64,000 bases of DNA, taken from the NCBI GenBank assembly GCA_013203315.1, contig JABMQJ010000012.1, positions 6,402 to 70,401 of the forward strand, read 5' to 3'. Position 1 is the first letter of the stretch, and the number at the start of each line of letters is the position of its first letter. The position numbers were made by a program, and so were the translations under genes. Shown here piece by piece: positions 1 through 64,000 of the stretch. A model generated the notes under the pieces. That model saw only the letters and a program-made list of their open reading frames with translations, searched no databases and had not been told where the DNA came from. The stretch is from Candidatus Omnitrophota bacterium. GTDB taxonomy: Bacteria; Omnitrophota; Gorgyraeia; JABMRN01; RBG-13-46-9.

Positions 1-451
1 GACTACAAAGACAGATGCGTCTTTTGTGACATGCTAAGACAGGAGCTTGATGATCAAAAAAGAATTGTTCTTGATTTAGGCGGGTTTGTGGCGGTCAATC
101 CCTATTGTTCCAGATTTCCTTTTGAGACATGGATTTTGCCCAAAAGACATTCATGCGATTTCGATAGCATGACAAAGAAGGAAATAAAAGGGTATTCCGA
201 GATTTTCCAGCTGACACTAAAAAAACTTGTAAAAACATTAGGGGATTTTCCGTACAATATAGTTTTGCATACAGCGCCCCTGCGGAGAAGAAAGAAAAAA
301 GGTTACTGGGAAACGATAGAGGCAGACTATCACTGGCACATCGAAATCATGCCGCGCCTGACGCAGGTGGCCGGTTTTGAATGGGGTAGCGGTTTTTATA
401 TTAATCCCGTACCGCCCGAGGATGCCTGTAAATATTTAAAGGAAGCAAATA

Positions 452-465
<14 letters not shown>
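1..465 (+). CDS. GalT-family (HIT-like) hexose-1-phosphate uridylyltransferase paralog. Only the C-terminal ~155 aa lie in the window (5' end outside).
   Basis: Reading frame runs in from base 1. DYKDRCVFCDM, HWHIEIMPRL and FEWGSGFY motifs closely match the C-terminal half of the downstream 332-aa GalT-like gene. Nucleotides 1-45 are near-identical to 1024-1068. Confidence 0.7.
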
Positions 466-2472
<2,007 letters not shown>

Positions 2473-2477
2473 ACTGA

Positions 2478-3641
2478 ATGAAAAATAGGCCAGTCAGGTC
2501 CGCTAAAAGAAAAGCCGTCAAGAAATATACGCCAAGAAAAGACGAGCTTAAAAATTTAGCGGATTTCACTTCCAAAAACCCGAGGCCGTCTTTGTGCATA
2601 GGGAAAGGCGGGACTCTTCTTTACGCGAATGCCGCCAGTCTTCCTATTATTTCCGATTGGGGTAAAAAAATCGGCGATATGGTTTCTCGTGAATGGGGCG
2701 AGCTCATAAAAGAAGTTCTCGTCTCCGGCATTAGAGAAAATGTTGAGGTAGAGTGCAGTGGCCGCACTTATTCCTTCGTGATGGTGCCTGTGAAAAAAGC
2801 TTCTTACGTCAACATGTACGGGAGCGATGTCACGGAACGGAAAAGAGCGATGGAGAGGCTAACGGCCGCGTATGCCCAGCTTCAGGAAGCCCAGTCCCAG
2901 CTTGTCCGAGCGGAGAAAATGAACGTTATCGGTACGCTTGCCAGCGGTATCGCGCATGAGGTAAAAAATCCACTGGCTACTATATCCCAGGGCCTCGAGT
3001 ACCTTTCAAAAAATATTAATTCAAAAGATGAAAACGTGAATTCCATATTAAATTACATGGAAGACGCAGTCAAGAAGGCCGATGGCACGATAAGAGGGCT
3101 TTTGGATTTTAGTAGGGCCACGGCATTGGATATAAAATCGGAAAATTTAAATTCCGTGATTGAAGAGTCCCTGTCTCTTATAAAAATGCAGTCCGAAAAG
3201 AGTAAAACTACCGTTGTACAGGACCTTGACAAAAACATTCCGCAGATAGAAATAGACAAAAGTCGAATGCAGCAGGTGTTCGTGAACCTTTTTCTGAATT
3301 CCATTCAGGCAATGCCTGACGGAGGAGAGCTAAAGGTAAAGACCTACTTGAGGAAGTTGGTTAAGCGTAGCGTGATAGGCGTTGCGTCCCCGGGCGTGGA
3401 AAGCGCTATTGAAATCGAAGAAAAATCCATAATCGCAGAAATCGTCGATACGGGTAAAGGAATTCCCAAAGGCATCGCCGATAAAATCTTTGAACCCTTT
3501 TTTACTACAAGGCAGGGTAAGGGAGGCACAGGCCTAGGGCTTTCAATCGTAAGGAATATATTAGAGATGCATGAAGCGGGCATTGAAATAAAAAATAAAG
3601 AAGGCGGCGGGGTAAGAACAACTGTAATTTTCAAATTATAA
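2478..3641 (+). CDS. Cytoplasmic sensor histidine kinase (PAS-like N-terminus, HisKA, HATPase_c)
   Basis: H-box HEVKNPLATI, N/G boxes (NLFLNSIQAMPDGG, GTGLGLSIV). No TM segments. Confidence 0.85.
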   Translation: MKNRPVRSAKRKAVKKYTPRKDELKNLADFTSKNPRPSLCIGKGGTLLYANAASLPIISDWGKKIGDMVSREWGELIKEVLVSGIRENVEVECSGRTYSFVMVPVKKASYVNMYGSDVTERKRAMERLTAAYAQLQEAQSQLVRAEKMNVIGTLASGIAHEVKNPLATISQGLEYLSKNINSKDENVNSILNYMEDAVKKADGTIRGLLDFSRATALDIKSENLNSVIEESLSLIKMQSEKSKTTVVQDLDKNIPQIEIDKSRMQQVFVNLFLNSIQAMPDGGELKVKTYLRKLVKRSVIGVASPGVESAIEIEEKSIIAEIVDTGKGIPKGIADKIFEPFFTTRQGKGGTGLGLSIVRNILEMHEAGIEIKNKEGGGVRTTVIFKL

Positions 3642-3656
3642 AAGAGGAGGCGGATT

Positions 3657-4040
3657 ATGGCAAAGACAAAAATACTTATAGTTGACGATGAGGAAAATTT
3701 TGCACATATAGTAAAAATAAATCTTGAGCAGACGGGTAGCTTCGAGGTCGCGGTAGTGCCAGAGGCATCCGAGGCATGCAAGGCTGCCACGGTTCTTAAG
3801 CCGGACCTGATACTCTTGGATATAGTAATGCCTGACAAGGACGGCTTCGAAGTTCTAAAAGCGCTCAAGTCGAACGATAAAACCATGGCCATACCCGTAA
3901 TAATGCTGACAGCGGTAGGGGACGATAGCGCGAAGATTAAAGCAGCCGAGCAATTTAGCGAAGGTTACATCATAAAGCCGGTTAGCACCGAGGTTCTCCG
4001 GACAAAAATAGAAAGAGTGCTGGAGAGGCGCCCGAGTTAA
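3657..4040 (+). CDS. Single-domain response regulator (CheY-like receiver)
   Basis: ILIVDDE ... [14 protein letters not shown] ... conserved T/K positions. 127 aa with no output domain. Confidence 0.9.
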   Translation: [127 protein letters not shown]

Positions 4041-4067
4041 GGCCAAGATAAAACCTATGCATATTTT

Positions 4068-5471
4068 ATGAATATTCTTTTTGCTTCATCTGAGGTGGCG
4101 CCGTTTGCTAAGACCGGGGGATTGGCTGACGTATCCGCAAGCCTGCCGGCGGCCCTTGGCGAAATCGGGTGCGAAACAAAGGTCATCCTTCCTTTTTATA
4201 AAAGTGTCAAAAATATGGGCCTCGCCGGCCTCGTACCTTTTGCCATAAATGAATTCAATTTTTTTAAATATACAGAGCTCGGTATTGAGTACATTTTTGT
4301 CATTAATGACCGGTACTATGACAGGGAAAATCTATACGGGGAACCGCACGGCGATTACCCGGACAACGAGGCGCGTTTCTCATATTTTAGCAAAGCCATT
4401 GTAGCATTCGCCGCGCACACAGACCGAAAAACGGATATTATCCACTGTAACGATTGGCAGACGGGCCTGGTTCCCGTTTATTTAAAACTGCAAAAAAAAG
4501 AAATAAAAACGCTTTTTACCATACACAATATCGGTTATCAGGGTTTATTTAAAAAGGACCTGTTGGAAAGCCTTGGAATACCCAGGCAATTCTACAACAT
4601 AAACGGCATCGAATACTACGGGAAGATATCCTTTTTAAAAGCAGGAATCGTGTATTCCTCGGCTATAAGTACCGTCAGCAAGGGTTACGCAAGAGAAATA
4701 CTTACCCCGGCATTTGGTTGCGGTATGGACGGAATCCTCGGCACGCGCTCCTCCGAGCTTTACGGCATAGTTAACGGCGTTGACTATAACCTCTGGGACC
4801 CCGCGCGGGATAAATTCATAAAAGAGAACTATGGCCCGGAAAATGTTGATAAAAAAATAGAATGCAAGAAAGATCTGATAAAAGCAGTAGGGTTACCCGC
4901 CGAGACTATAGGCAGGCCGCTTATCGGCGTGATATCGAGGCTTGCGCACCAGAAGGGCATAGACCTTTTGGCCGGTGCAGCAAAAGAAATAATTGACCTG
5001 GGCGCAAGTATCATCATCCTCGGCACCGGGGACAAGAAGTACAACGCCATATGCTCGGATATTGCAAAGAAACACCCGAAATATATATCGAGCCAGATAA
5101 CTTTTAATAATGCCCTTGCCCACAAAGTCGAAGCAGGTAGCGATATGTTTGCGATGCCGTCACGATACGAGCCGTGCGGATTAAACCAGCTTTATAGCAT
5201 GAGATACGGCACGCTGCCCGTGGCAAGGGCAACGGGCGGATTAGATGATACAATAATTGATTTATACGAGGATAAAGACAGCGGAAACGGAATAAAGTTT
5301 CCGGATGCTACAAAAGACGGCCTTGTAAATGCCCTCCGCCGCGCCGTAGAACTTTATAAAGATAAAGCCTTGTGGCAGAGGACGCAGAAGAGAATAATGA
5401 ATCTGGATTTTTCCTGGAAAACATCCGCCTTGCACTACAAAGAACTCTACCAAAGCCTGCTTAATACATGA
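4068..5471 (+). CDS. glgA: Glycogen/starch synthase, ADP-glucose type (GT5)
   Basis: N-terminal EVAPFAKTGGLADV signature, 467 aa. Confidence 0.92.
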   Translation: MNILFASSEVAPFAKTGGLADVSASLPAALGEIGCETKVILPFYKSVKNMGLAGLVPFAINEFNFFKYTELGIEYIFVINDRYYDRENLYGEPHGDYPDNEARFSYFSKAIVAFAAHTDRKTDIIHCNDWQTGLVPVYLKLQKKEIKTLFTIHNIGYQGLFKKDLLESLGIPRQFYNINGIEYYGKISFLKAGIVYSSAISTVSKGYAREILTPAFGCGMDGILGTRSSELYGIVNGVDYNLWDPARDKFIKENYGPENVDKKIECKKDLIKAVGLPAETIGRPLIGVISRLAHQKGIDLLAGAAKEIIDLGASIIILGTGDKKYNAICSDIAKKHPKYISSQITFNNALAHKVEAGSDMFAMPSRYEPCGLNQLYSMRYGTLPVARATGGLDDTIIDLYEDKDSGNGIKFPDATKDGLVNALRRAVELYKDKALWQRTQKRIMNLDFSWKTSALHYKELYQSLLNT

Positions 5472-5483
5472 GGGCTTCCGGCA

Positions 5484-5512
5484 TTGACATTATCAAAAAA
5501 GCCAAGTATACT
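5484..5512 (+). promoter_or_regulatory. Sigma70-type promoter TTGACA-17-TATACT upstream of pgk
   Basis: ttgaca at 5484-5489, 17-nt spacer, tatact at 5507-5512. ~75-nt leader follows, with AGTATA direct repeats and a GC hairpin. Confidence 0.55.
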
Positions 5513-5589
5513 ATTATTTTTGTACAAGTATAGTAGTATATTCTTATAGAGATATAGAGCCTGCCTGTCGGTAGGCAGAGAGGTTTTTA

Positions 5590-6768
5590 ATGAAAAAAAC
5601 GATACGCGACATTGATATAAAAGGAAAAAGAGTTCTAATGCGCGTGGATTTCAACGTGCCCCTGGACGAAAAACAGAATATTACAGACGATACACGAATC
5701 AAAAGCGTGCTCCCCACAATAAAGTATGCCCAAAACGCCCCCTCAAAGCTTATATTAATGAGCCATCTCGGAAGGCCAAAGGGGAGCGTAAATCCCCAGA
5801 TGAGTCTGGGGCCATGCGGAGAGAGACTTTCAAAGCTTTTGGGTAAAGACGTAAAGATGCTAAAGGACTGTGTTGGCTCTTCGGTCGAAGAAGAAGTGAG
5901 CAAAATGAAAGACGGAGACGTTGTTCTCCTGGAGAACCTGCGTTTTCATAAAGAAGAAACAAAAAATGACCCGCAATTTGCCGAATCCCTTGCCAAATTA
6001 GGCGATGTATTTATTAATGACGCTTTTGGCACTTGCCACAGGGCGCACGCTTCAACCGAAGGGATTACTAAATATTTACCGAGCGCTATGGGATTTTTGG
6101 TGGAAAAAGAAATAGAATACTTCGATAAAGTTCTCAATAATCCCGATAAGCCGGTTGCCCTTATCCTGGGGGGTGCTAAGGTTTCAGACAAAATCGCTGT
6201 TATAGAGAATATGCTTAAGGATATAGATTTTCTTTTGATTGGCGGAGCAATGGCATACACCTTTCTAAAATCACGCCTTAAGGGAGTAGGAAGTTCCAGG
6301 GTGGAGGAAGATAAAATTGAAACCGCATCGGAAATTTTCCAGAAAGCCAGGGACAATAACGTAAGCATATTTTTACCGGAAGACCATGTTATTGCCAAGG
6401 CCATAACACCTACCGCGCGAACCAGGGTCGTAAGGGAACATATTCCTGACGGCTGGATAGGCCTTGACATAGGCCCGAGAACGATCAAAAAGTTCAAAAA
6501 CGCCCTTAAAGGCGCAAAGACCATACTCTGGAACGGCCCGGTGGGCTATTTTGAAATGAAACCTTTTAAGAGGGGCACAACCGATATCGCAAAATTCATA
6601 TCCCGGCTTGATGCCACAACCGTAATAGGCGGCGGCGACACGGCTGCGGCGATAAACGCGCTGGGCCTCGCCAAGAAGATGAGCCACATCTCAACCGGCG
6701 GCGGTGCATCCTTGGAGTATTTGGAAGGGAAAGAACTGCCGGGCATAAAAGCTTTGCAGGATAAATAA
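5590..6768 (+). CDS. pgk: Phosphoglycerate kinase
   Basis: 392 aa. RVDFNVP N-terminus, GGGDTAAA and ISTGGGASLE motifs. Confidence 0.95.
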   Translation: MKKTIRDIDIKGKRVLMRVDFNVPLDEKQNITDDTRIKSVLPTIKYAQNAPSKLILMSHLGRPKGSVNPQMSLGPCGERLSKLLGKDVKMLKDCVGSSVEEEVSKMKDGDVVLLENLRFHKEETKNDPQFAESLAKLGDVFINDAFGTCHRAHASTEGITKYLPSAMGFLVEKEIEYFDKVLNNPDKPVALILGGAKVSDKIAVIENMLKDIDFLLIGGAMAYTFLKSRLKGVGSSRVEEDKIETASEIFQKARDNNVSIFLPEDHVIAKAITPTARTRVVREHIPDGWIGLDIGPRTIKKFKNALKGAKTILWNGPVGYFEMKPFKRGTTDIAKFISRLDATTVIGGGDTAAAINALGLAKKMSHISTGGGASLEYLEGKELPGIKALQDK

Positions 6769-6784
6769 GTTTTGGGGGAGCAAT

Positions 6785-7552
6785 ATGCGTAAACCGATAA
6801 TAGCGGGAAACTGGAAGATGCATAAAACCGTTGAAGAGGCAATTGTACTCGCAAACGCGATAAAAAGAGATGTATTTGACATAGAAGACGTGGAAATCGT
6901 TCTCTGCCCGCCGTTTACATCGCTGGGTGACGTTAAAGACGTAATTCTTGAAACAAATATTTCTTTAGGCGCGCAGAATATGCACTGGGAAGCCGAGGGT
7001 GCCAAGACAGGCGAGATTTCTTCAAAAATGTTGAAGCAGATAGGGTGCAAATATGTTATAATAGGGCACTCTGAAAGAAGGGCATATTTCGGCGAAACCA
7101 ACCAGACCGTGAATAATAAGGTAGGTGCCGCCTTAAAAGAAGGGCTCTTTCCTATAATGTGCGTGGGCGAAAAACTGGAAGAACGCGAAAGCGGCAAAGC
7201 CTTCGATATAATTTCAGGGCACATAGAAGGAGGCCTCGTAAATATCGGGCCTGAAGAAATTTTAAATTTAGTTATCGCATACGAACCCGTATGGGCGATA
7301 GGAACCGGCAAGAACGCAACGCCTGACCAGGCCCAGGAAGTGCATAAGTTTATTCGGGGATTACTTGCAAAAAAATACGGTAAGGATACCTCGGAGAAGA
7401 TTCGAATTCAGTATGGGGGAAGCGTGAAGCCCTCCAATATCGAGAGTCTTATCGGGGAAAAAGACATAGACGGCGCTTTAGTAGGAGGCGCGTCCCTTAA
7501 GTCAGAGAGTTTTGTTGAACTTGTGAAAAAGTCTTCGCAGGTTGTGAAATAA
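6785..7552 (+). CDS. tpiA: Triosephosphate isomerase
   Basis: IAGNWKMH N-terminus, catalytic IIGHSERR, AYEPVWAIGTG, 255 aa. Confidence 0.95.
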   Translation: MRKPIIAGNWKMHKTVEEAIVLANAIKRDVFDIEDVEIVLCPPFTSLGDVKDVILETNISLGAQNMHWEAEGAKTGEISSKMLKQIGCKYVIIGHSERRAYFGETNQTVNNKVGAALKEGLFPIMCVGEKLEERESGKAFDIISGHIEGGLVNIGPEEILNLVIAYEPVWAIGTGKNATPDQAQEVHKFIRGLLAKKYGKDTSEKIRIQYGGSVKPSNIESLIGEKDIDGALVGGASLKSESFVELVKKSSQVVK

Positions 7553-7589
7553 ATAGAGACGCTTGAGGTCTCTTATAATAGGAGAAAAT

Positions 7590-7979
7590 ATGGCTTACGG
7601 TTTAGCTATAGGTGTTCATGTAATTGCGTGTCTGATTTTAATTGTAGTAATACTTCTGCAGGCAGGTCGCGGCGGGGGATTGAGTGAGGCCTTCGGCGGC
7701 GGCGAATCAAGCCAGACTATTTTTGGCACGAAGATATCCGTTTTTTTAACAAAGGCCACGGTTGTTGCGGCATGCCTTTTTCTGATTACATCTCTGCTCT
7801 TAGGGATAATGACATCCAGGAGGGGAAGGAGCTTAGTCGAAATGGAAAGGCGAAGGGCGGTGGCTCTTCCCGGTACGGTTCCCATCCCGAAGAATTTAAC
7901 AGAACAGTCTAAAGAAGTCGAAGTTACCGACAAAGAGGATCTCCCTCTTGCGAAACCCGACAAGAAGCCTACAGAGTAA
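7590..7979 (+). CDS. secG: Preprotein translocase subunit SecG
   Basis: ATG at 7590 preceded by a GGAG SD. LILIVVILLQAGRGGGLSEAFGG core typical of SecG. Sits in the conserved pgk-tpiA-secG position. The ORF track's upstream start at 7563 was rejected. Confidence 0.75.
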   Translation: MAYGLAIGVHVIACLILIVVILLQAGRGGGLSEAFGGGESSQTIFGTKISVFLTKATVVAACLFLITSLLLGIMTSRRGRSLVEMERRRAVALPGTVPIPKNLTEQSKEVEVTDKEDLPLAKPDKKPTE

Positions 7980-9630
7980 TATACAAAAAATACCGCTATT
8001 TTTTATAATAGCGGTATTTTTTTTACTATACCTAACCACTCCGAGCGCGAACGGGGACAGGTCTTCTCCTGACACTATACTGCCTGATGAAAGACCTGTC
8101 CCCGCCGAACCTGTCTACGGAGACGCATTCGTAGTCGGCCAGATAGGCGATGCGCGCACGTTAGTTCCCATATTAGCCTCAGACAGCCCATCCTCTTATA
8201 TCGTGGCCCTTGTATTCAATGGACTTCTAAAATATGACAAAAACGTAGAGCTCATAGGCGACTTGGCCGAATCCTGGACGATAGAAGACGACGGCTTATC
8301 AATAGTATTTTTCTTGAGAAGAAATGTTAAGTGGCATGATGGGCACCCCTTTACAGCAAAAGACGTTGAATTTACGTACAAATCAATAATAGACCCGAAC
8401 GTACCCACCCCGTATAGCGGTGATTTTAAAATGATTAAAACACTCGCTGTCATTGACGATTATACCGTAAAAATAACTTATAAAGAACCATTTGCCCCGG
8501 GCTTGACAAGTTGGGGCATGCCGATTATGCCCAAGCACATCCTGGAAGGCCAAGATCTTCTTACCACGGATTTCGCGCGCAACCCCATAGGAACCGGACC
8601 TTATAAATTTAAAAGATGGAAAACCGGCGAAAGGATTGATCTTGTATCCAATCACGAATATTTCAGGCATCGCCCCTACATAGACAGGTATATATATAGG
8701 GTAATACCGGATACGGCGACAATGTTCCTGGAATTGAAAACAGGCGGCATAGATGAAATGGGGCTTACGCCGCTACAGTTTACAAGGCAGACAGACACGG
8801 CGTTTTTTAAAAAGCGTTTTCAAAAATTTAAATACCCCTCTTTCGGCTACACCTTCCTGGCGTATAATCTTAAAGACGAAAAATTCATGGATAAAAATGT
8901 CCGACAGGCGCTTAATTATGCCGTAGATAAAAATGAAATAATAGACGGCGTTCTTTTGGGGCAGGGAAGAGTTTGTACGGGGCAGTTTGTTCCGGAATCC
9001 TGGGCCTTTAATAAGGATGTAAAGCCATGGCCCTATGATCCCAAAAAAGCCAAAGTAATGTTGAAAGAGTCAGGTTGGCAGGATACCGATCGTGACGGCT
9101 GGCTTGATAAAAACGGTAAGATTTTTGAATTTACAATACTTACAAATCAAGGTAATGAAACCCGGCGCCAGACGGCTGAAATCATGCAGAGGCGCCTTAG
9201 GGATATCGGCGTTAAGGTAAATATAAGGATTCTGGAATGGTCCGTTTTCTTGAACGAATTCGTGAATAAAAAAAGATTCGAAGCAATCATTCTAGGGTGG
9301 GGTCTCGGCAGGGAGCCGGACTGCTTTGACATATTTCATTCTTCAAAAACAAAAGAAGGCGAATTTAATTTTATAAGTTATTCAAATTCCGAAATAGACC
9401 GTCTTCTCATAGAAGGAAGGCGCACATTCGATAGGGAAAAGAGAAAAGAAATTTATAATAGAATTCACGAAATTCTCTACACCGATCAGCCGTACATGTT
9501 TTTATATATACCGGATTCACTGGTCGCGGTAGATAGCCGTTTTCAGGGGATAGAAGTCTCACCGATCGGCATCGGTTACAATTTCATCGATTGGTGGGTA
9601 CCTAAGGCTAGGCAGCGATACAGGTATTAA
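7948..9630 (+). CDS. Oligopeptide/dipeptide ABC transporter periplasmic substrate-binding protein (SBP family 5, OppA/DppA-like)
   Basis: 560 aa. Family-5 SBP features throughout. The only in-frame start upstream of the hydrophobic signal segment ([15 protein letters not shown]) is TTG at 7948, which overlaps the secG 3' end. Start is uncertain. Confidence 0.8.
7985..8024 (+). terminator. Rho-independent terminator, possibly bidirectional (A-tract, 10-bp perfect stem, U-tract)
   Basis: aaaaaa-taccgctatt-ttttat-aatagcggta-tttttttt. It lies just after secG, inside the predicted 5' coding region of the oppA-like gene. Confidence 0.7.
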
Positions 9631-9631
9631 C

Positions 9632-10606
9632 ATGCTGAAATACATATTAAAGCGTTTACTGCACATGATCCCTATCTTGCTGGGGATCACACTTATCTCA
9701 TTTGCCGTAATTCATCTGGCGCCGGGTAAACCGACGGATTTGATGCTTCAATTAAACCCTAAAGTCGATTTTGAGGCGCGCGAAAAATTAAATAGAATTT
9801 ATGGCTTTGACAAGCCTCTCTACGTTCAGTATCTAAACTGGATGAAGAAACTCTCGCGATTAGATTTCGGAAAAAGTTTTATCGACAATAGGCCCGTTAT
9901 CGAGAAGATCAGAGAGAGGCTCCCTATAACGATATTTATAAACGTCCTGGCCATGACGACAATTTTCCTGCTTTCGATACCCATCGGAATAAAAAGTGCC
10001 GTTAGGCGGGGTTCTGTTTTTGACAAAACAACAACGGTTTTTGTTTTCTTGGGTTTCGCGGCGCCGAGTTTTTGGCTGGGGTTACTTCTCATGTCCTTTT
10101 TCGGGGTAAGGCTCGGGATCCTACCGGTTTCGGGGATAGCCTCGCTTGATTTTGAAAATTTTTCAACCCTTGGAAAAATTGCGGATGTTTCCAAGCATCT
10201 CATTCTACCCGTTGCCGTAGCGAGTATCGGGGGATTGGCCGGGGTGTCTCGATACATGCGCCAGAGCATGTTAAATGTTATTTCGCAGGATTACATAAAA
10301 ACAGCCCGGGCGAAAGGGCTTCCCGAAAAAACAGTAATCTACAAGCACGCTTTAAGAAACGCGTTACTGCCCATAATTACAATTCTTGGACTCTCAATTC
10401 CGGGACTCATATCAGGAAGCGTGATTTTGGAGACAATTTTTAGTATACCGGGAATGGGACGCCTCATGGTCGAATCTGTTTTTACGCGGGATTACAACGT
10501 TATAATGGCGGGCCTTGTAATAAGCGCGCTTCTTACTTTGATCGGAAATCTAATCGCGGATATCGCCTACGTGCACGCGGATCCACGCATAAGGTATAAA
10601 CGATGA
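9632..10606 (+). CDS. ABC peptide transporter permease (OppB/DppB-like)
   Basis: Six predicted TM helices. EAA-like loop [21 protein letters not shown]. 324 aa. Confidence 0.85.
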
Positions 10607-11418
10607 AGAAGCTTTTTCGGAATAAATTAACGGTATTCGGTGCAGGCATAATACTCTTTCTTCTTATCGTAGCGATTTTTGCGCCGCAAATTTCAAGATA
10701 TGACCCGACGTATATCGATATAAAAGAGGCCCTGCTTCGGCCGTCCGCCGAACACCTGCTTGGCACGGATTCTCTCGGGAGAGACCTTTTCTCCAGAATG
10801 GTATATGCCGCTCGAATAGCGCTTTTAATAGGTTTTGTCGCCGTGGGCCTGGCAGCAGTAATAGGCGTGATCCTGGGTTCTGTTGCAGGATACTTCGGGG
10901 GCAAAATCGATTCTTTGATCATGCGTTTTGCGGATATAATGCTTTGTTTCCCGCGATTTTTCCTTATTCTTGCGGTTATCGCGGTTGTGGGCCCCAACAT
11001 TTTTAATGTAATGATTATTATAGGCCTTACGGGGTGGATGGGCATGGCGCGGCTCATAAGAGCGGAGATATTAAGTTTAAAAATAAGAGACTATGTTTCG
11101 GCATCAAGGGCGCTTGGGGCGAGCGATGTTTTCATAATAACAAGACACCTTATACCTAACGGCATAGGGCCCGTTCTGGTGAGTTTTGTTTTCGGTGTTG
11201 CAGGAGCAATTCTTACGGAAGCAGGGTTAAGTTTTCTTGGCCTAGGAGTACAGCCGCCTAACCCGAGCTGGGGAAATATTCTCATGGAAGGCAAAGCGGT
11301 TCTGGGCGTTGCCTGGTGGGTAATTCTTTTTCCAGGGCTGGCGATTTTAATTACAGTGCTTGCGTTTAATCTTGTAGGAGAGGGTCTAAGGGATTCGCTT
11401 AACCCGAAACAGGGATAA
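10603..11418 (+). CDS. ABC peptide transporter permease (OppC/DppC-like)
   Basis: 271 aa, polytopic. Permease EAA motif [21 protein letters not shown]. 4-nt overlap with the upstream permease. Confidence 0.85.
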
Positions 11419-11420
11419 CT

Positions 11421-12977
11421 ATGCTTTTAAAAATAAAAAACCTAAAAATACAATTTACGCATGACGGAAAAGTCATGAAAGCCGTGGACGGTATTGACTT
11501 TGAAATAAAAGAAAACGAGGTCGTGGGGCTTGTAGGGGAATCCGGGAGCGGAAAAACCGTTACCGCACTTTCGATAATGAAACTGCTTCCGACAAAGGAT
11601 TGCACGACATCCGGCGAAATTATTTTTGAAGGAAAAGATTTAGCGATCTCAAATGAAAAAGAAATCCGGAGCGTAAGGGGCTCTAAAATAACGATGGTTT
11701 TCCAGGAACCGTTCACCTCGCTAAATCCTGTCATGAGAGCGGGGGAGCAAATAAGAGAGGCAATTTTTGCGCACAGGAAAATATCAAAAAAAGAAGCTGA
11801 AGAAAAAAGTATAAGCCTTTTAGAAAAAGTAAAGATAAGCGATCCTCACAGAATTTACGATTCTTACCCGCACCTTCTTTCCGGTGGGGAAAGGCAAAGG
11901 GTAATGATCGCGATGGCAATTGCAATGAGACCTAAGCTTTTGATTGCCGATGAGCCTACGACCGCGCTTGACGTAACTATACAATCCGAAATTTTGGAGC
12001 TTCTACTAGGGTTGAAAAAAGATCTAAATATGTCGGTTCTTTTTATCACTCATGATTTTGGCATCATAAATAAAGTTGCCGACAGGGTTCTTGTCTTAAA
12101 CGGCGGGAAAATCATAGAGAGAGGAGAGAAAAAGGATATTCTTTCCGCGCCCAAAGAAGATTACACGAAAAAACTTCTTCTCGCCGTTCCGAAGATTACC
12201 TTTGCACCCGGGAAAAAGGAAATGCCCGGTGAAAAAAGCGCGATAACGGCTGAAAAACTGAATAAGACTTTCATAATCGAAAATGGTATTTTTAAAAAAG
12301 ATGAAAATAGGGTGTGTGCGGTCAGAGATGTGAATTTGGAAATAAAAAAGGGAAGAACACTTGGCGTAGTCGGTGAGTCCGGTTCCGGCAAGACAACCCT
12401 GGGAAAACTTTTAATAGGTTTATTAAAACCCGATTCCGGCAGTATACGATATAGCCGGAAGACTGCCTTCGCATCCGGTATCCAGATTGTGTTCCAGGAC
12501 CCCTACAGTTCTTTGGATCCGCGGATGAGGATGCAGGACATCGTTCTTGAGGGTCTTACGATTAGTGGGGTGAATAAAGAGAAAAAGGAATCGGTTCTAC
12601 GGGACGTGCTTTTTAAAGTGCACTTAAATTATAAAAATCGGATGAAATACCCGCACCAGTTTTCAGGCGGACAAAGACAAAGAATCGCGATTGCGCGGGC
12701 GCTGGCAGTAAATCCGGAGATTCTGATCCTTGACGAACCCGTTTCAAGCCTGGACGTAATAATACAAAAAGAGATCTTAAATCTTTTAAGAGAACTCCAG
12801 AAGGAGTTTTGCCTTACTTACGTATTCATATCGCACGACTTACGTGTTGTCGAATATATGGCTGATAACGTTGCTGTGATGCAGAAAGGCGAGATTGTGG
12901 AGCTTGCGTCTCGCGACGAAATCTACCGCTCACCCAAACACCCTTACACAAAACGCCTCCTCTCAAGCGTGCTGTAA
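11421..12977 (+). CDS. Fused tandem ABC ATPase (OppD-OppF in one polypeptide)
   Basis: Two Walker A motifs (GESGSGKT x2). Two ABC signatures (LSGGERQRV, FSGGQRQRI). Two Walker B motifs (LLIADEPT, ILILDEPVS). Confidence 0.85.
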   Translation: MLLKIKNLKIQFTHDGKVMKAVDGIDFEIKENEVVGLVGESGSGKTVTALSIMKLLPTKDCTTSGEIIFEGKDLAISNEKEIRSVRGSKITMVFQEPFTSLNPVMRAGEQIREAIFAHRKISKKEAEEKSISLLEKVKISDPHRIYDSYPHLLSGGERQRVMIAMAIAMRPKLLIADEPTTALDVTIQSEILELLLGLKKDLNMSVLFITHDFGIINKVADRVLVLNGGKIIERGEKKDILSAPKEDYTKKLLLAVPKITFAPGKKEMPGEKSAITAEKLNKTFIIENGIFKKDENRVCAVRDVNLEIKKGRTLGVVGESGSGKTTLGKLLIGLLKPDSGSIRYSRKTAFASGIQIVFQDPYSSLDPRMRMQDIVLEGLTISGVNKEKKESVLRDVLFKVHLNYKNRMKYPHQFSGGQRQRIAIARALAVNPEILILDEPVSSLDVIIQKEILNLLRELQKEFCLTYVFISHDLRVVEYMADNVAVMQKGEIVELASRDEIYRSPKHPYTKRLLSSVL

Positions 12978-12978
12978 G

Positions 12979-13110
12979 TGTACCGTTTGCAATTTTCCGT
13001 CCAACCTGTCCCCAATTCTGAACGTAAAGGTGTCCCTTCTTTGCATTACTAGAGAGACATCTTTAATTTCAGAATTGGGGACAGGTTGCATTGAAAATTG
13101 CAAACGGTAC
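12979..13110. repeat. Large imperfect inverted repeat (43-44 nt arms, ~45 nt spacer that itself folds into a 9-bp hairpin)
   Basis: Left arm gtaccgtttgcaattttccgtccaacctgtccccaattctgaa (12979-13021). Right arm ttcagaattggggacaggttgcattgaaaattgcaaacggtac (13067-13110). Only a 5-nt internal mismatch. No U-tract follows. Confidence 0.8.
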
Positions 13111-13117
13111 AGAATCC

Positions 13118-13146
13118 TTGCAAATCAGGTGCTTTTATTGTATAAT
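13118..13146 (+). promoter_or_regulatory. Sigma70-type promoter TTGCAA-17-TATAAT upstream of otsA
   Basis: ttgcaa at 13118-13123, 17-nt spacer, tataat at 13141-13146. ~35 nt upstream of the otsA ATG with an AAGGAA SD. Confidence 0.55.
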
Positions 13147-13180
13147 ATTATACTCAAATAATAATAAATAAAGGAATGTC

Positions 13181-14650
13181 ATGCCCTGGACAAAAACGCA
13201 ACTCAACGAATCAATTAAGAAAATTATAGGCGATAGGCTGCTTATTATCGCATCCAACAGGGAACCCTATATACACACCTATAAAGAGGGTAAGGTTGAG
13301 TATATTCGGCCGATCGGCGGCGCTGTTACGGCATTGGATCCTGTTATGAGGGTTACCAAGGGAACGTGGGTAGCCTACGGAAGCGGAAATGCCGACAAAG
13401 ACGTTGTAGATAAGAAGAACGAAGTAAAAGTCCCTCCCGAAAACCCCAAATATAAACTGAGAAGAATATGGCTCTCTAAGGACGAGGAAAACGGTTACTA
13501 TTATGGGTATTCCAACAAAGCAATGTGGCCGCTTTGCCACATGGCTTATACAAGGCCCGCTTTCGACGATGTAGACTGGGCTTACTATAAAATCGTAAAC
13601 CAGAAATTCGCCGACACGATTCTTGATATCGTCAAGGACCAAAAGGCCTTCGTGTGGATACAGGATTATCATCTTTTGCTTTTGAGTAAACTTTTGAAGG
13701 AAAAAAACAAGAACCTGATTACCGCTCACTTTCTTCATATACCATGGCCCAATCCCGAAGCATTCCGCATATGCCCGCAAAAAAACGAGATACTTGAAGG
13801 GCTTCTGTCAAATAACCTTTTGGGATTTCACATAAGGTACCACTGCAGTAATTTTATGGAGACCGTTAAGCTGGAAATGGAGGCAAGGATTGACACCGAA
13901 AGGACATCCGTTGTTTACGGGGGGCACGAGACGCTTGTGAGGGCATTTCCTATAAGCGTGGATTTTGCGGAAATATCCGAGCAGGCCGAATCAAAAGAAG
14001 TTAAAAGCGCGATGAAAAAATTAAGGCACGAATTTTCGATAGAAAATGACGTTTTTATCATGGTCGGCTTAGACAGAATAGATTACACAAAAGGCATAGT
14101 TGAGAAGATTAGGGCAGTGGACCGTTTCTTCGAAAAATTTCCCGAATATAAAGGCAAGGTCACGTTCATTCAAAAGGGTGGCTTGAGCAGAATGCATATA
14201 CCCGAATACAAAGAGCTGAACGATACCCTAAACAGGTTGGTAGAGGAAGTAAACTGGAAGCATTCGACCGAAAAGTGGTACCCGATTTTACTTATCAGGC
14301 GCCACATGTCGAGAACAGGGATCATTGCTTTATATAAGATGGCAAACGCGTGCCTGGTGAGTCCCTTGCACGACGGAATGAATCTGGTCTGCAAAGAGTT
14401 TATAGCGACGAAAAACGATTTAAACGGCGTTTTAATCTTGAGCCAGTTTACCGGCGCAGCCAGGGAACTGGACGATGCGATATTCGTAAATCCTTACGAC
14501 AGGGAGAATTTCGCCATAATGCTGAAAGAAGCCGTAGAACTTCCCGATTCAAAAAAGAAAAAAAGGATGAAACGCTTAAGAAGCGTCGTAAAGGAAAATA
14601 ATATTTACAAATGGGCGGGAAAATTCTTAGAAGAATTAAAAAAGATTTAG
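13181..14650 (+). CDS. otsA: Trehalose-6-phosphate synthase (GT20)
   Basis: 489 aa. YGYSNKAMWPLCH, FLHIPWP and LVGLDRIDYTKG motifs typical of OtsA. Confidence 0.9.
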   Translation: MPWTKTQLNESIKKIIGDRLLIIASNREPYIHTYKEGKVEYIRPIGGAVTALDPVMRVTKGTWVAYGSGNADKDVVDKKNEVKVPPENPKYKLRRIWLSKDEENGYYYGYSNKAMWPLCHMAYTRPAFDDVDWAYYKIVNQKFADTILDIVKDQKAFVWIQDYHLLLLSKLLKEKNKNLITAHFLHIPWPNPEAFRICPQKNEILEGLLSNNLLGFHIRYHCSNFMETVKLEMEARIDTERTSVVYGGHETLVRAFPISVDFAEISEQAESKEVKSAMKKLRHEFSIENDVFIMVGLDRIDYTKGIVEKIRAVDRFFEKFPEYKGKVTFIQKGGLSRMHIPEYKELNDTLNRLVEEVNWKHSTEKWYPILLIRRHMSRTGIIALYKMANACLVSPLHDGMNLVCKEFIATKNDLNGVLILSQFTGAARELDDAIFVNPYDRENFAIMLKEAVELPDSKKKKRMKRLRSVVKENNIYKWAGKFLEELKKI

Positions 14651-15405
14651 CGGCACGAATTAAGGGCGCGAAAAGAGTAATATTTTTCCTGGATTACGAC
14701 GGCACGTTAGTCCCCATCAAGAAGAGACCATCCCTCGCCAAAATTCATAAAAATACAAAAAACCTCCTTAAGAAACTGGCAAATACTCCTCCTGCAAAAA
14801 TTTTCATCATAAGCGGCCGCTCATTAAAAGACGTAAAAAAGTTGGTCGGCATAAAATCCCTCTACTATATAGGCAACCACGGCATGGAACTCGAGGGCCC
14901 ACGCTTAAAATACGTAAACAAATCAGCAAATGCTTTAAAAACTTTTATGCAAAAAAGTTGCCAAATGCTGAAAAAGAGGGTACACTTAAGAGGTGTTGTT
15001 TTAGAAGACAAGACTTACACCTTGAGTTTGCATTATAGACTGGTTGATCCGGGTAAGGTGAAGGCCCTAAAAAAAGTTTTTTTTGAAACATTAAAGCGCG
15101 CTAAAAGTGAAAAAAAGATAAAGGTTACCGAGGGCAAAAAAGTCTTAGAAGTCCGGCCGAATATAAAGTGGGATAAAGGAAAAATATTAAATCAGGTTTT
15201 AAGAGGCATGGGGCAAAAAGGCACCTTGGCTATTTGTATAGGCGATGATAAGACGGACGAAGATGCCTTTAGGGCGCTCGGGAAAAAGGGAGTAAGCATA
15301 GTCGTTTCGAGAAAGTCCAGAAAAACACGAGCGCAGTACAGGCTAAAATCTCCGAAGGAAGTTTTGAATTTATTAAAATGGTGCAGGCATGAACTGGTGG
15401 ACTAA
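14611..15405 (+). CDS. otsB: Trehalose-6-phosphate phosphatase (HAD family)
   Basis: FLDYDGTL HAD motif I, GDDKTDEDAF motif. 264 aa, immediately after otsA with a 40-nt overlap. Confidence 0.85.
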   Translation: MGGKILRRIKKDLAARIKGAKRVIFFLDYDGTLVPIKKRPSLAKIHKNTKNLLKKLANTPPAKIFIISGRSLKDVKKLVGIKSLYYIGNHGMELEGPRLKYVNKSANALKTFMQKSCQMLKKRVHLRGVVLEDKTYTLSLHYRLVDPGKVKALKKVFFETLKRAKSEKKIKVTEGKKVLEVRPNIKWDKGKILNQVLRGMGQKGTLAICIGDDKTDEDAFRALGKKGVSIVVSRKSRKTRAQYRLKSPKEVLNLLKWCRHELVD

Positions 15406-16066
15406 AAAATCATCGAATCCTTTTCAATTTTACACGAGCGTTAAGCTAAGAGAGGTAACGGGGAGAAAAGCCCGTACATTGCGGGAGCTTGTGGAAATTA
15501 TAAAAGAGGTTTCGGGCTCGGTCATATATTATCATACACACGTTTTTCTGCAGAGGCATCAGAACATTTCACCGGAACCGCCGAACGATTTCGCGTTTTG
15601 GGTGTCATCTACTTTGGGGGAGAACAAATTAAGCGAGGAATTGGCAAGCATAGATATATGCGAGTTTAGCACTATTCGTGAGCTTAGAGAAAGAATAATA
15701 AAAACAATAGAAAATCATTTATTCGAAACAAAAGAGCCCCAGAGATATGCGTTGCAGGGAAAAGAATTCGAGTTTATAAAAGCTCACAGCATTGTCATGC
15801 CTGCCGGTTTTACGGCGCATAACCTTAAAGAATTCGCGACAATCCTGGAGAAGGTTACCATTCATTCGATATATTTTCATATATTTGAGGCAAGATTAAG
15901 GCTGGAGAAAGCCGTCAATGACTTTGCATTCTGGATAGGTACTTCGGTAGGCTCTCCGGAGCTTGCAAAGATTATCGAATCGCTCGATCCTTATACGTTT
16001 ACCGGAGAGGGTTTGAGGCGGGAATTGATAAAGATCATAAACGATTGGTGTACCACGCATAAATAA
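15389..16066 (+). CDS. Hypothetical protein with an internal two-fold repeat (NDFAFW ... SL/ELA ... motif twice), embedded in the trehalose cluster
   Basis: 225 aa, no TM or signal. The halves ...YYHTHVFLQRH...NDFAFWVSSTLGENKLSEEL... and ...IYFHIFEARLR...NDFAFWIGTSVGSPELAKII... are clearly homologous. Overlaps the otsB stop by 17 nt. Confidence 0.6.
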   Translation: MNWWTKKSSNPFQFYTSVKLREVTGRKARTLRELVEIIKEVSGSVIYYHTHVFLQRHQNISPEPPNDFAFWVSSTLGENKLSEELASIDICEFSTIRELRERIIKTIENHLFETKEPQRYALQGKEFEFIKAHSIVMPAGFTAHNLKEFATILEKVTIHSIYFHIFEARLRLEKAVNDFAFWIGTSVGSPELAKIIESLDPYTFTGEGLRRELIKIINDWCTTHK

Positions 16067-16077
16067 TAGGGCCTAAA

Positions 16078-17295
16078 ATGAAAATAGCGGATTACGAGAA
16101 ATTAGTAGGTAAGGACATAATTTACGAACTGACGCTTCTTGCCAAGAAACTTAAACGAAAGAAGATACAGTGCATAAATTCCACGCGTGTTGGCGGCGGC
16201 GTCGCGGAAATACTTTCCCGGCTCATTCCTCTTTTAAACGATTTGGGAATTGACGCCACATGGGACGTGATAGCCGCGGACACCGATTATTTTAATGTAA
16301 CCAAGGCTTTTCATAATGCCTTGCACGGCAGAAAAGTCGACATCAATCAAAGCATGTTTGATAAGTTTTTGAGCACCGGGAAAAAGATTTTAAAGGATAC
16401 TAAAATATACGGCGATATCGTTTTTGTTCACGATCCGCAGCCAATGATGCTGGTAGATGCGAAGAGCAGGGGAAATAAATGGCTCTGGCGTTGCCATGTT
16501 GATGTCTCGCGGCCTTACCCGGAAGTGTGGGAATTTTTGCGCAAGTACATAGAAAAATATGACAGCTCGATATTTTCAAGCCCAAAGTTTGCCAGTAAGC
16601 TCGATATTCCGCAGTTTTTAGTGGCGCCTTCCATAGATCCTTTTAGCGAAAAAAATAGAGACCTCACTAAAACCGAAATTGACACCGCCCTTGCAAGATA
16701 CGGCATCGAAAGGGATAAGCCTATAATAACCCAGGTATCAAGATTTGATTATTTAAAGGATCCTGTCGGCGTGATAGATGCGTATAGGCTTGTTAAAAAA
16801 TATATAGATTGCCAGCTTATCTTAGCCGGAAATGAAGCCGCCGATGACCCGGAAATGGACATGGTTTATAAGGATATTATGCAGCACAAGGGCGACGACC
16901 CGGACATACATGTGCTATTAATAAAACCGGAAAATAACGACCTTGACGTAAATGCCATCCAACGCGCAAGCGCTGTGGTTATCCAGAAATCAATAAGGGA
17001 AGGATTTGCCCTTACCGTAACAGAAGCTCTTTGGAAGGAAAGGCCTGTTGTCGCCTCAGCTGTCGGAGGAATTCCGCTACAGATAAGCCACGGACATAGC
17101 GGCCTTTTATGCCACACAGTCGGAGGAGCAGCCCTCCATATAAGGGAGCTTCTTCATAGCCCCGAGTACGCCAGACAGCTTGGTAAAAACGCCAAAGAGC
17201 ATGTCCGGCGTAACTTCTTATCCACCCGCCACTTACGTGATTATATGATGCTCTTCCTCTATCTCTACAACCCCCAGGACATTATTTACCTCTAA
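16078..17295 (+). CDS. treT: GT4 glycosyltransferase resembling trehalose glycosyltransferring synthase (TreT)
   Basis: 405 aa. NSTRVGGGVAEIL, WRCHVDVS, IITQVSRFD and SIREGFALTVTEALWKERPV blocks match my recollection of archaeal/Thermotogae TreT. The assignment is from memory of motifs, not a search. Confidence 0.55.
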   Translation: MKIADYEKLVGKDIIYELTLLAKKLKRKKIQCINSTRVGGGVAEILSRLIPLLNDLGIDATWDVIAADTDYFNVTKAFHNALHGRKVDINQSMFDKFLSTGKKILKDTKIYGDIVFVHDPQPMMLVDAKSRGNKWLWRCHVDVSRPYPEVWEFLRKYIEKYDSSIFSSPKFASKLDIPQFLVAPSIDPFSEKNRDLTKTEIDTALARYGIERDKPIITQVSRFDYLKDPVGVIDAYRLVKKYIDCQLILAGNEAADDPEMDMVYKDIMQHKGDDPDIHVLLIKPENNDLDVNAIQRASAVVIQKSIREGFALTVTEALWKERPVVASAVGGIPLQISHGHSGLLCHTVGGAALHIRELLHSPEYARQLGKNAKEHVRRNFLSTRHLRDYMMLFLYLYNPQDIIYL

Positions 17296-17304
17296 AAAAA
17301 ACCG

Positions 17305-17332
17305 TTGCATTTTATTTATAAAGTGGTACAAT
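17305..17332 (+). promoter_or_regulatory. Promoter TTGCAT-16-(TG)gTACAAT; predicted start site only ~3-4 nt before the leuC ATG (near-leaderless)
   Basis: ttgcat at 17305-17310, extended -10 tggtacaat at 17324-17332, leuC ATG at 17343. Confidence 0.5.
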
Positions 17333-17342
17333 TACACGCTAT

Positions 17343-18623
17343 ATGGGATATACTATAACTGAAAAAATATTACGGGCGCACATTACCAAGAAATCCATAA
17401 ACCCCGGCGATTTCATTAACGCCAAGGTGGATTTTTGCCTGGGAAACGATATAACCGCCCCGATAGCGATTAATGAATTCCGCAGGACAGGCGCAAAAAA
17501 AGTATTCGACAAGACAAGGATCGCCCTCATACCCGACCACTTCACACCTGCAAAGGACCTAAGAAGCGCCAACCAGGCGAAGATGCTCTGTGAATTCGCA
17601 AAAGAGCACAAAATCGAGCATTATTACGAAGTCGGCAGAATGGGCGTCGAGCATGCGCTTTTACCTGAATTAGGATTGGTCCTGCCGGGCAATCTTGTTG
17701 TAGGCGCTGATTCACATACGTGTACTTACGGGGCGCTGGGATGTTTTTCAACGGGTGTGGGTTCAACAGATTTGGCGGCCGCGTTTATAAAAGGAGAATG
17801 CTGGTTTAAGGTTCCCGAGACGATTAAGTTCGTTTATCACGGAAAGCTAAAAAAGTGGGTAAGCGGTAAGGACCTAATACTCTATACGATCGGCCAGATT
17901 GGTGTAGACGGGGCGCTTAATAAGGCGATGGAGTTTACCGGGGAAGCGATAAAAGCGCTTCCAATGGATGACAGGTTCAGCATTTGCAATATGGCCATAG
18001 AGGCAGGCGGAAAAAACGGTATTATCGAACCCGACAAAGCTACGGTAAGTTACGTAAATGCCGCTATAAGAAAAAATAAACCGAAAAGGAAAGGTTTTAA
18101 ATTATATAAAAGCGACAAAGACGCAAACTACGCGGATGTAAAAGAATTTGATGCCTCAAAAATCGAGCCGCAGGTAAGTTTTCCGCATCTTCCGAGTAAC
18201 GCGAAGCCCGTAACCAAGGCAAAGAATATAAATATTGATCAGGTGGTTATCGGCTCGTGCACAAACGGCAGAATAAGTGATTTAGAAATAGCCGCCAAGA
18301 TTCTAAAGGGAAGAAAAGCAAAGCAAGGCGTGCGGCTTATAATCATACCGGCAACGCAGGCGATTTATCTCGAGGCCGTAAAACTGGGATTTGCAAAGAC
18401 CTTTATTGATGCAGGAGGAGTTTTTTCAACGCCGAGCTGCGGACCGTGTTTGGGAGGGCATCTCGGGATACTCGCAGAAGGCGAACGCGCGATCGCAACG
18501 ACGAATCGGAATTTCGTAGGAAGGATGGGGCACCCTAAATCTGAGGTTTATCTTGCCTCGCCGGCAGTAGCAGCAGCAAGCGCTATCAGGGGACGCATAG
18601 CGCACCCGAAAGAGGTCGTGTAA
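17343..18623 (+). CDS. leuC: 3-isopropylmalate dehydratase large subunit (short archaeal-type LeuC/aconitase family)
   Basis: 426 aa. [11 protein letters not shown]-terminus, aconitase-family Cys ligands (GSCTNGR, CGPCLG). Confidence 0.85.
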
Positions 18624-19105
18624 TGAAATACAAAGGCAAAGCGCACAAGTTCGGAGACAACATAAACACCGACGATATCATACCGGCGAAGTATCTAAAC
18701 ATACATGACGCCGTAGAGCTCGGTAAGTTCTGCATGGAGCATGTCGATAAGAATTTCGCGAAGAAAGTAAAAAAAGGCGACATTATAGTTGGTGGCAAAA
18801 ACTTTGGATGCGGTTCCTCAAGAGAGCATGCGCCTATCGCCATTAAAGGTTGCGGTGTATCGTGCGTCATAGCCGAGACTTTTGCGAGAATTTTTTATAG
18901 AAACGCCATCAATATCGGCCTTCCGGTAGTTACTTCGAGTGAAGCTGCGAAAGGCGTAAAAGAAGGAAACGCAGTAGAAGTTGATACTCATAAAGGCGTG
19001 ATTAAAAACATATCGAAGAAGAAAGAATATAAAACAGAGGCGTATCCGCCGTTCCTAGAGAAAATAATCAAAAAGGGCGGATTGCTTAACGCAATTAAGA
19101 GGTAA
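18623..19105 (+). CDS. leuD: 3-isopropylmalate dehydratase small subunit
   Basis: 160 aa. GDNINTDDIIPA, GCGSSREHAP motifs. Start overlaps the leuC stop. Confidence 0.85.
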   Translation: MKYKGKAHKFGDNINTDDIIPAKYLNIHDAVELGKFCMEHVDKNFAKKVKKGDIIVGGKNFGCGSSREHAPIAIKGCGVSCVIAETFARIFYRNAINIGLPVVTSSEAAKGVKEGNAVEVDTHKGVIKNISKKKEYKTEAYPPFLEKIIKKGGLLNAIKR

Positions 19106-19116
19106 AGGAGACACGA

Positions 19117-20163
19117 GTGTACAAAATAGCAGTGATTCCCGGTGACGGCACAGGCCCGGAGGTCGTGCACGAAGGCCTAAAAGTTCTAGAAGCGGTTTCA
19201 AAGAAAACCGGATTCAAGTATGAAAAAATAATGTACGATTTAGGCGGCGAGAGATATAAAAAGACGAAAGAAGTCTTACCTGACTCTGTACTTGAAGAAT
19301 TAAAGAAGGTAGACGTGATATATCTGGGCGCAGTCGGACATCCGGACGTAAAACCGGGCATCCTTGAAAAGGGCCTACTTTTAAAGCTCAGATTCAGTCT
19401 GAAGCAGTATATTAATCTAAGGCCGGTTGTGCTTTATCCCGGTGTCTGGACGCCTCTTAAAGATAAGGGCCCTAAAGATATAGATTTTGTAGTGGTGCGT
19501 GAAAATAACGAGGGGCTTTACGTGGGCGAGGGCGAATTTCAAAATAAGGGAACCAAGGATGAAATTGCAATCCAGGTTTCCCGGAACAGCCGAAAGGGCG
19601 TCGAGAGATGTCTGAGGTATGCTTTTGAATATACCCGAAAACGCAACAAAAGAAAACAACTTACTCTTTGCGGCAAAACCAACGTTTTAACGTATGCATT
19701 TGATTTGTGGGATAGGACATTTAACGAGCTCGCAAAGGAATACAAGGATATAAAAACCGATTATACACATGTTGACGCTACATGCATGTGGATGGTGAAG
19801 AATCCGGAGTGGTTTGACGTGATCGTGACAGACAACATGTTTGGCGATATCATTACGGATTTAGGCGCGATGATACAGGGCGGCATGGGTATTGCTGCCG
19901 GAGGAAATTTAAATCCCGAAGGCGTCTCCATGTTTGAGCCGATAGGCGGTTCTGCCCCGAAATACACGGGCAAAAATGTAATAAATCCGCTAGCAGCCAT
20001 AGCCGCGCTTTCGATGCTACTGGATGAAATCGGTGAAGAAAAAGCGTCAAAGATGATTGAGGAGTCGATTAAAAAAGTTACTACAAAGATGAAATCTATG
20101 TCGGCCGGTAAGATGGGGTATTCTACGACAGAAGTCGGCGACTTGGTGGTTAAAAATTTATAG
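19117..20163 (+). CDS. leuB: 3-isopropylmalate dehydrogenase (isocitrate/isopropylmalate DH family)
   Basis: 348 aa, GTG start. [14 protein letters not shown]-terminus, NMFGDIITD and GSAPKYTG motifs. Confidence 0.8.
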
Positions 20164-20172
20164 AGGCAAACA

Positions 20173-21225
20173 ATGTTAAAGAAAAAAGATAAATATAATG
20201 TCGCGATAATGGGCGCAACCGGCGCCGTAGGCAGTGAGTTTTTATCAATTCTCGAAGAGAGAAATTTCCCCATTAAGGAGCTCAAGCTTCTGGCATCCGA
20301 GAGATCAAAAGGCAAGAACCTCAAATTTAAGAAGAAAAATTACCCGGTCGAAGTCCTTACCCACAAATCGTTCAAGGGCATAGACATAGTTCTTGCAAGC
20401 GCAGGTGCGTCAAGGAGCCTTGAATTTTTGCCAAGCGCCGTAAAGGCAGGCGCTGTATGTGTAGACAATTCAAGCGCTTTTAGAATGAAAGACGATGTTC
20501 CCCTGGTTGTCCCTGAGGTAAATCCGGATGAAACTTATAGCCACAAAGGTATTATAGCTAACCCGAACTGCTCAACCATACAGGCTGTGGTAGCACTGGG
20601 CCCTTTACATAAACAGGCGAAAATAAAAAGAGTTGTCGCTTCTACTTATCAGTCTGTTTCCGGCGCCGGACAGAAACATATCCTGGAGCTCGAAAAGCAG
20701 GTCGAGACCATCGAAAAGACTGTCGACAACTGGATCGTGGGCCATCACAGCGTGGATAAGTTCTTAATAAAGCAATTCCCGCATCAGATAGCATTCAATC
20801 TCATTCCCCAGATAGATGTATTTATGGAAAACGCCTACACCAAAGAAGAAATGAAGCTTGTTCATGAAACCAGGAAGATTATGGGCGATCCTTCGATGAG
20901 GATTACCTGCACTTCTATTCGTGTGCCCGTATTCTTTGCCCATTCGGAAAGCATAAATATAGAAACCGAAAAGAAGCTAAGCGCAGACGATGCAAGAAAA
21001 ATTCTTTCAAAAGCGCCCGGTATCCGGGTTATAGACGACCCCGCTAAACAAAAATATCCCATGCCTCTTAACGCGGAAGGAAAGAACGAGGTCTTCGTAG
21101 GCCGCATTCGCGAAGACGAGTCAGTCGAAAACGGATTAAACCTCTGGGTTGTCAGTGACAACCTGCGTAAAGGGGCCGCACTTAACACGATCCAGATCGC
21201 GGAACTGCTTATAAAACATGCCTAA
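20173..21225 (+). CDS. asd: Aspartate-semialdehyde dehydrogenase
   Basis: 350 aa. [12 protein letters not shown]-terminus, catalytic [20 protein letters not shown]. Confidence 0.9.
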
Positions 21226-21958
21226 TATTTGCCTTACAATCGCCTATGACGGAACGCGTTACGGCGGTTGGCAAATCCAGAAAAACGCAAAAACAATTCA
21301 AGGTGAGATAGAAAAAGCTCTAAAAAAAATACTTAAAGAGAAAATAAAACTAACCGGAGCCGGCAGGACCGACTCCGGCGTACACGCCAGGGCGCAAGTC
21401 GCAAATTTTAAAACAAAAAAAATTTTTCCTCCCAAAAAGCTCACCGCTGCGCTAAACGCAAACCTCCCGACGGATATTTCAATAGTAAAGATAGAAAAAG
21501 TCCCTTCGGAATTTCATTCGCGTTTCGACGCAAAAAGTAAAATTTATCGGTATACTATTTTAAATACACGCGCGGACGACCCGTTTCTAATTGCTTATTA
21601 CTTTAAAATTCCCCGCAGGTTAGATGTTGCGCTGATGAGAAAAGAGGCAAGTGTTCTAGTGGGGACGCACGACTTCAAATCTTTCCAGGCCAAAGCCAAT
21701 CTGTCACCTGTAAAAAATACACGAAGAAAAATAAAAAAAATAACCATCAAAAGAGAAAAACAATTTATTTATATTGATGTTGAAGGTACGGGATTCTTGC
21801 ATAACATGGTTCGTAATATAGCGGGCACCCTTATTGAAGTAGGCAGGGGATACTTTCCGGAAGGCAGCATGAAAAAGATTCTGGCATCTCGCGACCGCCG
21901 GAAAGCCGGCCCCACGGCCCCTGCCAAAGCGCTTTTACTAGTACGGGTTAAATATTAG
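21218..21958 (+). CDS. truA: tRNA pseudouridine(38-40) synthase
   Basis: 246 aa. GAGRTDSGVHA catalytic Asp motif. 8-nt overlap with asd. Confidence 0.9.
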   Translation: MPNICLTIAYDGTRYGGWQIQKNAKTIQGEIEKALKKILKEKIKLTGAGRTDSGVHARAQVANFKTKKIFPPKKLTAALNANLPTDISIVKIEKVPSEFHSRFDAKSKIYRYTILNTRADDPFLIAYYFKIPRRLDVALMRKEASVLVGTHDFKSFQAKANLSPVKNTRRKIKKITIKREKQFIYIDVEGTGFLHNMVRNIAGTLIEVGRGYFPEGSMKKILASRDRRKAGPTAPAKALLLVRVKY

Positions 21959-21967
21959 CCCAATATT

Positions 21968-21996
21968 TTGACTATAATAGATCCGTTATGTATACT
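21968..21996 (+). promoter_or_regulatory. Sigma70-type promoter TTGACT-17-TATACT upstream of the membrane HK
   Basis: ttgact at 21968-21973, 17-nt spacer, tatact at 21991-21996. Confidence 0.55.
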
Positions 21997-22026
21997 TAAG
22001 ACATAAGTACGAATAGGGCAATGTAA

Positions 22027-23037
22027 ATGAAAAAGAATAAAACACGAAAAAGAAAACCGCGTGAAGATCAAAATAGCTATAAAGTAGTTATTTCTGATTT
22101 AGGCATGAGCCCGTTTCGCATTATGCGCGCCTCTTTTGTGTTAATGGGCATACTTCCGCTTCTTATCATCTTCTACATAATCGTAGGACGCAAATTTCTT
22201 TTTGATATTTTTCTGGGGACCAACGGCCTGATAGCGTTTTTTGCTGTCATGATCTCGCTCATAGGATTTGTGTATGCTTACACTCTTATTGCGAATATGA
22301 TAAGAAAACTAGTCGTGTATTCTGCCGAACGCAAGCAAATAGACGAGGAGAAAACCGAACTACTTCTTGCGGTAAGCCATGATTTAAAAACACCTTTAAC
22401 CATACTTAAAACGGGAATGCGTAATCTCACCGACGGTATCGGTGGGGCTCTAAGCAAGGTTCACGTCGGAGTGGCCGATCACTGCCTTCGCGCCGTGGAC
22501 AGGATAAACCGTTTTATAGATGAACTTTTGGACTTCTCCAAGGTGGGTTTCATGAGAACGAATATAAAGCGCGACCTGATAGACCTCGGCGAAATGGTAA
22601 AGAATGAGGTAGATGCGATGTCTGATCTTGCCAGAGAGAACGGGCAGGATCTTCGGGTTAAGATTGAGGCCAAAGACGCAAAAGTATGGGCTGACGAGAA
22701 AAAAATGTCAAGAGCGGTCATGAATCTTCTTTCCAACGCCATAAAATATACCCCGAAGGGCGGCAAGATTAACGCGACGGTATCCACTGATGAAAATACC
22801 ACGAGATTCACGCTAATAAATACCGGTCCCGGAATTCAGCCAAACGAATTAGATAAAATATTTAAAAAATACGAAAGGCTTGACAGGCATTCCGATGTAG
22901 AAGGCACGGGGCTTGGGCTTTCTATCGTAAAAGAAATAATGGATTTACACAAAGGCCGCCTAACCGTAAAAAGCGAACCCGGCAAAGAGACAGAATTTGA
23001 TCTAATTCTACCCAGAGACTTACGAGAACGAGTATAG
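22027..23037 (+). CDS. Membrane-anchored sensor histidine kinase (2 TM, HisKA, HATPase_c)
   Basis: TM segments FVLMGILPLLIIFYIIV and LIAFFAVMISLIGFVYAY. H-box SHDLKTPLT. N/G boxes NLLSNAIKYT and GTGLGLSIVKEI. Confidence 0.8.
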   Translation: MKKNKTRKRKPREDQNSYKVVISDLGMSPFRIMRASFVLMGILPLLIIFYIIVGRKFLFDIFLGTNGLIAFFAVMISLIGFVYAYTLIANMIRKLVVYSAERKQIDEEKTELLLAVSHDLKTPLTILKTGMRNLTDGIGGALSKVHVGVADHCLRAVDRINRFIDELLDFSKVGFMRTNIKRDLIDLGEMVKNEVDAMSDLARENGQDLRVKIEAKDAKVWADEKKMSRAVMNLLSNAIKYTPKGGKINATVSTDENTTRFTLINTGPGIQPNELDKIFKKYERLDRHSDVEGTGLGLSIVKEIMDLHKGRLTVKSEPGKETEFDLILPRDLRERV

Positions 23038-23061
23038 CGATAGCAGAAAGGCTATCTCCAT

Positions 23062-24072
23062 ATGGAAAGGGTAAGATACCAGATAGACCCGCATAATAGG
23101 CTCGTTATCCGGAAAGCTGCCAGAAAAACACCCCTTCCGTATTTTAGAAAAGTCCTGACAGGCCGTTTTAAAATCGATAACGATAATGAGCTCACCTACC
23201 ACGTAAAAACTCCCGTCCCGCATGGCAAAAATATTCCTCATCAGGTAAAGCTAAGAGGGCAATGGTCAGTAACAGATGATCATAATCTCCGTCTTACTTT
23301 TGACAAATGGGGAAGGGAGACTTTCGGCGATCGGCTTACCATAAAAGGCGATATCGTAGACACGAGTAAAAATTCATTCCTCTTTGCAATCACTACAAAA
23401 ACAAAAGAAAATACCCGCTCAACATATATACTTAGACTTCAAGGGGTATGGCAGGCCGATAAAAATAACCGTCTTACATTTAGGATAACAAAGGAGGATG
23501 GTAGGCATGATATTCTGGTATTAGACGGTATCTGGGAAATAAATAAAAACTATCAGATTATTTATAAATACGAAAAGGCGCATCTTGTAAGAAAACGAAA
23601 AAAACTTCACACCCTTATTTTTAAGGGCTATTGGGATATCTCCGGAAAAAAGCGTATATCATATATAATTGACGCAAAATCCGGTTCCGTGTTTAACTTT
23701 AAAACCGGCCTTGACATATTCAGGGCCGGTTATGTAAAATATGAACTAGGTGTAAAGCTCTCATACAGCCCTAAACCGGTTAAGCGCAAGATTACTCTTT
23801 CCGGTGCCTGGAAGATTAAGAGAAATCTAGGGCTTGTATTCGAAATGGCATACAAAAATCAAAAACTTCACGCCATAATTTTCGGCGCCGAAGCAAGATT
23901 GACGGCAAGAGATATGGTATCTTTCAGGCTTAGAAATGAATTAAATAAAGACATGGGCGTAACCTTAAAGCTGTCGCATAAAATATTAAAAGGGGACGGC
24001 GAGGCTTTTTTAAAATTACTTAGGTCGAAAAAAGAATGCGCCGTATTAGCAGGTTCGGGGTGGAAATGGTAA
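23062..24072 (+). CDS. Hypothetical repeat protein, ~9 tandem ~35-aa beta-hairpin-like repeats centred on G-x-W / N-x-L-x-F
   Basis: Repeats include LRGQWSVTDDHNLRLTF, LQGVWQADKNNRLTFRI, LDGIWEINKNYQIIYKY, FKGYWDISGKKRISYII and LSGAWKIKRNLGLVFEM. No signal peptide. 7-nt overlap with the downstream protease gene. Confidence 0.6.
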   Translation: MERVRYQIDPHNRLVIRKAARKTPLPYFRKVLTGRFKIDNDNELTYHVKTPVPHGKNIPHQVKLRGQWSVTDDHNLRLTFDKWGRETFGDRLTIKGDIVDTSKNSFLFAITTKTKENTRSTYILRLQGVWQADKNNRLTFRITKEDGRHDILVLDGIWEINKNYQIIYKYEKAHLVRKRKKLHTLIFKGYWDISGKKRISYIIDAKSGSVFNFKTGLDIFRAGYVKYELGVKLSYSPKPVKRKITLSGAWKIKRNLGLVFEMAYKNQKLHAIIFGAEARLTARDMVSFRLRNELNKDMGVTLKLSHKILKGDGEAFLKLLRSKKECAVLAGSGWKW

Positions 24073-24806
24073 CTAAGCTTGCCGCAGCGGTAATCGTCGT
24101 TATGCTAACCTACGCGCCAAGTATAATTGCCGATACAATTATACTTAAAAATGGCGAAGAAATAGTAGGAAACGTGGTTAGTGAATCCGGCGAAGGTGTA
24201 GTAGTAAGCAAACAGGGCGGAAGCTTTGTATATTCAATTTCAAAAAATAGAATAAAAAACATAAGAAAATCAACCCCGGGGGAAGAAGCCTGGCAGGAGA
24301 AAAAAGAGGGGCGTTTCTACAAAACGGATAAGAAAAATATTTCCGAACAAAAAAGCAAGTGGAAAGAATACCGTTTATCGGAATACAAAAAAGAAGTGAT
24401 TGCAGCAGATCGTGCCCAGGGCAGAATGCGCGTTCATTTTACGAATAATAAATTTGGCGTTGTGGATGTGGTTCTGAATGATAAAATAAGGGCCTCGCTT
24501 TTCGTTGACACGGGTGCTAGTTTTGTATCGATTTCCGAGAAAACAGCCGGAGACCTAAAGATTGACTTAGGGTCGCTTCCGAAGATCAAGCTTATACTCG
24601 CAAACGGAAGCGAGGTAGAGGGGTATTCTACTACGCTCGATTCAGTCGAAGTCGGCAATGCCCGCATCGAAAATGTTAAAATCGCTATACACAAGATGTC
24701 TGACTCCGGCAAGGTAGACGGCCTCCTCGGCATGTCCTTCCTGAAGCACTTCCACGTAAAACTTGATTCACAAGAGAACTGTCTCATCCTCGAAAAATAC
24801 CAGTAA
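24066..24806 (+). CDS. Secreted retropepsin-like aspartic protease (clan AA, bacterial DTGA type) with an N-terminal SH3-like region
   Basis: Signal peptide MVTKLAAAVIVVMLTYAPSIIA. Catalytic LFVDTGASFVSIS and flap-like GLLGMSFL. Start taken at ATG 24066 instead of the ORF-track start 24036. Confidence 0.7.
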   Translation: MVTKLAAAVIVVMLTYAPSIIADTIILKNGEEIVGNVVSESGEGVVVSKQGGSFVYSISKNRIKNIRKSTPGEEAWQEKKEGRFYKTDKKNISEQKSKWKEYRLSEYKKEVIAADRAQGRMRVHFTNNKFGVVDVVLNDKIRASLFVDTGASFVSISEKTAGDLKIDLGSLPKIKLILANGSEVEGYSTTLDSVEVGNARIENVKIAIHKMSDSGKVDGLLGMSFLKHFHVKLDSQENCLILEKYQ

Positions 24807-24836
24807 TTCGAACACTCCTTTTTCTGCGCACAAATT

Positions 24837-24865
24837 TGACAAAAGTTAGTTCCTAATGTATACTT
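24837..24865 (+). promoter_or_regulatory. Sigma70-type promoter TTGACA-17-TATACT upstream of cheR-TPR
   Basis: ttgaca at 24837-24842, 17-nt spacer, tatact at 24860-24865. An ~85-nt AT-rich leader follows, with ttgagtt x2 and cataata x2 direct repeats. Confidence 0.55.
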
Positions 24866-24950
24866 ATTGAGTTCAGGATATTTGTTGAGTTTTAGATATA
24901 AAGGACACCACAATATTAACTCATAATATTAATATCATAATACTAAGTAA

Positions 24951-26465
24951 ATGCCTGCAACAGTAGATATAAGAAACCAATTTAAGACTTTTGTAGCCAA
25001 CCGTGGCGGCCTATATTTTAAGGACCACGACCTAAAGAACCTCGAAAGCGCTATCTCCGCACGAATGAAATCCCGCGGAATGCATTCATTTCCCGGATAC
25101 TATGCATACCTTACAACCGCCGAAGAGAAAGAAGATGAGTTCAGAGAACTCTTAAATCTTCTAACGATAAACCACACATACTTCTTCAGGAACGAACCAC
25201 AATTCAAGGCTCTGAGGGAAAAGGTTTTGCCCAATGTGATTGAGAAAAAACGACAAGAAGCAAGCGCATCAGGCGAGGAAAAACCCGCGTTACGCATATG
25301 GAGCGCCGGTTGTGCGACAGGACAGGAGCCATATTCAATTGCAATGATAGTGCGTGATCTTATAGAAGACATAGATGATTGGGACGTACAAATACTCGCC
25401 ACTGACGCGTCCGAAAATGCATTACAGAATGCACGAAAAGGCACATATAGCCAGAACTCGGTAAAGCATGTTGATGAAACGCGCCTCGCGAGATATTTTA
25501 CAAAAGAAGGGAATACCGAGCGCGATACAAAATACCGGATACAGGAAAACATTAGAAGAATGATTAATTTTGCCTTTTTCAATCTCATGGAGGAAAGTTT
25601 CCCTACGGGTTTTGATATCATATTTTGCCGCAACGTTGTCATATATTTCGAATTTGAAACAACTGTAAAGGTTATGAATAAGCTTTATTCCGGCCTTTTA
25701 GACGGCGGTTACATGTTCATAGGCTATTCCGAAACGCTTCAATTCATGCAGGACAGGCTTCAGATGATAAGTTGGGAAGACGCGATATATTATCACAAGG
25801 CCAAAGGAAAAGCACCTGTTTATACGGAATTCGCCGAACCCCTGCCTGCTAAAGAGGAGATAGATCTAGATAAGGTCCTGGAAGAAATCTCAAAGGCAGA
25901 AGCCACCGCGAACTTAGAGGCCGAGACAAAAAAAGCGCCGCCTACTCAAAAAATAGAGAATATGCTCATTCAGATTATTAAAGCCATGCACCTAAAGCAA
26001 TACGACAAGGCCCTCTCACTTATTGAAGAAGCAAGTTCAGTGGACGATAAAGTGGTCGACCCTCATTATCTGGCGGCCGAGATTTTTATAAACCAGGGAA
26101 AAAGAGGCGAGGCAAAGACAAGGCTTTCTACCGCGCTAAAACTCGATTCGCTTTTCGCGCCGGCGCATTATCTTTATGGTTGTATATACGTGGAGGAAAG
26201 CGATCTTGATAACGCGAAAAAAAGTCTGAAAAAAGCCTTATTCATAGATAAAAATTTCTTATTGGCGCATTTTTATCTTGCTCAGGTTTTCAAAACCGAG
26301 GGACGCACAAAGGATGCGATCAGGGAATACAGAAATAGCCTGAAACTCTTGTCCGGGGCTGCGCCCGGAGATATTATAGCCTATAGCGGCGGGTTTAATG
26401 CTGCTACATTCATGAGTGTTTGCAGGGATAATCTGGAAAGACTAAAAATAGAATACGGAGATTAA
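24951..26465 (+). CDS. CheR-type protein-glutamate O-methyltransferase fused to C-terminal TPR repeats
   Basis: CheR N-terminal helical domain. SAM-binding RIWSAGCATGQEPYSIA. Residues ~330-504 form TPR helices (LAAEIFINQGKRGEA, YLYGCIYVEESDLDNA, HFYLAQVFKTEGRTKDA). Confidence 0.85.
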   Translation: MPATVDIRNQFKTFVANRGGLYFKDHDLKNLESAISARMKSRGMHSFPGYYAYLTTAEEKEDEFRELLNLLTINHTYFFRNEPQFKALREKVLPNVIEKKRQEASASGEEKPALRIWSAGCATGQEPYSIAMIVRDLIEDIDDWDVQILATDASENALQNARKGTYSQNSVKHVDETRLARYFTKEGNTERDTKYRIQENIRRMINFAFFNLMEESFPTGFDIIFCRNVVIYFEFETTVKVMNKLYSGLLDGGYMFIGYSETLQFMQDRLQMISWEDAIYYHKAKGKAPVYTEFAEPLPAKEEIDLDKVLEEISKAEATANLEAETKKAPPTQKIENMLIQIIKAMHLKQYDKALSLIEEASSVDDKVVDPHYLAAEIFINQGKRGEAKTRLSTALKLDSLFAPAHYLYGCIYVEESDLDNAKKSLKKALFIDKNFLLAHFYLAQVFKTEGRTKDAIREYRNSLKLLSGAAPGDIIAYSGGFNAATFMSVCRDNLERLKIEYGD

Positions 26466-26467
26466 TT

Positions 26468-26647
26468 ATGAAACTAACAGTATTTACTCTGAAAGATAAG
26501 GAATACGGAGTTGACATGATGGTAACGGCTTCAGCCGACGCAGTGGACGCAGTAAAGGCAAGAAAAATGGGCGCGGACGATTATTACGCAAAGACGAGCG
26601 ACTTATCCATTTTAGTCAAAGCTATAAAAAAAATAACTGAAATATAA
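26468..26647 (+). pseudogene. 59-aa ORF matching only the C-terminal half (beta4-alpha5) of a receiver domain. Truncated REC remnant or non-phosphorylatable fragment.
   Basis: VDMMVTASADAVDAVKARKMGADDYYAKTSDLSILVKAIKKI aligns to VIIFTAKPE...AGADDYILKPFD...KIEKLL of the downstream CheY-like genes. The N-terminal DD and phospho-Asp region is absent. Too short for the ORF track. Confidence 0.45.
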
Positions 26648-26661
26648 AAAAACACTTAAAT

Positions 26662-29600
26662 ATGGAAAAGCAAATCAAACATAAGACTAGCTTGAGGCGA
26701 AAAATCGCGTTTCTTATTGTATTTTCCTGTCTTATCGTTATGCTTACAGGTTTTGGGTTGGGGTATTTATGGGGATTCAATTTGTTGCGTACTACAATAG
26801 GCGAAAGCCATGTCAGCATGGCCGATTTAATTTCAGAATCTGTTAGCAGAATTCTCAACGAAGAAGTCTCGGATCTTCACATATACATGTCGCTTCCGTT
26901 ACGCAGGGGCATGATTGAAAAGCAAAATCTCAAATATAGAGGAATGAATGAAGAGGCCGTTAGCAGATATTTTAAAGATATGGACGAAAAGTGGAAAGGG
27001 ACACAAAAAGACAATCCTTTGATCGAAGAATTGTTAGCGACAGAAACCAGCAACAGGTTGAAAAGCTTAGTAGCCGGAGATGCCGGTATTGCAGAAATTT
27101 TCATGACTGATGTGCAAGGAGGGTTAGTCGCTTCCTCAAACAAAACAAGCGATTTTTACCAGGCAGACGAAATCTGGTGGCAAAAAGCTTTTAACAACGG
27201 AAAGGGCGCTGACTTTATCGGGGATGCAGAACTTGATACGTCGTCTAATGTAATAAGCATAAGCTTAGCCGTCCCCATAAGAGGCGATTCAGGAGAAGTG
27301 ATAGGTGCCTGCAAGGCTGTCATGGATGTGAACCGTTTGTTTGAGCCCTTAAAAGATTTTGTTATCGGAAAAACAGGTCATGCAGTGTTGATTAACAAAA
27401 AAGGCGTTATCATTTTTCAAGAGGACATCACACCTTTAAGCCAAAGCCTAACAAGCGAAGAAAATTTGCAAAAAATATTAGAAACCCCAAAAGGGTGGAT
27501 AATTACAAGCAAACCTAACGAGCATAACAAAAAAACATTTATTGCGTTCACGGCAAGCAATTACTCTCTCTTTTTGCGAGAAGGGATACTGTGGAAGGTA
27601 TGCGTAGGCCAAAATGCCGATGAAGTGTTTGCGCCATTGAATACTTTAATGTTTCAGCTTTTTATAGTTGTCATTCTTGCCGCCGCAATTCTTGTTTTGG
27701 CTAGTGCGGTGTTTAGTGCAGCGTTCATTAAGCCGCTAATTGAGCTTCGCAATGCTACGGAGAAAATCGCGAAGGGTGATTTAGACTACCATATAGAAGT
27801 AAAAACGGGCGACGAAATCGAAGAATTTGCCGATTTTTTCAACCGGATGACTGACGAGTTAAAAAAATCTACTAGATCCGTCAGTGCGCTAAATAAAGAA
27901 ATCACCGAGCGTAAGAAAGTAGAATATGCACTTAAAGAAAGCGAGGAAAGATATAGAGTGCTGTACGATTCCTCGCGCGATGCCATTATGACATTGATGC
28001 CCGGGGGGAAATTTTTAAGCGGCAATCCTGCTACATTAGAAATGTTTGGGTGCAAGGATGAAAAAGAATTTATTTCTAAAACCCCAGCTGATTTATCACC
28101 GGAATATCAACCCGATGGGGAACTTTCTAGCGTAAGAGCGAAGCAGATGATGGACATGGCAATGGAAAAAGGTTCGCACTTTTTTGAATGGACGCATAAG
28201 AACGTAGGCGGAAAGAATTTTTTCGCTACAGTATTATTGACCCGAATGAAAATGGGAAATAAAGAATTTTTGCAAGCGACAGTCCGTGATATTTCCGTGT
28301 CTAAGAATATAGAGACTAAAGTAAGGCAAGCAGCAGAAGAATGGCAGCGCACATTTGATTCGATAGCGGATTTGGTATTTATTCAGGATACGAATTTCGT
28401 TATACTGAAAGCAAACAGGGCGTTTGCCGAAGCGATTAAAATGAAACCCGAAGACATTATCGGCAAAAAATGTTATGATTTATTGCATGGTCGGGATAAG
28501 CCATGGCCAAACTGTCCGTTTGAAAAAACAAAACACGACTCGAAGGCCCACACCGAAGAGGTGGACGACCCAAATATTGGCCTACCACTTTCGGTTTCAA
28601 CTTCGCCGATATTTGACAAAAAAGGTAAATTGGTGGGCAGCGTGCATATTGCCCAGGACATAAGAGCCAGAAAGAAAGCAGAGAAAGTCTTTCAGGACAC
28701 AAAAGACGAATTGGAAAAACAGACCTGGGGGCTCAGAAAAAGCAACGAAGCCATCAAGTCTCTCTATAAAGAGTTGGAGGGAAGCAATAAAGAACTCCAG
28801 AAGTTGGACCAATTAAAATCCGATTTCGTGTCAACCGTTTCACACGAATTACGCACGCCGCTATCTATAACTAAAGAAGGCATATCCTTGGTCCTGGATA
28901 GGGTAACCGGTGATATTAGCGGAAAACAGGAAAAAATACTCTCTACGGCAAGGGATAACATAGATCGCTTAGCTCGAATAATAAATGACCTACTTGATAT
29001 ATCCAAAATCGAAGCAGGCAAGGTCGATTTGAAAAAAGCCCTCGTGGATCTTTCAGGTAAGATAAAGGACGACTGCACATTATGGAAAATAGATGCGGAT
29101 AAAAAAAATCAAACCTTACAAATTTCCGTGCCGGATTCCCCGGTTAGCATTTATGTTGATCCTGACAAGATGGACCAAATTCTTCTTAATCTCGTATCGA
29201 ATGCCGTAAAATATACCCCTGATAAAGGAAAAATAAAGGTTGAGTTAAAAGATAAAGAAGGCGAGGTAGAGGTTTCTATTTCCGATACAGGCGTTGGCAT
29301 TGCCAAGGAGGATTTTCATAAGTTATTCGGTAAATTTCAACAGTTCAGCAGGGCCATAGGCCCAGGGGCAAAAGGCACGGGGCTTGGCCTTGCCATTGTT
29401 AAGCAGCTTGTTGAAATGCACAAGGGTAACATACGCGTTGAAAGCGAGCTCCACAAAGGTAGCAAATTTATCTTTTCTATTCCCAAGCTGGATGTTGAAG
29501 AGGTGTTTAGGGAATATATTAGTAGCGGGATAAAACAGGCAGCCGATAGAAAAACGCATCTTTCACTTCTTATTGTGCACGTGGTGAATTTCAAGCAAAT

Positions 29601-29910
29601 TTTTGAAGAGCTGGGCTATGATAAGGCGCACGCTTTACTTAAGGACATTGCGAAAGAGACAAAGGGATCGCTGCGTCGCCGTGCGGATAGCGTGGTAAGA
29701 GATACGGGCGATCTTATTGTGCTTCTATTCGATACGCGCAAGGAAGATGTGGCGGTTGTGAGGAAGAGGGTTGAAAAAACAATTAGCGATTATCTATCCG
29801 GCGGCAAAGAAAAATTTCTTAAAAATATCAGCATAACTTTCGGTAACGCAACATATCCCGATGAGGCAATCACTGATGAGGAATTACTAAAAAAGGCAAG
29901 ACCCGCGTAA
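26662..29910 (+). CDS. Multi-sensor histidine kinase: TM-periplasmic Cache-like domain-TM-HAMP-3 PAS-HisKA-HATPase_c, plus a C-terminal degenerate GGDEF domain with a preserved RxxD I-site
   Basis: 1082 aa. Two TM segments flank a ~280-aa extracytoplasmic domain, followed by HAMP (GDLDYHIEVKTGDEIEEFADFFNRM). H-box SHELRTPLS, G-box GTGLGLAIVKQL. The tail LSLLIVHVVNFKQIFEELGYDKAHALL...RRRADSVVRDTGDLIVLLFDT aligns to [27 protein letters not shown]...[21 protein letters not shown] of the downstream GGDEF protein. GGDEF is replaced by DTGDL but RxxD is kept. No receiver domain. Confidence 0.85.
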   Translation: MEKQIKHKTSLRRKIAFLIVFSCLIVMLTGFGLGYLWGFNLLRTTIGESHVSMADLISESVSRILNEEVSDLHIYMSLPLRRGMIEKQNLKYRGMNEEAVSRYFKDMDEKWKGTQKDNPLIEELLATETSNRLKSLVAGDAGIAEIFMTDVQGGLVASSNKTSDFYQADEIWWQKAFNNGKGADFIGDAELDTSSNVISISLAVPIRGDSGEVIGACKAVMDVNRLFEPLKDFVIGKTGHAVLINKKGVIIFQEDITPLSQSLTSEENLQKILETPKGWIITSKPNEHNKKTFIAFTASNYSLFLREGILWKVCVGQNADEVFAPLNTLMFQLFIVVILAAAILVLASAVFSAAFIKPLIELRNATEKIAKGDLDYHIEVKTGDEIEEFADFFNRMTDELKKSTRSVSALNKEITERKKVEYALKESEERYRVLYDSSRDAIMTLMPGGKFLSGNPATLEMFGCKDEKEFISKTPADLSPEYQPDGELSSVRAKQMMDMAMEKGSHFFEWTHKNVGGKNFFATVLLTRMKMGNKEFLQATVRDISVSKNIETKVRQAAEEWQRTFDSIADLVFIQDTNFVILKANRAFAEAIKMKPEDIIGKKCYDLLHGRDKPWPNCPFEKTKHDSKAHTEEVDDPNIGLPLSVSTSPIFDKKGKLVGSVHIAQDIRARKKAEKVFQDTKDELEKQTWGLRKSNEAIKSLYKELEGSNKELQKLDQLKSDFVSTVSHELRTPLSITKEGISLVLDRVTGDISGKQEKILSTARDNIDRLARIINDLLDISKIEAGKVDLKKALVDLSGKIKDDCTLWKIDADKKNQTLQISVPDSPVSIYVDPDKMDQILLNLVSNAVKYTPDKGKIKVELKDKEGEVEVSISDTGVGIAKEDFHKLFGKFQQFSRAIGPGAKGTGLGLAIVKQLVEMHKGNIRVESELHKGSKFIFSIPKLDVEEVFREYISSGIKQAADRKTHLSLLIVHVVNFKQIFEELGYDKAHALLKDIAKETKGSLRRRADSVVRDTGDLIVLLFDTRKEDVAVVRKRVEKTISDYLSGGKEKFLKNISITFGNATYPDEAITDEELLKKARPA

Positions 29911-29937
29911 AGCACCCAATGCTTAAAAGGAGGATGA

Positions 29938-30312
29938 GTGGCAAAGATGAAAATACTACTTGTTGACGATGAGCCAATGTTTATCGAAATAATGAAAACA
30001 AGGCTGGAGGCCGACGGCTGCGAGGTAATTACCGCTTCCGACGGAAAACAGGCGCTTGACAGGATAGCGCAAGACAAACCTGATGCGGTTTTGCTGGATA
30101 TTCTTATGCCCGTATTGGACGGGATGTCTGCGCTTGAAATGATAAGAAAGAAGGATAAAGAATTACCCGTATACATGCTGACTGCTTTCTCGACCGAAGA
30201 TAGAATTAAAGAGGCAAAAAGGGCCGGCGCTTCCGGGTTCCTTGTTAAAGACGGTGAGTTGAAAGAAGAAATTGGCGGTATAGTAGATCAATTAAAGAAA
30301 AATAAATCCTAA
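29938..30312 (+). CDS. CheY-like single-domain response regulator (1 of 4 tandem paralogs)
   Basis: GTG start. KILLVDDEP, LLDILMPVLDG, phospho-acceptor Asp, T and K positions conserved. 124 aa. Confidence 0.85.
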   Translation: MAKMKILLVDDEPMFIEIMKTRLEADGCEVITASDGKQALDRIAQDKPDAVLLDILMPVLDGMSALEMIRKKDKELPVYMLTAFSTEDRIKEAKRAGASGFLVKDGELKEEIGGIVDQLKKNKS

Positions 30313-30330
30313 CATGAAAAAGGAGGGTGC

Positions 30331-30714
30331 ATGAATAAGAAGAAAATCCTGATAATAGACGATGAAGTGGACCTGGTTGATTTAGTCAAGATGAGGCTTG
30401 AGGTGGCGAACTATTATGTGTTACCGCTTTATACGAGTACGCGCAGCCTCGAGATAGCGAAAAGAGAAAAACCCGACCTGGTTCTTCTGGATGTAATGAT
30501 GCCGGATAAAAACGGGTATGAGGTCTGCAAGGAGCTAAAAGCCGACGAGGCAACGCGCCATATCCCCGTAATTATATTTACCGCAAAACCTGAACAGAAA
30601 GAACGCATTAAAAAAGACGCTGAATTGGCCGGAGCCGATGACTACATCTTGAAACCTTTTGACCCGGCGGATTTAACTAAAAAGATCGAAAAACTCCTAA
30701 AAAAGGGGGTGTAA
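30331..30714 (+). CDS. CheY-like single-domain response regulator (2 of 4)
   Basis: ILIIDDEVDLV, LLDVMMPDKNGYEV, IPVIIFTAK, GADDYILKPF. 127 aa. Confidence 0.85.
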   Translation: MNKKKILIIDDEVDLVDLVKMRLEVANYYVLPLYTSTRSLEIAKREKPDLVLLDVMMPDKNGYEVCKELKADEATRHIPVIIFTAKPEQKERIKKDAELAGADDYILKPFDPADLTKKIEKLLKKGV

Positions 30715-30715
30715 A

Positions 30716-31093
30716 ATGAGTAAGAAAAGAATATTAGTCATTGATGATGAGTTGGAATTAGTGGCCATGCTAAAAATCAGGCTGGAAGCAAATAACTACG
30801 AGGTTGTTACAGCAGGTGACGGCGAAGAGGGTATGGAAAAGGCTAAAACCGAAAAGCCGGACTTAATCATTCTGGACATCATGATGCCTAAAAAAGACGG
30901 CTACACATTTATTAAGGAAATGAGAACCGAGCAAGGTATAAAAAGTACGCCTGTTATCATACTTACCGCTAAGGCGAAAATGCAGGATTTGTTTGCAATC
31001 GAAGGCGCGAAAGATTACATTGTAAAGCCTTTCGAAGCTACGGAACTCCTGGAGAAGATAGCAAGATATTTTAAGAATACAGGAAGCGAGTAA
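30716..31093 (+). CDS. CheY-like single-domain response regulator (3 of 4)
   Basis: ILVIDDELELV, ILDIMMPKKDGY, PVIILTAK, KDYIVKPF. 125 aa. Start 2 nt after the upstream stop. Confidence 0.85.
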   Translation: MSKKRILVIDDELELVAMLKIRLEANNYEVVTAGDGEEGMEKAKTEKPDLIILDIMMPKKDGYTFIKEMRTEQGIKSTPVIILTAKAKMQDLFAIEGAKDYIVKPFEATELLEKIARYFKNTGSE

Positions 31094-31104
31094 AGAACCG
31101 GAGG

Positions 31105-31485
31105 GTGAAAATGCCTGATAAAAAGAGGATCTTAATAGTCGACGACGAAATGCAATTGGTGGAAATGGTAAAGATACGCCTCGAGGCTAACGGCTACGAA
31201 ACTTTAGCAGCTTATGACGGCCAGACAGGGCTGAATATGGCAAAAAAAGAAAAACCCGATTTAATCATATTGGATTTGATGATGCCCAAAATGGACGGAT
31301 ATAAAGTTTGTGCCCTTTTGAAAAGAGATTCCAGATACTCAAAAATTCCCGTACTGATATTTACGGCAAAGGCGCAGGAAGAAGACGCAAAAATGAGCGA
31401 AGAAGCCGGTGCTGACGCATACCTTGTCAAACCCTTTGAACCGGAGGCACTACTAGGCAAAATAAGCGGATTATTGAAGGAGTGA
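31105..31485 (+). CDS. CheY-like single-domain response regulator (4 of 4)
   Basis: ILIVDDEMQLV, ILDLMMPKMDGY, PVLIFTAK, ADAYLVKPF. 126 aa. Stop overlaps the start region of pilB. Confidence 0.85.
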   Translation: MKMPDKKRILIVDDEMQLVEMVKIRLEANGYETLAAYDGQTGLNMAKKEKPDLIILDLMMPKMDGYKVCALLKRDSRYSKIPVLIFTAKAQEEDAKMSEEAGADAYLVKPFEPEALLGKISGLLKE

Positions 31486-31487
31486 AC

Positions 31488-33182
31488 ATGGCAAAAAAGC
31501 AGAAAAAGTCCCTCGGTGAGAGCCTCGTGGACGAAGGTATCATAACTCAGGATCAGCTGAAACAGGCGCAGGCAGAAGAGAAGCGCGTGGGTCAGCGTTT
31601 ACGTAAAGTGCTTGTTAAGATGGGGTTGATTGACGAAGGGGATCTCGTATCTTTTTTAAGCGACAAGTTGGGTGTGCCCAGGATAGAGCTTGGTAATTAT
31701 TTGATTGACGCGAAGATAATTGATTTGGTGCCCGAGGCGCTGGCCAGAAAACACGAACTTATTCCTGTATTTAAAATTGGGGATCGCCTTACGTGCGCGA
31801 TGCTTGATCCATGGAACATATTTGCGCTTGATGAGGTAAGAATGAAAACGCATTTAACGGTTGAGCCTGCTGTGGCGACAGAAGGCGAGATAAAGAAGGC
31901 CCTTAATCAATATTACAGCGCAAGGGGCAACATGGAAGACCTTATAAAAACTTTAGACCAAAAAGACCTGGGATTAGGAGAGGGTAAAGAAATCGACGCT
32001 AAAAAGCTACAGGGAATAGTGGAGGAGCCCATAGTAATAAGGCTTGTTAACATGATTATTTCAAAGGCCGTGCAGGAAAGGGCCAGTGACATTCACATTG
32101 AACCGGAAGAGAGCGTTCTTAAAACGCGATACAGGGTAGACGGCATGCTGCATGAAGCGCCGTCTCCGCCCAAGCACCTTCAATCTGCGGTGATATCGAG
32201 AATTAAAATAATGGCGGATCTCGATATTGCTGAAAGAAGGAAACCGCAGGATGGGCGTTTCAGCATTAAAATGGAAGGTAAACAGATAGATGTTCGCGTA
32301 TCCTGTATCCCCACCATATACGGAGAAAACGTTGTTTTGCGGCTTCTGGATACTTCGAGCACGCTTATTAGCTTGAAAGACATGGGATTCTCTAAAGAAG
32401 TGCTGGAAAAATACGAGAAGCTTGTCACGAGGCCGCATGGAATAATTCTTGTTACCGGGCCTACCGGAAGCGGAAAAACTACGACACTCTACGCCTCGCT
32501 CGATAAAATAAACACGGTGGAGAAAAATATCATAACAATTGAGGACCCGGTTGAATACAAGCTCGAAGGGATAAGGCAGACCCAGGTAAACCCCAAGGTT
32601 GACCTTACGTTTGCCAACGGACTCCGCTCTATACTGCGGCAAGATCCGGACATAATAATGGTAGGTGAAATGAGGGACTTCGAGACAGCTGAGATTGCAA
32701 TTCAGGCGGCGTTAACGGGCCACCTTGTTTTCTCAACGCTTCACACCAATGACGCCCCGGGCGCGGTGACACGAATGATCGATATGCGAGTCGAGACATT
32801 TCTTGTATCGTCTTCGGTAATTGGCGTGTTGGCCCAGAGGCTTGTAAGAACAATATGCCTTGCGTGCAAGGAAAAATATCAGCCGACAAAAGAAGAGTTG
32901 AAAGATATAGGGCTCACGGGTGATGAGAAAATAGATTTCTATAGAGGCAAGGGTTGCGATAAATGCATGAAAACAGGCTACAAGGGTAGAATCGGTATTT
33001 TTGAACTTATGATGGTGGATGACGAGATAAAGAACTTAATCATTGCGAAAACAACAGCCGAGGAGATTAGGAAAAATGCCCTTTCAAAAGGAATGATATC
33101 ATTGCAGGACGACGGAATCGAGAAAATAAAACAAGGACGTACAACAGTAGAGGAAGTTCTGCGCGTAACCCAGGAGGAATAA
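31488..33182 (+). CDS. pilB: Type IV pilus assembly ATPase (PilB/GspE family) with N-terminal T2SSE_N domain
   Basis: ATG at 31488 after a GAAGGA SD. Walker A GPTGSGKTTT, Asp/His boxes, tetracysteine CLAC...CDKC. N-terminal ~150 aa is a GSPII_E_N-like domain. Confidence 0.9.
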   Translation: MAKKQKKSLGESLVDEGIITQDQLKQAQAEEKRVGQRLRKVLVKMGLIDEGDLVSFLSDKLGVPRIELGNYLIDAKIIDLVPEALARKHELIPVFKIGDRLTCAMLDPWNIFALDEVRMKTHLTVEPAVATEGEIKKALNQYYSARGNMEDLIKTLDQKDLGLGEGKEIDAKKLQGIVEEPIVIRLVNMIISKAVQERASDIHIEPEESVLKTRYRVDGMLHEAPSPPKHLQSAVISRIKIMADLDIAERRKPQDGRFSIKMEGKQIDVRVSCIPTIYGENVVLRLLDTSSTLISLKDMGFSKEVLEKYEKLVTRPHGIILVTGPTGSGKTTTLYASLDKINTVEKNIITIEDPVEYKLEGIRQTQVNPKVDLTFANGLRSILRQDPDIIMVGEMRDFETAEIAIQAALTGHLVFSTLHTNDAPGAVTRMIDMRVETFLVSSSVIGVLAQRLVRTICLACKEKYQPTKEELKDIGLTGDEKIDFYRGKGCDKCMKTGYKGRIGIFELMMVDDEIKNLIIAKTTAEEIRKNALSKGMISLQDDGIEKIKQGRTTVEEVLRVTQEE

Positions 33183-34402
33183 TGCCTATATATACGTACA
33201 AAGCCCGAGACACGATGGGCAAATCAGTGCGAGGCAAGATGGAGGTTGATACCAAAGCCGAACTTATCGATAGGCTGCACAAAATGGGCTATATGACGAC
33301 GCAGGTGACAGAGGCCCGTTCCACCGGTGACCTTAACATCGAAACCCTACTCGACAAGATAAGACCCGTAGGCACTGAGCACATGCTCATGTTTTATGTT
33401 CAGCTTTCAAATATGATCAGCGCCGGTATACCTATTTTAACCTGTTTAGATACGCTCAGTAATCAGATTGAAAATAAGAAATTGAAAGACGCTGTTGGTA
33501 GTATTGCCAGAAGCGTCGGCGGAGGGGAAAGCCTTTCAAAGGCATTCAGGGACCAGCCCCGGGTATTCCCGCAACTCTTTTCCAATATGGTAAAAGCCGG
33601 AGAAGTCAGCGGAAAACTGGATACAGTATCGGTAAAATTTGCCGAATATTTCGAACACCAGGAAGACCTGCGCCAAAAAATAAGGAGCGCGCTTTTCTAC
33701 CCCATGATACTTTTGGTGGCAGGCGTAGCCGTTATGCTTTTTATAGTAACCTTTATCATACCGCTGTTTGCCCAGATTTTTGCAAAAAGCGGCATAGCCT
33801 TACCGGCCCCGACACTCCTGCTTTTAAAAATTGGCCTTTCAATTAAGCATTTCTGGTATTTAGGCATTCTGGCTTTCGTCGGATGTTTTTTAGTGGTTAA
33901 ATTTTACATAAATACTGAAATTGGACGGCTTAATTTCGATAAACTAAAATTGAAAATACCCATAATCGGATCGTTGCATCGCAGGGCAGCGCTCGCCAGC
34001 TTTACAAGGACCCTGGGGACCCTTACAGATAGCGGGGTTCCTATTCTCGAATCCCTGGATATCACAAAGTCAGTAATGGGAAACGAGGTGCTGTCCCGTG
34101 TTATTGCCAACGCGCGTAGCGCGGTTGAAAAAGGGGAGAAATTATCCGGGCCGCTTAAGATAAGCGAAGAGTTTCCGCCTGATGCTGTCCAGATGATTTC
34201 AGTAGGAGAGGAAACAGGTAATCTGGATACAATGCTGAATAAGGTCGCGGATTTTTATGACATGTCAGTGGGGTACTCCATAAAAAAACTGACAACCGTG
34301 ATTGAGCCCCTGTTTTTAGTTATCATGGGTAGCCTTATAGGATTTATCATGATCTCCATACTTTTGCCGATGTTTGACATGATAAAGGTTATTAAGCATT
34401 AG
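33182..34402 (+). CDS. pilC: Type IV pilus inner-membrane platform protein (PilC/GspF family)
   Basis: 406 aa. Two GspF repeats with 3 TM. Start overlaps the pilB stop (ATGA-type). Confidence 0.9.
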   Translation: MPIYTYKARDTMGKSVRGKMEVDTKAELIDRLHKMGYMTTQVTEARSTGDLNIETLLDKIRPVGTEHMLMFYVQLSNMISAGIPILTCLDTLSNQIENKKLKDAVGSIARSVGGGESLSKAFRDQPRVFPQLFSNMVKAGEVSGKLDTVSVKFAEYFEHQEDLRQKIRSALFYPMILLVAGVAVMLFIVTFIIPLFAQIFAKSGIALPAPTLLLLKIGLSIKHFWYLGILAFVGCFLVVKFYINTEIGRLNFDKLKLKIPIIGSLHRRAALASFTRTLGTLTDSGVPILESLDITKSVMGNEVLSRVIANARSAVEKGEKLSGPLKISEEFPPDAVQMISVGEETGNLDTMLNKVADFYDMSVGYSIKKLTTVIEPLFLVIMGSLIGFIMISILLPMFDMIKVIKH

Positions 34403-34411
34403 AAAGAGGGG

Positions 34412-34630
34412 GTGGCGAAAATGGAAGTATTTCTAGGTATTGCTTCAATATTTTTTCTTATTTTTGGCGCGATGCTTTTGCTTTCACCGAATATCGTTGA
34501 ACGAATTTCCAAAGCGACAAATAAGGTGCTTTTTAATCTGGATGACAAAATACAGTCTACGAGAAGACCCCTGGGAATTCTGCTATTGGCAATATCGATT
34601 TTTTTATGGTATACTGCGCTACATAAGTAA
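34412..34630 (+). CDS. Small 2-TM membrane protein (72 aa) between pilC and the major pilin
   Basis: Strong SD AGAGGGGG immediately upstream. Two hydrophobic helices (FLGIASIFFLIFGAMLLL, LGILLLAISIFLWY). Function unknown. Confidence 0.4.
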   Translation: MAKMEVFLGIASIFFLIFGAMLLLSPNIVERISKATNKVLFNLDDKIQSTRRPLGILLLAISIFLWYTALHK

Positions 34631-34645
34631 AAAAGGAGGCCAGGG

Positions 34646-35104
34646 ATGATGAAGAAGAAAGGTTTTACACTGATTGAGCTTTTAATTGTGATAGCGGTTA
34701 TTTCTATCCTGATTGGTATCGCGCTTCCGCGTTTCAGGGGCATGCAGGAAGAGGGTTTGGTTGCGCAGGCCAAGGGAGAGTTAAGGACGCTCCAAACAGC
34801 CATAGAAAGTTACTATATCCACAATAGCAGCGCCTATCCGACAGATAGTGCTACCTGGCAATCAGATACAGATAGCCTTACCACTGCTACCCCGCTAATA
34901 GTAGGTACGGCTTTAATTGATCCGTTTTCCAGTGCAGGGGCGCAATATCAGCTGGTGTATGATACAAATACGGCTTATTATGCTATGTATTCAGTGGGTC
35001 CGGGCGGCACCGGGAGCGTTACCGCAGTTAGCACTGCCGGCGGTGTTACTGATACACCCAACTGCATTTATGTTTCGAACGGAGAAAGAGACACGACGCC
35101 ATAA
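34646..35104 (+). CDS. Type IV pilin, candidate major pilin (class III signal peptide, N-methylation motif)
   Basis: MMKKKG|FTLIELLIVIAVISILIGIALP with Glu at +5. 152 aa. Confidence 0.8.
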   Translation: MMKKKGFTLIELLIVIAVISILIGIALPRFRGMQEEGLVAQAKGELRTLQTAIESYYIHNSSAYPTDSATWQSDTDSLTTATPLIVGTALIDPFSSAGAQYQLVYDTNTAYYAMYSVGPGGTGSVTAVSTAGGVTDTPNCIYVSNGERDTTP

Positions 35105-35121
35105 TTTAAAGAGGGTACTTG

Positions 35122-35477
35122 TGAAAAATAATGGCTTTACCTTGCTGGAAATCCTTATGGCTATCGTACTTTTTACGGGAAGCGTTAGCCTTATTGTGAT
35201 GCTTTTCGCGAACGCTTTGGTTGCCAGCACTGATGCTGAAAATACGACAATCGCCATGAACTTAGCGCAAGGAAAAATGGAAGAGGTACGAAACCTTTCC
35301 TTCGCCAGCATTGCAGATGAAGCCAAGGCCGCCGTAACCGGTTTTACCGGATTTCAGAGAGAGGTTGCGGTGACAACGTCCGAAACAGACCTAAAGCAGG
35401 TAACGGTTACAACATACTGGACATATAAAGGCGGTGAAGTAGAAGTGCCGCTCGTAACCTATATTAGCAAAAATTAA
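35122..35477 (+). CDS. Minor (pseudo)pilin with prepilin-type N-terminus
   Basis: GTG start after an AGAGGG SD. VKNNG|FTLLEILMAIVLF, E at +5. 118 aa. The ORF-track 186-aa version (34917..) overlaps the pilin gene in another frame and was not used. Confidence 0.7.
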
Positions 35478-35478
35478 A

Positions 35479-35997
35479 ATGAAAAAGGGAATCACGTTAA
35501 TCGAGCTTATTATTAGCGTAACTCTTTTTTTAATACTTGGTAGCGTTGTTCTTTGGGTTTTTGTAGTGGGTTTAAGATCTTGGGATTCGGGTCTGAATAG
35601 GGCTAACATACGCCAGAGTGTCAATGTAGCGCTTGAGAGGATGACGCGGGAGCTCGGCCAGGCAAGCGAGGTTACTCAAGCCAAAGCCGGTAACATTACG
35701 TTTCAGGCAGATTTAGACGAGAATGGCACCGTGGAAACCATAACGTTTGATGTTACAAATGCCGATAACCTGGAGCGCACCGAGAGTGGCCGAGACATTC
35801 TTATGGTTAGCAATGTGCAAGACTTTACACTGGGTTATTATCTGGAATCGGGCAATGACACTCTTTTAAGCTCTGTTAATTCTCCTGCTAACCGGGATAC
35901 TATACGGGTTGTTGTTATATCAATTACCGTAAGCGAAGGTGACGAAACGCTTACATTTAGCACAAGCGCTTATACACGAAATCAGTCAAATGATTAA
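35479..35997 (+). CDS. Minor (pseudo)pilin with prepilin-type N-terminus
   Basis: MKKG|ITLIELIISVTLFLILGSVV, E at +5. 172 aa. Confidence 0.75.
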   Translation: MKKGITLIELIISVTLFLILGSVVLWVFVVGLRSWDSGLNRANIRQSVNVALERMTRELGQASEVTQAKAGNITFQADLDENGTVETITFDVTNADNLERTESGRDILMVSNVQDFTLGYYLESGNDTLLSSVNSPANRDTIRVVVISITVSEGDETLTFSTSAYTRNQSND

Positions 35998-36790
35998 AAG
36001 AGAAAAAGGCGCGATTTTAATAATGGTTTTTGTTGTTATGGTTGCTCTAAGCGGTGTGGCATTTGCTTTTTTGACAATGATTAGCCAGGAGACAAAGAGT
36101 GCGGGAACGGGACTCCTAAATATGCAAGCATTTTATATAGCGGAAGCAGGCCGCGCAAAGGCGAGGTGGGCACTTACTACAGACGGGCAAACTGCCGGTG
36201 TCTGGGGTGAATCCGATACTTCCCTGGGAGAGGGGACGTATAACGTTACTACTGTTGATAATGGTGATGGTACAATCACTATTACATCAGATGGGTATAT
36301 CCCCGATGACACCAGTCCACTCATAATGAGAAGGGTTTTAGAGAAAGATATAACTACGGTTTCCGGTTCATCTAATAATCTTGCTTTAGACGCCATAGCC
36401 TCGGATTCATCTACATTTGGCGGTAATGTTGCCGCAAATGCCAACGACGACAATAGTTCTACGAGATGGCGCTCAGGTGTTAATGGCAATTCGCAGCTTC
36501 AATTAGATTTTGGAAGCGCAACAGAATTCGATAAGGTTGTGTTTGACGAAAGGCAATTTAGTTCATATGCAGTGCAATATTCAAGTAATGCTAGCACGTG
36601 GAATTCGGTGACTGGTGCGACTACAACAGTAGCCGGAAATGTGACTACGGTTACTTTTGATGGGGTTACAGTCAGATATGTGAGACTTGACATTAATGGT
36701 AATAGACCGTCGGTATATGAATTTGAAACATATCTAACAACTGCAACAGGCATCGGGCTCGAAAGAGGCGAATTCGCTACTTCCTGGTAG
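35990..36790 (+). CDS. PilX-like minor pilin fused to a C-terminal F5/8 type C (discoidin/CBM32-like) carbohydrate-binding domain
   Basis: ATG 35990 (ATGATTAA overlap with the upstream stop). N-terminus MIKREKG|AILIMVFVVMVALSGVAFAFL lacks E+5, typical of PilX/minor pilins. Residues ~130-265 (ASDSSTFGGNVAANANDDNSSTRWRS...QLQLDFGSATEFDKVVFDE...YAVQYSSNASTWNSV...VRYVRLDINGN...YEFETY) match the discoidin/CBM32 pattern (N-x-T-R-W, LDLG, RYVRL, aromatic-E-aromatic-E). Confidence 0.7.
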   Translation: MIKREKGAILIMVFVVMVALSGVAFAFLTMISQETKSAGTGLLNMQAFYIAEAGRAKARWALTTDGQTAGVWGESDTSLGEGTYNVTTVDNGDGTITITSDGYIPDDTSPLIMRRVLEKDITTVSGSSNNLALDAIASDSSTFGGNVAANANDDNSSTRWRSGVNGNSQLQLDFGSATEFDKVVFDERQFSSYAVQYSSNASTWNSVTGATTTVAGNVTTVTFDGVTVRYVRLDINGNRPSVYEFETYLTTATGIGLERGEFATSW

Positions 36791-36791
36791 C

Positions 36792-38396
36792 ATGAAGGGT
36801 ATAATGGGATTTATTGCATTTTTTAAAAAAGATTACATAGTTGGAATAGACATAGGAACCTCGTCTGTAAAAATCGCGCAATTTAAAGAAACGGAATACG
36901 GGTTAAATCTTGTCAGGGCAGAGTTGCGGGAGTTTAAGCCAACCGTTGACAAGGCCATTTACGAAAAAGAAGTTTTATCCGCGCTCAAGGCCTTATTTAA
37001 AGGTATAGACACCAAAAAATCTCAAATCATCGCACATATAAATTGCCCCATGACAACCGTGAAGACTCTTAAGGCGCCCTATATGCCAAAATCAGAATTG
37101 CGCGAAGGCATAAAACTGGAGGTAAAGAATTATTTCCCGTTTCCGATAGATGATTCCCTCTTGGATTTTGAAATACTGGGCGATGTCGTAGAAAAGGGCG
37201 TGAGAAAATATGAAGTAGCGGTAGCGGTCTCACCCGCTATGACAGTTGACAAGTATTTGGCGCTACTTAATAAAGCAGGAATTAAGCCCGCTTCTTTTGT
37301 CCCCTGCCCGTATGCCCTGCAGAAATTAGCAGAACAGTTACCACAAAAGGGAGAAGGCGCTACAACGTGTTTTGTCGATATAGGCGAAATTCATACGGAA
37401 CTTGTAATTTTAAAAGGCAAAACGTTAATGTTCAGCCGCAAAATTCCTGTTGCCGGAAAGGATTTTACAAAAGCCATGACAGGGGTCCTTGTCTCCGATA
37501 GAGGAAAGACCGAACTTAGTATAGATGAGGCGGAAAAAATAAAGCGTGAAACAGGTATTCCGGAAGTCGCCGAAGAGAAAATTATAGATAATAAAATTTC
37601 TACCACGCAGATCTCATCAATGCTTCGGACACCGCTTGAGCAGTTTGTAAGCGAGATGGAAAGGTGTTTTGATTATTACAGAGAAGAAACCGGTGGCGGG
37701 AAAATAGATTCTGTTGTGTTGTTCGGCGCCGGCGCATCTTTGACGGGCTTTATCAAGTTTCTGTCCGAAGAGTTAGGTATAGAGGTTAAGTTGGGAGACC
37801 CTACCGAAGGAATCAGGTGCGAAAAGGATGCGATTCCGGAAAGAGACAAAAATTCTTATAGGCTGGATCTGGCGATAGGCGCAGCTTTGGGCCGGGCCAG
37901 GGGCATAAATCTTCTTCCTCCTGAAATTAAAGAAGCAACAAAAAAGGTTGTTACGCGCGGGACAATTGAAGCAGTTGCTACGGCGGTAATACTCGTATCG
38001 CTACTCCTTTATATAGGAATGAGAATACAAATCGGAAATTTTGATAAAAGAATTTCAGTAGCAAAACTGGAACTAGCTAGCTTACAACCCGCGCTCAAAA
38101 AAGCCGAAGCCCACCACGCGGCAAATATGGTTCTGGTAGATGAGCCGCACTGGGAAGATGTTTTCAGAGAATTGGCTAATCTCATACCGAAAGATACCCA
38201 TCTTACAAATGTTAGCATGAGAGATAGCGTGATTACCATGAAAGGCATTGTAGCCGCCGAGGATGGCGAAAGCCATCTCTCGGAGTTCATGCTTACGCTT
38301 GAACGAGGAATATTTAAGAACGTAAAACTTGTAAAGACAAGAGATTTAAGCGATAAATCAGGTAATGAATTTGAGCTTGAGTGTCAGGTAGATTGA
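36792..38396 (+). CDS. PilM-PilN fusion: actin-like ATPase-fold PilM domain, then a TM helix and PilN-like periplasmic region
   Basis: 534 aa. N-terminal IVGIDIGTSSVKIA (actin/FtsA-like fold) through ~aa 370. Then TM AVATAVILVSLLLYIGMRI and a coiled-coil/periplasmic tail. Confidence 0.8.
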   Translation: MKGIMGFIAFFKKDYIVGIDIGTSSVKIAQFKETEYGLNLVRAELREFKPTVDKAIYEKEVLSALKALFKGIDTKKSQIIAHINCPMTTVKTLKAPYMPKSELREGIKLEVKNYFPFPIDDSLLDFEILGDVVEKGVRKYEVAVAVSPAMTVDKYLALLNKAGIKPASFVPCPYALQKLAEQLPQKGEGATTCFVDIGEIHTELVILKGKTLMFSRKIPVAGKDFTKAMTGVLVSDRGKTELSIDEAEKIKRETGIPEVAEEKIIDNKISTTQISSMLRTPLEQFVSEMERCFDYYREETGGGKIDSVVLFGAGASLTGFIKFLSEELGIEVKLGDPTEGIRCEKDAIPERDKNSYRLDLAIGAALGRARGINLLPPEIKEATKKVVTRGTIEAVATAVILVSLLLYIGMRIQIGNFDKRISVAKLELASLQPALKKAEAHHAANMVLVDEPHWEDVFRELANLIPKDTHLTNVSMRDSVITMKGIVAAEDGESHLSEFMLTLERGIFKNVKLVKTRDLSDKSGNEFELECQVD

Positions 38397-38415
38397 AGTA
38401 GCAACAAGGGGAGAC

Positions 38416-38943
38416 ATGATAAAAATAGGAAATATTGAAATAACGCCGGAAAAAAAGATTATTGCGATAATTACGGCAGTTTTAGTTTTGGCAATAACAA
38501 TATACGTTATTTTCTTCGCTCCGCTTTTTGTAAAACTAAAAATAAAATTTTCCGAATACATGGCAATTGAGCATGAGGTGCGCCAATACAGGAGCATTAT
38601 AGAGTCTGCAGGAAAAGTATATAGCGAGAGAACCCTTCAGAGTGAAGAAGACGTTTCGCGCTCAATAGACGAGCTGGCCAAACACGGAAAAGTAAAAGAT
38701 GTGAAATTTATCTCCATAAATCCTGAAAAAGTCGTAAGGAAAGAAGATACGCAGTATAAGGTATTACCTGTTGAGATGGAACTCGAGTCTACATATGCGG
38801 GCCTCGGAGTATTCCTGGGGTCACTGGATGACCTGGAAAAGACCCTGGTTAAGGTAAAGAGTTTTAACATTTCTCATGATAAAAATGATCCAACGAAATT
38901 TATAACGGATCTTGAAGTAGAAGTATACCTCTCGGAGAAATAA
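38416..38943 (+). CDS. PilO-like pilus assembly protein (single N-terminal TM, periplasmic domain)
   Basis: 175 aa. TM IIAIITAVLVLAITIYVIFFAPLF, coiled-coil, ferredoxin-like C-terminus. Position after pilMN. Confidence 0.6.
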   Translation: MIKIGNIEITPEKKIIAIITAVLVLAITIYVIFFAPLFVKLKIKFSEYMAIEHEVRQYRSIIESAGKVYSERTLQSEEDVSRSIDELAKHGKVKDVKFISINPEKVVRKEDTQYKVLPVEMELESTYAGLGVFLGSLDDLEKTLVKVKSFNISHDKNDPTKFITDLEVEVYLSEK

Positions 38944-38944
38944 C

Positions 38945-39376
38945 ATGAAAAATAAAAAGCTCGTCGTATTAATTATATTGGGAATCGGCGCTATATTAAG
39001 CCTAATTTACGGCATAACCACGCCTTCGCGTGGAAAAAGGAGCGCTGCTACCTCCCGCAAGCCTCAGGAAGCGGTAACCCAGGATAACACGGCGCAACAT
39101 GCAAGCAAAATCGTTCCCACCGCGCGTCGCGCAAAAAAAACAGAGTTTACTACCTGGAAAAGAAATCCGTTTACCCCGACGGGCGTTCCCGGCACATCAT
39201 CTTCCGCGCTTACCCTGGGTGGTATAATGTGGCAGGAGGTAAGCCCTAAGGCCATGGTCAGTAATGAAATCGTTGGAATAGGCGACAAAGTCGGTGGGTA
39301 TAAGGTAATCGACATAAAAAAAGATCGTGTTGTTCTAAGCGATGGCAAAGAAAACCACACCCTCTATCTTAAATAA
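38945..39376 (+). CDS. PilP-like pilus assembly protein
   Basis: 143 aa. N-terminal membrane anchor, low-complexity linker, C-terminal beta-domain motif VGIGDKVGGYKVIDIKKDRVVL typical of PilP/GspC HR domains. Confidence 0.5.
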   Translation: MKNKKLVVLIILGIGAILSLIYGITTPSRGKRSAATSRKPQEAVTQDNTAQHASKIVPTARRAKKTEFTTWKRNPFTPTGVPGTSSSALTLGGIMWQEVSPKAMVSNEIVGIGDKVGGYKVIDIKKDRVVLSDGKENHTLYLK

Positions 39377-40686
39377 TGCCTAACAAGCTAAAAAGAACAG
39401 GGACCAGAAACAAACGTATCAGCGCACGGGATAAATTTCTTAAGGGTATCCACCAAAAAAACCGCCAAGTGCTTGAGAAGAGCCTGTTTGAGCTCACCGC
39501 TGCATATAATATAGGAAGAGAAGCCTCTTACGCAGCCGATTTACGGAATTGTCTCAAGATTCTTGTGGACGGCATTGCGGATTTGATGTCTGTTGAAATC
39601 GTATCGGTTATGCTAATGGATAGATATGAAGAGGGGCTTGTATTGGAATTCTCCAAGGGCCTGGGTAATGAAATAACCAAAGAAAAAGTGCGGTTGGGCC
39701 ACGGTATTGCGGGCTGGATTGCCCAGACCGGGGAAGCGTTACTAATTAAAGATATAAAAAAGGATGTAAGATTTTCGAGGCGCGGGGGCAAATATTATAC
39801 GGATTCACTCCTGAGCGTGCCGCTCAAAATAAACAAGAAAGTTATCGGCGTAATAAACGTAAATAATAAGGTAACGAGAGATATTTTTGAAGAAGAAGAC
39901 ATGGATGTACTGAGGAAGGTTGCGGGCCTTGCGGCAGCGGCCATTGAAAGCGCCAGGCTTCAGGAGGAGGCAGTGGCGCGCGACGAGACGCGGCTTGAAT
40001 TCATATCAAATATTTCGCACGAATTACGCACGCCACTTTCCTGTATAAACGAGGGCGTGTCCCTGGTTTTAGACGGAGTAACGGGCAAGATAAACAGTAA
40101 GCAAAAAGAGTTTCTGGCCTCGGTAAAGAATAACATTGAACGCCTGAAGCGCCTTGTCAGTGAACTGCTGGAGCTGGCCAAGGTAGAGTCGCGGATTACA
40201 CGAATGAGAAGGAGCCTTTTTGATGTGGTGCAATTGATAGAAGGGGTTGTTGCCTCAATGGGGCCCCTCGTAAAAGACAAAAAGATTTCGCTTAAAAAGA
40301 CGTTGCCCGATAAAAATATTCAGATCTGGGCAGATCCGGATAAACTGAGCCAGGTTCTTACCAATTTGATTGATAACGCCATGAAGTATAATAAACCCAA
40401 GGGCATCGTGGAGGTCAGTATGGATGAGTCAGCCAAGACTGTTAATATCAATATACGCGACACAGGCATTGGCATACCGGAAGAAGATATAAAAAAGATT
40501 TTTGACAGATTTTACCGCGTAGAGGCCTCGGCAAAAAGCAAAACCCGCGGCGCCGGGATAGGCTTGTCGATTATAAACGAAATCATAAAAAAGCACAGGG
40601 GAAACATTTCTGTCGATTCCGAGGTTGGCAAGGGAAGCAGATTTACCGTAACGCTGCCGAAGGACCTGAGGGCGGAAAATAGATAA
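39376..40686 (+). CDS. Cytoplasmic GAF-domain sensor histidine kinase
   Basis: 436 aa. GAF (residues ~60-200: RLGHGIAGWIAQTGEALLIKD), H-box SHELRTPLS, HATPase_c N/G boxes. Confidence 0.85.
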   Translation: MPNKLKRTGTRNKRISARDKFLKGIHQKNRQVLEKSLFELTAAYNIGREASYAADLRNCLKILVDGIADLMSVEIVSVMLMDRYEEGLVLEFSKGLGNEITKEKVRLGHGIAGWIAQTGEALLIKDIKKDVRFSRRGGKYYTDSLLSVPLKINKKVIGVINVNNKVTRDIFEEEDMDVLRKVAGLAAAAIESARLQEEAVARDETRLEFISNISHELRTPLSCINEGVSLVLDGVTGKINSKQKEFLASVKNNIERLKRLVSELLELAKVESRITRMRRSLFDVVQLIEGVVASMGPLVKDKKISLKKTLPDKNIQIWADPDKLSQVLTNLIDNAMKYNKPKGIVEVSMDESAKTVNINIRDTGIGIPEEDIKKIFDRFYRVEASAKSKTRGAGIGLSIINEIIKKHRGNISVDSEVGKGSRFTVTLPKDLRAENR

Positions 40687-41556
40687 GTGGAAAAGAAGAA
40701 AATATTAATTATCGAGGATGACGAAGACTTACTAGAAGTTCTGCAAGTGAGGCTCTCCAGCCAGGGATACGAAGTTCATACGAATATAGGTAAGAGGGAA
40801 GTTCTCCGGGAGATACGAAGCATATGGCCGGATCTTATTCTTCTTGATATAACATTGCCTGAAATAAGCGGCCTGGAAATAAAAGCGGAATTAAATAAAA
40901 ATACTCATACCGCCAGCATTCCTGTAATATTTTTAACCGGCAAAGACTCGGTTTCCGATAAGGTGAAAGGCCTTGGGCTCGGCGCGGACGATTATATAGC
41001 GAAGCCATTTGACTCAAAGGAGCTGATGTCTCGGATTGAGGCCGCGCTAAGACGGAGAGGTTTTTACGAAGAGATTTCCATGACTGACGGCCTTACGGGG
41101 GTGTATAATGTGAAATTTTTTCAAAAACAGATTACATTATTTTTTAATATAGCCAAAAGATATAAAAAGATATTTGCGCTTATAATCATTGATATCGATA
41201 ATCTGAAAGACATAAATGATACATACGGGCACCTGGCAGGCGATTTTATTTTGAAAGAATTTTCTTCATTAACTAAAAAGACATTGAGAAAATCTGATAT
41301 ACTTGCAAGATACGGAGGAGATGAGTTCGCCATTATTATGCCTGAGACTGACGAAGAGCATGCCGCTTACGCGATTGACAGGTTAAAGCAGAACATAAAC
41401 GGAAAGCCGTTTGTATTCGGGGATAAAAAACAGGAGTTAAGATTTAACATTAGCGTTGGTATGACGACCTACAGGGACACGCTAACAAGCGAGCTCGAAA
41501 TGTTCGGGGAAGCCGACAAAAAGCTCTATCGGGATAAGCATAAAGCGAGTAAATAA
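40687..41556 (+). CDS. Response regulator-diguanylate cyclase (REC-GGDEF, PleD/WspR-like). Intact GGDEF and RxxD I-site.
   Basis: GTG start. Receiver [13 protein letters not shown]...[11 protein letters not shown]. GGDEF domain with [13 protein letters not shown] and I-site RKSD. 289 aa. Confidence 0.9.
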   Translation: [289 protein letters not shown]

Positions 41557-43101
41557 ATGACGAAACAAAGGGAAACCTGGAACTCGCACTGGGGCATGAT
41601 AGCGGCAATGATAGGCACGGCTATCGGGCTCGGAAATATCTGGCGATTTCCGTATCTTTGTGGAAAATACGGCGGGGCAACATTCTTAATTCCTTATATT
41701 ATTTTATTATTCGGCGTTGCGATCTTTGCCATGATGTGCGAATGGGTGCTCGGCCGCCACACAAAAAGGGAACCGCTCGGCGCGTTTGACAAAATAAAGT
41801 TTCCTTTCGGACGTGATATAGGTGCCTGGGGGATCGTAGGACCGTTTTTCCTTTACTCCTATTATATAGTTATCACAAGCTGGGTTTTATTTTTTGTCTT
41901 TGCCTCGTTTGAAGGGCTATATTTCGGAAAAAATACGGAGACTTTTTTCGCCTCGTTTTTAGGAAGCAAATGGATATTTCTGGCGCATTTTGCTGCAGTG
42001 TGCATTACAAGCGGCATCCTGGCGATGGGCGTACAGAAAGGTATCGAACGAGCCTGCAAGATAATGATACCTACATTGTTCGTGCTCCTTATTGTTGTTG
42101 TGATTAGATCTGTTACGCTTCCCGGGGCAAATGAAGGCATAGAATTTTACATGCGTCCGCGCTGGGGAGGCCTATTAAACATAGAGACATGGGTTGCCGC
42201 TCTCGGGCAGGTATTTTTTACTTTGAGTCTTGGCATGGGGGCGATGCTTCTTTACGGCTCTTACATGAAGGATGAGTGGGGAATACCCATGAACGCGATT
42301 AGCGTGACGCTCGGCAATACCTCGGCCAGTATTTTAGCCGGTTTTGCGATTTTTCCTGCTGCCTTTGCGCTAGGATTTGGTGCAGTAATAGGTGGTGCAA
42401 AATCTATCGGCCTTACATTTTTTGTTTTACCAAAGGTTTTTGAAGTCATGCCGGGCGGGCACTTTTTCGGTGGAATATTTTTTATCCTTCTTGCGTTTGG
42501 TGCCATATCGAGTGCGATAAGCATTCAGGAGCCGGCCATTGCATGGCTAAAAGCCGAGGTAGGTTGGTCGAGAAAAGAAGCGGCTCTCTTTACCGGGATT
42601 ATACTTTGGATTATGGGGCTACCTTTTCTGCTCAACGGCTTTGTTAAAGGCGGGCTTGGCGCGAAACTGGCGCTTCTTTCAAAAATGGACATAATTATTG
42701 GGCAGCTCGCAATCCCCATATTCGGGATTTTAGCGATCATTGCCGTCGGATATTTCATGGGGGACCGCGGTTTCGACGAGATGAACAAAAACGCGCGGGT
42801 TAAGCTGAGTCACACGTGGATTAAATTCTGGATAAAGGCAATCGTGCCGATATTTGTGGCCATACTTTTTATTTTAACACTTTTGAAGATATTACAGGAA
42901 AACGGCGTTATCCCTGCAATTATCCTGCCTGCAAAAGAAATAGGGTTTACCCCTATCGGCATAACGCCGATGACCGTATTCATGATAATATTCGTATGCG
43001 TTGTTTTCTGGGGAGGATTTATTTATACTACAGCGAAGGTATTGACGATAGAAAAAGATAAAAAAGCGAGGGTGAAACGTGGACTTGCGCATTCTCGCTA
43101 G
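41557..43101 (+). CDS. Sodium-dependent transporter, SNF (neurotransmitter:sodium symporter) family
   Basis: 514 aa. N-terminal WNSHWGMIAAMIGTAIGLGNIWRFPYLCGKYGGATF signature. 11-12 TM. Confidence 0.85.
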   Translation: MTKQRETWNSHWGMIAAMIGTAIGLGNIWRFPYLCGKYGGATFLIPYIILLFGVAIFAMMCEWVLGRHTKREPLGAFDKIKFPFGRDIGAWGIVGPFFLYSYYIVITSWVLFFVFASFEGLYFGKNTETFFASFLGSKWIFLAHFAAVCITSGILAMGVQKGIERACKIMIPTLFVLLIVVVIRSVTLPGANEGIEFYMRPRWGGLLNIETWVAALGQVFFTLSLGMGAMLLYGSYMKDEWGIPMNAISVTLGNTSASILAGFAIFPAAFALGFGAVIGGAKSIGLTFFVLPKVFEVMPGGHFFGGIFFILLAFGAISSAISIQEPAIAWLKAEVGWSRKEAALFTGIILWIMGLPFLLNGFVKGGLGAKLALLSKMDIIIGQLAIPIFGILAIIAVGYFMGDRGFDEMNKNARVKLSHTWIKFWIKAIVPIFVAILFILTLLKILQENGVIPAIILPAKEIGFTPIGITPMTVFMIIFVCVVFWGGFIYTTAKVLTIEKDKKARVKRGLAHSR

Positions 43102-43220
43102 TGCTAAGTTTGGCTGGATTTTTGTTATAACCGAAATTGTGCTTCTTTATTTATTATTTCTGTATATACACCGGGTAGTAGAGAAGAAGCTCGGCAAGAA
43201 ATAAGCCCGAAACTGTTGGA

Positions 43221-43264
43221 CCGTTTCCATATCGCAATGTCTATATGGAAACGGTATATTTTTG
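43221..43264 (+). terminator. Candidate intrinsic terminator or operator: perfect 12-bp inverted repeat followed by a T-rich run
   Basis: ccgtttccatat-cgcaatgtct-atatggaaacgg then tatattttt. Downstream of the SNF transporter gene, upstream of the rplM promoter. Confidence 0.4.
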
Positions 43265-43277
43265 TCCATTTTTTCCC

Positions 43278-43306
43278 TTGACAACACGACGGCAATATGG
43301 TATATT
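43278..43306 (+). promoter_or_regulatory. Sigma70-type promoter TTGACA-17-TATATT upstream of rplM-rpsI
   Basis: ttgaca at 43278-43283, 17-nt spacer, tatatt at 43301-43306. GAGG SD before the ATG at 43328. Confidence 0.55.
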
Positions 43307-43327
43307 CTCGCTTCTATTGAGGTTAGC

Positions 43328-43756
43328 ATGAAAACTACATGTATAAGAAAAGAAGACGTAAAAAGGACATGGTTCATTGTCGATGCCAAGGATAAGGTTT
43401 TGGGCAGGCTTTCGACAAAAATCGCGTCCCTTTTAAAGGGAAAACACAAGGTTACCTATTCACCCCACGTAGACATGGGGGACGGGGTAGTTGTCATAAA
43501 TTCTGAAAAGATAAAGATTACCGGCAAAAAGCCGCAGGAAAAACTCTACAAAAATTTTTCAGGATACCCGGGCGGTTTGAGGCTTGAGAAGCTTGAAAGC
43601 CTTATCAAGAGAAGGCCGCATGAGGTATTGAGGCACGCGGTAAACGGTATGTTGCCGAAGAATAAAATCGGCAAAAAAATGATAAAAAGATTAAAGGTGT
43701 GCGTAGGCGATAAGCACCCGCACATGGCGCAGAAACCGAAGGAAATCGAGTTATAA
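43328..43756 (+). CDS. rplM: 50S ribosomal protein L13
   Basis: [28 protein letters not shown]... classic uL13 N-terminus. Start at ATG 43328, not the ORF-track start 43262. Confidence 0.9.
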
Positions 43757-43757
43757 A

Positions 43758-44183
43758 ATGGTAAAGCAAAAAGAAAAAGAAGTTAAAGAGACGAAGCCGA
43801 AGTATATAATGACGATCGGTCGGCGGAAAGAATCCACGGCGCGCATTTATTTACGCGAGGGTCAAGGTAAGATCAAGGTAAATAAACGCACGTTCGAAGA
43901 TTATTTTCCACGGGAATCACACAGGCTAATCATTAATCAGCCGATTAAGATCGGAGACCTTGAAAATAAGCTGGATATTATTGCGACGGTACGGGGCGGC
44001 GGCGTAAGCGGCCAAGCCGGAGCCGTTAGACACGGAATCGCAAGGGCTATCGTAAAGCTCGACGAGACAAAGAAGTCCGTAGTAAAAAAAGCAGGCTTTT
44101 TAACAAGGGATCCGAGAGCAAAAGAAAGAAAAAAATACGGAAGAAAACGCGCAAGAAAGAGATTCCAGTACTCGAAGCGCTAA
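43758..44183 (+). CDS. rpsI: 30S ribosomal protein S9
   Basis: 141 aa. C-terminal ...[17 protein letters not shown] typical uS9 tail. Confidence 0.92.
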
Positions 44184-44205
44184 TTTTATACGAAGCTGTA
44201 TAAAA

Positions 44206-44261
44206 CCTATCCTGTCAGATTCTCGACGAGAAAAATGTTGACAGGGTAGGTTTTTTGTTTT
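44206..44261 (+). terminator. Rho-independent terminator after rpsI (13-bp stem with 2 G.U, 21-nt loop, U-tract)
   Basis: cctatcctgtcag ... ttgacagggtagg then ttttttgtttt. Confidence 0.6.
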
Positions 44262-44266
44262 ATACT
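44238..44266 (+). promoter_or_regulatory. Sigma70-type promoter TTGACA-17-TATACT for argC, overlapping the rpsI terminator's descending arm
   Basis: ttgaca at 44238-44243, 17-nt spacer (gggtaggttttttgttt), tatact at 44261-44266. A ~60-nt AT-rich leader with ATATGTA repeats follows. Confidence 0.5.
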
Positions 44267-44328
44267 GACGAGATATGTAGTATTATGATTATATGATATG
44301 TACTGTGGAATAGTTGAAAGGGTCCAAA

Positions 44329-45348
44329 ATGCTAAAAGTAGGTGTAATAGGGGCAACAGGATATACGGGCGAAGAGGTTGTAAGGATTCTCGCAGGGCAC
44401 AAGGATGTCAGGATAACCGTCTTGCAGGCCGTTATTGAAAAAGAAGAGCCGATATCTTCAATATTTCCTTCGCTAAAGGGAAAAGTTGACCTTGTGTGCG
44501 AGAAACCTAACACCGAAATTGCAATAAAAGAAGCGGACTTGATATTCTTGGCGCTTCCGCACACTGTTTCCATGAAACTGGCACCGAAATTTCTCAATGC
44601 AGGAAAAAGAGTTATAGATTTAAGCGCTGATTATAGACTGGATGTAAAAGAGTACGAAAAGTGGTACGGCACTAAGCACACAGACCCGGCGAATATCGAA
44701 AAAGCTGTATACGGCATGCCGGAGCTTTTTAGAGACAAGGTAAAAAAAGCAAATTTCATAGCAAATCCCGGCTGTTATCCGACATCTGTGATATTAAGCG
44801 TTGCGCCGCTTCTGGAAAAAGGCTTAATTCATTCGGATCATATAATATGCGATTCAAAAAGCGGAATTACAGGTGCTGGGAGGTCGCCCGGATGGAATTT
44901 GGAGAATCCAAACATAAAGGGTAATTTTAAGGCTTATAAGGCGCTCAAACACCAGCATTCGCCGGAGATGGAACATATACTTAGCAAGGTTTCCAAAAAG
45001 AAAGTAGGGGTTGCATTTGTTCCGCATCTATTGCCTCTGGAAAGAGGCATTCTTTCAACGATATATATGAAAACCAGAGAAAAATTAACATATGAAAAGA
45101 TTGCGAAGGTTTACGAAGAGAAATATAAGGATTGCCCTTTTGTAAGAATAAAGGAAAAAGGAGAATTTCCCCAGTTAAAAGAAGTAGCCTTCACTAACTT
45201 CTTTGATGTGGGATTCGCCGTAGATACTGCCGGAAAACTGATAGTGGCAGTCGCCGCTATCGATAACCTCCTTAAGGGGGCTGCCGGCCAGGCCGTGCAG
45301 AACATGAACGTGATGTACGGTTTTGACGAAGGAGAAGGGCTATTGTGA
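44329..45348 (+). CDS. argC: N-acetyl-gamma-glutamyl-phosphate reductase
   Basis: MLKVGVIGATGYTGEE N-terminus, catalytic ANPGCYPT. ATG 44329 chosen over upstream TTG 44314. Confidence 0.9.
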   Translation: MLKVGVIGATGYTGEEVVRILAGHKDVRITVLQAVIEKEEPISSIFPSLKGKVDLVCEKPNTEIAIKEADLIFLALPHTVSMKLAPKFLNAGKRVIDLSADYRLDVKEYEKWYGTKHTDPANIEKAVYGMPELFRDKVKKANFIANPGCYPTSVILSVAPLLEKGLIHSDHIICDSKSGITGAGRSPGWNLENPNIKGNFKAYKALKHQHSPEMEHILSKVSKKKVGVAFVPHLLPLERGILSTIYMKTREKLTYEKIAKVYEEKYKDCPFVRIKEKGEFPQLKEVAFTNFFDVGFAVDTAGKLIVAVAAIDNLLKGAAGQAVQNMNVMYGFDEGEGLL

Positions 45349-46535
45349 AGTATATATTGCCAAAAGGGTTTCAGGCAAGCGGGACGCATTGCGGCATAAA
45401 AAGGTTTAAAAAAGACCTTGCCCTAATATATTCAAAGACAGGATGCAAGGCGGTGGGTGTTTTTACGAAAAATAAGGTTAAGGCAGCCCCGCTTGTTGTT
45501 TCAAAGTCTATTCTTAAAAGGGGCGCTCCGATCAGGGCTATCGTTATAAATAGCGGAAATGCCAATTGTTGCACGGGTTGGTATGGCACAAGGGATGCAA
45601 ATAGGATGATCGGCGCTGTATGCAAAAATATGCAATTAAAGTTTAATAACGTGCTTGTGTCTTCTACGGGAATTATAGGAAAGAGGCTGCCGATAGATTT
45701 GATAGAGGCAAGTACTCCGAAGCTCGTAAAACTTCTTTCGGAAAAAGGCCTCTTGGGCGTTGCCAAGGCCATATTGACCACGGATAAGAAGACAAAAATC
45801 AGCGTTGAAAAGTTTAATGTCGGAAAGAAAGAAGTGATCGTAACCGGCATAGCAAAGGGCGCCGGCATGATAGAGCCAAACATGGGGACCATGCTTTCGT
45901 TTATAATGACCGACGCCAAGATAGATAAGGATGCCCTGAAGTTCGCCTTAAGGGAGGCGTGCGACAAATCCTTCAACTCGATAACGATTGACGGAGATAT
46001 GAGCACAAATGATACAGTGCTTCTTCTGGCTAATGGTTTGGCGAACAATAAAACAATCAAAAGAGGCACTAAAGAATACAAAGCGTTTCTTAAAGTCTTG
46101 AAAAATGTGGCATTCAAATTAGCCAAGAATATTATTGAAGACGGTGAAGGCGCTACAAAATTTGTAACAGTTTATGTTGAAAATGCCAGAACCACAACCG
46201 ATGCCTACAAGGTCGCAAAGGCCATAGCGAATTCGTGCCTTGTAAAAACAAGCATTCATGGCGAAAACCCGAACTGGGGGAGGGTCGCCTCCAGCGTGGG
46301 CGCAAGCGGTGTCGGCGGAATAAAACCGAATAGATTCGAAATCTACTTAGATGGTGTTCTTGTTTTTAAAGGCGGCAAGTTTACGATGCCGTCTAGTAAG
46401 AGATTCTATAAGATTTACAAGAGAAAAAACGTAGAAATAACGGTAAATCTTAATCTTGGTAAAAAAGATGCCGTGATGTGGACCTGCGATTTGTCGAAAC
46501 GTTATGTGGAGATAAACTCGCATTACATGACTTAG
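45345..46535 (+). CDS. argJ: Bifunctional glutamate N-acetyltransferase / amino-acid acetyltransferase (ornithine acetyltransferase)
   Basis: 396 aa. Autoprocessing-site region GMIEPNMGTMLSFIMTDA (ATML motif). 4-nt overlap with argC. Confidence 0.9.
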   Translation: MKYILPKGFQASGTHCGIKRFKKDLALIYSKTGCKAVGVFTKNKVKAAPLVVSKSILKRGAPIRAIVINSGNANCCTGWYGTRDANRMIGAVCKNMQLKFNNVLVSSTGIIGKRLPIDLIEASTPKLVKLLSEKGLLGVAKAILTTDKKTKISVEKFNVGKKEVIVTGIAKGAGMIEPNMGTMLSFIMTDAKIDKDALKFALREACDKSFNSITIDGDMSTNDTVLLLANGLANNKTIKRGTKEYKAFLKVLKNVAFKLAKNIIEDGEGATKFVTVYVENARTTTDAYKVAKAIANSCLVKTSIHGENPNWGRVASSVGASGVGGIKPNRFEIYLDGVLVFKGGKFTMPSSKRFYKIYKRKNVEITVNLNLGKKDAVMWTCDLSKRYVEINSHYMT

Positions 46536-46542
46536 GAGAAAA

Positions 46543-47430
46543 ATGGAAGAAGCGATAAAAAAGAGTGAAGTCCTGATAGAGGCATTGCCTTACATCAAGA
46601 AGTTTTTTCATAAAATTTTTGTCATAAAATTCGGCGGTTCAGCACTCTCGGACGCTGCCCTGCGAAAAAGCGTCCTCGAGGACATAGTGTTCATGCATTA
46701 CGCCGGAATGAGGCCGGTTCTCGTTCACGGTGGCGGGCCGCACATAAGCGAGAAGATGAGAGAGGCCAAAAAAAGACCAAAATTCGTTGACGGATTCAGG
46801 GTTACAGATAAAAAGACAATGGAGATCGTCGATGATGCCCTTAACGACCTTAACGCCATGCTCGTAGAGGAGATCAAAAAAATGGGTGCCGAGGCGTTTG
46901 GTTTGAGCGGCAAGGAAAATAAGCTTATTCAGGCAAAAAAGATGGAGCACAAGGAAGACATTGGTTTCGCCGGGGCGGTAGAATCCGTTGATACAACTGT
47001 TCTTGAAAAACTGATGGAGGCTAATATTATCCCGGTTATTTCCCCTGTTGGTATTGGCCGAGATACTGAGCTTTATAACGTCAATGCGGATGAAGTCGCA
47101 AGTAACATAGCCATGGCCTTCAAGGCGGAAAAACTTTTTATCCTTACAAACGTAAGGGGAATCATGAGGGAAATAGGGAACCCCGACACTCTCTATAGGT
47201 CGTTATCGCTGGCGGACGTGGACATTCTGGGTGAGAAAAAAATTATTTCCCAGGGTATGATCCCGAAGACAAGGGCCTGTACGAAGGCCTTGGAGGGCAA
47301 GGTAAAGAAGGCGCACATAATTGACAGTAACATACCACACGCATTACTTTTGGAAATTTTTACAGATAAAGGAATCGGAACGGAAATTATAAAATTAGGC
47401 AGAAGAACGAAAGCGACTGAGGGGATATGA
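46543..47430 (+). CDS. argB: Acetylglutamate kinase
   Basis: 295 aa. IKFGGSAL, VHGGGP, amino-acid kinase family. Confidence 0.9.
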   Translation: MEEAIKKSEVLIEALPYIKKFFHKIFVIKFGGSALSDAALRKSVLEDIVFMHYAGMRPVLVHGGGPHISEKMREAKKRPKFVDGFRVTDKKTMEIVDDALNDLNAMLVEEIKKMGAEAFGLSGKENKLIQAKKMEHKEDIGFAGAVESVDTTVLEKLMEANIIPVISPVGIGRDTELYNVNADEVASNIAMAFKAEKLFILTNVRGIMREIGNPDTLYRSLSLADVDILGEKKIISQGMIPKTRACTKALEGKVKKAHIIDSNIPHALLLEIFTDKGIGTEIIKLGRRTKATEGI

Positions 47431-48605
47431 ACACGCAAGGCGTAGAAAATTTATACGATAAATACGTGATGAAGACCTACACGAGGGTGCCGCTTGTTTT
47501 CGCGAAAGCAAAGGGCGCGCTTGTGGAGGACATAGAAGGGAAGAAATACCTCGACTTTTTCCCGGGTTGGGCAGTAAGCGGGATAGGTCATTGTCACCCG
47601 AGAGTTGCAAGCGCGGTCGCCAAGCAGGTAAAAAAACTCGTGCACGTTTCGAACAATTATTATAGCGAGCTCCAGGGCAGGCTTGCGAAAAAAATTATCG
47701 AACATTCTTTCCCGGGAAAAGTGTTTTTTGGTAACTCCGGGGCCGAGGCGAACGAAGGCGCAGTTAAGCTCGCCAGAAAATACGGCCATGAAAAGGGGAG
47801 ATTTGAAGTCATAACCATGAATAAGTCGTTTCACGGAAGAACCCTCGCCATGATAGCGGCAACGGGCCAGGATAAGGTGAAGCACGGCTTTGAACCCATG
47901 CCTCAAGGGTTTGTTCACGTTCCATTCGGTGACATAGAGGCTTTGGAAAAGGCCATAAATGAGAAAACAGCCGCGGTAATGCTTGAGTTAATTCAATGCG
48001 AAGGCGGTATCAATGTCGCAAGAAAAGAGTATGTAGAAAAAATAAGAGAAATTTGCGACAAAAATGACATAGTTCTTATTGTTGACGAAGTGCAGACAGG
48101 CATGGGTAGAACCGGAAAGATGTTTTGCTACCAGAACTATGGTATTGAGCCTGACGTCATGACGCTGGCCAAGGCGCTCGGCGGCGGCCTTCCGATAGGC
48201 GTCATAGTAGCCAATGCCAAGTTTAAGGACGTTTTGTTGCCCGGCAATCACGCCTCGACTTTCGGCGGGAGCCCGATTGTGTGCGCGGCAGCTTTAGGAG
48301 TTTTTGAAGCCATAGAAAAGGATAGATTACTGCAGAATGCCGTGAAGCAGGGAAAGTATTTAGCCAAAAAGCTTGAGCTTCTCAAAAAGAAAAACAAGCT
48401 CATCAAAGAAATAAAAGGCATGGCCCTTACAATCGGCGTTGTGTTGGGCGTGGACGGCGAAGGGGTATATAGGAAAGCCTTGGAAAACGGCTTACTGATA
48501 AACTGCACGCAAAAAAATATTTTAAGAATCATGCCGCCGCTTACGGTTACGAAAGCGCAGATTGACAAAGCAGTAGGCATATTGGAAAAGATTCTGGAAG
48601 GATAA
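47427..48605 (+). CDS. argD: Acetylornithine aminotransferase (class III PLP aminotransferase)
   Basis: 392 aa. GNSGAEANEGA, DEVQTGMGRTG, PLP-Lys region TLAKALGGG. Position between argB and argF. Confidence 0.85.
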   Translation: MNTQGVENLYDKYVMKTYTRVPLVFAKAKGALVEDIEGKKYLDFFPGWAVSGIGHCHPRVASAVAKQVKKLVHVSNNYYSELQGRLAKKIIEHSFPGKVFFGNSGAEANEGAVKLARKYGHEKGRFEVITMNKSFHGRTLAMIAATGQDKVKHGFEPMPQGFVHVPFGDIEALEKAINEKTAAVMLELIQCEGGINVARKEYVEKIREICDKNDIVLIVDEVQTGMGRTGKMFCYQNYGIEPDVMTLAKALGGGLPIGVIVANAKFKDVLLPGNHASTFGGSPIVCAAALGVFEAIEKDRLLQNAVKQGKYLAKKLELLKKKNKLIKEIKGMALTIGVVLGVDGEGVYRKALENGLLINCTQKNILRIMPPLTVTKAQIDKAVGILEKILEG

Positions 48606-48609
48606 GAAA

Positions 48610-49527
48610 ATGGCTAAAAGAGATTTTATATCAATAACAGATTTAAGAAAACCCGAGATCCTTGGAATTTTTAAACAGGCAAAAGTCTTTAAAAAGAAAC
48701 CTTTTTCAAAAAGGGATGCTTTGGCGTCCAAGTCGATAGCGCTTGTTTTTCAAAAGCCGTCGAACAGAACCAGGGTTTCTTTCGAAGTGGGAATTTTTGA
48801 CCTCGGGGGGCATGCCACTTATCTGGGCCCGGAAGAACTAAAATTAGGCGTTAGAGAATCGGTAAAGGATGCTGCCAAGGTCCTGTCAAGGTACCTGGAC
48901 GGTATAGTGGCGAGAACTTTCAGCCATGAAGATATGCTTCTCATGGCGAAGTTTTCGACAATCCCCATTATAAACGGCTTAAGTGACTTGCTTCACCCGT
49001 GCCAGGGTTTGAGCGACCTTTTCACGATTGATGAAAAATTTGGCAAAAGTGATATCAAGATATCATTTGTAGGCGACGGAAACAATGTTCTGCATTCCCT
49101 TCTATTGGGTTGTAGCGTGCTAGGAAGGGACATACATGTAGCAACCCCGGCAGGACAGGGACCCAACGCCGAAGTTTTAGAGAAAGCAAAAAGCGAAGCA
49201 GCTAAAAGCGGATCAAAAATAGAATTAACTAACGACCCCGTAGAATGCGTTAAGGGTGCGGACGTGGTTTATACCGATGTATGGGTTAGTATGGGGCAGG
49301 AAAGAGAGAAGCAAAAAAGGTTAAGCGCATTTAGCGGCTTTCAGGTAAATAAGGAACTTCTCTCGCACGCGAAAAAAAACGTGCTTGTTATGCATTGTCT
49401 CCCTGCTCATAGAGGCGAGGAGATAACGGATGCTGTTTTGGACGGGAAAAATTCCATTGTCTATGATCAGGCGGAAAATAGATTACACGTACAGAAGGCG
49501 ATTTTACTTAAGCTTTTGGGAGGATAG
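48610..49527 (+). CDS. argF: Ornithine carbamoyltransferase
   Basis: 305 aa. STRTR carbamoyl-phosphate site (PSNRTRVSFE), HCLPAHRGEE. Confidence 0.88.
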   Translation: MAKRDFISITDLRKPEILGIFKQAKVFKKKPFSKRDALASKSIALVFQKPSNRTRVSFEVGIFDLGGHATYLGPEELKLGVRESVKDAAKVLSRYLDGIVARTFSHEDMLLMAKFSTIPIINGLSDLLHPCQGLSDLFTIDEKFGKSDIKISFVGDGNNVLHSLLLGCSVLGRDIHVATPAGQGPNAEVLEKAKSEAAKSGSKIELTNDPVECVKGADVVYTDVWVSMGQEREKQKRLSAFSGFQVNKELLSHAKKNVLVMHCLPAHRGEEITDAVLDGKNSIVYDQAENRLHVQKAILLKLLGG

Positions 49528-49529
49528 AA

Positions 49530-50705
49530 ATGTCGAAAAAAGTAATACTTGCGTATTCCGGCGGGCTTGACACGTCTTGCGCCGTAAAATGGTTAAAAGA
49601 GAAGGGCTTTAACGTCATCTGCTATCTGGCTGACGTGGGCCAGGGCCAGAATTTCCAGACGGTAAAGACCAGAGCCATGAAAACCGGTGCCAGCAAAGTG
49701 ATCGTGGGTAATTTAAAAAAAGAGTTTGTCGAAGACTTTATATGGCCGAGCCTTAAGGCTAACGCCGTTTATGAGTCAAAGTATTTTCTTGCGACAGCGC
49801 TTTCGAGGCCCATCATCGCAAAGGAACTTGTTGAAGTGGCGCATAAAGAAAAAGCAAGCTACGTCGCACACGGATGTACGGGCAAGGGTAATGATCAAGT
49901 AAGGTTTGAGGTCACTTTCGCCGCGCTGGATTCTAAGCTTAAAACGATTGCGCCCCTCAGGGAATGGGACCTTCCTACAAGGGAAGCTGAAATAAGATAT
50001 GCGAAGGTTCATAAGATTCCGATAGACGTTACAAAGAAAAAACCGTATAGCATAGATAAAAATCTCTGGGGCATAAGCATAGAAAGCGGAAATCTTGAGG
50101 ACCCGTGGTTTGAGCCTACCGAGGACGCTTATCAGATGACCAGGGCTATCGTCAAATCACCCAATAAGCCGTGTTATCTTAAGATTGACTTCAAGAAAGG
50201 CATTCCTACTAAAATAAACGGTAAAAAACTGGATGGGATAAAACTAATCGGCAAGCTAAACGAAATAGGCGGGAGATATTCGATCGGAAGGTCTGACTTA
50301 ATAGAGAATAGGTTAGTCGGTATTAAATCCAGGGAAATTTATGAAGCACCTGCCGCGAAAATACTTTTTGAAGCGCACAAAGCGCTGGAAAGCCTGGTAC
50401 TTGACAGGGAAACGCTTCATTTTAAGGAAGTGGTTGGCCTTAAATATTCGAGGCTCGTATACGACGGTCTTTGGTACACGCCGTTAAAGGGGGCGATAGA
50501 TAAATTTGTGGACAGTACCCAGGAGCCCGTAGAAGGTACGATAAACCTGAAGCTCTTTAAGGGTAATGTAATAATAGTCGGTAGAAAATCACCGAAGTCA
50601 CTTTATAAAAAAGAGCTTGCTACTTACGGCAAGGGCGATAAGTTCGACCAGGGCCTGGCGAAAGGCTTTATCGAGCTCTTCGGTTTGCCTTACAAAAAGG
50701 GGTAA
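49530..50705 (+). CDS. argG: Argininosuccinate synthase
   Basis: 391 aa. AYSGGLDTS PP-loop. Overall ArgG type I architecture. Confidence 0.92.
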   Translation: MSKKVILAYSGGLDTSCAVKWLKEKGFNVICYLADVGQGQNFQTVKTRAMKTGASKVIVGNLKKEFVEDFIWPSLKANAVYESKYFLATALSRPIIAKELVEVAHKEKASYVAHGCTGKGNDQVRFEVTFAALDSKLKTIAPLREWDLPTREAEIRYAKVHKIPIDVTKKKPYSIDKNLWGISIESGNLEDPWFEPTEDAYQMTRAIVKSPNKPCYLKIDFKKGIPTKINGKKLDGIKLIGKLNEIGGRYSIGRSDLIENRLVGIKSREIYEAPAAKILFEAHKALESLVLDRETLHFKEVVGLKYSRLVYDGLWYTPLKGAIDKFVDSTQEPVEGTINLKLFKGNVIIVGRKSPKSLYKKELATYGKGDKFDQGLAKGFIELFGLPYKKG

Positions 50706-50715
50706 GGGGTAATTT

Positions 50716-52095
50716 ATGGCCAAGAAATTATGGGGCGGAAGATTTAATAAGGCACTTGCAAAAGATGTTCTATCTTTTACCTCGAGCATCAATATAGACA
50801 AGACGCTTGCGATATACGATTGCCTGGGGTCGATAGCGCATGCCAAAATGCTCGGCAAGGCAAAGATAATACCGGCAAAAGACGCAAAGAAAATCGTAAA
50901 GGGCCTTAAATCTATTCTAACGTCGCTTAAAAAAGGAACCTTTAAGGTAGATAAAGGCTTTGAGGACATCCATTCCAATATTCAGTACGTACTTACGAAA
51001 AAGATCGGTAAGACAGCCGGTAGATTGCATACGGCGCGTTCCAGGAATGACCAGGTAGTGACGGATACGAGAATGTATTGCAAGGACACGATAGATGCGC
51101 TTATCAGATCAATCACATTACTTCAGAAGTCTGTGCTCGGTGCCGCGAAAAAATATGTTACGCTTGTTATCCCCGGGTATACGCATCTTGAGCATGCGCA
51201 ACCCGTGCTTTTTTCGCACCTATTGCTTGCGTACATTGAAATGCTGGAAAGGGACAAAGAAAGACTGGAAGATACCAGAAAGAGAATAGACGTTTTAGTC
51301 CTGGGAAGCGGAGCCTTGACCGGCACGACGCTCCCGATAGATAGAAACTATGTAAAAAAACTTTTAGGGTTTAAATATCTGTCTAGAAACAGCATAGATG
51401 CGGTAAGCGACAGGGACTTTATAGTCGAATTTTTAGGCGCACTCTCTATCATATCGATGCACCTTTCGAGGATTGCCGAAGATATGATTCTCTATGGAAC
51501 AAAAGAATTCGACCTGATCGAAATAGATGAAAGATTCTGCACGGGCAGTTCTCTTATGCCGCAGAAGAAAAATCCGGATGTTTTGGAGCTTATAAGAGGT
51601 AAAACAAGCCAGATATACGGAAGCCTCGTGAGCGTGCTTGGCATGCTAAAAGGTTTGCCGCTATCTTACAACAGGGACTTGCAGCTCGATAAAGAGCCGT
51701 TATTTAGTTCGATCGAAACAATAAACGAGGAGTTAAAGCTTTTGGCAGGCCTTTTCGCGAGCATAAAAATAAATAAGAAAAACGCAGGCAAGGCATTGAA
51801 GGATGAGACAATCTTTGCAACTGACATAGCCGAATATTTGGTAGGGAAGGGGATAGCTTTCAGGGACGCCCATGACATTACGGGAAAACTTGTAAAATAT
51901 TGCGAGAAACATAATAAAAATATTTCTACACTTGACATAAAGGAGCTTAATAAATTTTCGAAATGCTTTAAAAAAGATATTTTTGCAAGGCTAAATCCGG
52001 AATCTTCCGTAAGGCTTAAAAAGTCTATCGGAAGCACGAATCCGGTGTTTGTAAAAAAGCAAATTAAAAATTGGAATAAAATTTTAAAAGTCTAA
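50716..52095 (+). CDS. argH: Argininosuccinate lyase
   Basis: 459 aa. Fumarate-lyase signature GSSLMPQKKNPD. Confidence 0.92.
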   Translation: MAKKLWGGRFNKALAKDVLSFTSSINIDKTLAIYDCLGSIAHAKMLGKAKIIPAKDAKKIVKGLKSILTSLKKGTFKVDKGFEDIHSNIQYVLTKKIGKTAGRLHTARSRNDQVVTDTRMYCKDTIDALIRSITLLQKSVLGAAKKYVTLVIPGYTHLEHAQPVLFSHLLLAYIEMLERDKERLEDTRKRIDVLVLGSGALTGTTLPIDRNYVKKLLGFKYLSRNSIDAVSDRDFIVEFLGALSIISMHLSRIAEDMILYGTKEFDLIEIDERFCTGSSLMPQKKNPDVLELIRGKTSQIYGSLVSVLGMLKGLPLSYNRDLQLDKEPLFSSIETINEELKLLAGLFASIKINKKNAGKALKDETIFATDIAEYLVGKGIAFRDAHDITGKLVKYCEKHNKNISTLDIKELNKFSKCFKKDIFARLNPESSVRLKKSIGSTNPVFVKKQIKNWNKILKV

Positions 52096-52104
52096 GGGAG
52101 AATT

Positions 52105-53346
52105 ATGCACCGTTTTAAGTACAAAGGAAATTCACTTTATTGCGAAAACGTGAAGGTTGAAGAAATAGCCAAAGAGGTAGGCACGCCTGTCTACATCTAT
52201 AGCAAGAACACGCTTCTTGACCATTATCGGAAGATAGAGGACGCGCTTCGCGAAGTATCGCCGCTTATTTGTTTTTCCGTAAAGAGTAACTCTAATCTCG
52301 CTGTATTGAAGACGTTAGTTTCAGCAGGTGCAGGACTTGATGTTGTTTCAGGTGGGGAACTATACCGAGGAAAACTCTCAGGCGTGCGACCCGAAAAGAT
52401 TGTTTATGCGGGTGTCGGAAAAAAGCGCGATGAAATTCTAGACGCCATTCGCTACGGGATACTGTTTTTCAACGTAGAGTCCGAAGAGGAGCTCGCGCTC
52501 ATAAATCGATGCGCGCTCGAATTACGCAAGAAAGTAAACGTTGCGATCAGGGTAAACCCGGACGTTGGTGCCCATACGCACAAATATATAACTACCGGCA
52601 AGGGGCACACGAAGTTTGGTGTTGATTTTAATACCGTAAAGCGTATCTTCCGTTCAAAATGGAGATATAGGAATGTCAACCTAAGAGGCATACACATACA
52701 CATAGGTTCTCAGATAGTGAATCCAAACCCGTTTCAGAACGCGATAAAGAAGGTATTGAAGTTTTTAAAAGAAAACAAGATATTCGTGGAATATCTTAAT
52801 ATAGGAGGGGGCCTGGGGATAGTATATTCTTTTGAAAAACCGCAGACTGCCAAACATTTTGCTAAAAGAATTCTACCGTTAATTAAAAAGTCCGGGCTCA
52901 AGCTTATACTTGAACCGGGCAGATTTATTTGCGGTAATAGCGGAATAATGGTTACAAAAGTTCTCTTTAGAAAAAAGACAGGGCAAAAGAGATTTGCCAT
53001 CGTAGACGGCGGCATGAATGACCTTATAAGGCCAAGCCTCTACGAGGCGCATCACACCATTGTTCCCGTCACTCTGCCCAAGAAAGGGGCTAAGAAGGGA
53101 AAGTTCGACATAGTCGGACCCATATGTGAAACCGGTGACTTCCTCGCTAAAGATCGAAGAATGAAGCTCCTGGATCGGGGCGACCTTCTTGCCGTGATGG
53201 CCGCAGGCGCTTACGGCTACACCATGTCCAGCAATTATAACTCAAGGCCGCGCGCAGCAGAGGTAATGGTTAGCGGAAGCAAGTTTTCCGTGGTTAAGAA
53301 AAGAGAAAATTACAGGGATCTCGTAAGAGGGGAATCGTCCGGGTAA
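52105..53346 (+). CDS. lysA: Diaminopimelate decarboxylase
   Basis: 413 aa. Fold-III PLP decarboxylase (FSVKSN PLP-Lys, GGGLGI, EPGR). Genomic context with dapF/A/B. Confidence 0.85.
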   Translation: MHRFKYKGNSLYCENVKVEEIAKEVGTPVYIYSKNTLLDHYRKIEDALREVSPLICFSVKSNSNLAVLKTLVSAGAGLDVVSGGELYRGKLSGVRPEKIVYAGVGKKRDEILDAIRYGILFFNVESEEELALINRCALELRKKVNVAIRVNPDVGAHTHKYITTGKGHTKFGVDFNTVKRIFRSKWRYRNVNLRGIHIHIGSQIVNPNPFQNAIKKVLKFLKENKIFVEYLNIGGGLGIVYSFEKPQTAKHFAKRILPLIKKSGLKLILEPGRFICGNSGIMVTKVLFRKKTGQKRFAIVDGGMNDLIRPSLYEAHHTIVPVTLPKKGAKKGKFDIVGPICETGDFLAKDRRMKLLDRGDLLAVMAAGAYGYTMSSNYNSRPRAAEVMVSGSKFSVVKKRENYRDLVRGESSG

Positions 53347-53347
53347 A

Positions 53348-54166
53348 ATGAAAATAAACTTCACTAAAGCAGTAGCCAGCGGAAACGATTTTGTAATCGT
53401 GGACAATAGAGCCGGCAAGCTTGCCGGAGAAATAGCCGATTTCGGTGATTTTGCGAAGTTCGTATGCCGAAGAATGCTTTCCGTAGGATCCGATGGGCTA
53501 CTCGTTTTAGAAGATTCAAGTGCGGCAGATTTTAAAATGCGTATCTTTAATCCCGACGGCTCCGAGGTGACAATGTGCGGAAACGGCATTAGGTGTAGCG
53601 CCTTATACGCTTACGAAAAGAAATGGTGCGGTGCCGTAATGAAAATTGAAACAGGCGCAGGCACGCTGGCCGCTGAAGTAGAGGGTGATTCGGTAAAGGT
53701 AAAAATGACAGCCCCTAAAAATATAAAACTTGATCAGAATATAGGCGCCGGTAAAACAATAATGAACGTTCACACGGTGAATACGGGCGTCCCGCATGTT
53801 GTGCATTTTGTCGAAAAGATAGAGAAATATCCCGTAAAAGAAATGGGATCAAAAATTAGATATCACAAGGTTTTTCAGCCTGAAGGAACGAACGCGAACT
53901 TTGTGCAGAAAATAGACGATTCAACTATTGTGGTAAGAACTTACGAAAGAGGCGTCGAAGACGAGACGCTTGCGTGCGGTACGGGCGTGGTTGCCTCGGC
54001 TATTATTTCACATTTAGCGCTTGGAGCCAAGGAGCCGGTTAGCGCTATTACAAGAAGTAAAGAAATTTTAAGGGTTAGCTTTAAAAAGGAACACAAGTCT
54101 TTTCGCGATGTTTTCCTGGAAGGACAGGCGCGAATTGCTTTTGAAGGAGAGGTAGATTATGTTTAG
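53348..54166 (+). CDS. dapF: Diaminopimelate epimerase
   Basis: 272 aa. SGNDFVIVDN N-terminus, two catalytic Cys regions (MCGNGIRC, ACGTGVVAS). Confidence 0.88.
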   Translation: MKINFTKAVASGNDFVIVDNRAGKLAGEIADFGDFAKFVCRRMLSVGSDGLLVLEDSSAADFKMRIFNPDGSEVTMCGNGIRCSALYAYEKKWCGAVMKIETGAGTLAAEVEGDSVKVKMTAPKNIKLDQNIGAGKTIMNVHTVNTGVPHVVHFVEKIEKYPVKEMGSKIRYHKVFQPEGTNANFVQKIDDSTIVVRTYERGVEDETLACGTGVVASAIISHLALGAKEPVSAITRSKEILRVSFKKEHKSFRDVFLEGQARIAFEGEVDYV

Positions 54167-55025
54167 AGGATCATTTGTCGCCATAGTTACGCCGTTTAGA
54201 AACGGCAAAATTGACGAAAAAAAGTTTGAGCAACTTGTGGAATTCCAGATTAAAAACGGAACAGACGGTATTGTCCCGGCAGGATGCACGGGCGAGGCCG
54301 CGACGCTTAGCCACCAGGAGCAAAAGCGTTTCGTGAAGCTTGCTGTCGAGATAGTGGACGGACGCGTTCCTGTCATAGGCGGGGCAGGCTCGAATAATAC
54401 CGCGGAGGCTATTTCTCTTACGAAACAAGCGAAGTCGGCGGGCTGCGATGCAGTGCTGTCGATTACCCCTTACTACAATAAGCCCACGCCCGAAGGGCAA
54501 TACAGGCATTACGAGGCGATTGCTAAGAATGTTGATATACCGATTATGCTTTACAACGTGCCCTCGCGTACGGGCATATCGATTAAACCCGAAACGGTTG
54601 CGCGGCTTTCTAAAATCGACAACATTGTCTCTATTAAAGAGGCATCAGGGAGCCTCGATCAGGTAAGCCAGATCCTGTCTCTTTGTGACATAAACGTGTT
54701 AAGCGGGGACGATTCACTTACGCTGCCCATGATGGCGATCGGCGCGACGGGCGTTGTAAGCGTTGTGGCCAATATTATCCCGAAGGAAGTTCACGACATG
54801 GTGTTTAATTTCCTGGAAGGCGATATAGAGAGAGCAAAGAAGCTGCATTACAGCATAATACCTCTCTGTAAGGCAATGTTTATCGAGACAAACCCGATAC
54901 CTGTCAAGACCTCGATGAAAGCGATGAAGAGGATAAACGGCCAGATGCGCCTGCCTCTTTGCGGGATGATGAAGGATAATGAAGCAAAGCTTAAGAAGGC
55001 CCTGAAGGCTTACGGACTAATATAA
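54159..55025 (+). CDS. dapA: 4-hydroxy-tetrahydrodipicolinate synthase
   Basis: 288 aa. GIVPAGCTGEAATLS N-terminal motif. Lys in YNVPSRTG region. Confidence 0.88.
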   Translation: MFRGSFVAIVTPFRNGKIDEKKFEQLVEFQIKNGTDGIVPAGCTGEAATLSHQEQKRFVKLAVEIVDGRVPVIGGAGSNNTAEAISLTKQAKSAGCDAVLSITPYYNKPTPEGQYRHYEAIAKNVDIPIMLYNVPSRTGISIKPETVARLSKIDNIVSIKEASGSLDQVSQILSLCDINVLSGDDSLTLPMMAIGATGVVSVVANIIPKEVHDMVFNFLEGDIERAKKLHYSIIPLCKAMFIETNPIPVKTSMKAMKRINGQMRLPLCGMMKDNEAKLKKALKAYGLI

Positions 55026-55036
55026 AAGAGAAAAAA

Positions 55037-55738
55037 ATGGTTAAAATAGTTATAAGTGGTGCTGCGGGTAGGATGGGGAAGCGCATAGCAGAGCTTGCCC
55101 GGAAGGATACGGATCTCGGCGTAGTGGCCGGTGTTGAACTAAAAGACAACCCCGGTTTAAAAATCGTAAGTGATTTAAATAAAATCAAAGACGAATACGA
55201 CTGCATTATCGAATTTACTACACCGAAGGCGACCCTTGAGCACGTTAAAATTGCCAAAGAGCGTAAAAAGGCAATCGTAATCGGTACTACCGGTTTATCC
55301 GAAACCCAAATGAGCGAAATACGCGAAGCTTCGAAAACTATACCTATAGTTTTTTCACCGAACATGTCAGTCGGCGTTAACGTGCTTTTTGATCTTATAG
55401 GAAAAGCGTCCAAGGTTCTGGGAAAAAGCTATAAGGTAAAGATAAAGGAAGCCCATCACGTGCACAAAAAAGATAAACCGAGTGGCACGGCAAAATTGAT
55501 GGCGAACATCGTAAACGAAAAAACCGGGTCAAAAAACGTGCCGGTGCAATCCGTAAGGGAAGGCGAGATCGTGGGCGACCACGACATATTCTTCGAAAGC
55601 GACGTGGACGTTTTGAGAATCTCGCATAGCGCAAAGACCAGGGATATATTTGTGCTGGGTGCGTTAAAAGCGGCAAAATTCGTTGCTACGAAAAAAAATG
55701 GCCTCTTTTCCATGAAAGATGTGCTGGAGGAGTTATAA
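55037..55738 (+). CDS. dapB: 4-hydroxy-tetrahydrodipicolinate reductase
   Basis: 233 aa. VISGAAGRMG Rossmann, EAHHVHKKDKPSGTA catalytic region. Confidence 0.88.
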   Translation: MVKIVISGAAGRMGKRIAELARKDTDLGVVAGVELKDNPGLKIVSDLNKIKDEYDCIIEFTTPKATLEHVKIAKERKKAIVIGTTGLSETQMSEIREASKTIPIVFSPNMSVGVNVLFDLIGKASKVLGKSYKVKIKEAHHVHKKDKPSGTAKLMANIVNEKTGSKNVPVQSVREGEIVGDHDIFFESDVDVLRISHSAKTRDIFVLGALKAAKFVATKKNGLFSMKDVLEEL

Positions 55739-55740
55739 AG

Positions 55741-56910
55741 ATGGGATTGCGCATAGTCAGGTCCGATAGGTTGAATAAATTGCCACCGTATCTATTTGTG
55801 GAAATAGATAGGGCAAAGAAGAAGGCGGTCAGCGCGGGCCGCGATATAATTGATTTAGGTGTCGGCGACCCTGATCAGCCTACGCCGCGATTCATCCTGG
55901 ATGCATTACATAAGGCAAGCCGGGATCCTAAGACGCATAAATATGCGCTTGATAAAGGGATGCCGGAACTAAGGGCCGAGATTGCCCGCTGGTATAAAGC
56001 AAGGTTTGGTGTTGAACTGGACCCTGATAGGGAAGTTCTGCCCCTTATCGGCTCCAAGGAGGGCATTGCTCACATACCGCTCGCTCTCATTAACCCGGGC
56101 GACATAGGCCTTGTCCCGGAGCCATGCTACCCTCCATACAATTCAGGCGTGATTTTTGCTGGGGGCGAACCACATAAGCTGCCGCTACTGGCAAAAAATG
56201 CGTTTTTGCCGGATTTGCGTCACATAAATTCTACGGTCCTCAGTAAGGTGAAGCTCATGTTTATAAATTATCCGAACAACCCTACTGCGGCAGTGTGCGA
56301 TAAAGCATTTTTTAAGGAATGCGTAAAGTTTGCGGAAAAACACAATATTATTATTTGTCACGACGCCGCTTATAGCGAACTTTCTTTTGATGGATTAAGG
56401 AACCCGAGCTTTTTGGAAACAGACGGCGCAAAAGGAGTCGGCGTTGAATTCCATTCCTTTTCGAAAGTTTTTAACATGACCGGCTGGAGAATTGGCTTTG
56501 TATGCGGAAATTCAGAAGTCATAGAAGCGCTTGCGAAAGTAAAGGCGAATGTCGATTCAGGCGTTTTTAACGCTATCCAGATAGCCGGCATCACAGCATT
56601 GAAAAAAATAGATAGTGTTACAAAAAGCGCAAACGCGCTTTACCAGAAGCGAAGAAACATTTTCATTGATGGTTTGGATAAAATCGGTTGGAGTGTTCCA
56701 AAGCCTAAGGCCACGTTTTACGTATGGGCACCTGTTTTTGGAAGGCATACGTCGGTTACACTGGCGCAGGCTCTTCTTGATAAAGCCAATGTAATCGCTA
56801 CGCCGGGCAACGGCTTCGGCGCAAGCGGAGAAGGCTATGTGCGGATGGCACTTACGGTAGATGAGGGTCGACTAAAGGAAGCGGTTGCAAGAATCGCGAA
56901 GATTATCTGA
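55741..56910 (+). CDS. dapL: LL-diaminopimelate aminotransferase (DapL, class I/II aminotransferase)
   Basis: 389 aa. N-terminal LNKLPPYLFVEIDRAKK...IDLGVGDPDQPTP. PLP-Lys in SFSKVFNMTGWRIG. Placed in the dap cluster where dapD/C/E would otherwise be expected. Confidence 0.7.
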   Translation: MGLRIVRSDRLNKLPPYLFVEIDRAKKKAVSAGRDIIDLGVGDPDQPTPRFILDALHKASRDPKTHKYALDKGMPELRAEIARWYKARFGVELDPDREVLPLIGSKEGIAHIPLALINPGDIGLVPEPCYPPYNSGVIFAGGEPHKLPLLAKNAFLPDLRHINSTVLSKVKLMFINYPNNPTAAVCDKAFFKECVKFAEKHNIIICHDAAYSELSFDGLRNPSFLETDGAKGVGVEFHSFSKVFNMTGWRIGFVCGNSEVIEALAKVKANVDSGVFNAIQIAGITALKKIDSVTKSANALYQKRRNIFIDGLDKIGWSVPKPKATFYVWAPVFGRHTSVTLAQALLDKANVIATPGNGFGASGEGYVRMALTVDEGRLKEAVARIAKII

Positions 56911-56914
56911 TAAA

Positions 56915-57334
56915 ATGCCGGAAGAAAAGAAAACCGTCTTTATAGGCATGGGGTCAAATCTGGGAGACCGGAAGGCAAATATCGAAAAAGCCTTAGCGCT
57001 TGTAAACCTGATTAAAGGTGTAAAGCTTTTAAGGGTTTCCTCGATTTATGAGACAGAGCCGCAGGGCGGCCCGCCCCAGGGAAACTTCTTAAACGGCGTC
57101 TTTGAGGTGAAAACGGCGCGTAGCCCATTTAAATTGCTGGATGAATTGCAGAAAATAGAAAAACACCTCGGCAGAAAAAGAAGAGTAAAAAACGGGCCGC
57201 GCACGATAGATTTAGATATTCTCACTTTCGCCGACAGAAAAGTAAACGCCAAAAATTTAAAAATTCCGCACCCCAGAATGCATAAACGTGAATTTGTTTT
57301 GCGTGGCATAAGAGAGTTACGGGGCTTAAAATGA
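56915..57334 (+). CDS. folK: 2-amino-4-hydroxy-6-hydroxymethyldihydropteridine pyrophosphokinase (HPPK)
   Basis: MPEEKKTVFIGMGSNLGDR...TIDLDIL...PHPRMHKREFVL HPPK motifs. ATG 56915 chosen. Confidence 0.85.
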   Translation: MPEEKKTVFIGMGSNLGDRKANIEKALALVNLIKGVKLLRVSSIYETEPQGGPPQGNFLNGVFEVKTARSPFKLLDELQKIEKHLGRKRRVKNGPRTIDLDILTFADRKVNAKNLKIPHPRMHKREFVLRGIRELRGLK

Positions 57335-58248
57335 AGATAATAAAAAAAGTCGATAAAATGAAAACCTACGCGAAGATCATGAAGAAAGAAAATAAGCTTA
57401 TCGGCTTTATTCCGACAATGGGATATCTACACGAAGGGCACTTAAGTCTTATGCGGACTGCCAGAAAGCAAACAGACACGGTTATAACAAGCATATTTGT
57501 AAATCCTCTCCAGTTTGGTCCGGATGAGGATTTTAAGAAATACCCGCGGAACATAAAAAAGGACGAGGAGCTTGCCAGGCAATGCGGCGTAGACGTCATG
57601 TTCTATCCCGAAAATGAAGACATGTACCCGGAAGGTTTCGCTACCTACATAAATGTCGAGGGGCTGACCGAGGGCTTGTGCGGCAAGTCGAGGGCAGGCC
57701 ATTTTAGAGGCGTTACTACGGTAGTTATGAAATTATTCGAAATCGTGAAACCGGACATAGCGTATTTCGGCCAGAAAGACGCGCAGCAGGCCTTTGTGAT
57801 TAAAAAGATGATCGAAGACTTGAGAATGGATATAACCATGAAGATCATGCCTATCGCAAGAGAGGAAAGCGGCCTTGCGATGAGTTCCAGAAACGCTTAT
57901 CTTACGAAGCCCGAGAAGAAAGAGGCAGGTATTTTATTTACATCCCTTAAACTGGCGGAAGAATCTGTTAATTCCGGTGAAAAAGACCCGAAAAAAATCA
58001 TAAAAAAGATGCGGGATTCAATATCTGCTTCGTCAGCTTCCGCAAAAATAGATTACATATCAATCGTTGATACAAAAAGCTTAAAAGAGGTTCGGGACAT
58101 TTCCGGAGAGGTTTTGATAGCGCTAGCCGTATTTATCGGCAAAACGCGATTGATCGACAATATTATTATAAACACGGAAAAATCCGAAGAGGGGTACAAA
58201 AATGTCGGAACGCCCAAAGAGCGAAACACAGTACAAGGAAGAGCTTAA
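57331..58248 (+). CDS. panC: Pantoate-beta-alanine ligase
   Basis: 305 aa. IGFIPTMGYLHEGH HIGH-like motif, FGQKDAQQ. ~25-aa C-terminal extension overlaps the nadA start. Confidence 0.88.
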   Translation: MKIIKKVDKMKTYAKIMKKENKLIGFIPTMGYLHEGHLSLMRTARKQTDTVITSIFVNPLQFGPDEDFKKYPRNIKKDEELARQCGVDVMFYPENEDMYPEGFATYINVEGLTEGLCGKSRAGHFRGVTTVVMKLFEIVKPDIAYFGQKDAQQAFVIKKMIEDLRMDITMKIMPIAREESGLAMSSRNAYLTKPEKKEAGILFTSLKLAEESVNSGEKDPKKIIKKMRDSISASSASAKIDYISIVDTKSLKEVRDISGEVLIALAVFIGKTRLIDNIIINTEKSEEGYKNVGTPKERNTVQGRA

Positions 58249-59176
58249 ACAAAAGATAGCTCGACTTAAGAAAGAGCGAAACGCTGTTATCATCGTGCAC
58301 AATTATCAGCGGGATGAGATACAGGAAATAGCCGATATTCTGGGTGATTCGCTGACACTCGCCCGCGCGGCGGTTAATACGAAAGCAAAAATAATTGTAT
58401 TCTGTGGCGTACACTTCATGGCAGAGAGCGCCGCGATCTTGAACCCCGGAAAAAAGGTGCTCTTACCGGTCAAGGAAGCCGGCTGCCCGCTTGCCGACAT
58501 GATCACCGTTCAAAAACTTCGCCGTAAGAAAAAAGAATTCCCGGATGCTGCGGTTGTCTGTTACGTAAATTCCAGCGCCGAGATCAAGGCCGAAAGCGAT
58601 GTAAGCTGTACTTCCTCAAACGCGATAGAGGTCGTGAGATCTATAGAAAATAGGCGTATTATATTTGTTCCCGACAAAAACCTTGGTAGATACGTGCAGA
58701 GCCAGGTACCTGAGAAGGAGATAATGTTATGGGAAGGTTTTTGCCCTACGCATCTTAGGCTTACCGAAGAAGATGTGGTTAAGGCGAAAAACAAGCATCC
58801 CGAAGCAGAATTTATAGCGCATCCTGAATGTCGGCCCGAAGTTTTAGCAAATGCCCATCACATTTGTTCTACCGGCGGCATGTTTCAATATGCGAAGGCA
58901 TCAAAAGCCAAAGAGTTCATCGTCGGTACTGAGAGCGGCATGCTATATAGGCTGCGAAAGGAAAATCCCGGTAAAAAGTTCTATATGCCGACCGCGCACC
59001 TTATGTGCGCCAACATGAAGCTGACAACGCTTGGCTGGGTAGCGTACTCACTGGAAAATCTCGTATACGAAGTAAAGGTTTCTGAGGAAATTGCCGGTAA
59101 GGCGCGTAAAACTTTGGAGAGAATGCTAAGCGTAACGCAACAAGTGCAAAAAAACACGGCAAAATCAAACTCATAG
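58202..59176 (+). CDS. nadA: Quinolinate synthase
   Basis: 324 aa. Three conserved Cys (FCGVHFM, VCYVNSS..., HLMCANMK). N-terminus LKKERNAVIIVHNYQ. Confidence 0.88.
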   Translation: MSERPKSETQYKEELKQKIARLKKERNAVIIVHNYQRDEIQEIADILGDSLTLARAAVNTKAKIIVFCGVHFMAESAAILNPGKKVLLPVKEAGCPLADMITVQKLRRKKKEFPDAAVVCYVNSSAEIKAESDVSCTSSNAIEVVRSIENRRIIFVPDKNLGRYVQSQVPEKEIMLWEGFCPTHLRLTEEDVVKAKNKHPEAEFIAHPECRPEVLANAHHICSTGGMFQYAKASKAKEFIVGTESGMLYRLRKENPGKKFYMPTAHLMCANMKLTTLGWVAYSLENLVYEVKVSEEIAGKARKTLERMLSVTQQVQKNTAKSNS

Positions 59177-59185
59177 AAAGCTAAC

Positions 59186-59998
59186 GTGGAAAAAATAAAA
59201 GCAGGTATTATCGGTTGTGGTGTGATAGGAAGTGAGATCGCCTCCGCGTGCGTAACGGTACTTTCGAAAAAAATCGAACTCGTAGCCCTTTACGATATAG
59301 ATAAACAAAAAAGCGCCGGCCTTTCGAAGTTAATAAAAAAAGATGTCGCAGTTGATGCCCCGGATGAGCTTTACGATAAGTCAGACTTCGTGATAGAAGC
59401 CGCAACCGGCGGCGTTGCGCGAGAGACAGTAAAAAAGGTTATTGAGAAGAGGAAAAGTGTTTTGGTAATGAGCGTGGGAGGGTTAATCGAATCGCAAGAC
59501 CTAATCGAAGAAGCAAAGAAGAAAAACATCAAATTATTCTTCCCGAGCGGCGCCATATGCGGGATAGACGGCCTAAAAAGTGCCGGCGTATCTAAAATAG
59601 AAAGCGTTACATTGACTACGAAGAAGCCGCCCCGTGGCCTTGCCGGCGCGCCATACCTCAAAGAAAAAAATATAGACGTAAATTCGATAAAAAGCGAAAC
59701 AGTTGTATTCAGCGGTAGCGCGTTAGAGGCGGTCGCAGGTTTCCCTAAAAACGTAAACGTGTCTTCGATTCTCTCGCTTACAGGGATCGGAGCAAAGAAA
59801 ACAAAAGTAAAAATTGTAACCTCTCCGGAATTCAAGAAAAATGCGCATGAAATAGAAATAATCGGCGATTTCGGTAGAATGACTACGAGAACCGAAAATG
59901 TCCCGTCAGAGAAAAACCCCAAAACAAGCAAATTAGCTGCTCTTTCGGCCATAGCTACACTGACCGCAGCGGTCGAAAGCGTGAGGTTCGGGACATAA
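59186..59998 (+). CDS. nadX: L-aspartate dehydrogenase (NadX-type), likely replacing NadB for iminoaspartate supply to NadA
   Basis: GTG start. KAGIIGCGVIGSEIA Rossmann. 270 aa, typical of Thermotoga-type aspartate dehydrogenase. Immediately downstream of nadA. Confidence 0.7.
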   Translation: MEKIKAGIIGCGVIGSEIASACVTVLSKKIELVALYDIDKQKSAGLSKLIKKDVAVDAPDELYDKSDFVIEAATGGVARETVKKVIEKRKSVLVMSVGGLIESQDLIEEAKKKNIKLFFPSGAICGIDGLKSAGVSKIESVTLTTKKPPRGLAGAPYLKEKNIDVNSIKSETVVFSGSALEAVAGFPKNVNVSSILSLTGIGAKKTKVKIVTSPEFKKNAHEIEIIGDFGRMTTRTENVPSEKNPKTSKLAALSAIATLTAAVESVRFGT

Positions 59999-60029
59999 AC
60001 TATAGATTAGATGAGAGGAGGTGAAACAA

Positions 60030-60257
60030 ATGGCAAAGACAGTATGTAAATGCGGCATAAAGAGAAAGAAAGGCTATCTCTATTTTGTCGGCAAGAATGG
60101 TTGTGCATATGAAACAAAAATGGCACGCGGCACGAAAAAAGGCGGCGGAAGAAAGGTAGTGCACAATTGCCGTATCAAGAAAGAGAAAGGCTATCTTTAT
60201 TTTATCGACAAGAAGGGTAACGTCGGTGCAGCAAAAATGCAGCGCGGCGGCAAATAA
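60030..60257 (+). CDS. Small basic protein (75 aa) built from two ~30-aa tandem repeats C-x-C/H-x-C ... KKGYLYF[VI][GD]K ... KM.RG. Unknown function.
   Basis: Perfect AGGAGG SD before ATG 60030. Repeat visible at the nucleotide level (agaaaggctatctntatttt...caagaa twice). pI very high (K/R-rich). Confidence 0.55.
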   Translation: MAKTVCKCGIKRKKGYLYFVGKNGCAYETKMARGTKKGGGRKVVHNCRIKKEKGYLYFIDKKGNVGAAKMQRGGK

Positions 60258-60269
60258 ACAAATAATACC

Positions 60270-60333
60270 GTAGAGAGTGGCAAGCGACAAAAGAGGAAGG
60301 GCTCTTCCTTGTTTGTTTAATGCTGCTCTCTAC
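60270..60333 (+). terminator. Nested hairpin (outer 8-bp stem gtagagag/ctctctac, inner 12-13-bp stem) after the small basic protein gene. Terminator-like or structured RNA.
   Basis: Stems seen directly. The U-tract is weak (tgtttgttt). Confidence 0.35.
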
Positions 60334-60401
60334 TTCTTGCAGAATGAAAATCGAATACACGTACTTCCTTAAAATCCTCATTTTAAAATCCTTACCAAAA
60401 T

Positions 60402-61082
60402 ATGGGTAAAGCGCGAACCTTAATGAGTATGTACAAGAAACTGTACGCCCACTTCGGGCCGCGGCACTGGTGGCCGGCGAAGAGCGCGTTCGAAGTCATG
60501 GTCGGAGCCATACTCACACAAAATACGGCCTGGTCAAATGTTGAAAAAGCGATAGCGAACTTGAGAAGGGAAGGCCTTCTTTCCCAGAAAAAAATAAGTC
60601 AAATAAAAACCAGAAAGCTCGCAGCCCTTATAAGGCCATCCGGATTTTATAACGAAAAGGCAAAGAAACTTAAAGAGCTTGTAAGATTCCTGGCAGGCTT
60701 TTGCGGAAGTAATTTAAGGAAACTGCGCCAGCATGACACTGCTTACCTCAGAAAAGAATTTTTACGCGTACACGGGATAGGCCCCGAAACAGCCGACAGC
60801 ATACTTCTCTATGCGCTCGGAAAGGCGAGCTTTGTGGTTGATGCGTATACAAAAAGGATTTGTATGCGGCATAAACTGATACCCGAACATGCGACGTATC
60901 ACCAGATTCAAGAGTTCTTTACGGACAATCTTCTTAAAGATGCGAAAATATTCAATGAGTACCATGCCCTTATAGTGGAGACAGGCAAAAATTACTGTAA
61001 AAAAAATAAGCCACTTTGCAAAATTTGCCCCTTGAGACTGGTCAAATGCGGCAAAAATATGGTATACTTAAATAAAAAATAG
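60402..61082 (+). CDS. HhH-GPD superfamily DNA glycosylase (endonuclease III-like) with a C-terminal Cys cluster
   Basis: 226 aa. HhH GIGPETADSILLYALG, catalytic-Asp region VVDAYTKRI, C-terminal C-x6-C-x2-C-x5-C. No Lys at the Nth K120 position, so possibly monofunctional. Confidence 0.8.
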   Translation: MGKARTLMSMYKKLYAHFGPRHWWPAKSAFEVMVGAILTQNTAWSNVEKAIANLRREGLLSQKKISQIKTRKLAALIRPSGFYNEKAKKLKELVRFLAGFCGSNLRKLRQHDTAYLRKEFLRVHGIGPETADSILLYALGKASFVVDAYTKRICMRHKLIPEHATYHQIQEFFTDNLLKDAKIFNEYHALIVETGKNYCKKNKPLCKICPLRLVKCGKNMVYLNKK

Positions 61083-61092
61083 GGGGTGCGTT

Positions 61093-61386
61093 ATGATATT
61101 TGGTTTATTTAAGAAAAAAAGAACCACTGAGGAATTGGGAGCTCCCATCGGCGAAATAACTCATTATTTCCAGCATGTAAAAGCAGCAGTTATAAAATTG
61201 AAAAAAAACACCATGTCCGAAGGGGATACCATTTGCATTAAAGGGCACACAACGGATTTTGAGCAAAAAGTAAAGAGTATGCAGGTTAATCATAAAACGA
61301 TACATAAGGCATCTTCGGGGCAGGAGATCGGAATGAAGGTTAAGTCTAAAGTGCGGCACGGTGATAAAGTTTATAAAATTTCTTGA
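61093..61386 (+). CDS. Small standalone beta-barrel protein resembling EF-Tu/IF2 domain II (translation-protein beta-barrel)
   Basis: 97 aa. GDTICIKG...VKSMQVNHKTIHKASSGQEIGMKV...VRHGDKVY pattern. Confidence 0.45.
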   Translation: MIFGLFKKKRTTEELGAPIGEITHYFQHVKAAVIKLKKNTMSEGDTICIKGHTTDFEQKVKSMQVNHKTIHKASSGQEIGMKVKSKVRHGDKVYKIS

Positions 61387-61411
61387 TATAACGATAAGTG
61401 TAGTGTATAAT
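61383..61411 (+). promoter_or_regulatory. Sigma70-type promoter TTGATA-17-TATAAT whose predicted start site coincides with the ATG at 61420 (leaderless)
   Basis: ttgata at 61383-61388, 17-nt spacer, tataat at 61406-61411. ATG begins 8 nt after the -10 hexamer. Confidence 0.5.
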
Positions 61412-61419
61412 TTGCCAAT

Positions 61420-61683
61420 ATGAAAAATAGATTGTATAAAAAAATGCTCTTGGGTCTGGGTTTTGACTGCAGAGACGGTCACGTGCGGATAACAAAGGGC
61501 AAGAATTTCCGCCTCTACGGAGGTTCAAAAGAAACACACGGCCTCATGCAGGAAAAAGCCGTTAAATTTAATGAGCATCTCCACAAAAAGCAAAAGACAT
61601 TGGAGGGCTTAAGTAGAAGAGAATTTCATGATATCGCGAAAAAAATAGGCCTTCAGATACCAAAAGACAATGAAGGCGCGTAG
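61420..61683 (+). CDS. Hypothetical basic protein (87 aa)
   Basis: ORF only. No recognisable motif. No SD, consistent with leaderless initiation. Confidence 0.45.
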   Translation: MKNRLYKKMLLGLGFDCRDGHVRITKGKNFRLYGGSKETHGLMQEKAVKFNEHLHKKQKTLEGLSRREFHDIAKKIGLQIPKDNEGA

Positions 61684-61786
61684 ATAGCCCCGTCATTACT
61701 TATCCGCCCGAGCCCCTAAAAGGCTTGCCACATACAATTTTTAATGATATCATATTGTTTCATAAAAAAGGAAAGGGGGAGCGATA

Positions 61787-61969
61787 ATGGCTAAGATTAC
61801 CATCGATGTAACCACTTGTACCGGTTGCGGGCTTTGCTCATCGCTATGTCCGGAAGTGTTCGAAATAGATGATAAGAACATTGCAAAAGTAAAAGGCGAT
61901 TCATGCCAGGGCCAGGACATAAATGACGTGGCTTCACAATGCCCTGTTGAGGCAATAAAAGTAGAATAA
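61787..61969 (+). CDS. Small single-cluster ferredoxin (Fe-S, Pyrococcus/Thermotoga-like)
   Basis: 60 aa. CTGCGLCSSLCP ... QCP cluster-binding pattern. Strong SD AGGAAAGGGGGAG. Confidence 0.8.
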   Translation: MAKITIDVTTCTGCGLCSSLCPEVFEIDDKNIAKVKGDSCQGQDINDVASQCPVEAIKVE

Positions 61970-61972
61970 AAG

Positions 61973-62749
61973 TTGAAAACCGATAGATTCAAGAAGGTTG
62001 CGGCCGCCGCCGCGGTTTCCGCGGGCAATTATATCGCCAAGAATGTCGGCAAAATAAAAAGCATTCGCTACAAGGGCGAGACAAATATTGTCACTGACAT
62101 AGACAAAAGGGCCGAAGACATAATTATAGGCGCGATAAAAAAATCCTACCCGCGCCATAACTTTCTTGCCGAAGAAAAAACCTACCTAAAACGCGAATCA
62201 GATTTTACGTGGATTATTGATCCTATTGACGGCACGACGAATTTTTTGCACGGGTTTCCTTTTTTTTGCGTTTCCGTGGCGCTTGCGTATCGCGAAAAGG
62301 TTATCGTGGGCGTCGTGTACGATCCGTCAAAAAATGAACTTTTTCACGCAGAACATAAAAAAGGCGCGTTTTTAAACAGAAAAAGAATCCGTGTCTCCGG
62401 AGTAAGAGAAGTTAAGAAAGCGCTCCTATCAACGGGATTTGCCTATAACGTGAAAAAGGCAAAGCGCAATAATGTTAACAATTTTGCAAAATTCCTTAAA
62501 ACCTCACAGGCAATAAGAAGGCCCGGTTCCGCTGCGCTCGACATTTGCTATGTTGCATGCGGGCGTTTTGACGGATTCTGGGAGCTGCGCCTTAGCCCAT
62601 GGGATACGGCGGCAGGTTTTCGAATAGTAGAAGAAGCGGGCGGAAGGGTTACCAAGTTTGACGGGACAAAATATACTATATACGATCAGGAAATTCTTGT
62701 CTCAAACTCAAGGATTCATGCCCGCATGGTAAAAACCCTGCTGACATAA
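61973..62749 (+). CDS. Inositol monophosphatase family protein (SuhB/IMPase-like)
   Basis: 258 aa. FLAEE, WIIDPIDGT and WDTAAG motifs. Confidence 0.8.
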   Translation: MKTDRFKKVAAAAAVSAGNYIAKNVGKIKSIRYKGETNIVTDIDKRAEDIIIGAIKKSYPRHNFLAEEKTYLKRESDFTWIIDPIDGTTNFLHGFPFFCVSVALAYREKVIVGVVYDPSKNELFHAEHKKGAFLNRKRIRVSGVREVKKALLSTGFAYNVKKAKRNNVNNFAKFLKTSQAIRRPGSAALDICYVACGRFDGFWELRLSPWDTAAGFRIVEEAGGRVTKFDGTKYTIYDQEILVSNSRIHARMVKTLLT

Positions 62750-62818
62750 AAGAGATATTTTTATTGTAATCTATCCGGTTCGTGCTAAAATATATGCAAG
62801 GTAAAAGGAGGTGGCTTT

Positions 62819-63190
62819 ATGGGAAAACTATTTTTATATCTAATAAGCATATTCTGGATAATCATCGGTGCGCTTTCCGTGTTCGCTACTGACTTGGTGA
62901 GAAAGAAATTTTTTAATAGGCTTTTAAAAAAGAAAGATATGAAAAAATTAGCTCCTATTCCTATCGCTATAGGAATACTGCTGTTTCTATCAGCTTCGGC
63001 CAATAATCATGCAATAATCGTTATCCTGATTGGGATTCTGGCTATCGCAAAAGGGGTAATGATCATCGTGGCAGAAGACAAAATGCAAAAAATAACCGAC
63101 TGGTGGCTAAAATCCAAGGATAACGCCTACAAAATATGGGGTGTTGTCATAATTCTCTTAGGCTCGGTAGTGTTGATGGGGATTAAATAG
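62819..63190 (+). CDS. Hypothetical 4-TM membrane protein
   Basis: 123 aa. SD AAAAGGAGG. Four hydrophobic helices. No motif recognised. Confidence 0.5.
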   Translation: MGKLFLYLISIFWIIIGALSVFATDLVRKKFFNRLLKKKDMKKLAPIPIAIGILLFLSASANNHAIIVILIGILAIAKGVMIIVAEDKMQKITDWWLKSKDNAYKIWGVVIILLGSVVLMGIK

Positions 63191-63215
63191 TAGCCTCTCT
63201 TTTAAATATTTTTAA

Positions 63216-63243
63216 CGGGGACAGTCCGCAAGGCCTGTCCCCG
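63216..63243 (+). terminator. Stable hairpin with GCAA (GNRA) tetraloop, 9-12-bp GC-rich stem, downstream of the membrane protein gene. No clear U-tract.
   Basis: cggggacagtcc-gcaa-ggcctgtccccg. Confidence 0.35.
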
Positions 63244-63261
63244 TATCTATAAACACCTCAC

Positions 63262-64000
63262 ATGCTTATAAAAAAAGATCCCACAATTATTCAATCCTAT
63301 CTCGAAGACTCCTCTAATCTAAAAGGCGGCCATACTGAAAGGGTGGTCATACCGCAAACCATCGATGAAGTATCTTCCGTTTTAAAAGAGGCAGATACTA
63401 AGAGGGTTCCCGTTACTGTATCGGGCGCCGGAACGGGTCAGGCAGGGGGAAGGGTTCCTTTTGGGGGGATAGTTTTATCTACGGAGAAACTGAGCGCAAT
63501 AAAGGAAATAAGGAAATTTGATAAAGGCGGATACGTAGTTCTGGAAGCAGGCGTTTTGATCAAGGACTTAAAAGAGGCATGTGAACAAAAAGAGCTTTTT
63601 TATACATACGACCCGACAGAACAAACAGCTTTTGTCGGAGGCGCCATCGCTACTAACGCCTCCGGGGCGCGTTCGTTTCGATATGGGCCGACAAGGCAAT
63701 ATGTAAAAGGCATAAGGGTGGCTTTAGCCGACGGTTCGATTCTTTTATTAAAAAGGGGAGAAGTTAAGGCAAAGGGGCGCATCTTAGGGTTCGAAGCGTC
63801 CGGAAAGCGTTACAAAATCAACCTTCCCGCATACAAAATGCCGGATACAAAAAACTCTGCCGGATATTACGCAAAAGATGACATGGATCTTGTGGACCTT
63901 TTTGTGGGCCAGGAGGGCACGCTTGGGGTTATCGTAGAAGCGGAGCTAGGGCTTATTGATAGGCCAAAAGAAATATTTAGCGCATTTGCATTTTTTAAAG
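63262..64000 (+). CDS. FAD-linked oxidase (GlcD / D-lactate dehydrogenase-like FAD-binding PCMH domain). 3' end outside window.
   Basis: VIPQTIDEVSSVLKEA...VTVSGAGTGQAGG FAD-binding motif. ORF continues to the window edge. Confidence 0.75.
   Translation, partial: MLIKKDPTIIQSYLEDSSNLKGGHTERVVIPQTIDEVSSVLKEADTKRVPVTVSGAGTGQAGGRVPFGGIVLSTEKLSAIKEIRKFDKGGYVVLEAGVLIKDLKEACEQKELFYTYDPTEQTAFVGGAIATNASGARSFRYGPTRQYVKGIRVALADGSILLLKRGEVKAKGRILGFEASGKRYKINLPAYKMPDTKNSAGYYAKDDMDLVDLFVGQEGTLGVIVEAELGLIDRPKEIFSAFAFFK

Follow-up and report, generated by a model that had tools for sequence, protein, structure and literature searches.

Type IV filaments, whether pili (T4P) or the pseudopili of type II secretion systems (T2SS), carry minor pilins of which the first-assembled K subunit, as in GspK, has the absence of Glu+5 as its hallmark. 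GspK/XcpX of the T2SS and PilX of the P. aeruginosa-type T4aP are the K subunits of an H-I-J-K priming complex; they are encoded after the I- and J-like pilins and are bulky, each with an extra domain, which in GspK is alpha-helical and lies between strands 3 and 4 (PMC6561018). ComZ, a competence-pilus pilin of Thermus thermophilus (6qvi), likewise has no canonical N_methyl/Glu+5 signature and is encoded among minor pilins. Its large domain, a DNA-binding beta-solenoid of the DUF7305 type and about 380 residues, follows the penultimate strand and precedes the last one, and the protein has been argued to be a tip pilin (PMC6561018). In Streptococcus sanguinis, a monoderm pathogen, modules are appended via a linker to the canonical N_methyl pilin PilC; experiments have shown that PilC, with its ConA-like lectin module, binds glycans, and models place this minor pilin at the tip of the pilus (PMC9934059). 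More generally, over 1,200 modular pilins in 264 architectures, several of them with lectin modules, have been catalogued as effector modules grafted onto a pilin carrier (Raynaud et al. 2021, PMC8179133).

Here we describe a further version of this known design, a minor pilin with a discoidin (F5/8 type C, CBM32) head encoded in a 64-kb window, by which we mean the whole stretch of Omnitrophota DNA analysed. The gene occupies 35990..36790 on the forward strand, on which all features given below lie as well; it starts with ATG at 35990, and its stop codon at 36788-36790 leaves a product of 266 aa. One gene caller chose a longer form of 283 aa from GTG 35939, yet the ATG is favoured both by the alignment of the family and by the gene call from JGI. 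The upstream J-like open reading frame (35479-35997) ends with TAA at 35995-35997, and the two genes therefore truly overlap by 8 nt (ATGATTAA), as the initial annotation had stated; the four peptide strings that it quoted are likewise all present in the translation. Length and architecture are shared by 77 homologues. We considered and rejected horizontal acquisition of the gene, given that its GC content equals that of the window and that synteny is kept down to 35% identity.

The N-terminus reads MIKREKG/AILIMVF (the slash marks the putative cleavage site), with Gly at -1 and Met in place of Glu at +5, a position that is variable across the family. It has the form of a class III pilin leader, MIKREKG/AILIMVFVVMVALSGVAFAFL: a short basic leader (aa 1-7, 35990..36010) whose Gly7 is kept by at least 90% of family members, and which is probably cleaved by prepilin peptidase, followed by a hydrophobic alpha1N of about 20 residues. 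The alpha-1 helix (aa 8-63, 36011..36178) continues from this stretch without Glu+5 into the conserved QAFYIAEAGRAKARWALT motif, and in the AlphaFold2 (AF2) model (pLDDT 87.6) helix spans residues 2-63. Behind it lies a four-stranded sheet (aa 72-125, 36203..36364), so that the predicted fold is an alpha-beta roll, in which a long N-terminal helix packs against an antiparallel sheet. The protein gives no N_methyl match (PF07963 or TIGR02532) even at E <= 1, which is the expected exception for K-type subunits. PilX_N (PF14341) matches aa 6-54 with 20.1 bits against a cutoff of 25.5 (E 6e-4); across the family it matches 16 of 29 members at E < 0.01 (best E 1.4e-9), a likeness to the GspK/PilX K subunits, and it matches 30 of 103 wider relatives. 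The PilX-like N-terminus proposed at the outset is supported at the family level, by the fold and by a gene position downstream of the I- and J-like pilins. In its fold the pilin module is matched best by T2SS pseudopilins; a Foldseek search of the N-terminal model against the PDB returned nothing significant. The GspK equivalog (NF037980) aligned only with the N-terminal 65 residues, at 17.8 bits against a cutoff of 130.

Is this protein then part of a filament at all? It could be an uncleaved periplasmic or surface lectin, anchored in the membrane in type II orientation, whose only link to the pilus genes is a common operon. The missing N_methyl motif and Glu+5 are compatible with such an arrangement, as are the finding that its solved relative ComZ is not predicted as a PilD substrate (PMC6561018) and the lack of a prepilin peptidase gene in the window. 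Set against these are the conserved Gly at -1, the minor pseudopilin fold and the fact that the gene invariably follows those of the I- and J-like pilins, its start codon overlapping the preceding stop. Likewise, conservation is highest in the helix and sheet, the surfaces that make filament contacts, with the alpha-1 region the most conserved of all, and loss of Glu+5 is itself what a first-assembled K subunit should display. We therefore regard a lectin outside the filament as very improbable.

The pilin module is homologous to that of ComZ, a relationship that we establish through an intermediate family because the direct match is only E 0.21, although ComZ is the top hit of the N-terminal profile in the PDB. 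The same profile aligns with PilX_N/DUF7305 relatives at 99.8% probability (E 8.6e-30), and the profile of those relatives matches the ComZ crystal structure 6qvi with E 1.7e-15. By this profile chain the two proteins share a QAFYxAEAG helix and GxYxxT...(T/S)xG strands, and the QAFYIAEAGRAKARWALT motif is common to ComZ and to the family described here. The heads differ. Instead of the solenoid there is a CBM32 domain of 120 residues, and DUF7305 gives no match in the protein. A difference from GspK is also evident: the extra domain here is all-beta and follows the fourth strand. With the N-terminal 127 aa alone as query, a word-indexed search for homologues gave only six fragments; the wider relatives were found by a genome scan and an exhaustive search of representatives. 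The shared module is found in 5,547 clusters, and the heads among 103 representatives include 22 DUF7305, 18 discoidin and one each of Laminin_G_3, LVIVD and a sialidase N-terminal domain. The ComZ/PilX_N module thus appears to be a common carrier, present in thousands of clusters and many phyla, with varied heads at what looks like the same insertion point.

The head itself spans aa 128-248 (36371..36733). The F5/8 type C profile PF00754 scores 66.4 bits against a threshold of 28.2 (E 3.5e-18) and matches 29 of 29 homologues, and the predicted fold is a discoidin beta-sandwich jelly-roll, so that both the domain and the fold expected by the initial annotation are found. Its statement that the domain is C-terminal holds for the presence of the domain but not for its position, as a conserved 18-residue tail comes after it (aa 249-266, 36734..36787; family consensus LGQGxFxTSW). 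In this tail G260 never varies, at least 90% of sequences keep L257 and T264, and the AF2 model places strands at 255-257 and 261-265. The tail resembles the last pilin strand of relatives, the point at which ComZ bears its beta-solenoid; relatives with other heads, including the solenoid, or with no head end in ...SW[KQRE]E. Most likely, then, the CBM32 domain is inserted before the last pilin strand rather than simply appended, and we infer for it the ComZ topology, in which a large domain follows the penultimate strand and a final strand closes the sheet. Full-length hhalign aligned the N-terminal 108 columns and not the tails, and in a MAFFT alignment the last strand of head-less relatives was misplaced into the discoidin region; for that reason the argument for insertion draws on tail motifs compared by eye and on the ComZ structure paper.

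What does the head bind? The top PDB profile matches are all CBM32 modules (4zy9, 4zxe, 2rv9, 2j1a, 5zu6, 2jd9). The best match in sequence and structure is to DD1/DD2 (4zxe, 4zy9, 2rv9), the CBM32 modules of a Paenibacillus chitosanase/glucanase, with DD1 at 33% identity; those modules are appended to glycoside hydrolases, whereas here the module sits on a pilin. The acidic residues of DD1/DD2 that we take to be glucosamine contacts are not conserved in the pilin family; we dropped chitosan specificity on this ground and propose no ligand in its place. The structural calcium motif is common to DD1/DD2 and the pilin head, in which it reads, at the level of sequence, N150-x-x-D153-x-N155-x-x-T158 (N150-A-N-D153-D-N155-S-S-T158). 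D153 is invariant in the family, and at position 158 Thr is the commonest residue, in about 70-79% of sequences. In CBM32 modules the structural Ca2+ site is formed by the Asp and Thr side chains of N-x-x-D-x-N-x-x-T (PMC5651945). Within the protein, conservation is lowest in the apical loops and, as a consequence, no common ligand can be named.

A discoidin fold may also be repurposed, and the tip pilin could then recognise a secreted partner protein, a host surface protein or a membrane lipid instead of a sugar. The discoidin-fold matches of the head do include protein- and lipid-binding members (neuropilin, DDR, the C domains of factor V/VIII, IFT25, APC10), and the invariant residues of the family are of a generic structural kind, in contrast to its variable apical loops. 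A precedent exists in the type IVb minor pilins CofB/TcpB, which are tip-located initiator pilins with a lectin-fold head; the H-type lectin site of CofB, a homotrimer with a lectin fold different from ours, bound a secreted protein and not a sugar (PMC6048534). Yet the closest relatives of the head in sequence and structure are all bacterial carbohydrate-binding CBM32 modules, the best PDB profile match is E 5e-18 for CBM32 against about 1e-7 for neuropilin, the calcium motif of CBM32 is retained, and the operon has no conserved gene that would be a candidate for encoding a partner. We consider a ligand other than carbohydrate unlikely, and sugar binding the probable function of the head. PilC of S. 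sanguinis likewise presents a carbohydrate-binding module on a minor pilin modelled at the pilus tip, with a ConA-like instead of a discoidin fold, and in a monoderm rather than in an uncultured diderm of a PVC-group phylum. The earlier remark that lectin-fused pilins are rare is overstated, since several lectin modules are already catalogued (PMC8179133); it is the discoidin version alone that is rare. An InterPro survey keyed on IPR012902 yields one protein combining N_methyl with F5/8C, and a survey of this kind would have missed the PilX_N-type family described here.

The genes around the pilin form one operon, ordered regulators, GspE/PilB, GspF/PilC, G-, I- and J-like pilins, the K-like pilin, PilMN, PilO and a PilP-like protein. 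We compared nine related full-length loci, seven of them labelled Omnitrophota; the order E-F-G-I-J-K-MN-O-P is kept in all nine at 35-54% identity, and the J-like pilin lies directly upstream of the K-like pilin in nine of nine. A scan of the operon for promoters and terminators gave hits at chance level. At the upstream end (26662..31485) a Cache-HAMP-PAS histidine kinase fused to GGDEF is followed by four single-domain response regulators. The extension ATPase (31488..33182) combines T2SSE with an MshEN c-di-GMP-binding N-terminus, whose motif scores 51.7 bits against a cutoff of 38, and the platform protein GspF/PilC (33182..34402) matches T2SSF with 207 bits, both the PilC and the GspF equivalogs staying below cutoff. 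The presumed fibre subunit is a GspG-like pilin of 152 aa (34646..35104; MMKKKG/FTLIE), recognised by N_methyl at 37.4 bits and by synteny, with T2SSG and GspG below cutoff. The I/PilV-like minor pilin that follows (35121..35477; MKNNG/FTLLE) has GspI and PilV matches and conserved synteny, and its length of 118 aa from GTG 35121 is backed by a ribosome-binding site and the Logan gene call. The J-like minor pilin of 172 aa (35479..35997; MKKG/ITLIE) has Glu+5. We recognise no H-like pilin among the genes of the operon, in contrast to the GspK and PilX complexes, which include an H subunit. Downstream of the K-like gene lies a PilM-PilN fusion of GspL-like architecture (36792..38396; PilM_2 124 bits, PilN 34.7 bits), the PilM part of which reaches 144.6 bits with TIGR01175 (cutoff 133). 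It is followed by a PilO-like protein (38416..38943; PF04350, 36 bits), syntenic in eight of the nine loci, with locus L009 ending at a contig edge. PilN and PilO both exceed their Pfam cutoffs, and together with PilM they make up a recognisable PilM/PilN/PilO alignment complex; one related PilO has a weak T2SSM match. A small PilP/GspC-like protein (38945..39376) has weak GspC matches only and is conserved in position. A GAF histidine kinase and a response regulator-GGDEF diguanylate cyclase (39376..41556) close the region, and regulators of the same kinds flank the operon in related loci.

Pilus or secretion system? The system shows mixed T4P and T2SS traits, and the protein may instead act like GspK and cap a short pseudopilus in the periplasm. 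Its CBM32 head would then engage glycosylated or polysaccharide cargo, or the outer-membrane channel, to push cargo out, and the protein would not serve as an adhesin on the outside. The ATPase exceeds the GspE cutoff (TIGR02533, 664 bits against 630.25) and falls short of that for PilB (TIGR02538, 651.2 against 675.65), and it is 100% identical to a protein that NCBI names GspE from Candidatus Omnitrophica. In accordance, the gene order E-F-G-I-J-K-L-like-M-like-C-like mirrors gsp operons, with a GspG-like fibre pilin, a GspL architecture in the PilM-PilN fusion, weak GspC matches in the last gene and T2SS pseudopilins as the best fold matches of the pilin module. On the other hand, the secretin GspD is found neither in nor next to the operon at any locus, PilM scores above the curated cutoff of its own model, and the PilMN and PilO proteins of the window match none of the GspL and GspM models at the reporting threshold. 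T2SS-like folds are moreover found in the minor pilins, ComZ included, of the Thermus T4P, a true pilus (PMC6561018), and JGI labels homologues of the ATPase PilB. T4aP were reported throughout Omnitrophota in work based on TXSScan (PMC10066038), and a lectin head makes better sense outside the cell. A periplasmic, secretion-type role thus seems rather unlikely to us, though less so than a non-carbohydrate ligand. An additional T2SSE ATPase is present at one related locus. Genes for a secretin, PilT or a prepilin peptidase (peptidase A24) were found neither in the window nor beside the operon in the nine loci; a search for secretin, PilT and PilD in the window and in the open reading frames downstream of the operon in five related loci returned housekeeping genes only. 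A surface-exposed, retractile pilus is for this reason putative, and the PilQ secretin and PilT may be encoded elsewhere in the genome.

We favour, with a probability of roughly 0.6, a K-type (GspK/PilX/ComZ class) subunit of a type IV filament, a tip-capping minor pilin that presents a sugar-binding CBM32 head. Translation of the pilin would be coupled to that of the J-like pilin, and its hydrophobic helix without Glu+5, behind a short leader ending in Gly, would anchor it in the inner membrane. There it would form a priming complex with the upstream I- and J-like pilins, beneath which the GspG-like pilin would polymerise, driven by the c-di-GMP-sensing GspE/PilB ATPase on the PilC/PilMN/PilO platform, so that the complex would end at the distal tip. 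The CBM32 domain would take the place that corresponds to the alpha-domain of GspK and the beta-solenoid of ComZ. Exposed at the surface, the head may bind carbohydrate on its target, be it a host or prey envelope, exopolysaccharide or a particulate glycan, and it would give an Omnitrophota cell a tip adhesin with no need of PilY1.

Omnitrophota are widespread, uncultured and mostly ultra-small, and a life on other cells is suspected for them. Their attachment has been proposed to rely on type IV pili, for which no adhesin was named (PMC10066038). The family described here offers a concrete, clonable adhesin candidate, with a 120-residue head that can be expressed alone, and the shared ComZ/PilX_N carrier brings K-type tip subunits, overlooked by surveys that rely on the N_methyl motif, into the concept of modular pilins. 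More speculatively, the CBM32 head might be the host- or prey-recognition determinant of these Omnitrophota nanobacteria, a receptor-binding protein borne on the pilus, its variable apical loops tracking the surface glycans of different hosts and its carrier swapping heads across phyla; we hold this to be doubtful at present. If true, the PilX_N carrier would swap solenoid, discoidin, ConA-like and propeller heads much as phage tail fibres swap their tips.

The gene at 35990-36790 on the plus strand encodes a minor pilin of the GspK/PilX/ComZ class (K-type) with a CBM32 lectin head. Its 266-codon reading frame begins at ATG 35990 and overlaps by 8 bases (ATGATTAA) the upstream reading frame (35479-35997, TAA stop at 35995-35997), as the initial annotation described, and all four peptide strings quoted there are found in the translation. 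One public gene caller chooses GTG 35939, yielding 283 aa. Since homologue N-termini in the family alignment follow the pattern M-x(2-8)-[KR]-G, and the JGI gene call on an identical contig is 266 aa, we place the start at ATG 35990. In GC content (0.438) the gene does not differ from its operon or from the window as a whole.

Judged by profile matches and the predicted fold, the lectin domain is real. The Pfam match, over residues 138-237, is to F5_F8_type_C with E 3.5e-18 and 66.4 bits, where the cutoff is 28.2; the related PF22633 scores 58.8 bits. The top solved matches of a profile of 29 homologues are CBM32 domains, the chitosan-binding DD1/DD2 of a Paenibacillus glucanase (E 5e-18); after these come CBM32 modules that bind galactose, pectin and alginate. 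An AlphaFold2 model based on the same 29 homologues has a mean pLDDT of 87.6, exceeding 90 across most of the discoidin domain. In CBM32 the structural calcium site consists of the Asp and Thr side chains in N-x-x-D-x-N-x-x-T (PMC5651945); the pilin head carries this motif as N150/D153/N155/T158, D153 being invariant across the family. The F5/8 type C match and a jelly-roll in the predicted structure had been set as tests of the lectin claim; both were run and the claim withstands them.

The residues preceding the head are a K-type minor pilin module. The N-terminus reads MIKREKG followed by AILIMVFVVMVALSGVAFAFL, with Gly(-1) kept in at least 90% of homologues. As first noted, Glu+5 is missing; the residue is Met in the window protein and variable across the family. 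The PilX-like character of this N-terminus is borne out at the level of the family, PilX_N matching 16 of 29 members (best E 1.4e-9); the window protein itself scores 20.1 bits, below the cutoff of 25.5, and gives no N_methyl match in the profile search. Modelled separately, residues 1-127 (pLDDT 83.9) are predicted to form a 62-residue helix and four antiparallel strands. Because a Foldseek search of the PDB with this model returns no significant match, the fold evidence for the pilin module is moderate, not strong.

A scan of one genome per species yields full-length relatives at nine loci, seven labelled Omnitrophota. In about 70 more loci, spread over many phyla, the similarity is confined to the first ~100 residues of proteins that mostly measure 350-700 aa; among 56 of these longer relatives, 25 carry DUF7305 (beta-solenoid) and 22 PilX_N. 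Their profile matches the Thermus thermophilus ComZ crystal structure 6qvi (E 1.7e-15), the aligned part including the QAFYxAEAG helix and the next strands. The discoidin family N-terminal profile matches that of the relatives with 99.8% probability (E 8.6e-30), whereas compared directly with ComZ it reaches only E 0.21; the family is thus tied to ComZ through two profile comparisons. The domain had been described as C-terminal. It does lie toward the C-terminus, but a conserved 18-residue tail comes after it (consensus LGQGxFxTSW, G260 invariant, strands predicted at 255-257 and 261-265 by AlphaFold2). A similar terminal strand, SW[KQRE]E, closes both the solenoid-bearing relatives and the short head-less ones of 125-154 aa; this argues that the discoidin domain is probably an insertion at the ComZ position and not an appendage; automatic alignments do not pair the tails of the discoidin family and the relatives.

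Searched exhaustively against 1.84 billion cluster representatives, the N-terminal profile matches 5,547 clusters at E<=1e-3 and 273 at E<=1e-10, with lengths of 130-836 aa. A census of 103 of the best full-length representatives finds PilX_N in 30, DUF7305 in 22, Discoidin in 18, an ice-binding-like adhesive domain in four, and Laminin_G_3 (a ConA-like lectin), an LVIVD propeller and a sialidase N-terminal domain in one each. Discoidin is therefore one among several heads of a common pilin carrier.

The gene occupies tenth place in a compact block of genes that all run in one direction. The block opens with regulators (within 26662-31485): a histidine kinase of Cache-HAMP-PAS architecture joined to GGDEF, then a tandem array of four CheY-like response regulators with a single domain each. 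Next come an ATPase whose N-terminus is of the c-di-GMP-binding MshEN type, the platform protein GspF/PilC, a small ORF (34412-34630, plus strand), and GspG-like (MMKKKG/FTLIE), I/PilV-like (from GTG 35121, MKNNG/FTLLE) and J-like (35479-35997, MKKG/ITLIE) pilins, the last directly before the K-type gene. Downstream lie a PilM-PilN fusion, PilO, a small PilP/GspC-like protein and, closing the block, two further regulators (39376-41556), a histidine kinase with a GAF domain and a response regulator joined to GGDEF. All nine full-length loci (35-54% identity) keep one core succession of genes: ATPase, platform, G, I, J, K-CBM32, PilMN, PilO, PilP-like. One of the nine, with a discoidin K-type pilin of 35% identity, belongs to a MAG labelled Planctomycetales (locus L011, CAZKXY010000024.1, GC 0.684); unless that label is wrong, the family extends past low-GC Omnitrophota. 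The unusually dense signalling genes flanking the operon on both sides, together with the MshEN motif (51.7 bits, cutoff 38), suggest that filament extension is gated by c-di-GMP.

The small ORF (69-72 aa), which separates the first pilin from the platform gene, has two hydrophobic segments and no family match; gene calls on the identical JGI and Logan contigs include it, whereas the CP070837.1 operon lacks it. Of the sigma-70-like sites in this region, the best (TTGGCA-18-TATACT with TG, 34586-34615) falls within the small ORF, just upstream of the pilin gene, in a scan that overall is at chance level. In CP070837.1, a complete Omnitrophota genome, a second PilMN-PilO pair (locus L001, 1-1985) directly upstream of the operon regulators forms tandem filament clusters. 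One Omnitrophota MAG, Zod_Metabat.1437 (L029 7989-9011 and L004 7983-8801), encodes a discoidin-headed K-type pilin plus a second PilX_N-type protein of 341 aa without discoidin, which implies several filament systems with different tips within one cell.

The evidence is mixed between a type IV pilus and a type II secretion system, and we regard the apparatus simply as a type IV filament. Secretion is favoured by the ATPase: its score of 664 clears the curated GspE cutoff of 630.25, while its 651 falls just short of the 675.65 set for PilB, and an NCBI protein 100% identical to it bears the name 'type II secretion system ATPase GspE [Candidatus Omnitrophica bacterium]'; the GspG-like fibre pilin and a gene order resembling gsp operons point the same way. 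A pilus is favoured by PilM, over its own cutoff (144.6 against 133), by matches to PilN and PilO, and by JGI calling the ATPase homologues PilB; the PilMN and PilO proteins of the window, which matches a 74.5-kb JGI metagenome contig, hit no GspL or GspM model at the reporting threshold, and one related PilO has a weak T2SSM match. Minor pilins of the Thermus type IV pilus, ComZ included, are T2SS-like in fold too (PMC6561018). No gene for a secretin, PilT or prepilin peptidase lies within the window or next to the operon at any of the nine loci. At one of them (L007, SAG AM-311-K22) a second T2SSE-family ATPase of 450 aa (11359-12708), after a PilP-like gene, might be a retraction ATPase. 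According to a TXSScan-based survey, nearly all Omnitrophota have type IVa pili, for which its authors propose a role in host attachment; it mentions discoidin domains in giant ORFs only (PMC10066038).

We propose that the I-, J- and K-like pilins would form a priming complex, under which the G-like pilin would polymerise, controlled by the c-di-GMP-binding ATPase and the nearby two-component/diguanylate cyclase genes. K would be the first subunit, with none above it to neutralise, hence the missing Glu+5; in GspK, the absence of Glu+5 in the first subunit is established. The CBM32 head would cap the filament and bind carbohydrate of a target surface. Helix, sheet and tail are most conserved and the putative CBM32 apical loops, with approximate boundaries, most variable, a sequence pattern that fits a conserved assembly interface and a diversifying ligand site; loops this variable do not allow a common ligand to be named. 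In function, the nearest precedent is Streptococcus sanguinis PilC, a minor pilin whose ConA-like lectin module binds sialylated glycans and whose tip position is modelled (PMC9934059). CofB urges caution, as its tip lectin fold binds protein, not sugar (PMC6048534).

The remaining window genes are housekeeping (glycolysis, an oligopeptide ABC transporter, trehalose, leucine and arginine synthesis), and virtually all credible genes of 1-64000 lie on the plus strand, a very strong co-orientation bias; minus-strand ORFs of at least 120 aa nearly all overlap plus-strand genes, except 61105-61482. Within 23062-26465 (plus strand), a 336-aa ORF whose sole match, to DUF7926, is weak and an aspartyl protease of retropepsin type (24036-24806) precede a methyltransferase of the CheR type that is fused to TPR repeats (24951-26465) and has no chemoreceptor or CheA gene nearby. 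Two neighbouring trehalose routes, an OtsA-type GT20 and a TreT-type trehalose synthase (13181-14650 and 16078-17295, plus strand), together with glycogen synthase, full leucine and arginine biosynthesis and the Opp transporter, give an organism that does not look metabolically reduced.

Modular pilins are established: the catalogued proteins exceed 1,200 and are spread over 264 architectures, with lectin modules among the commonest and one N_methyl plus F5/8C protein (PMC8179133), and GspK and ComZ are known K-type subunits with inserted domains. What is new is a coherent family, mainly in Omnitrophota, with CBM32 on a K-type carrier in a conserved operon. Public databases name its members only 'discoidin domain-containing protein' or 'PilX', and our literature search found no published description of a K-type CBM32 pilin family. 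Pilus specialists will not be surprised by it; for an enigmatic phylum, the family is a good, testable adhesin candidate.
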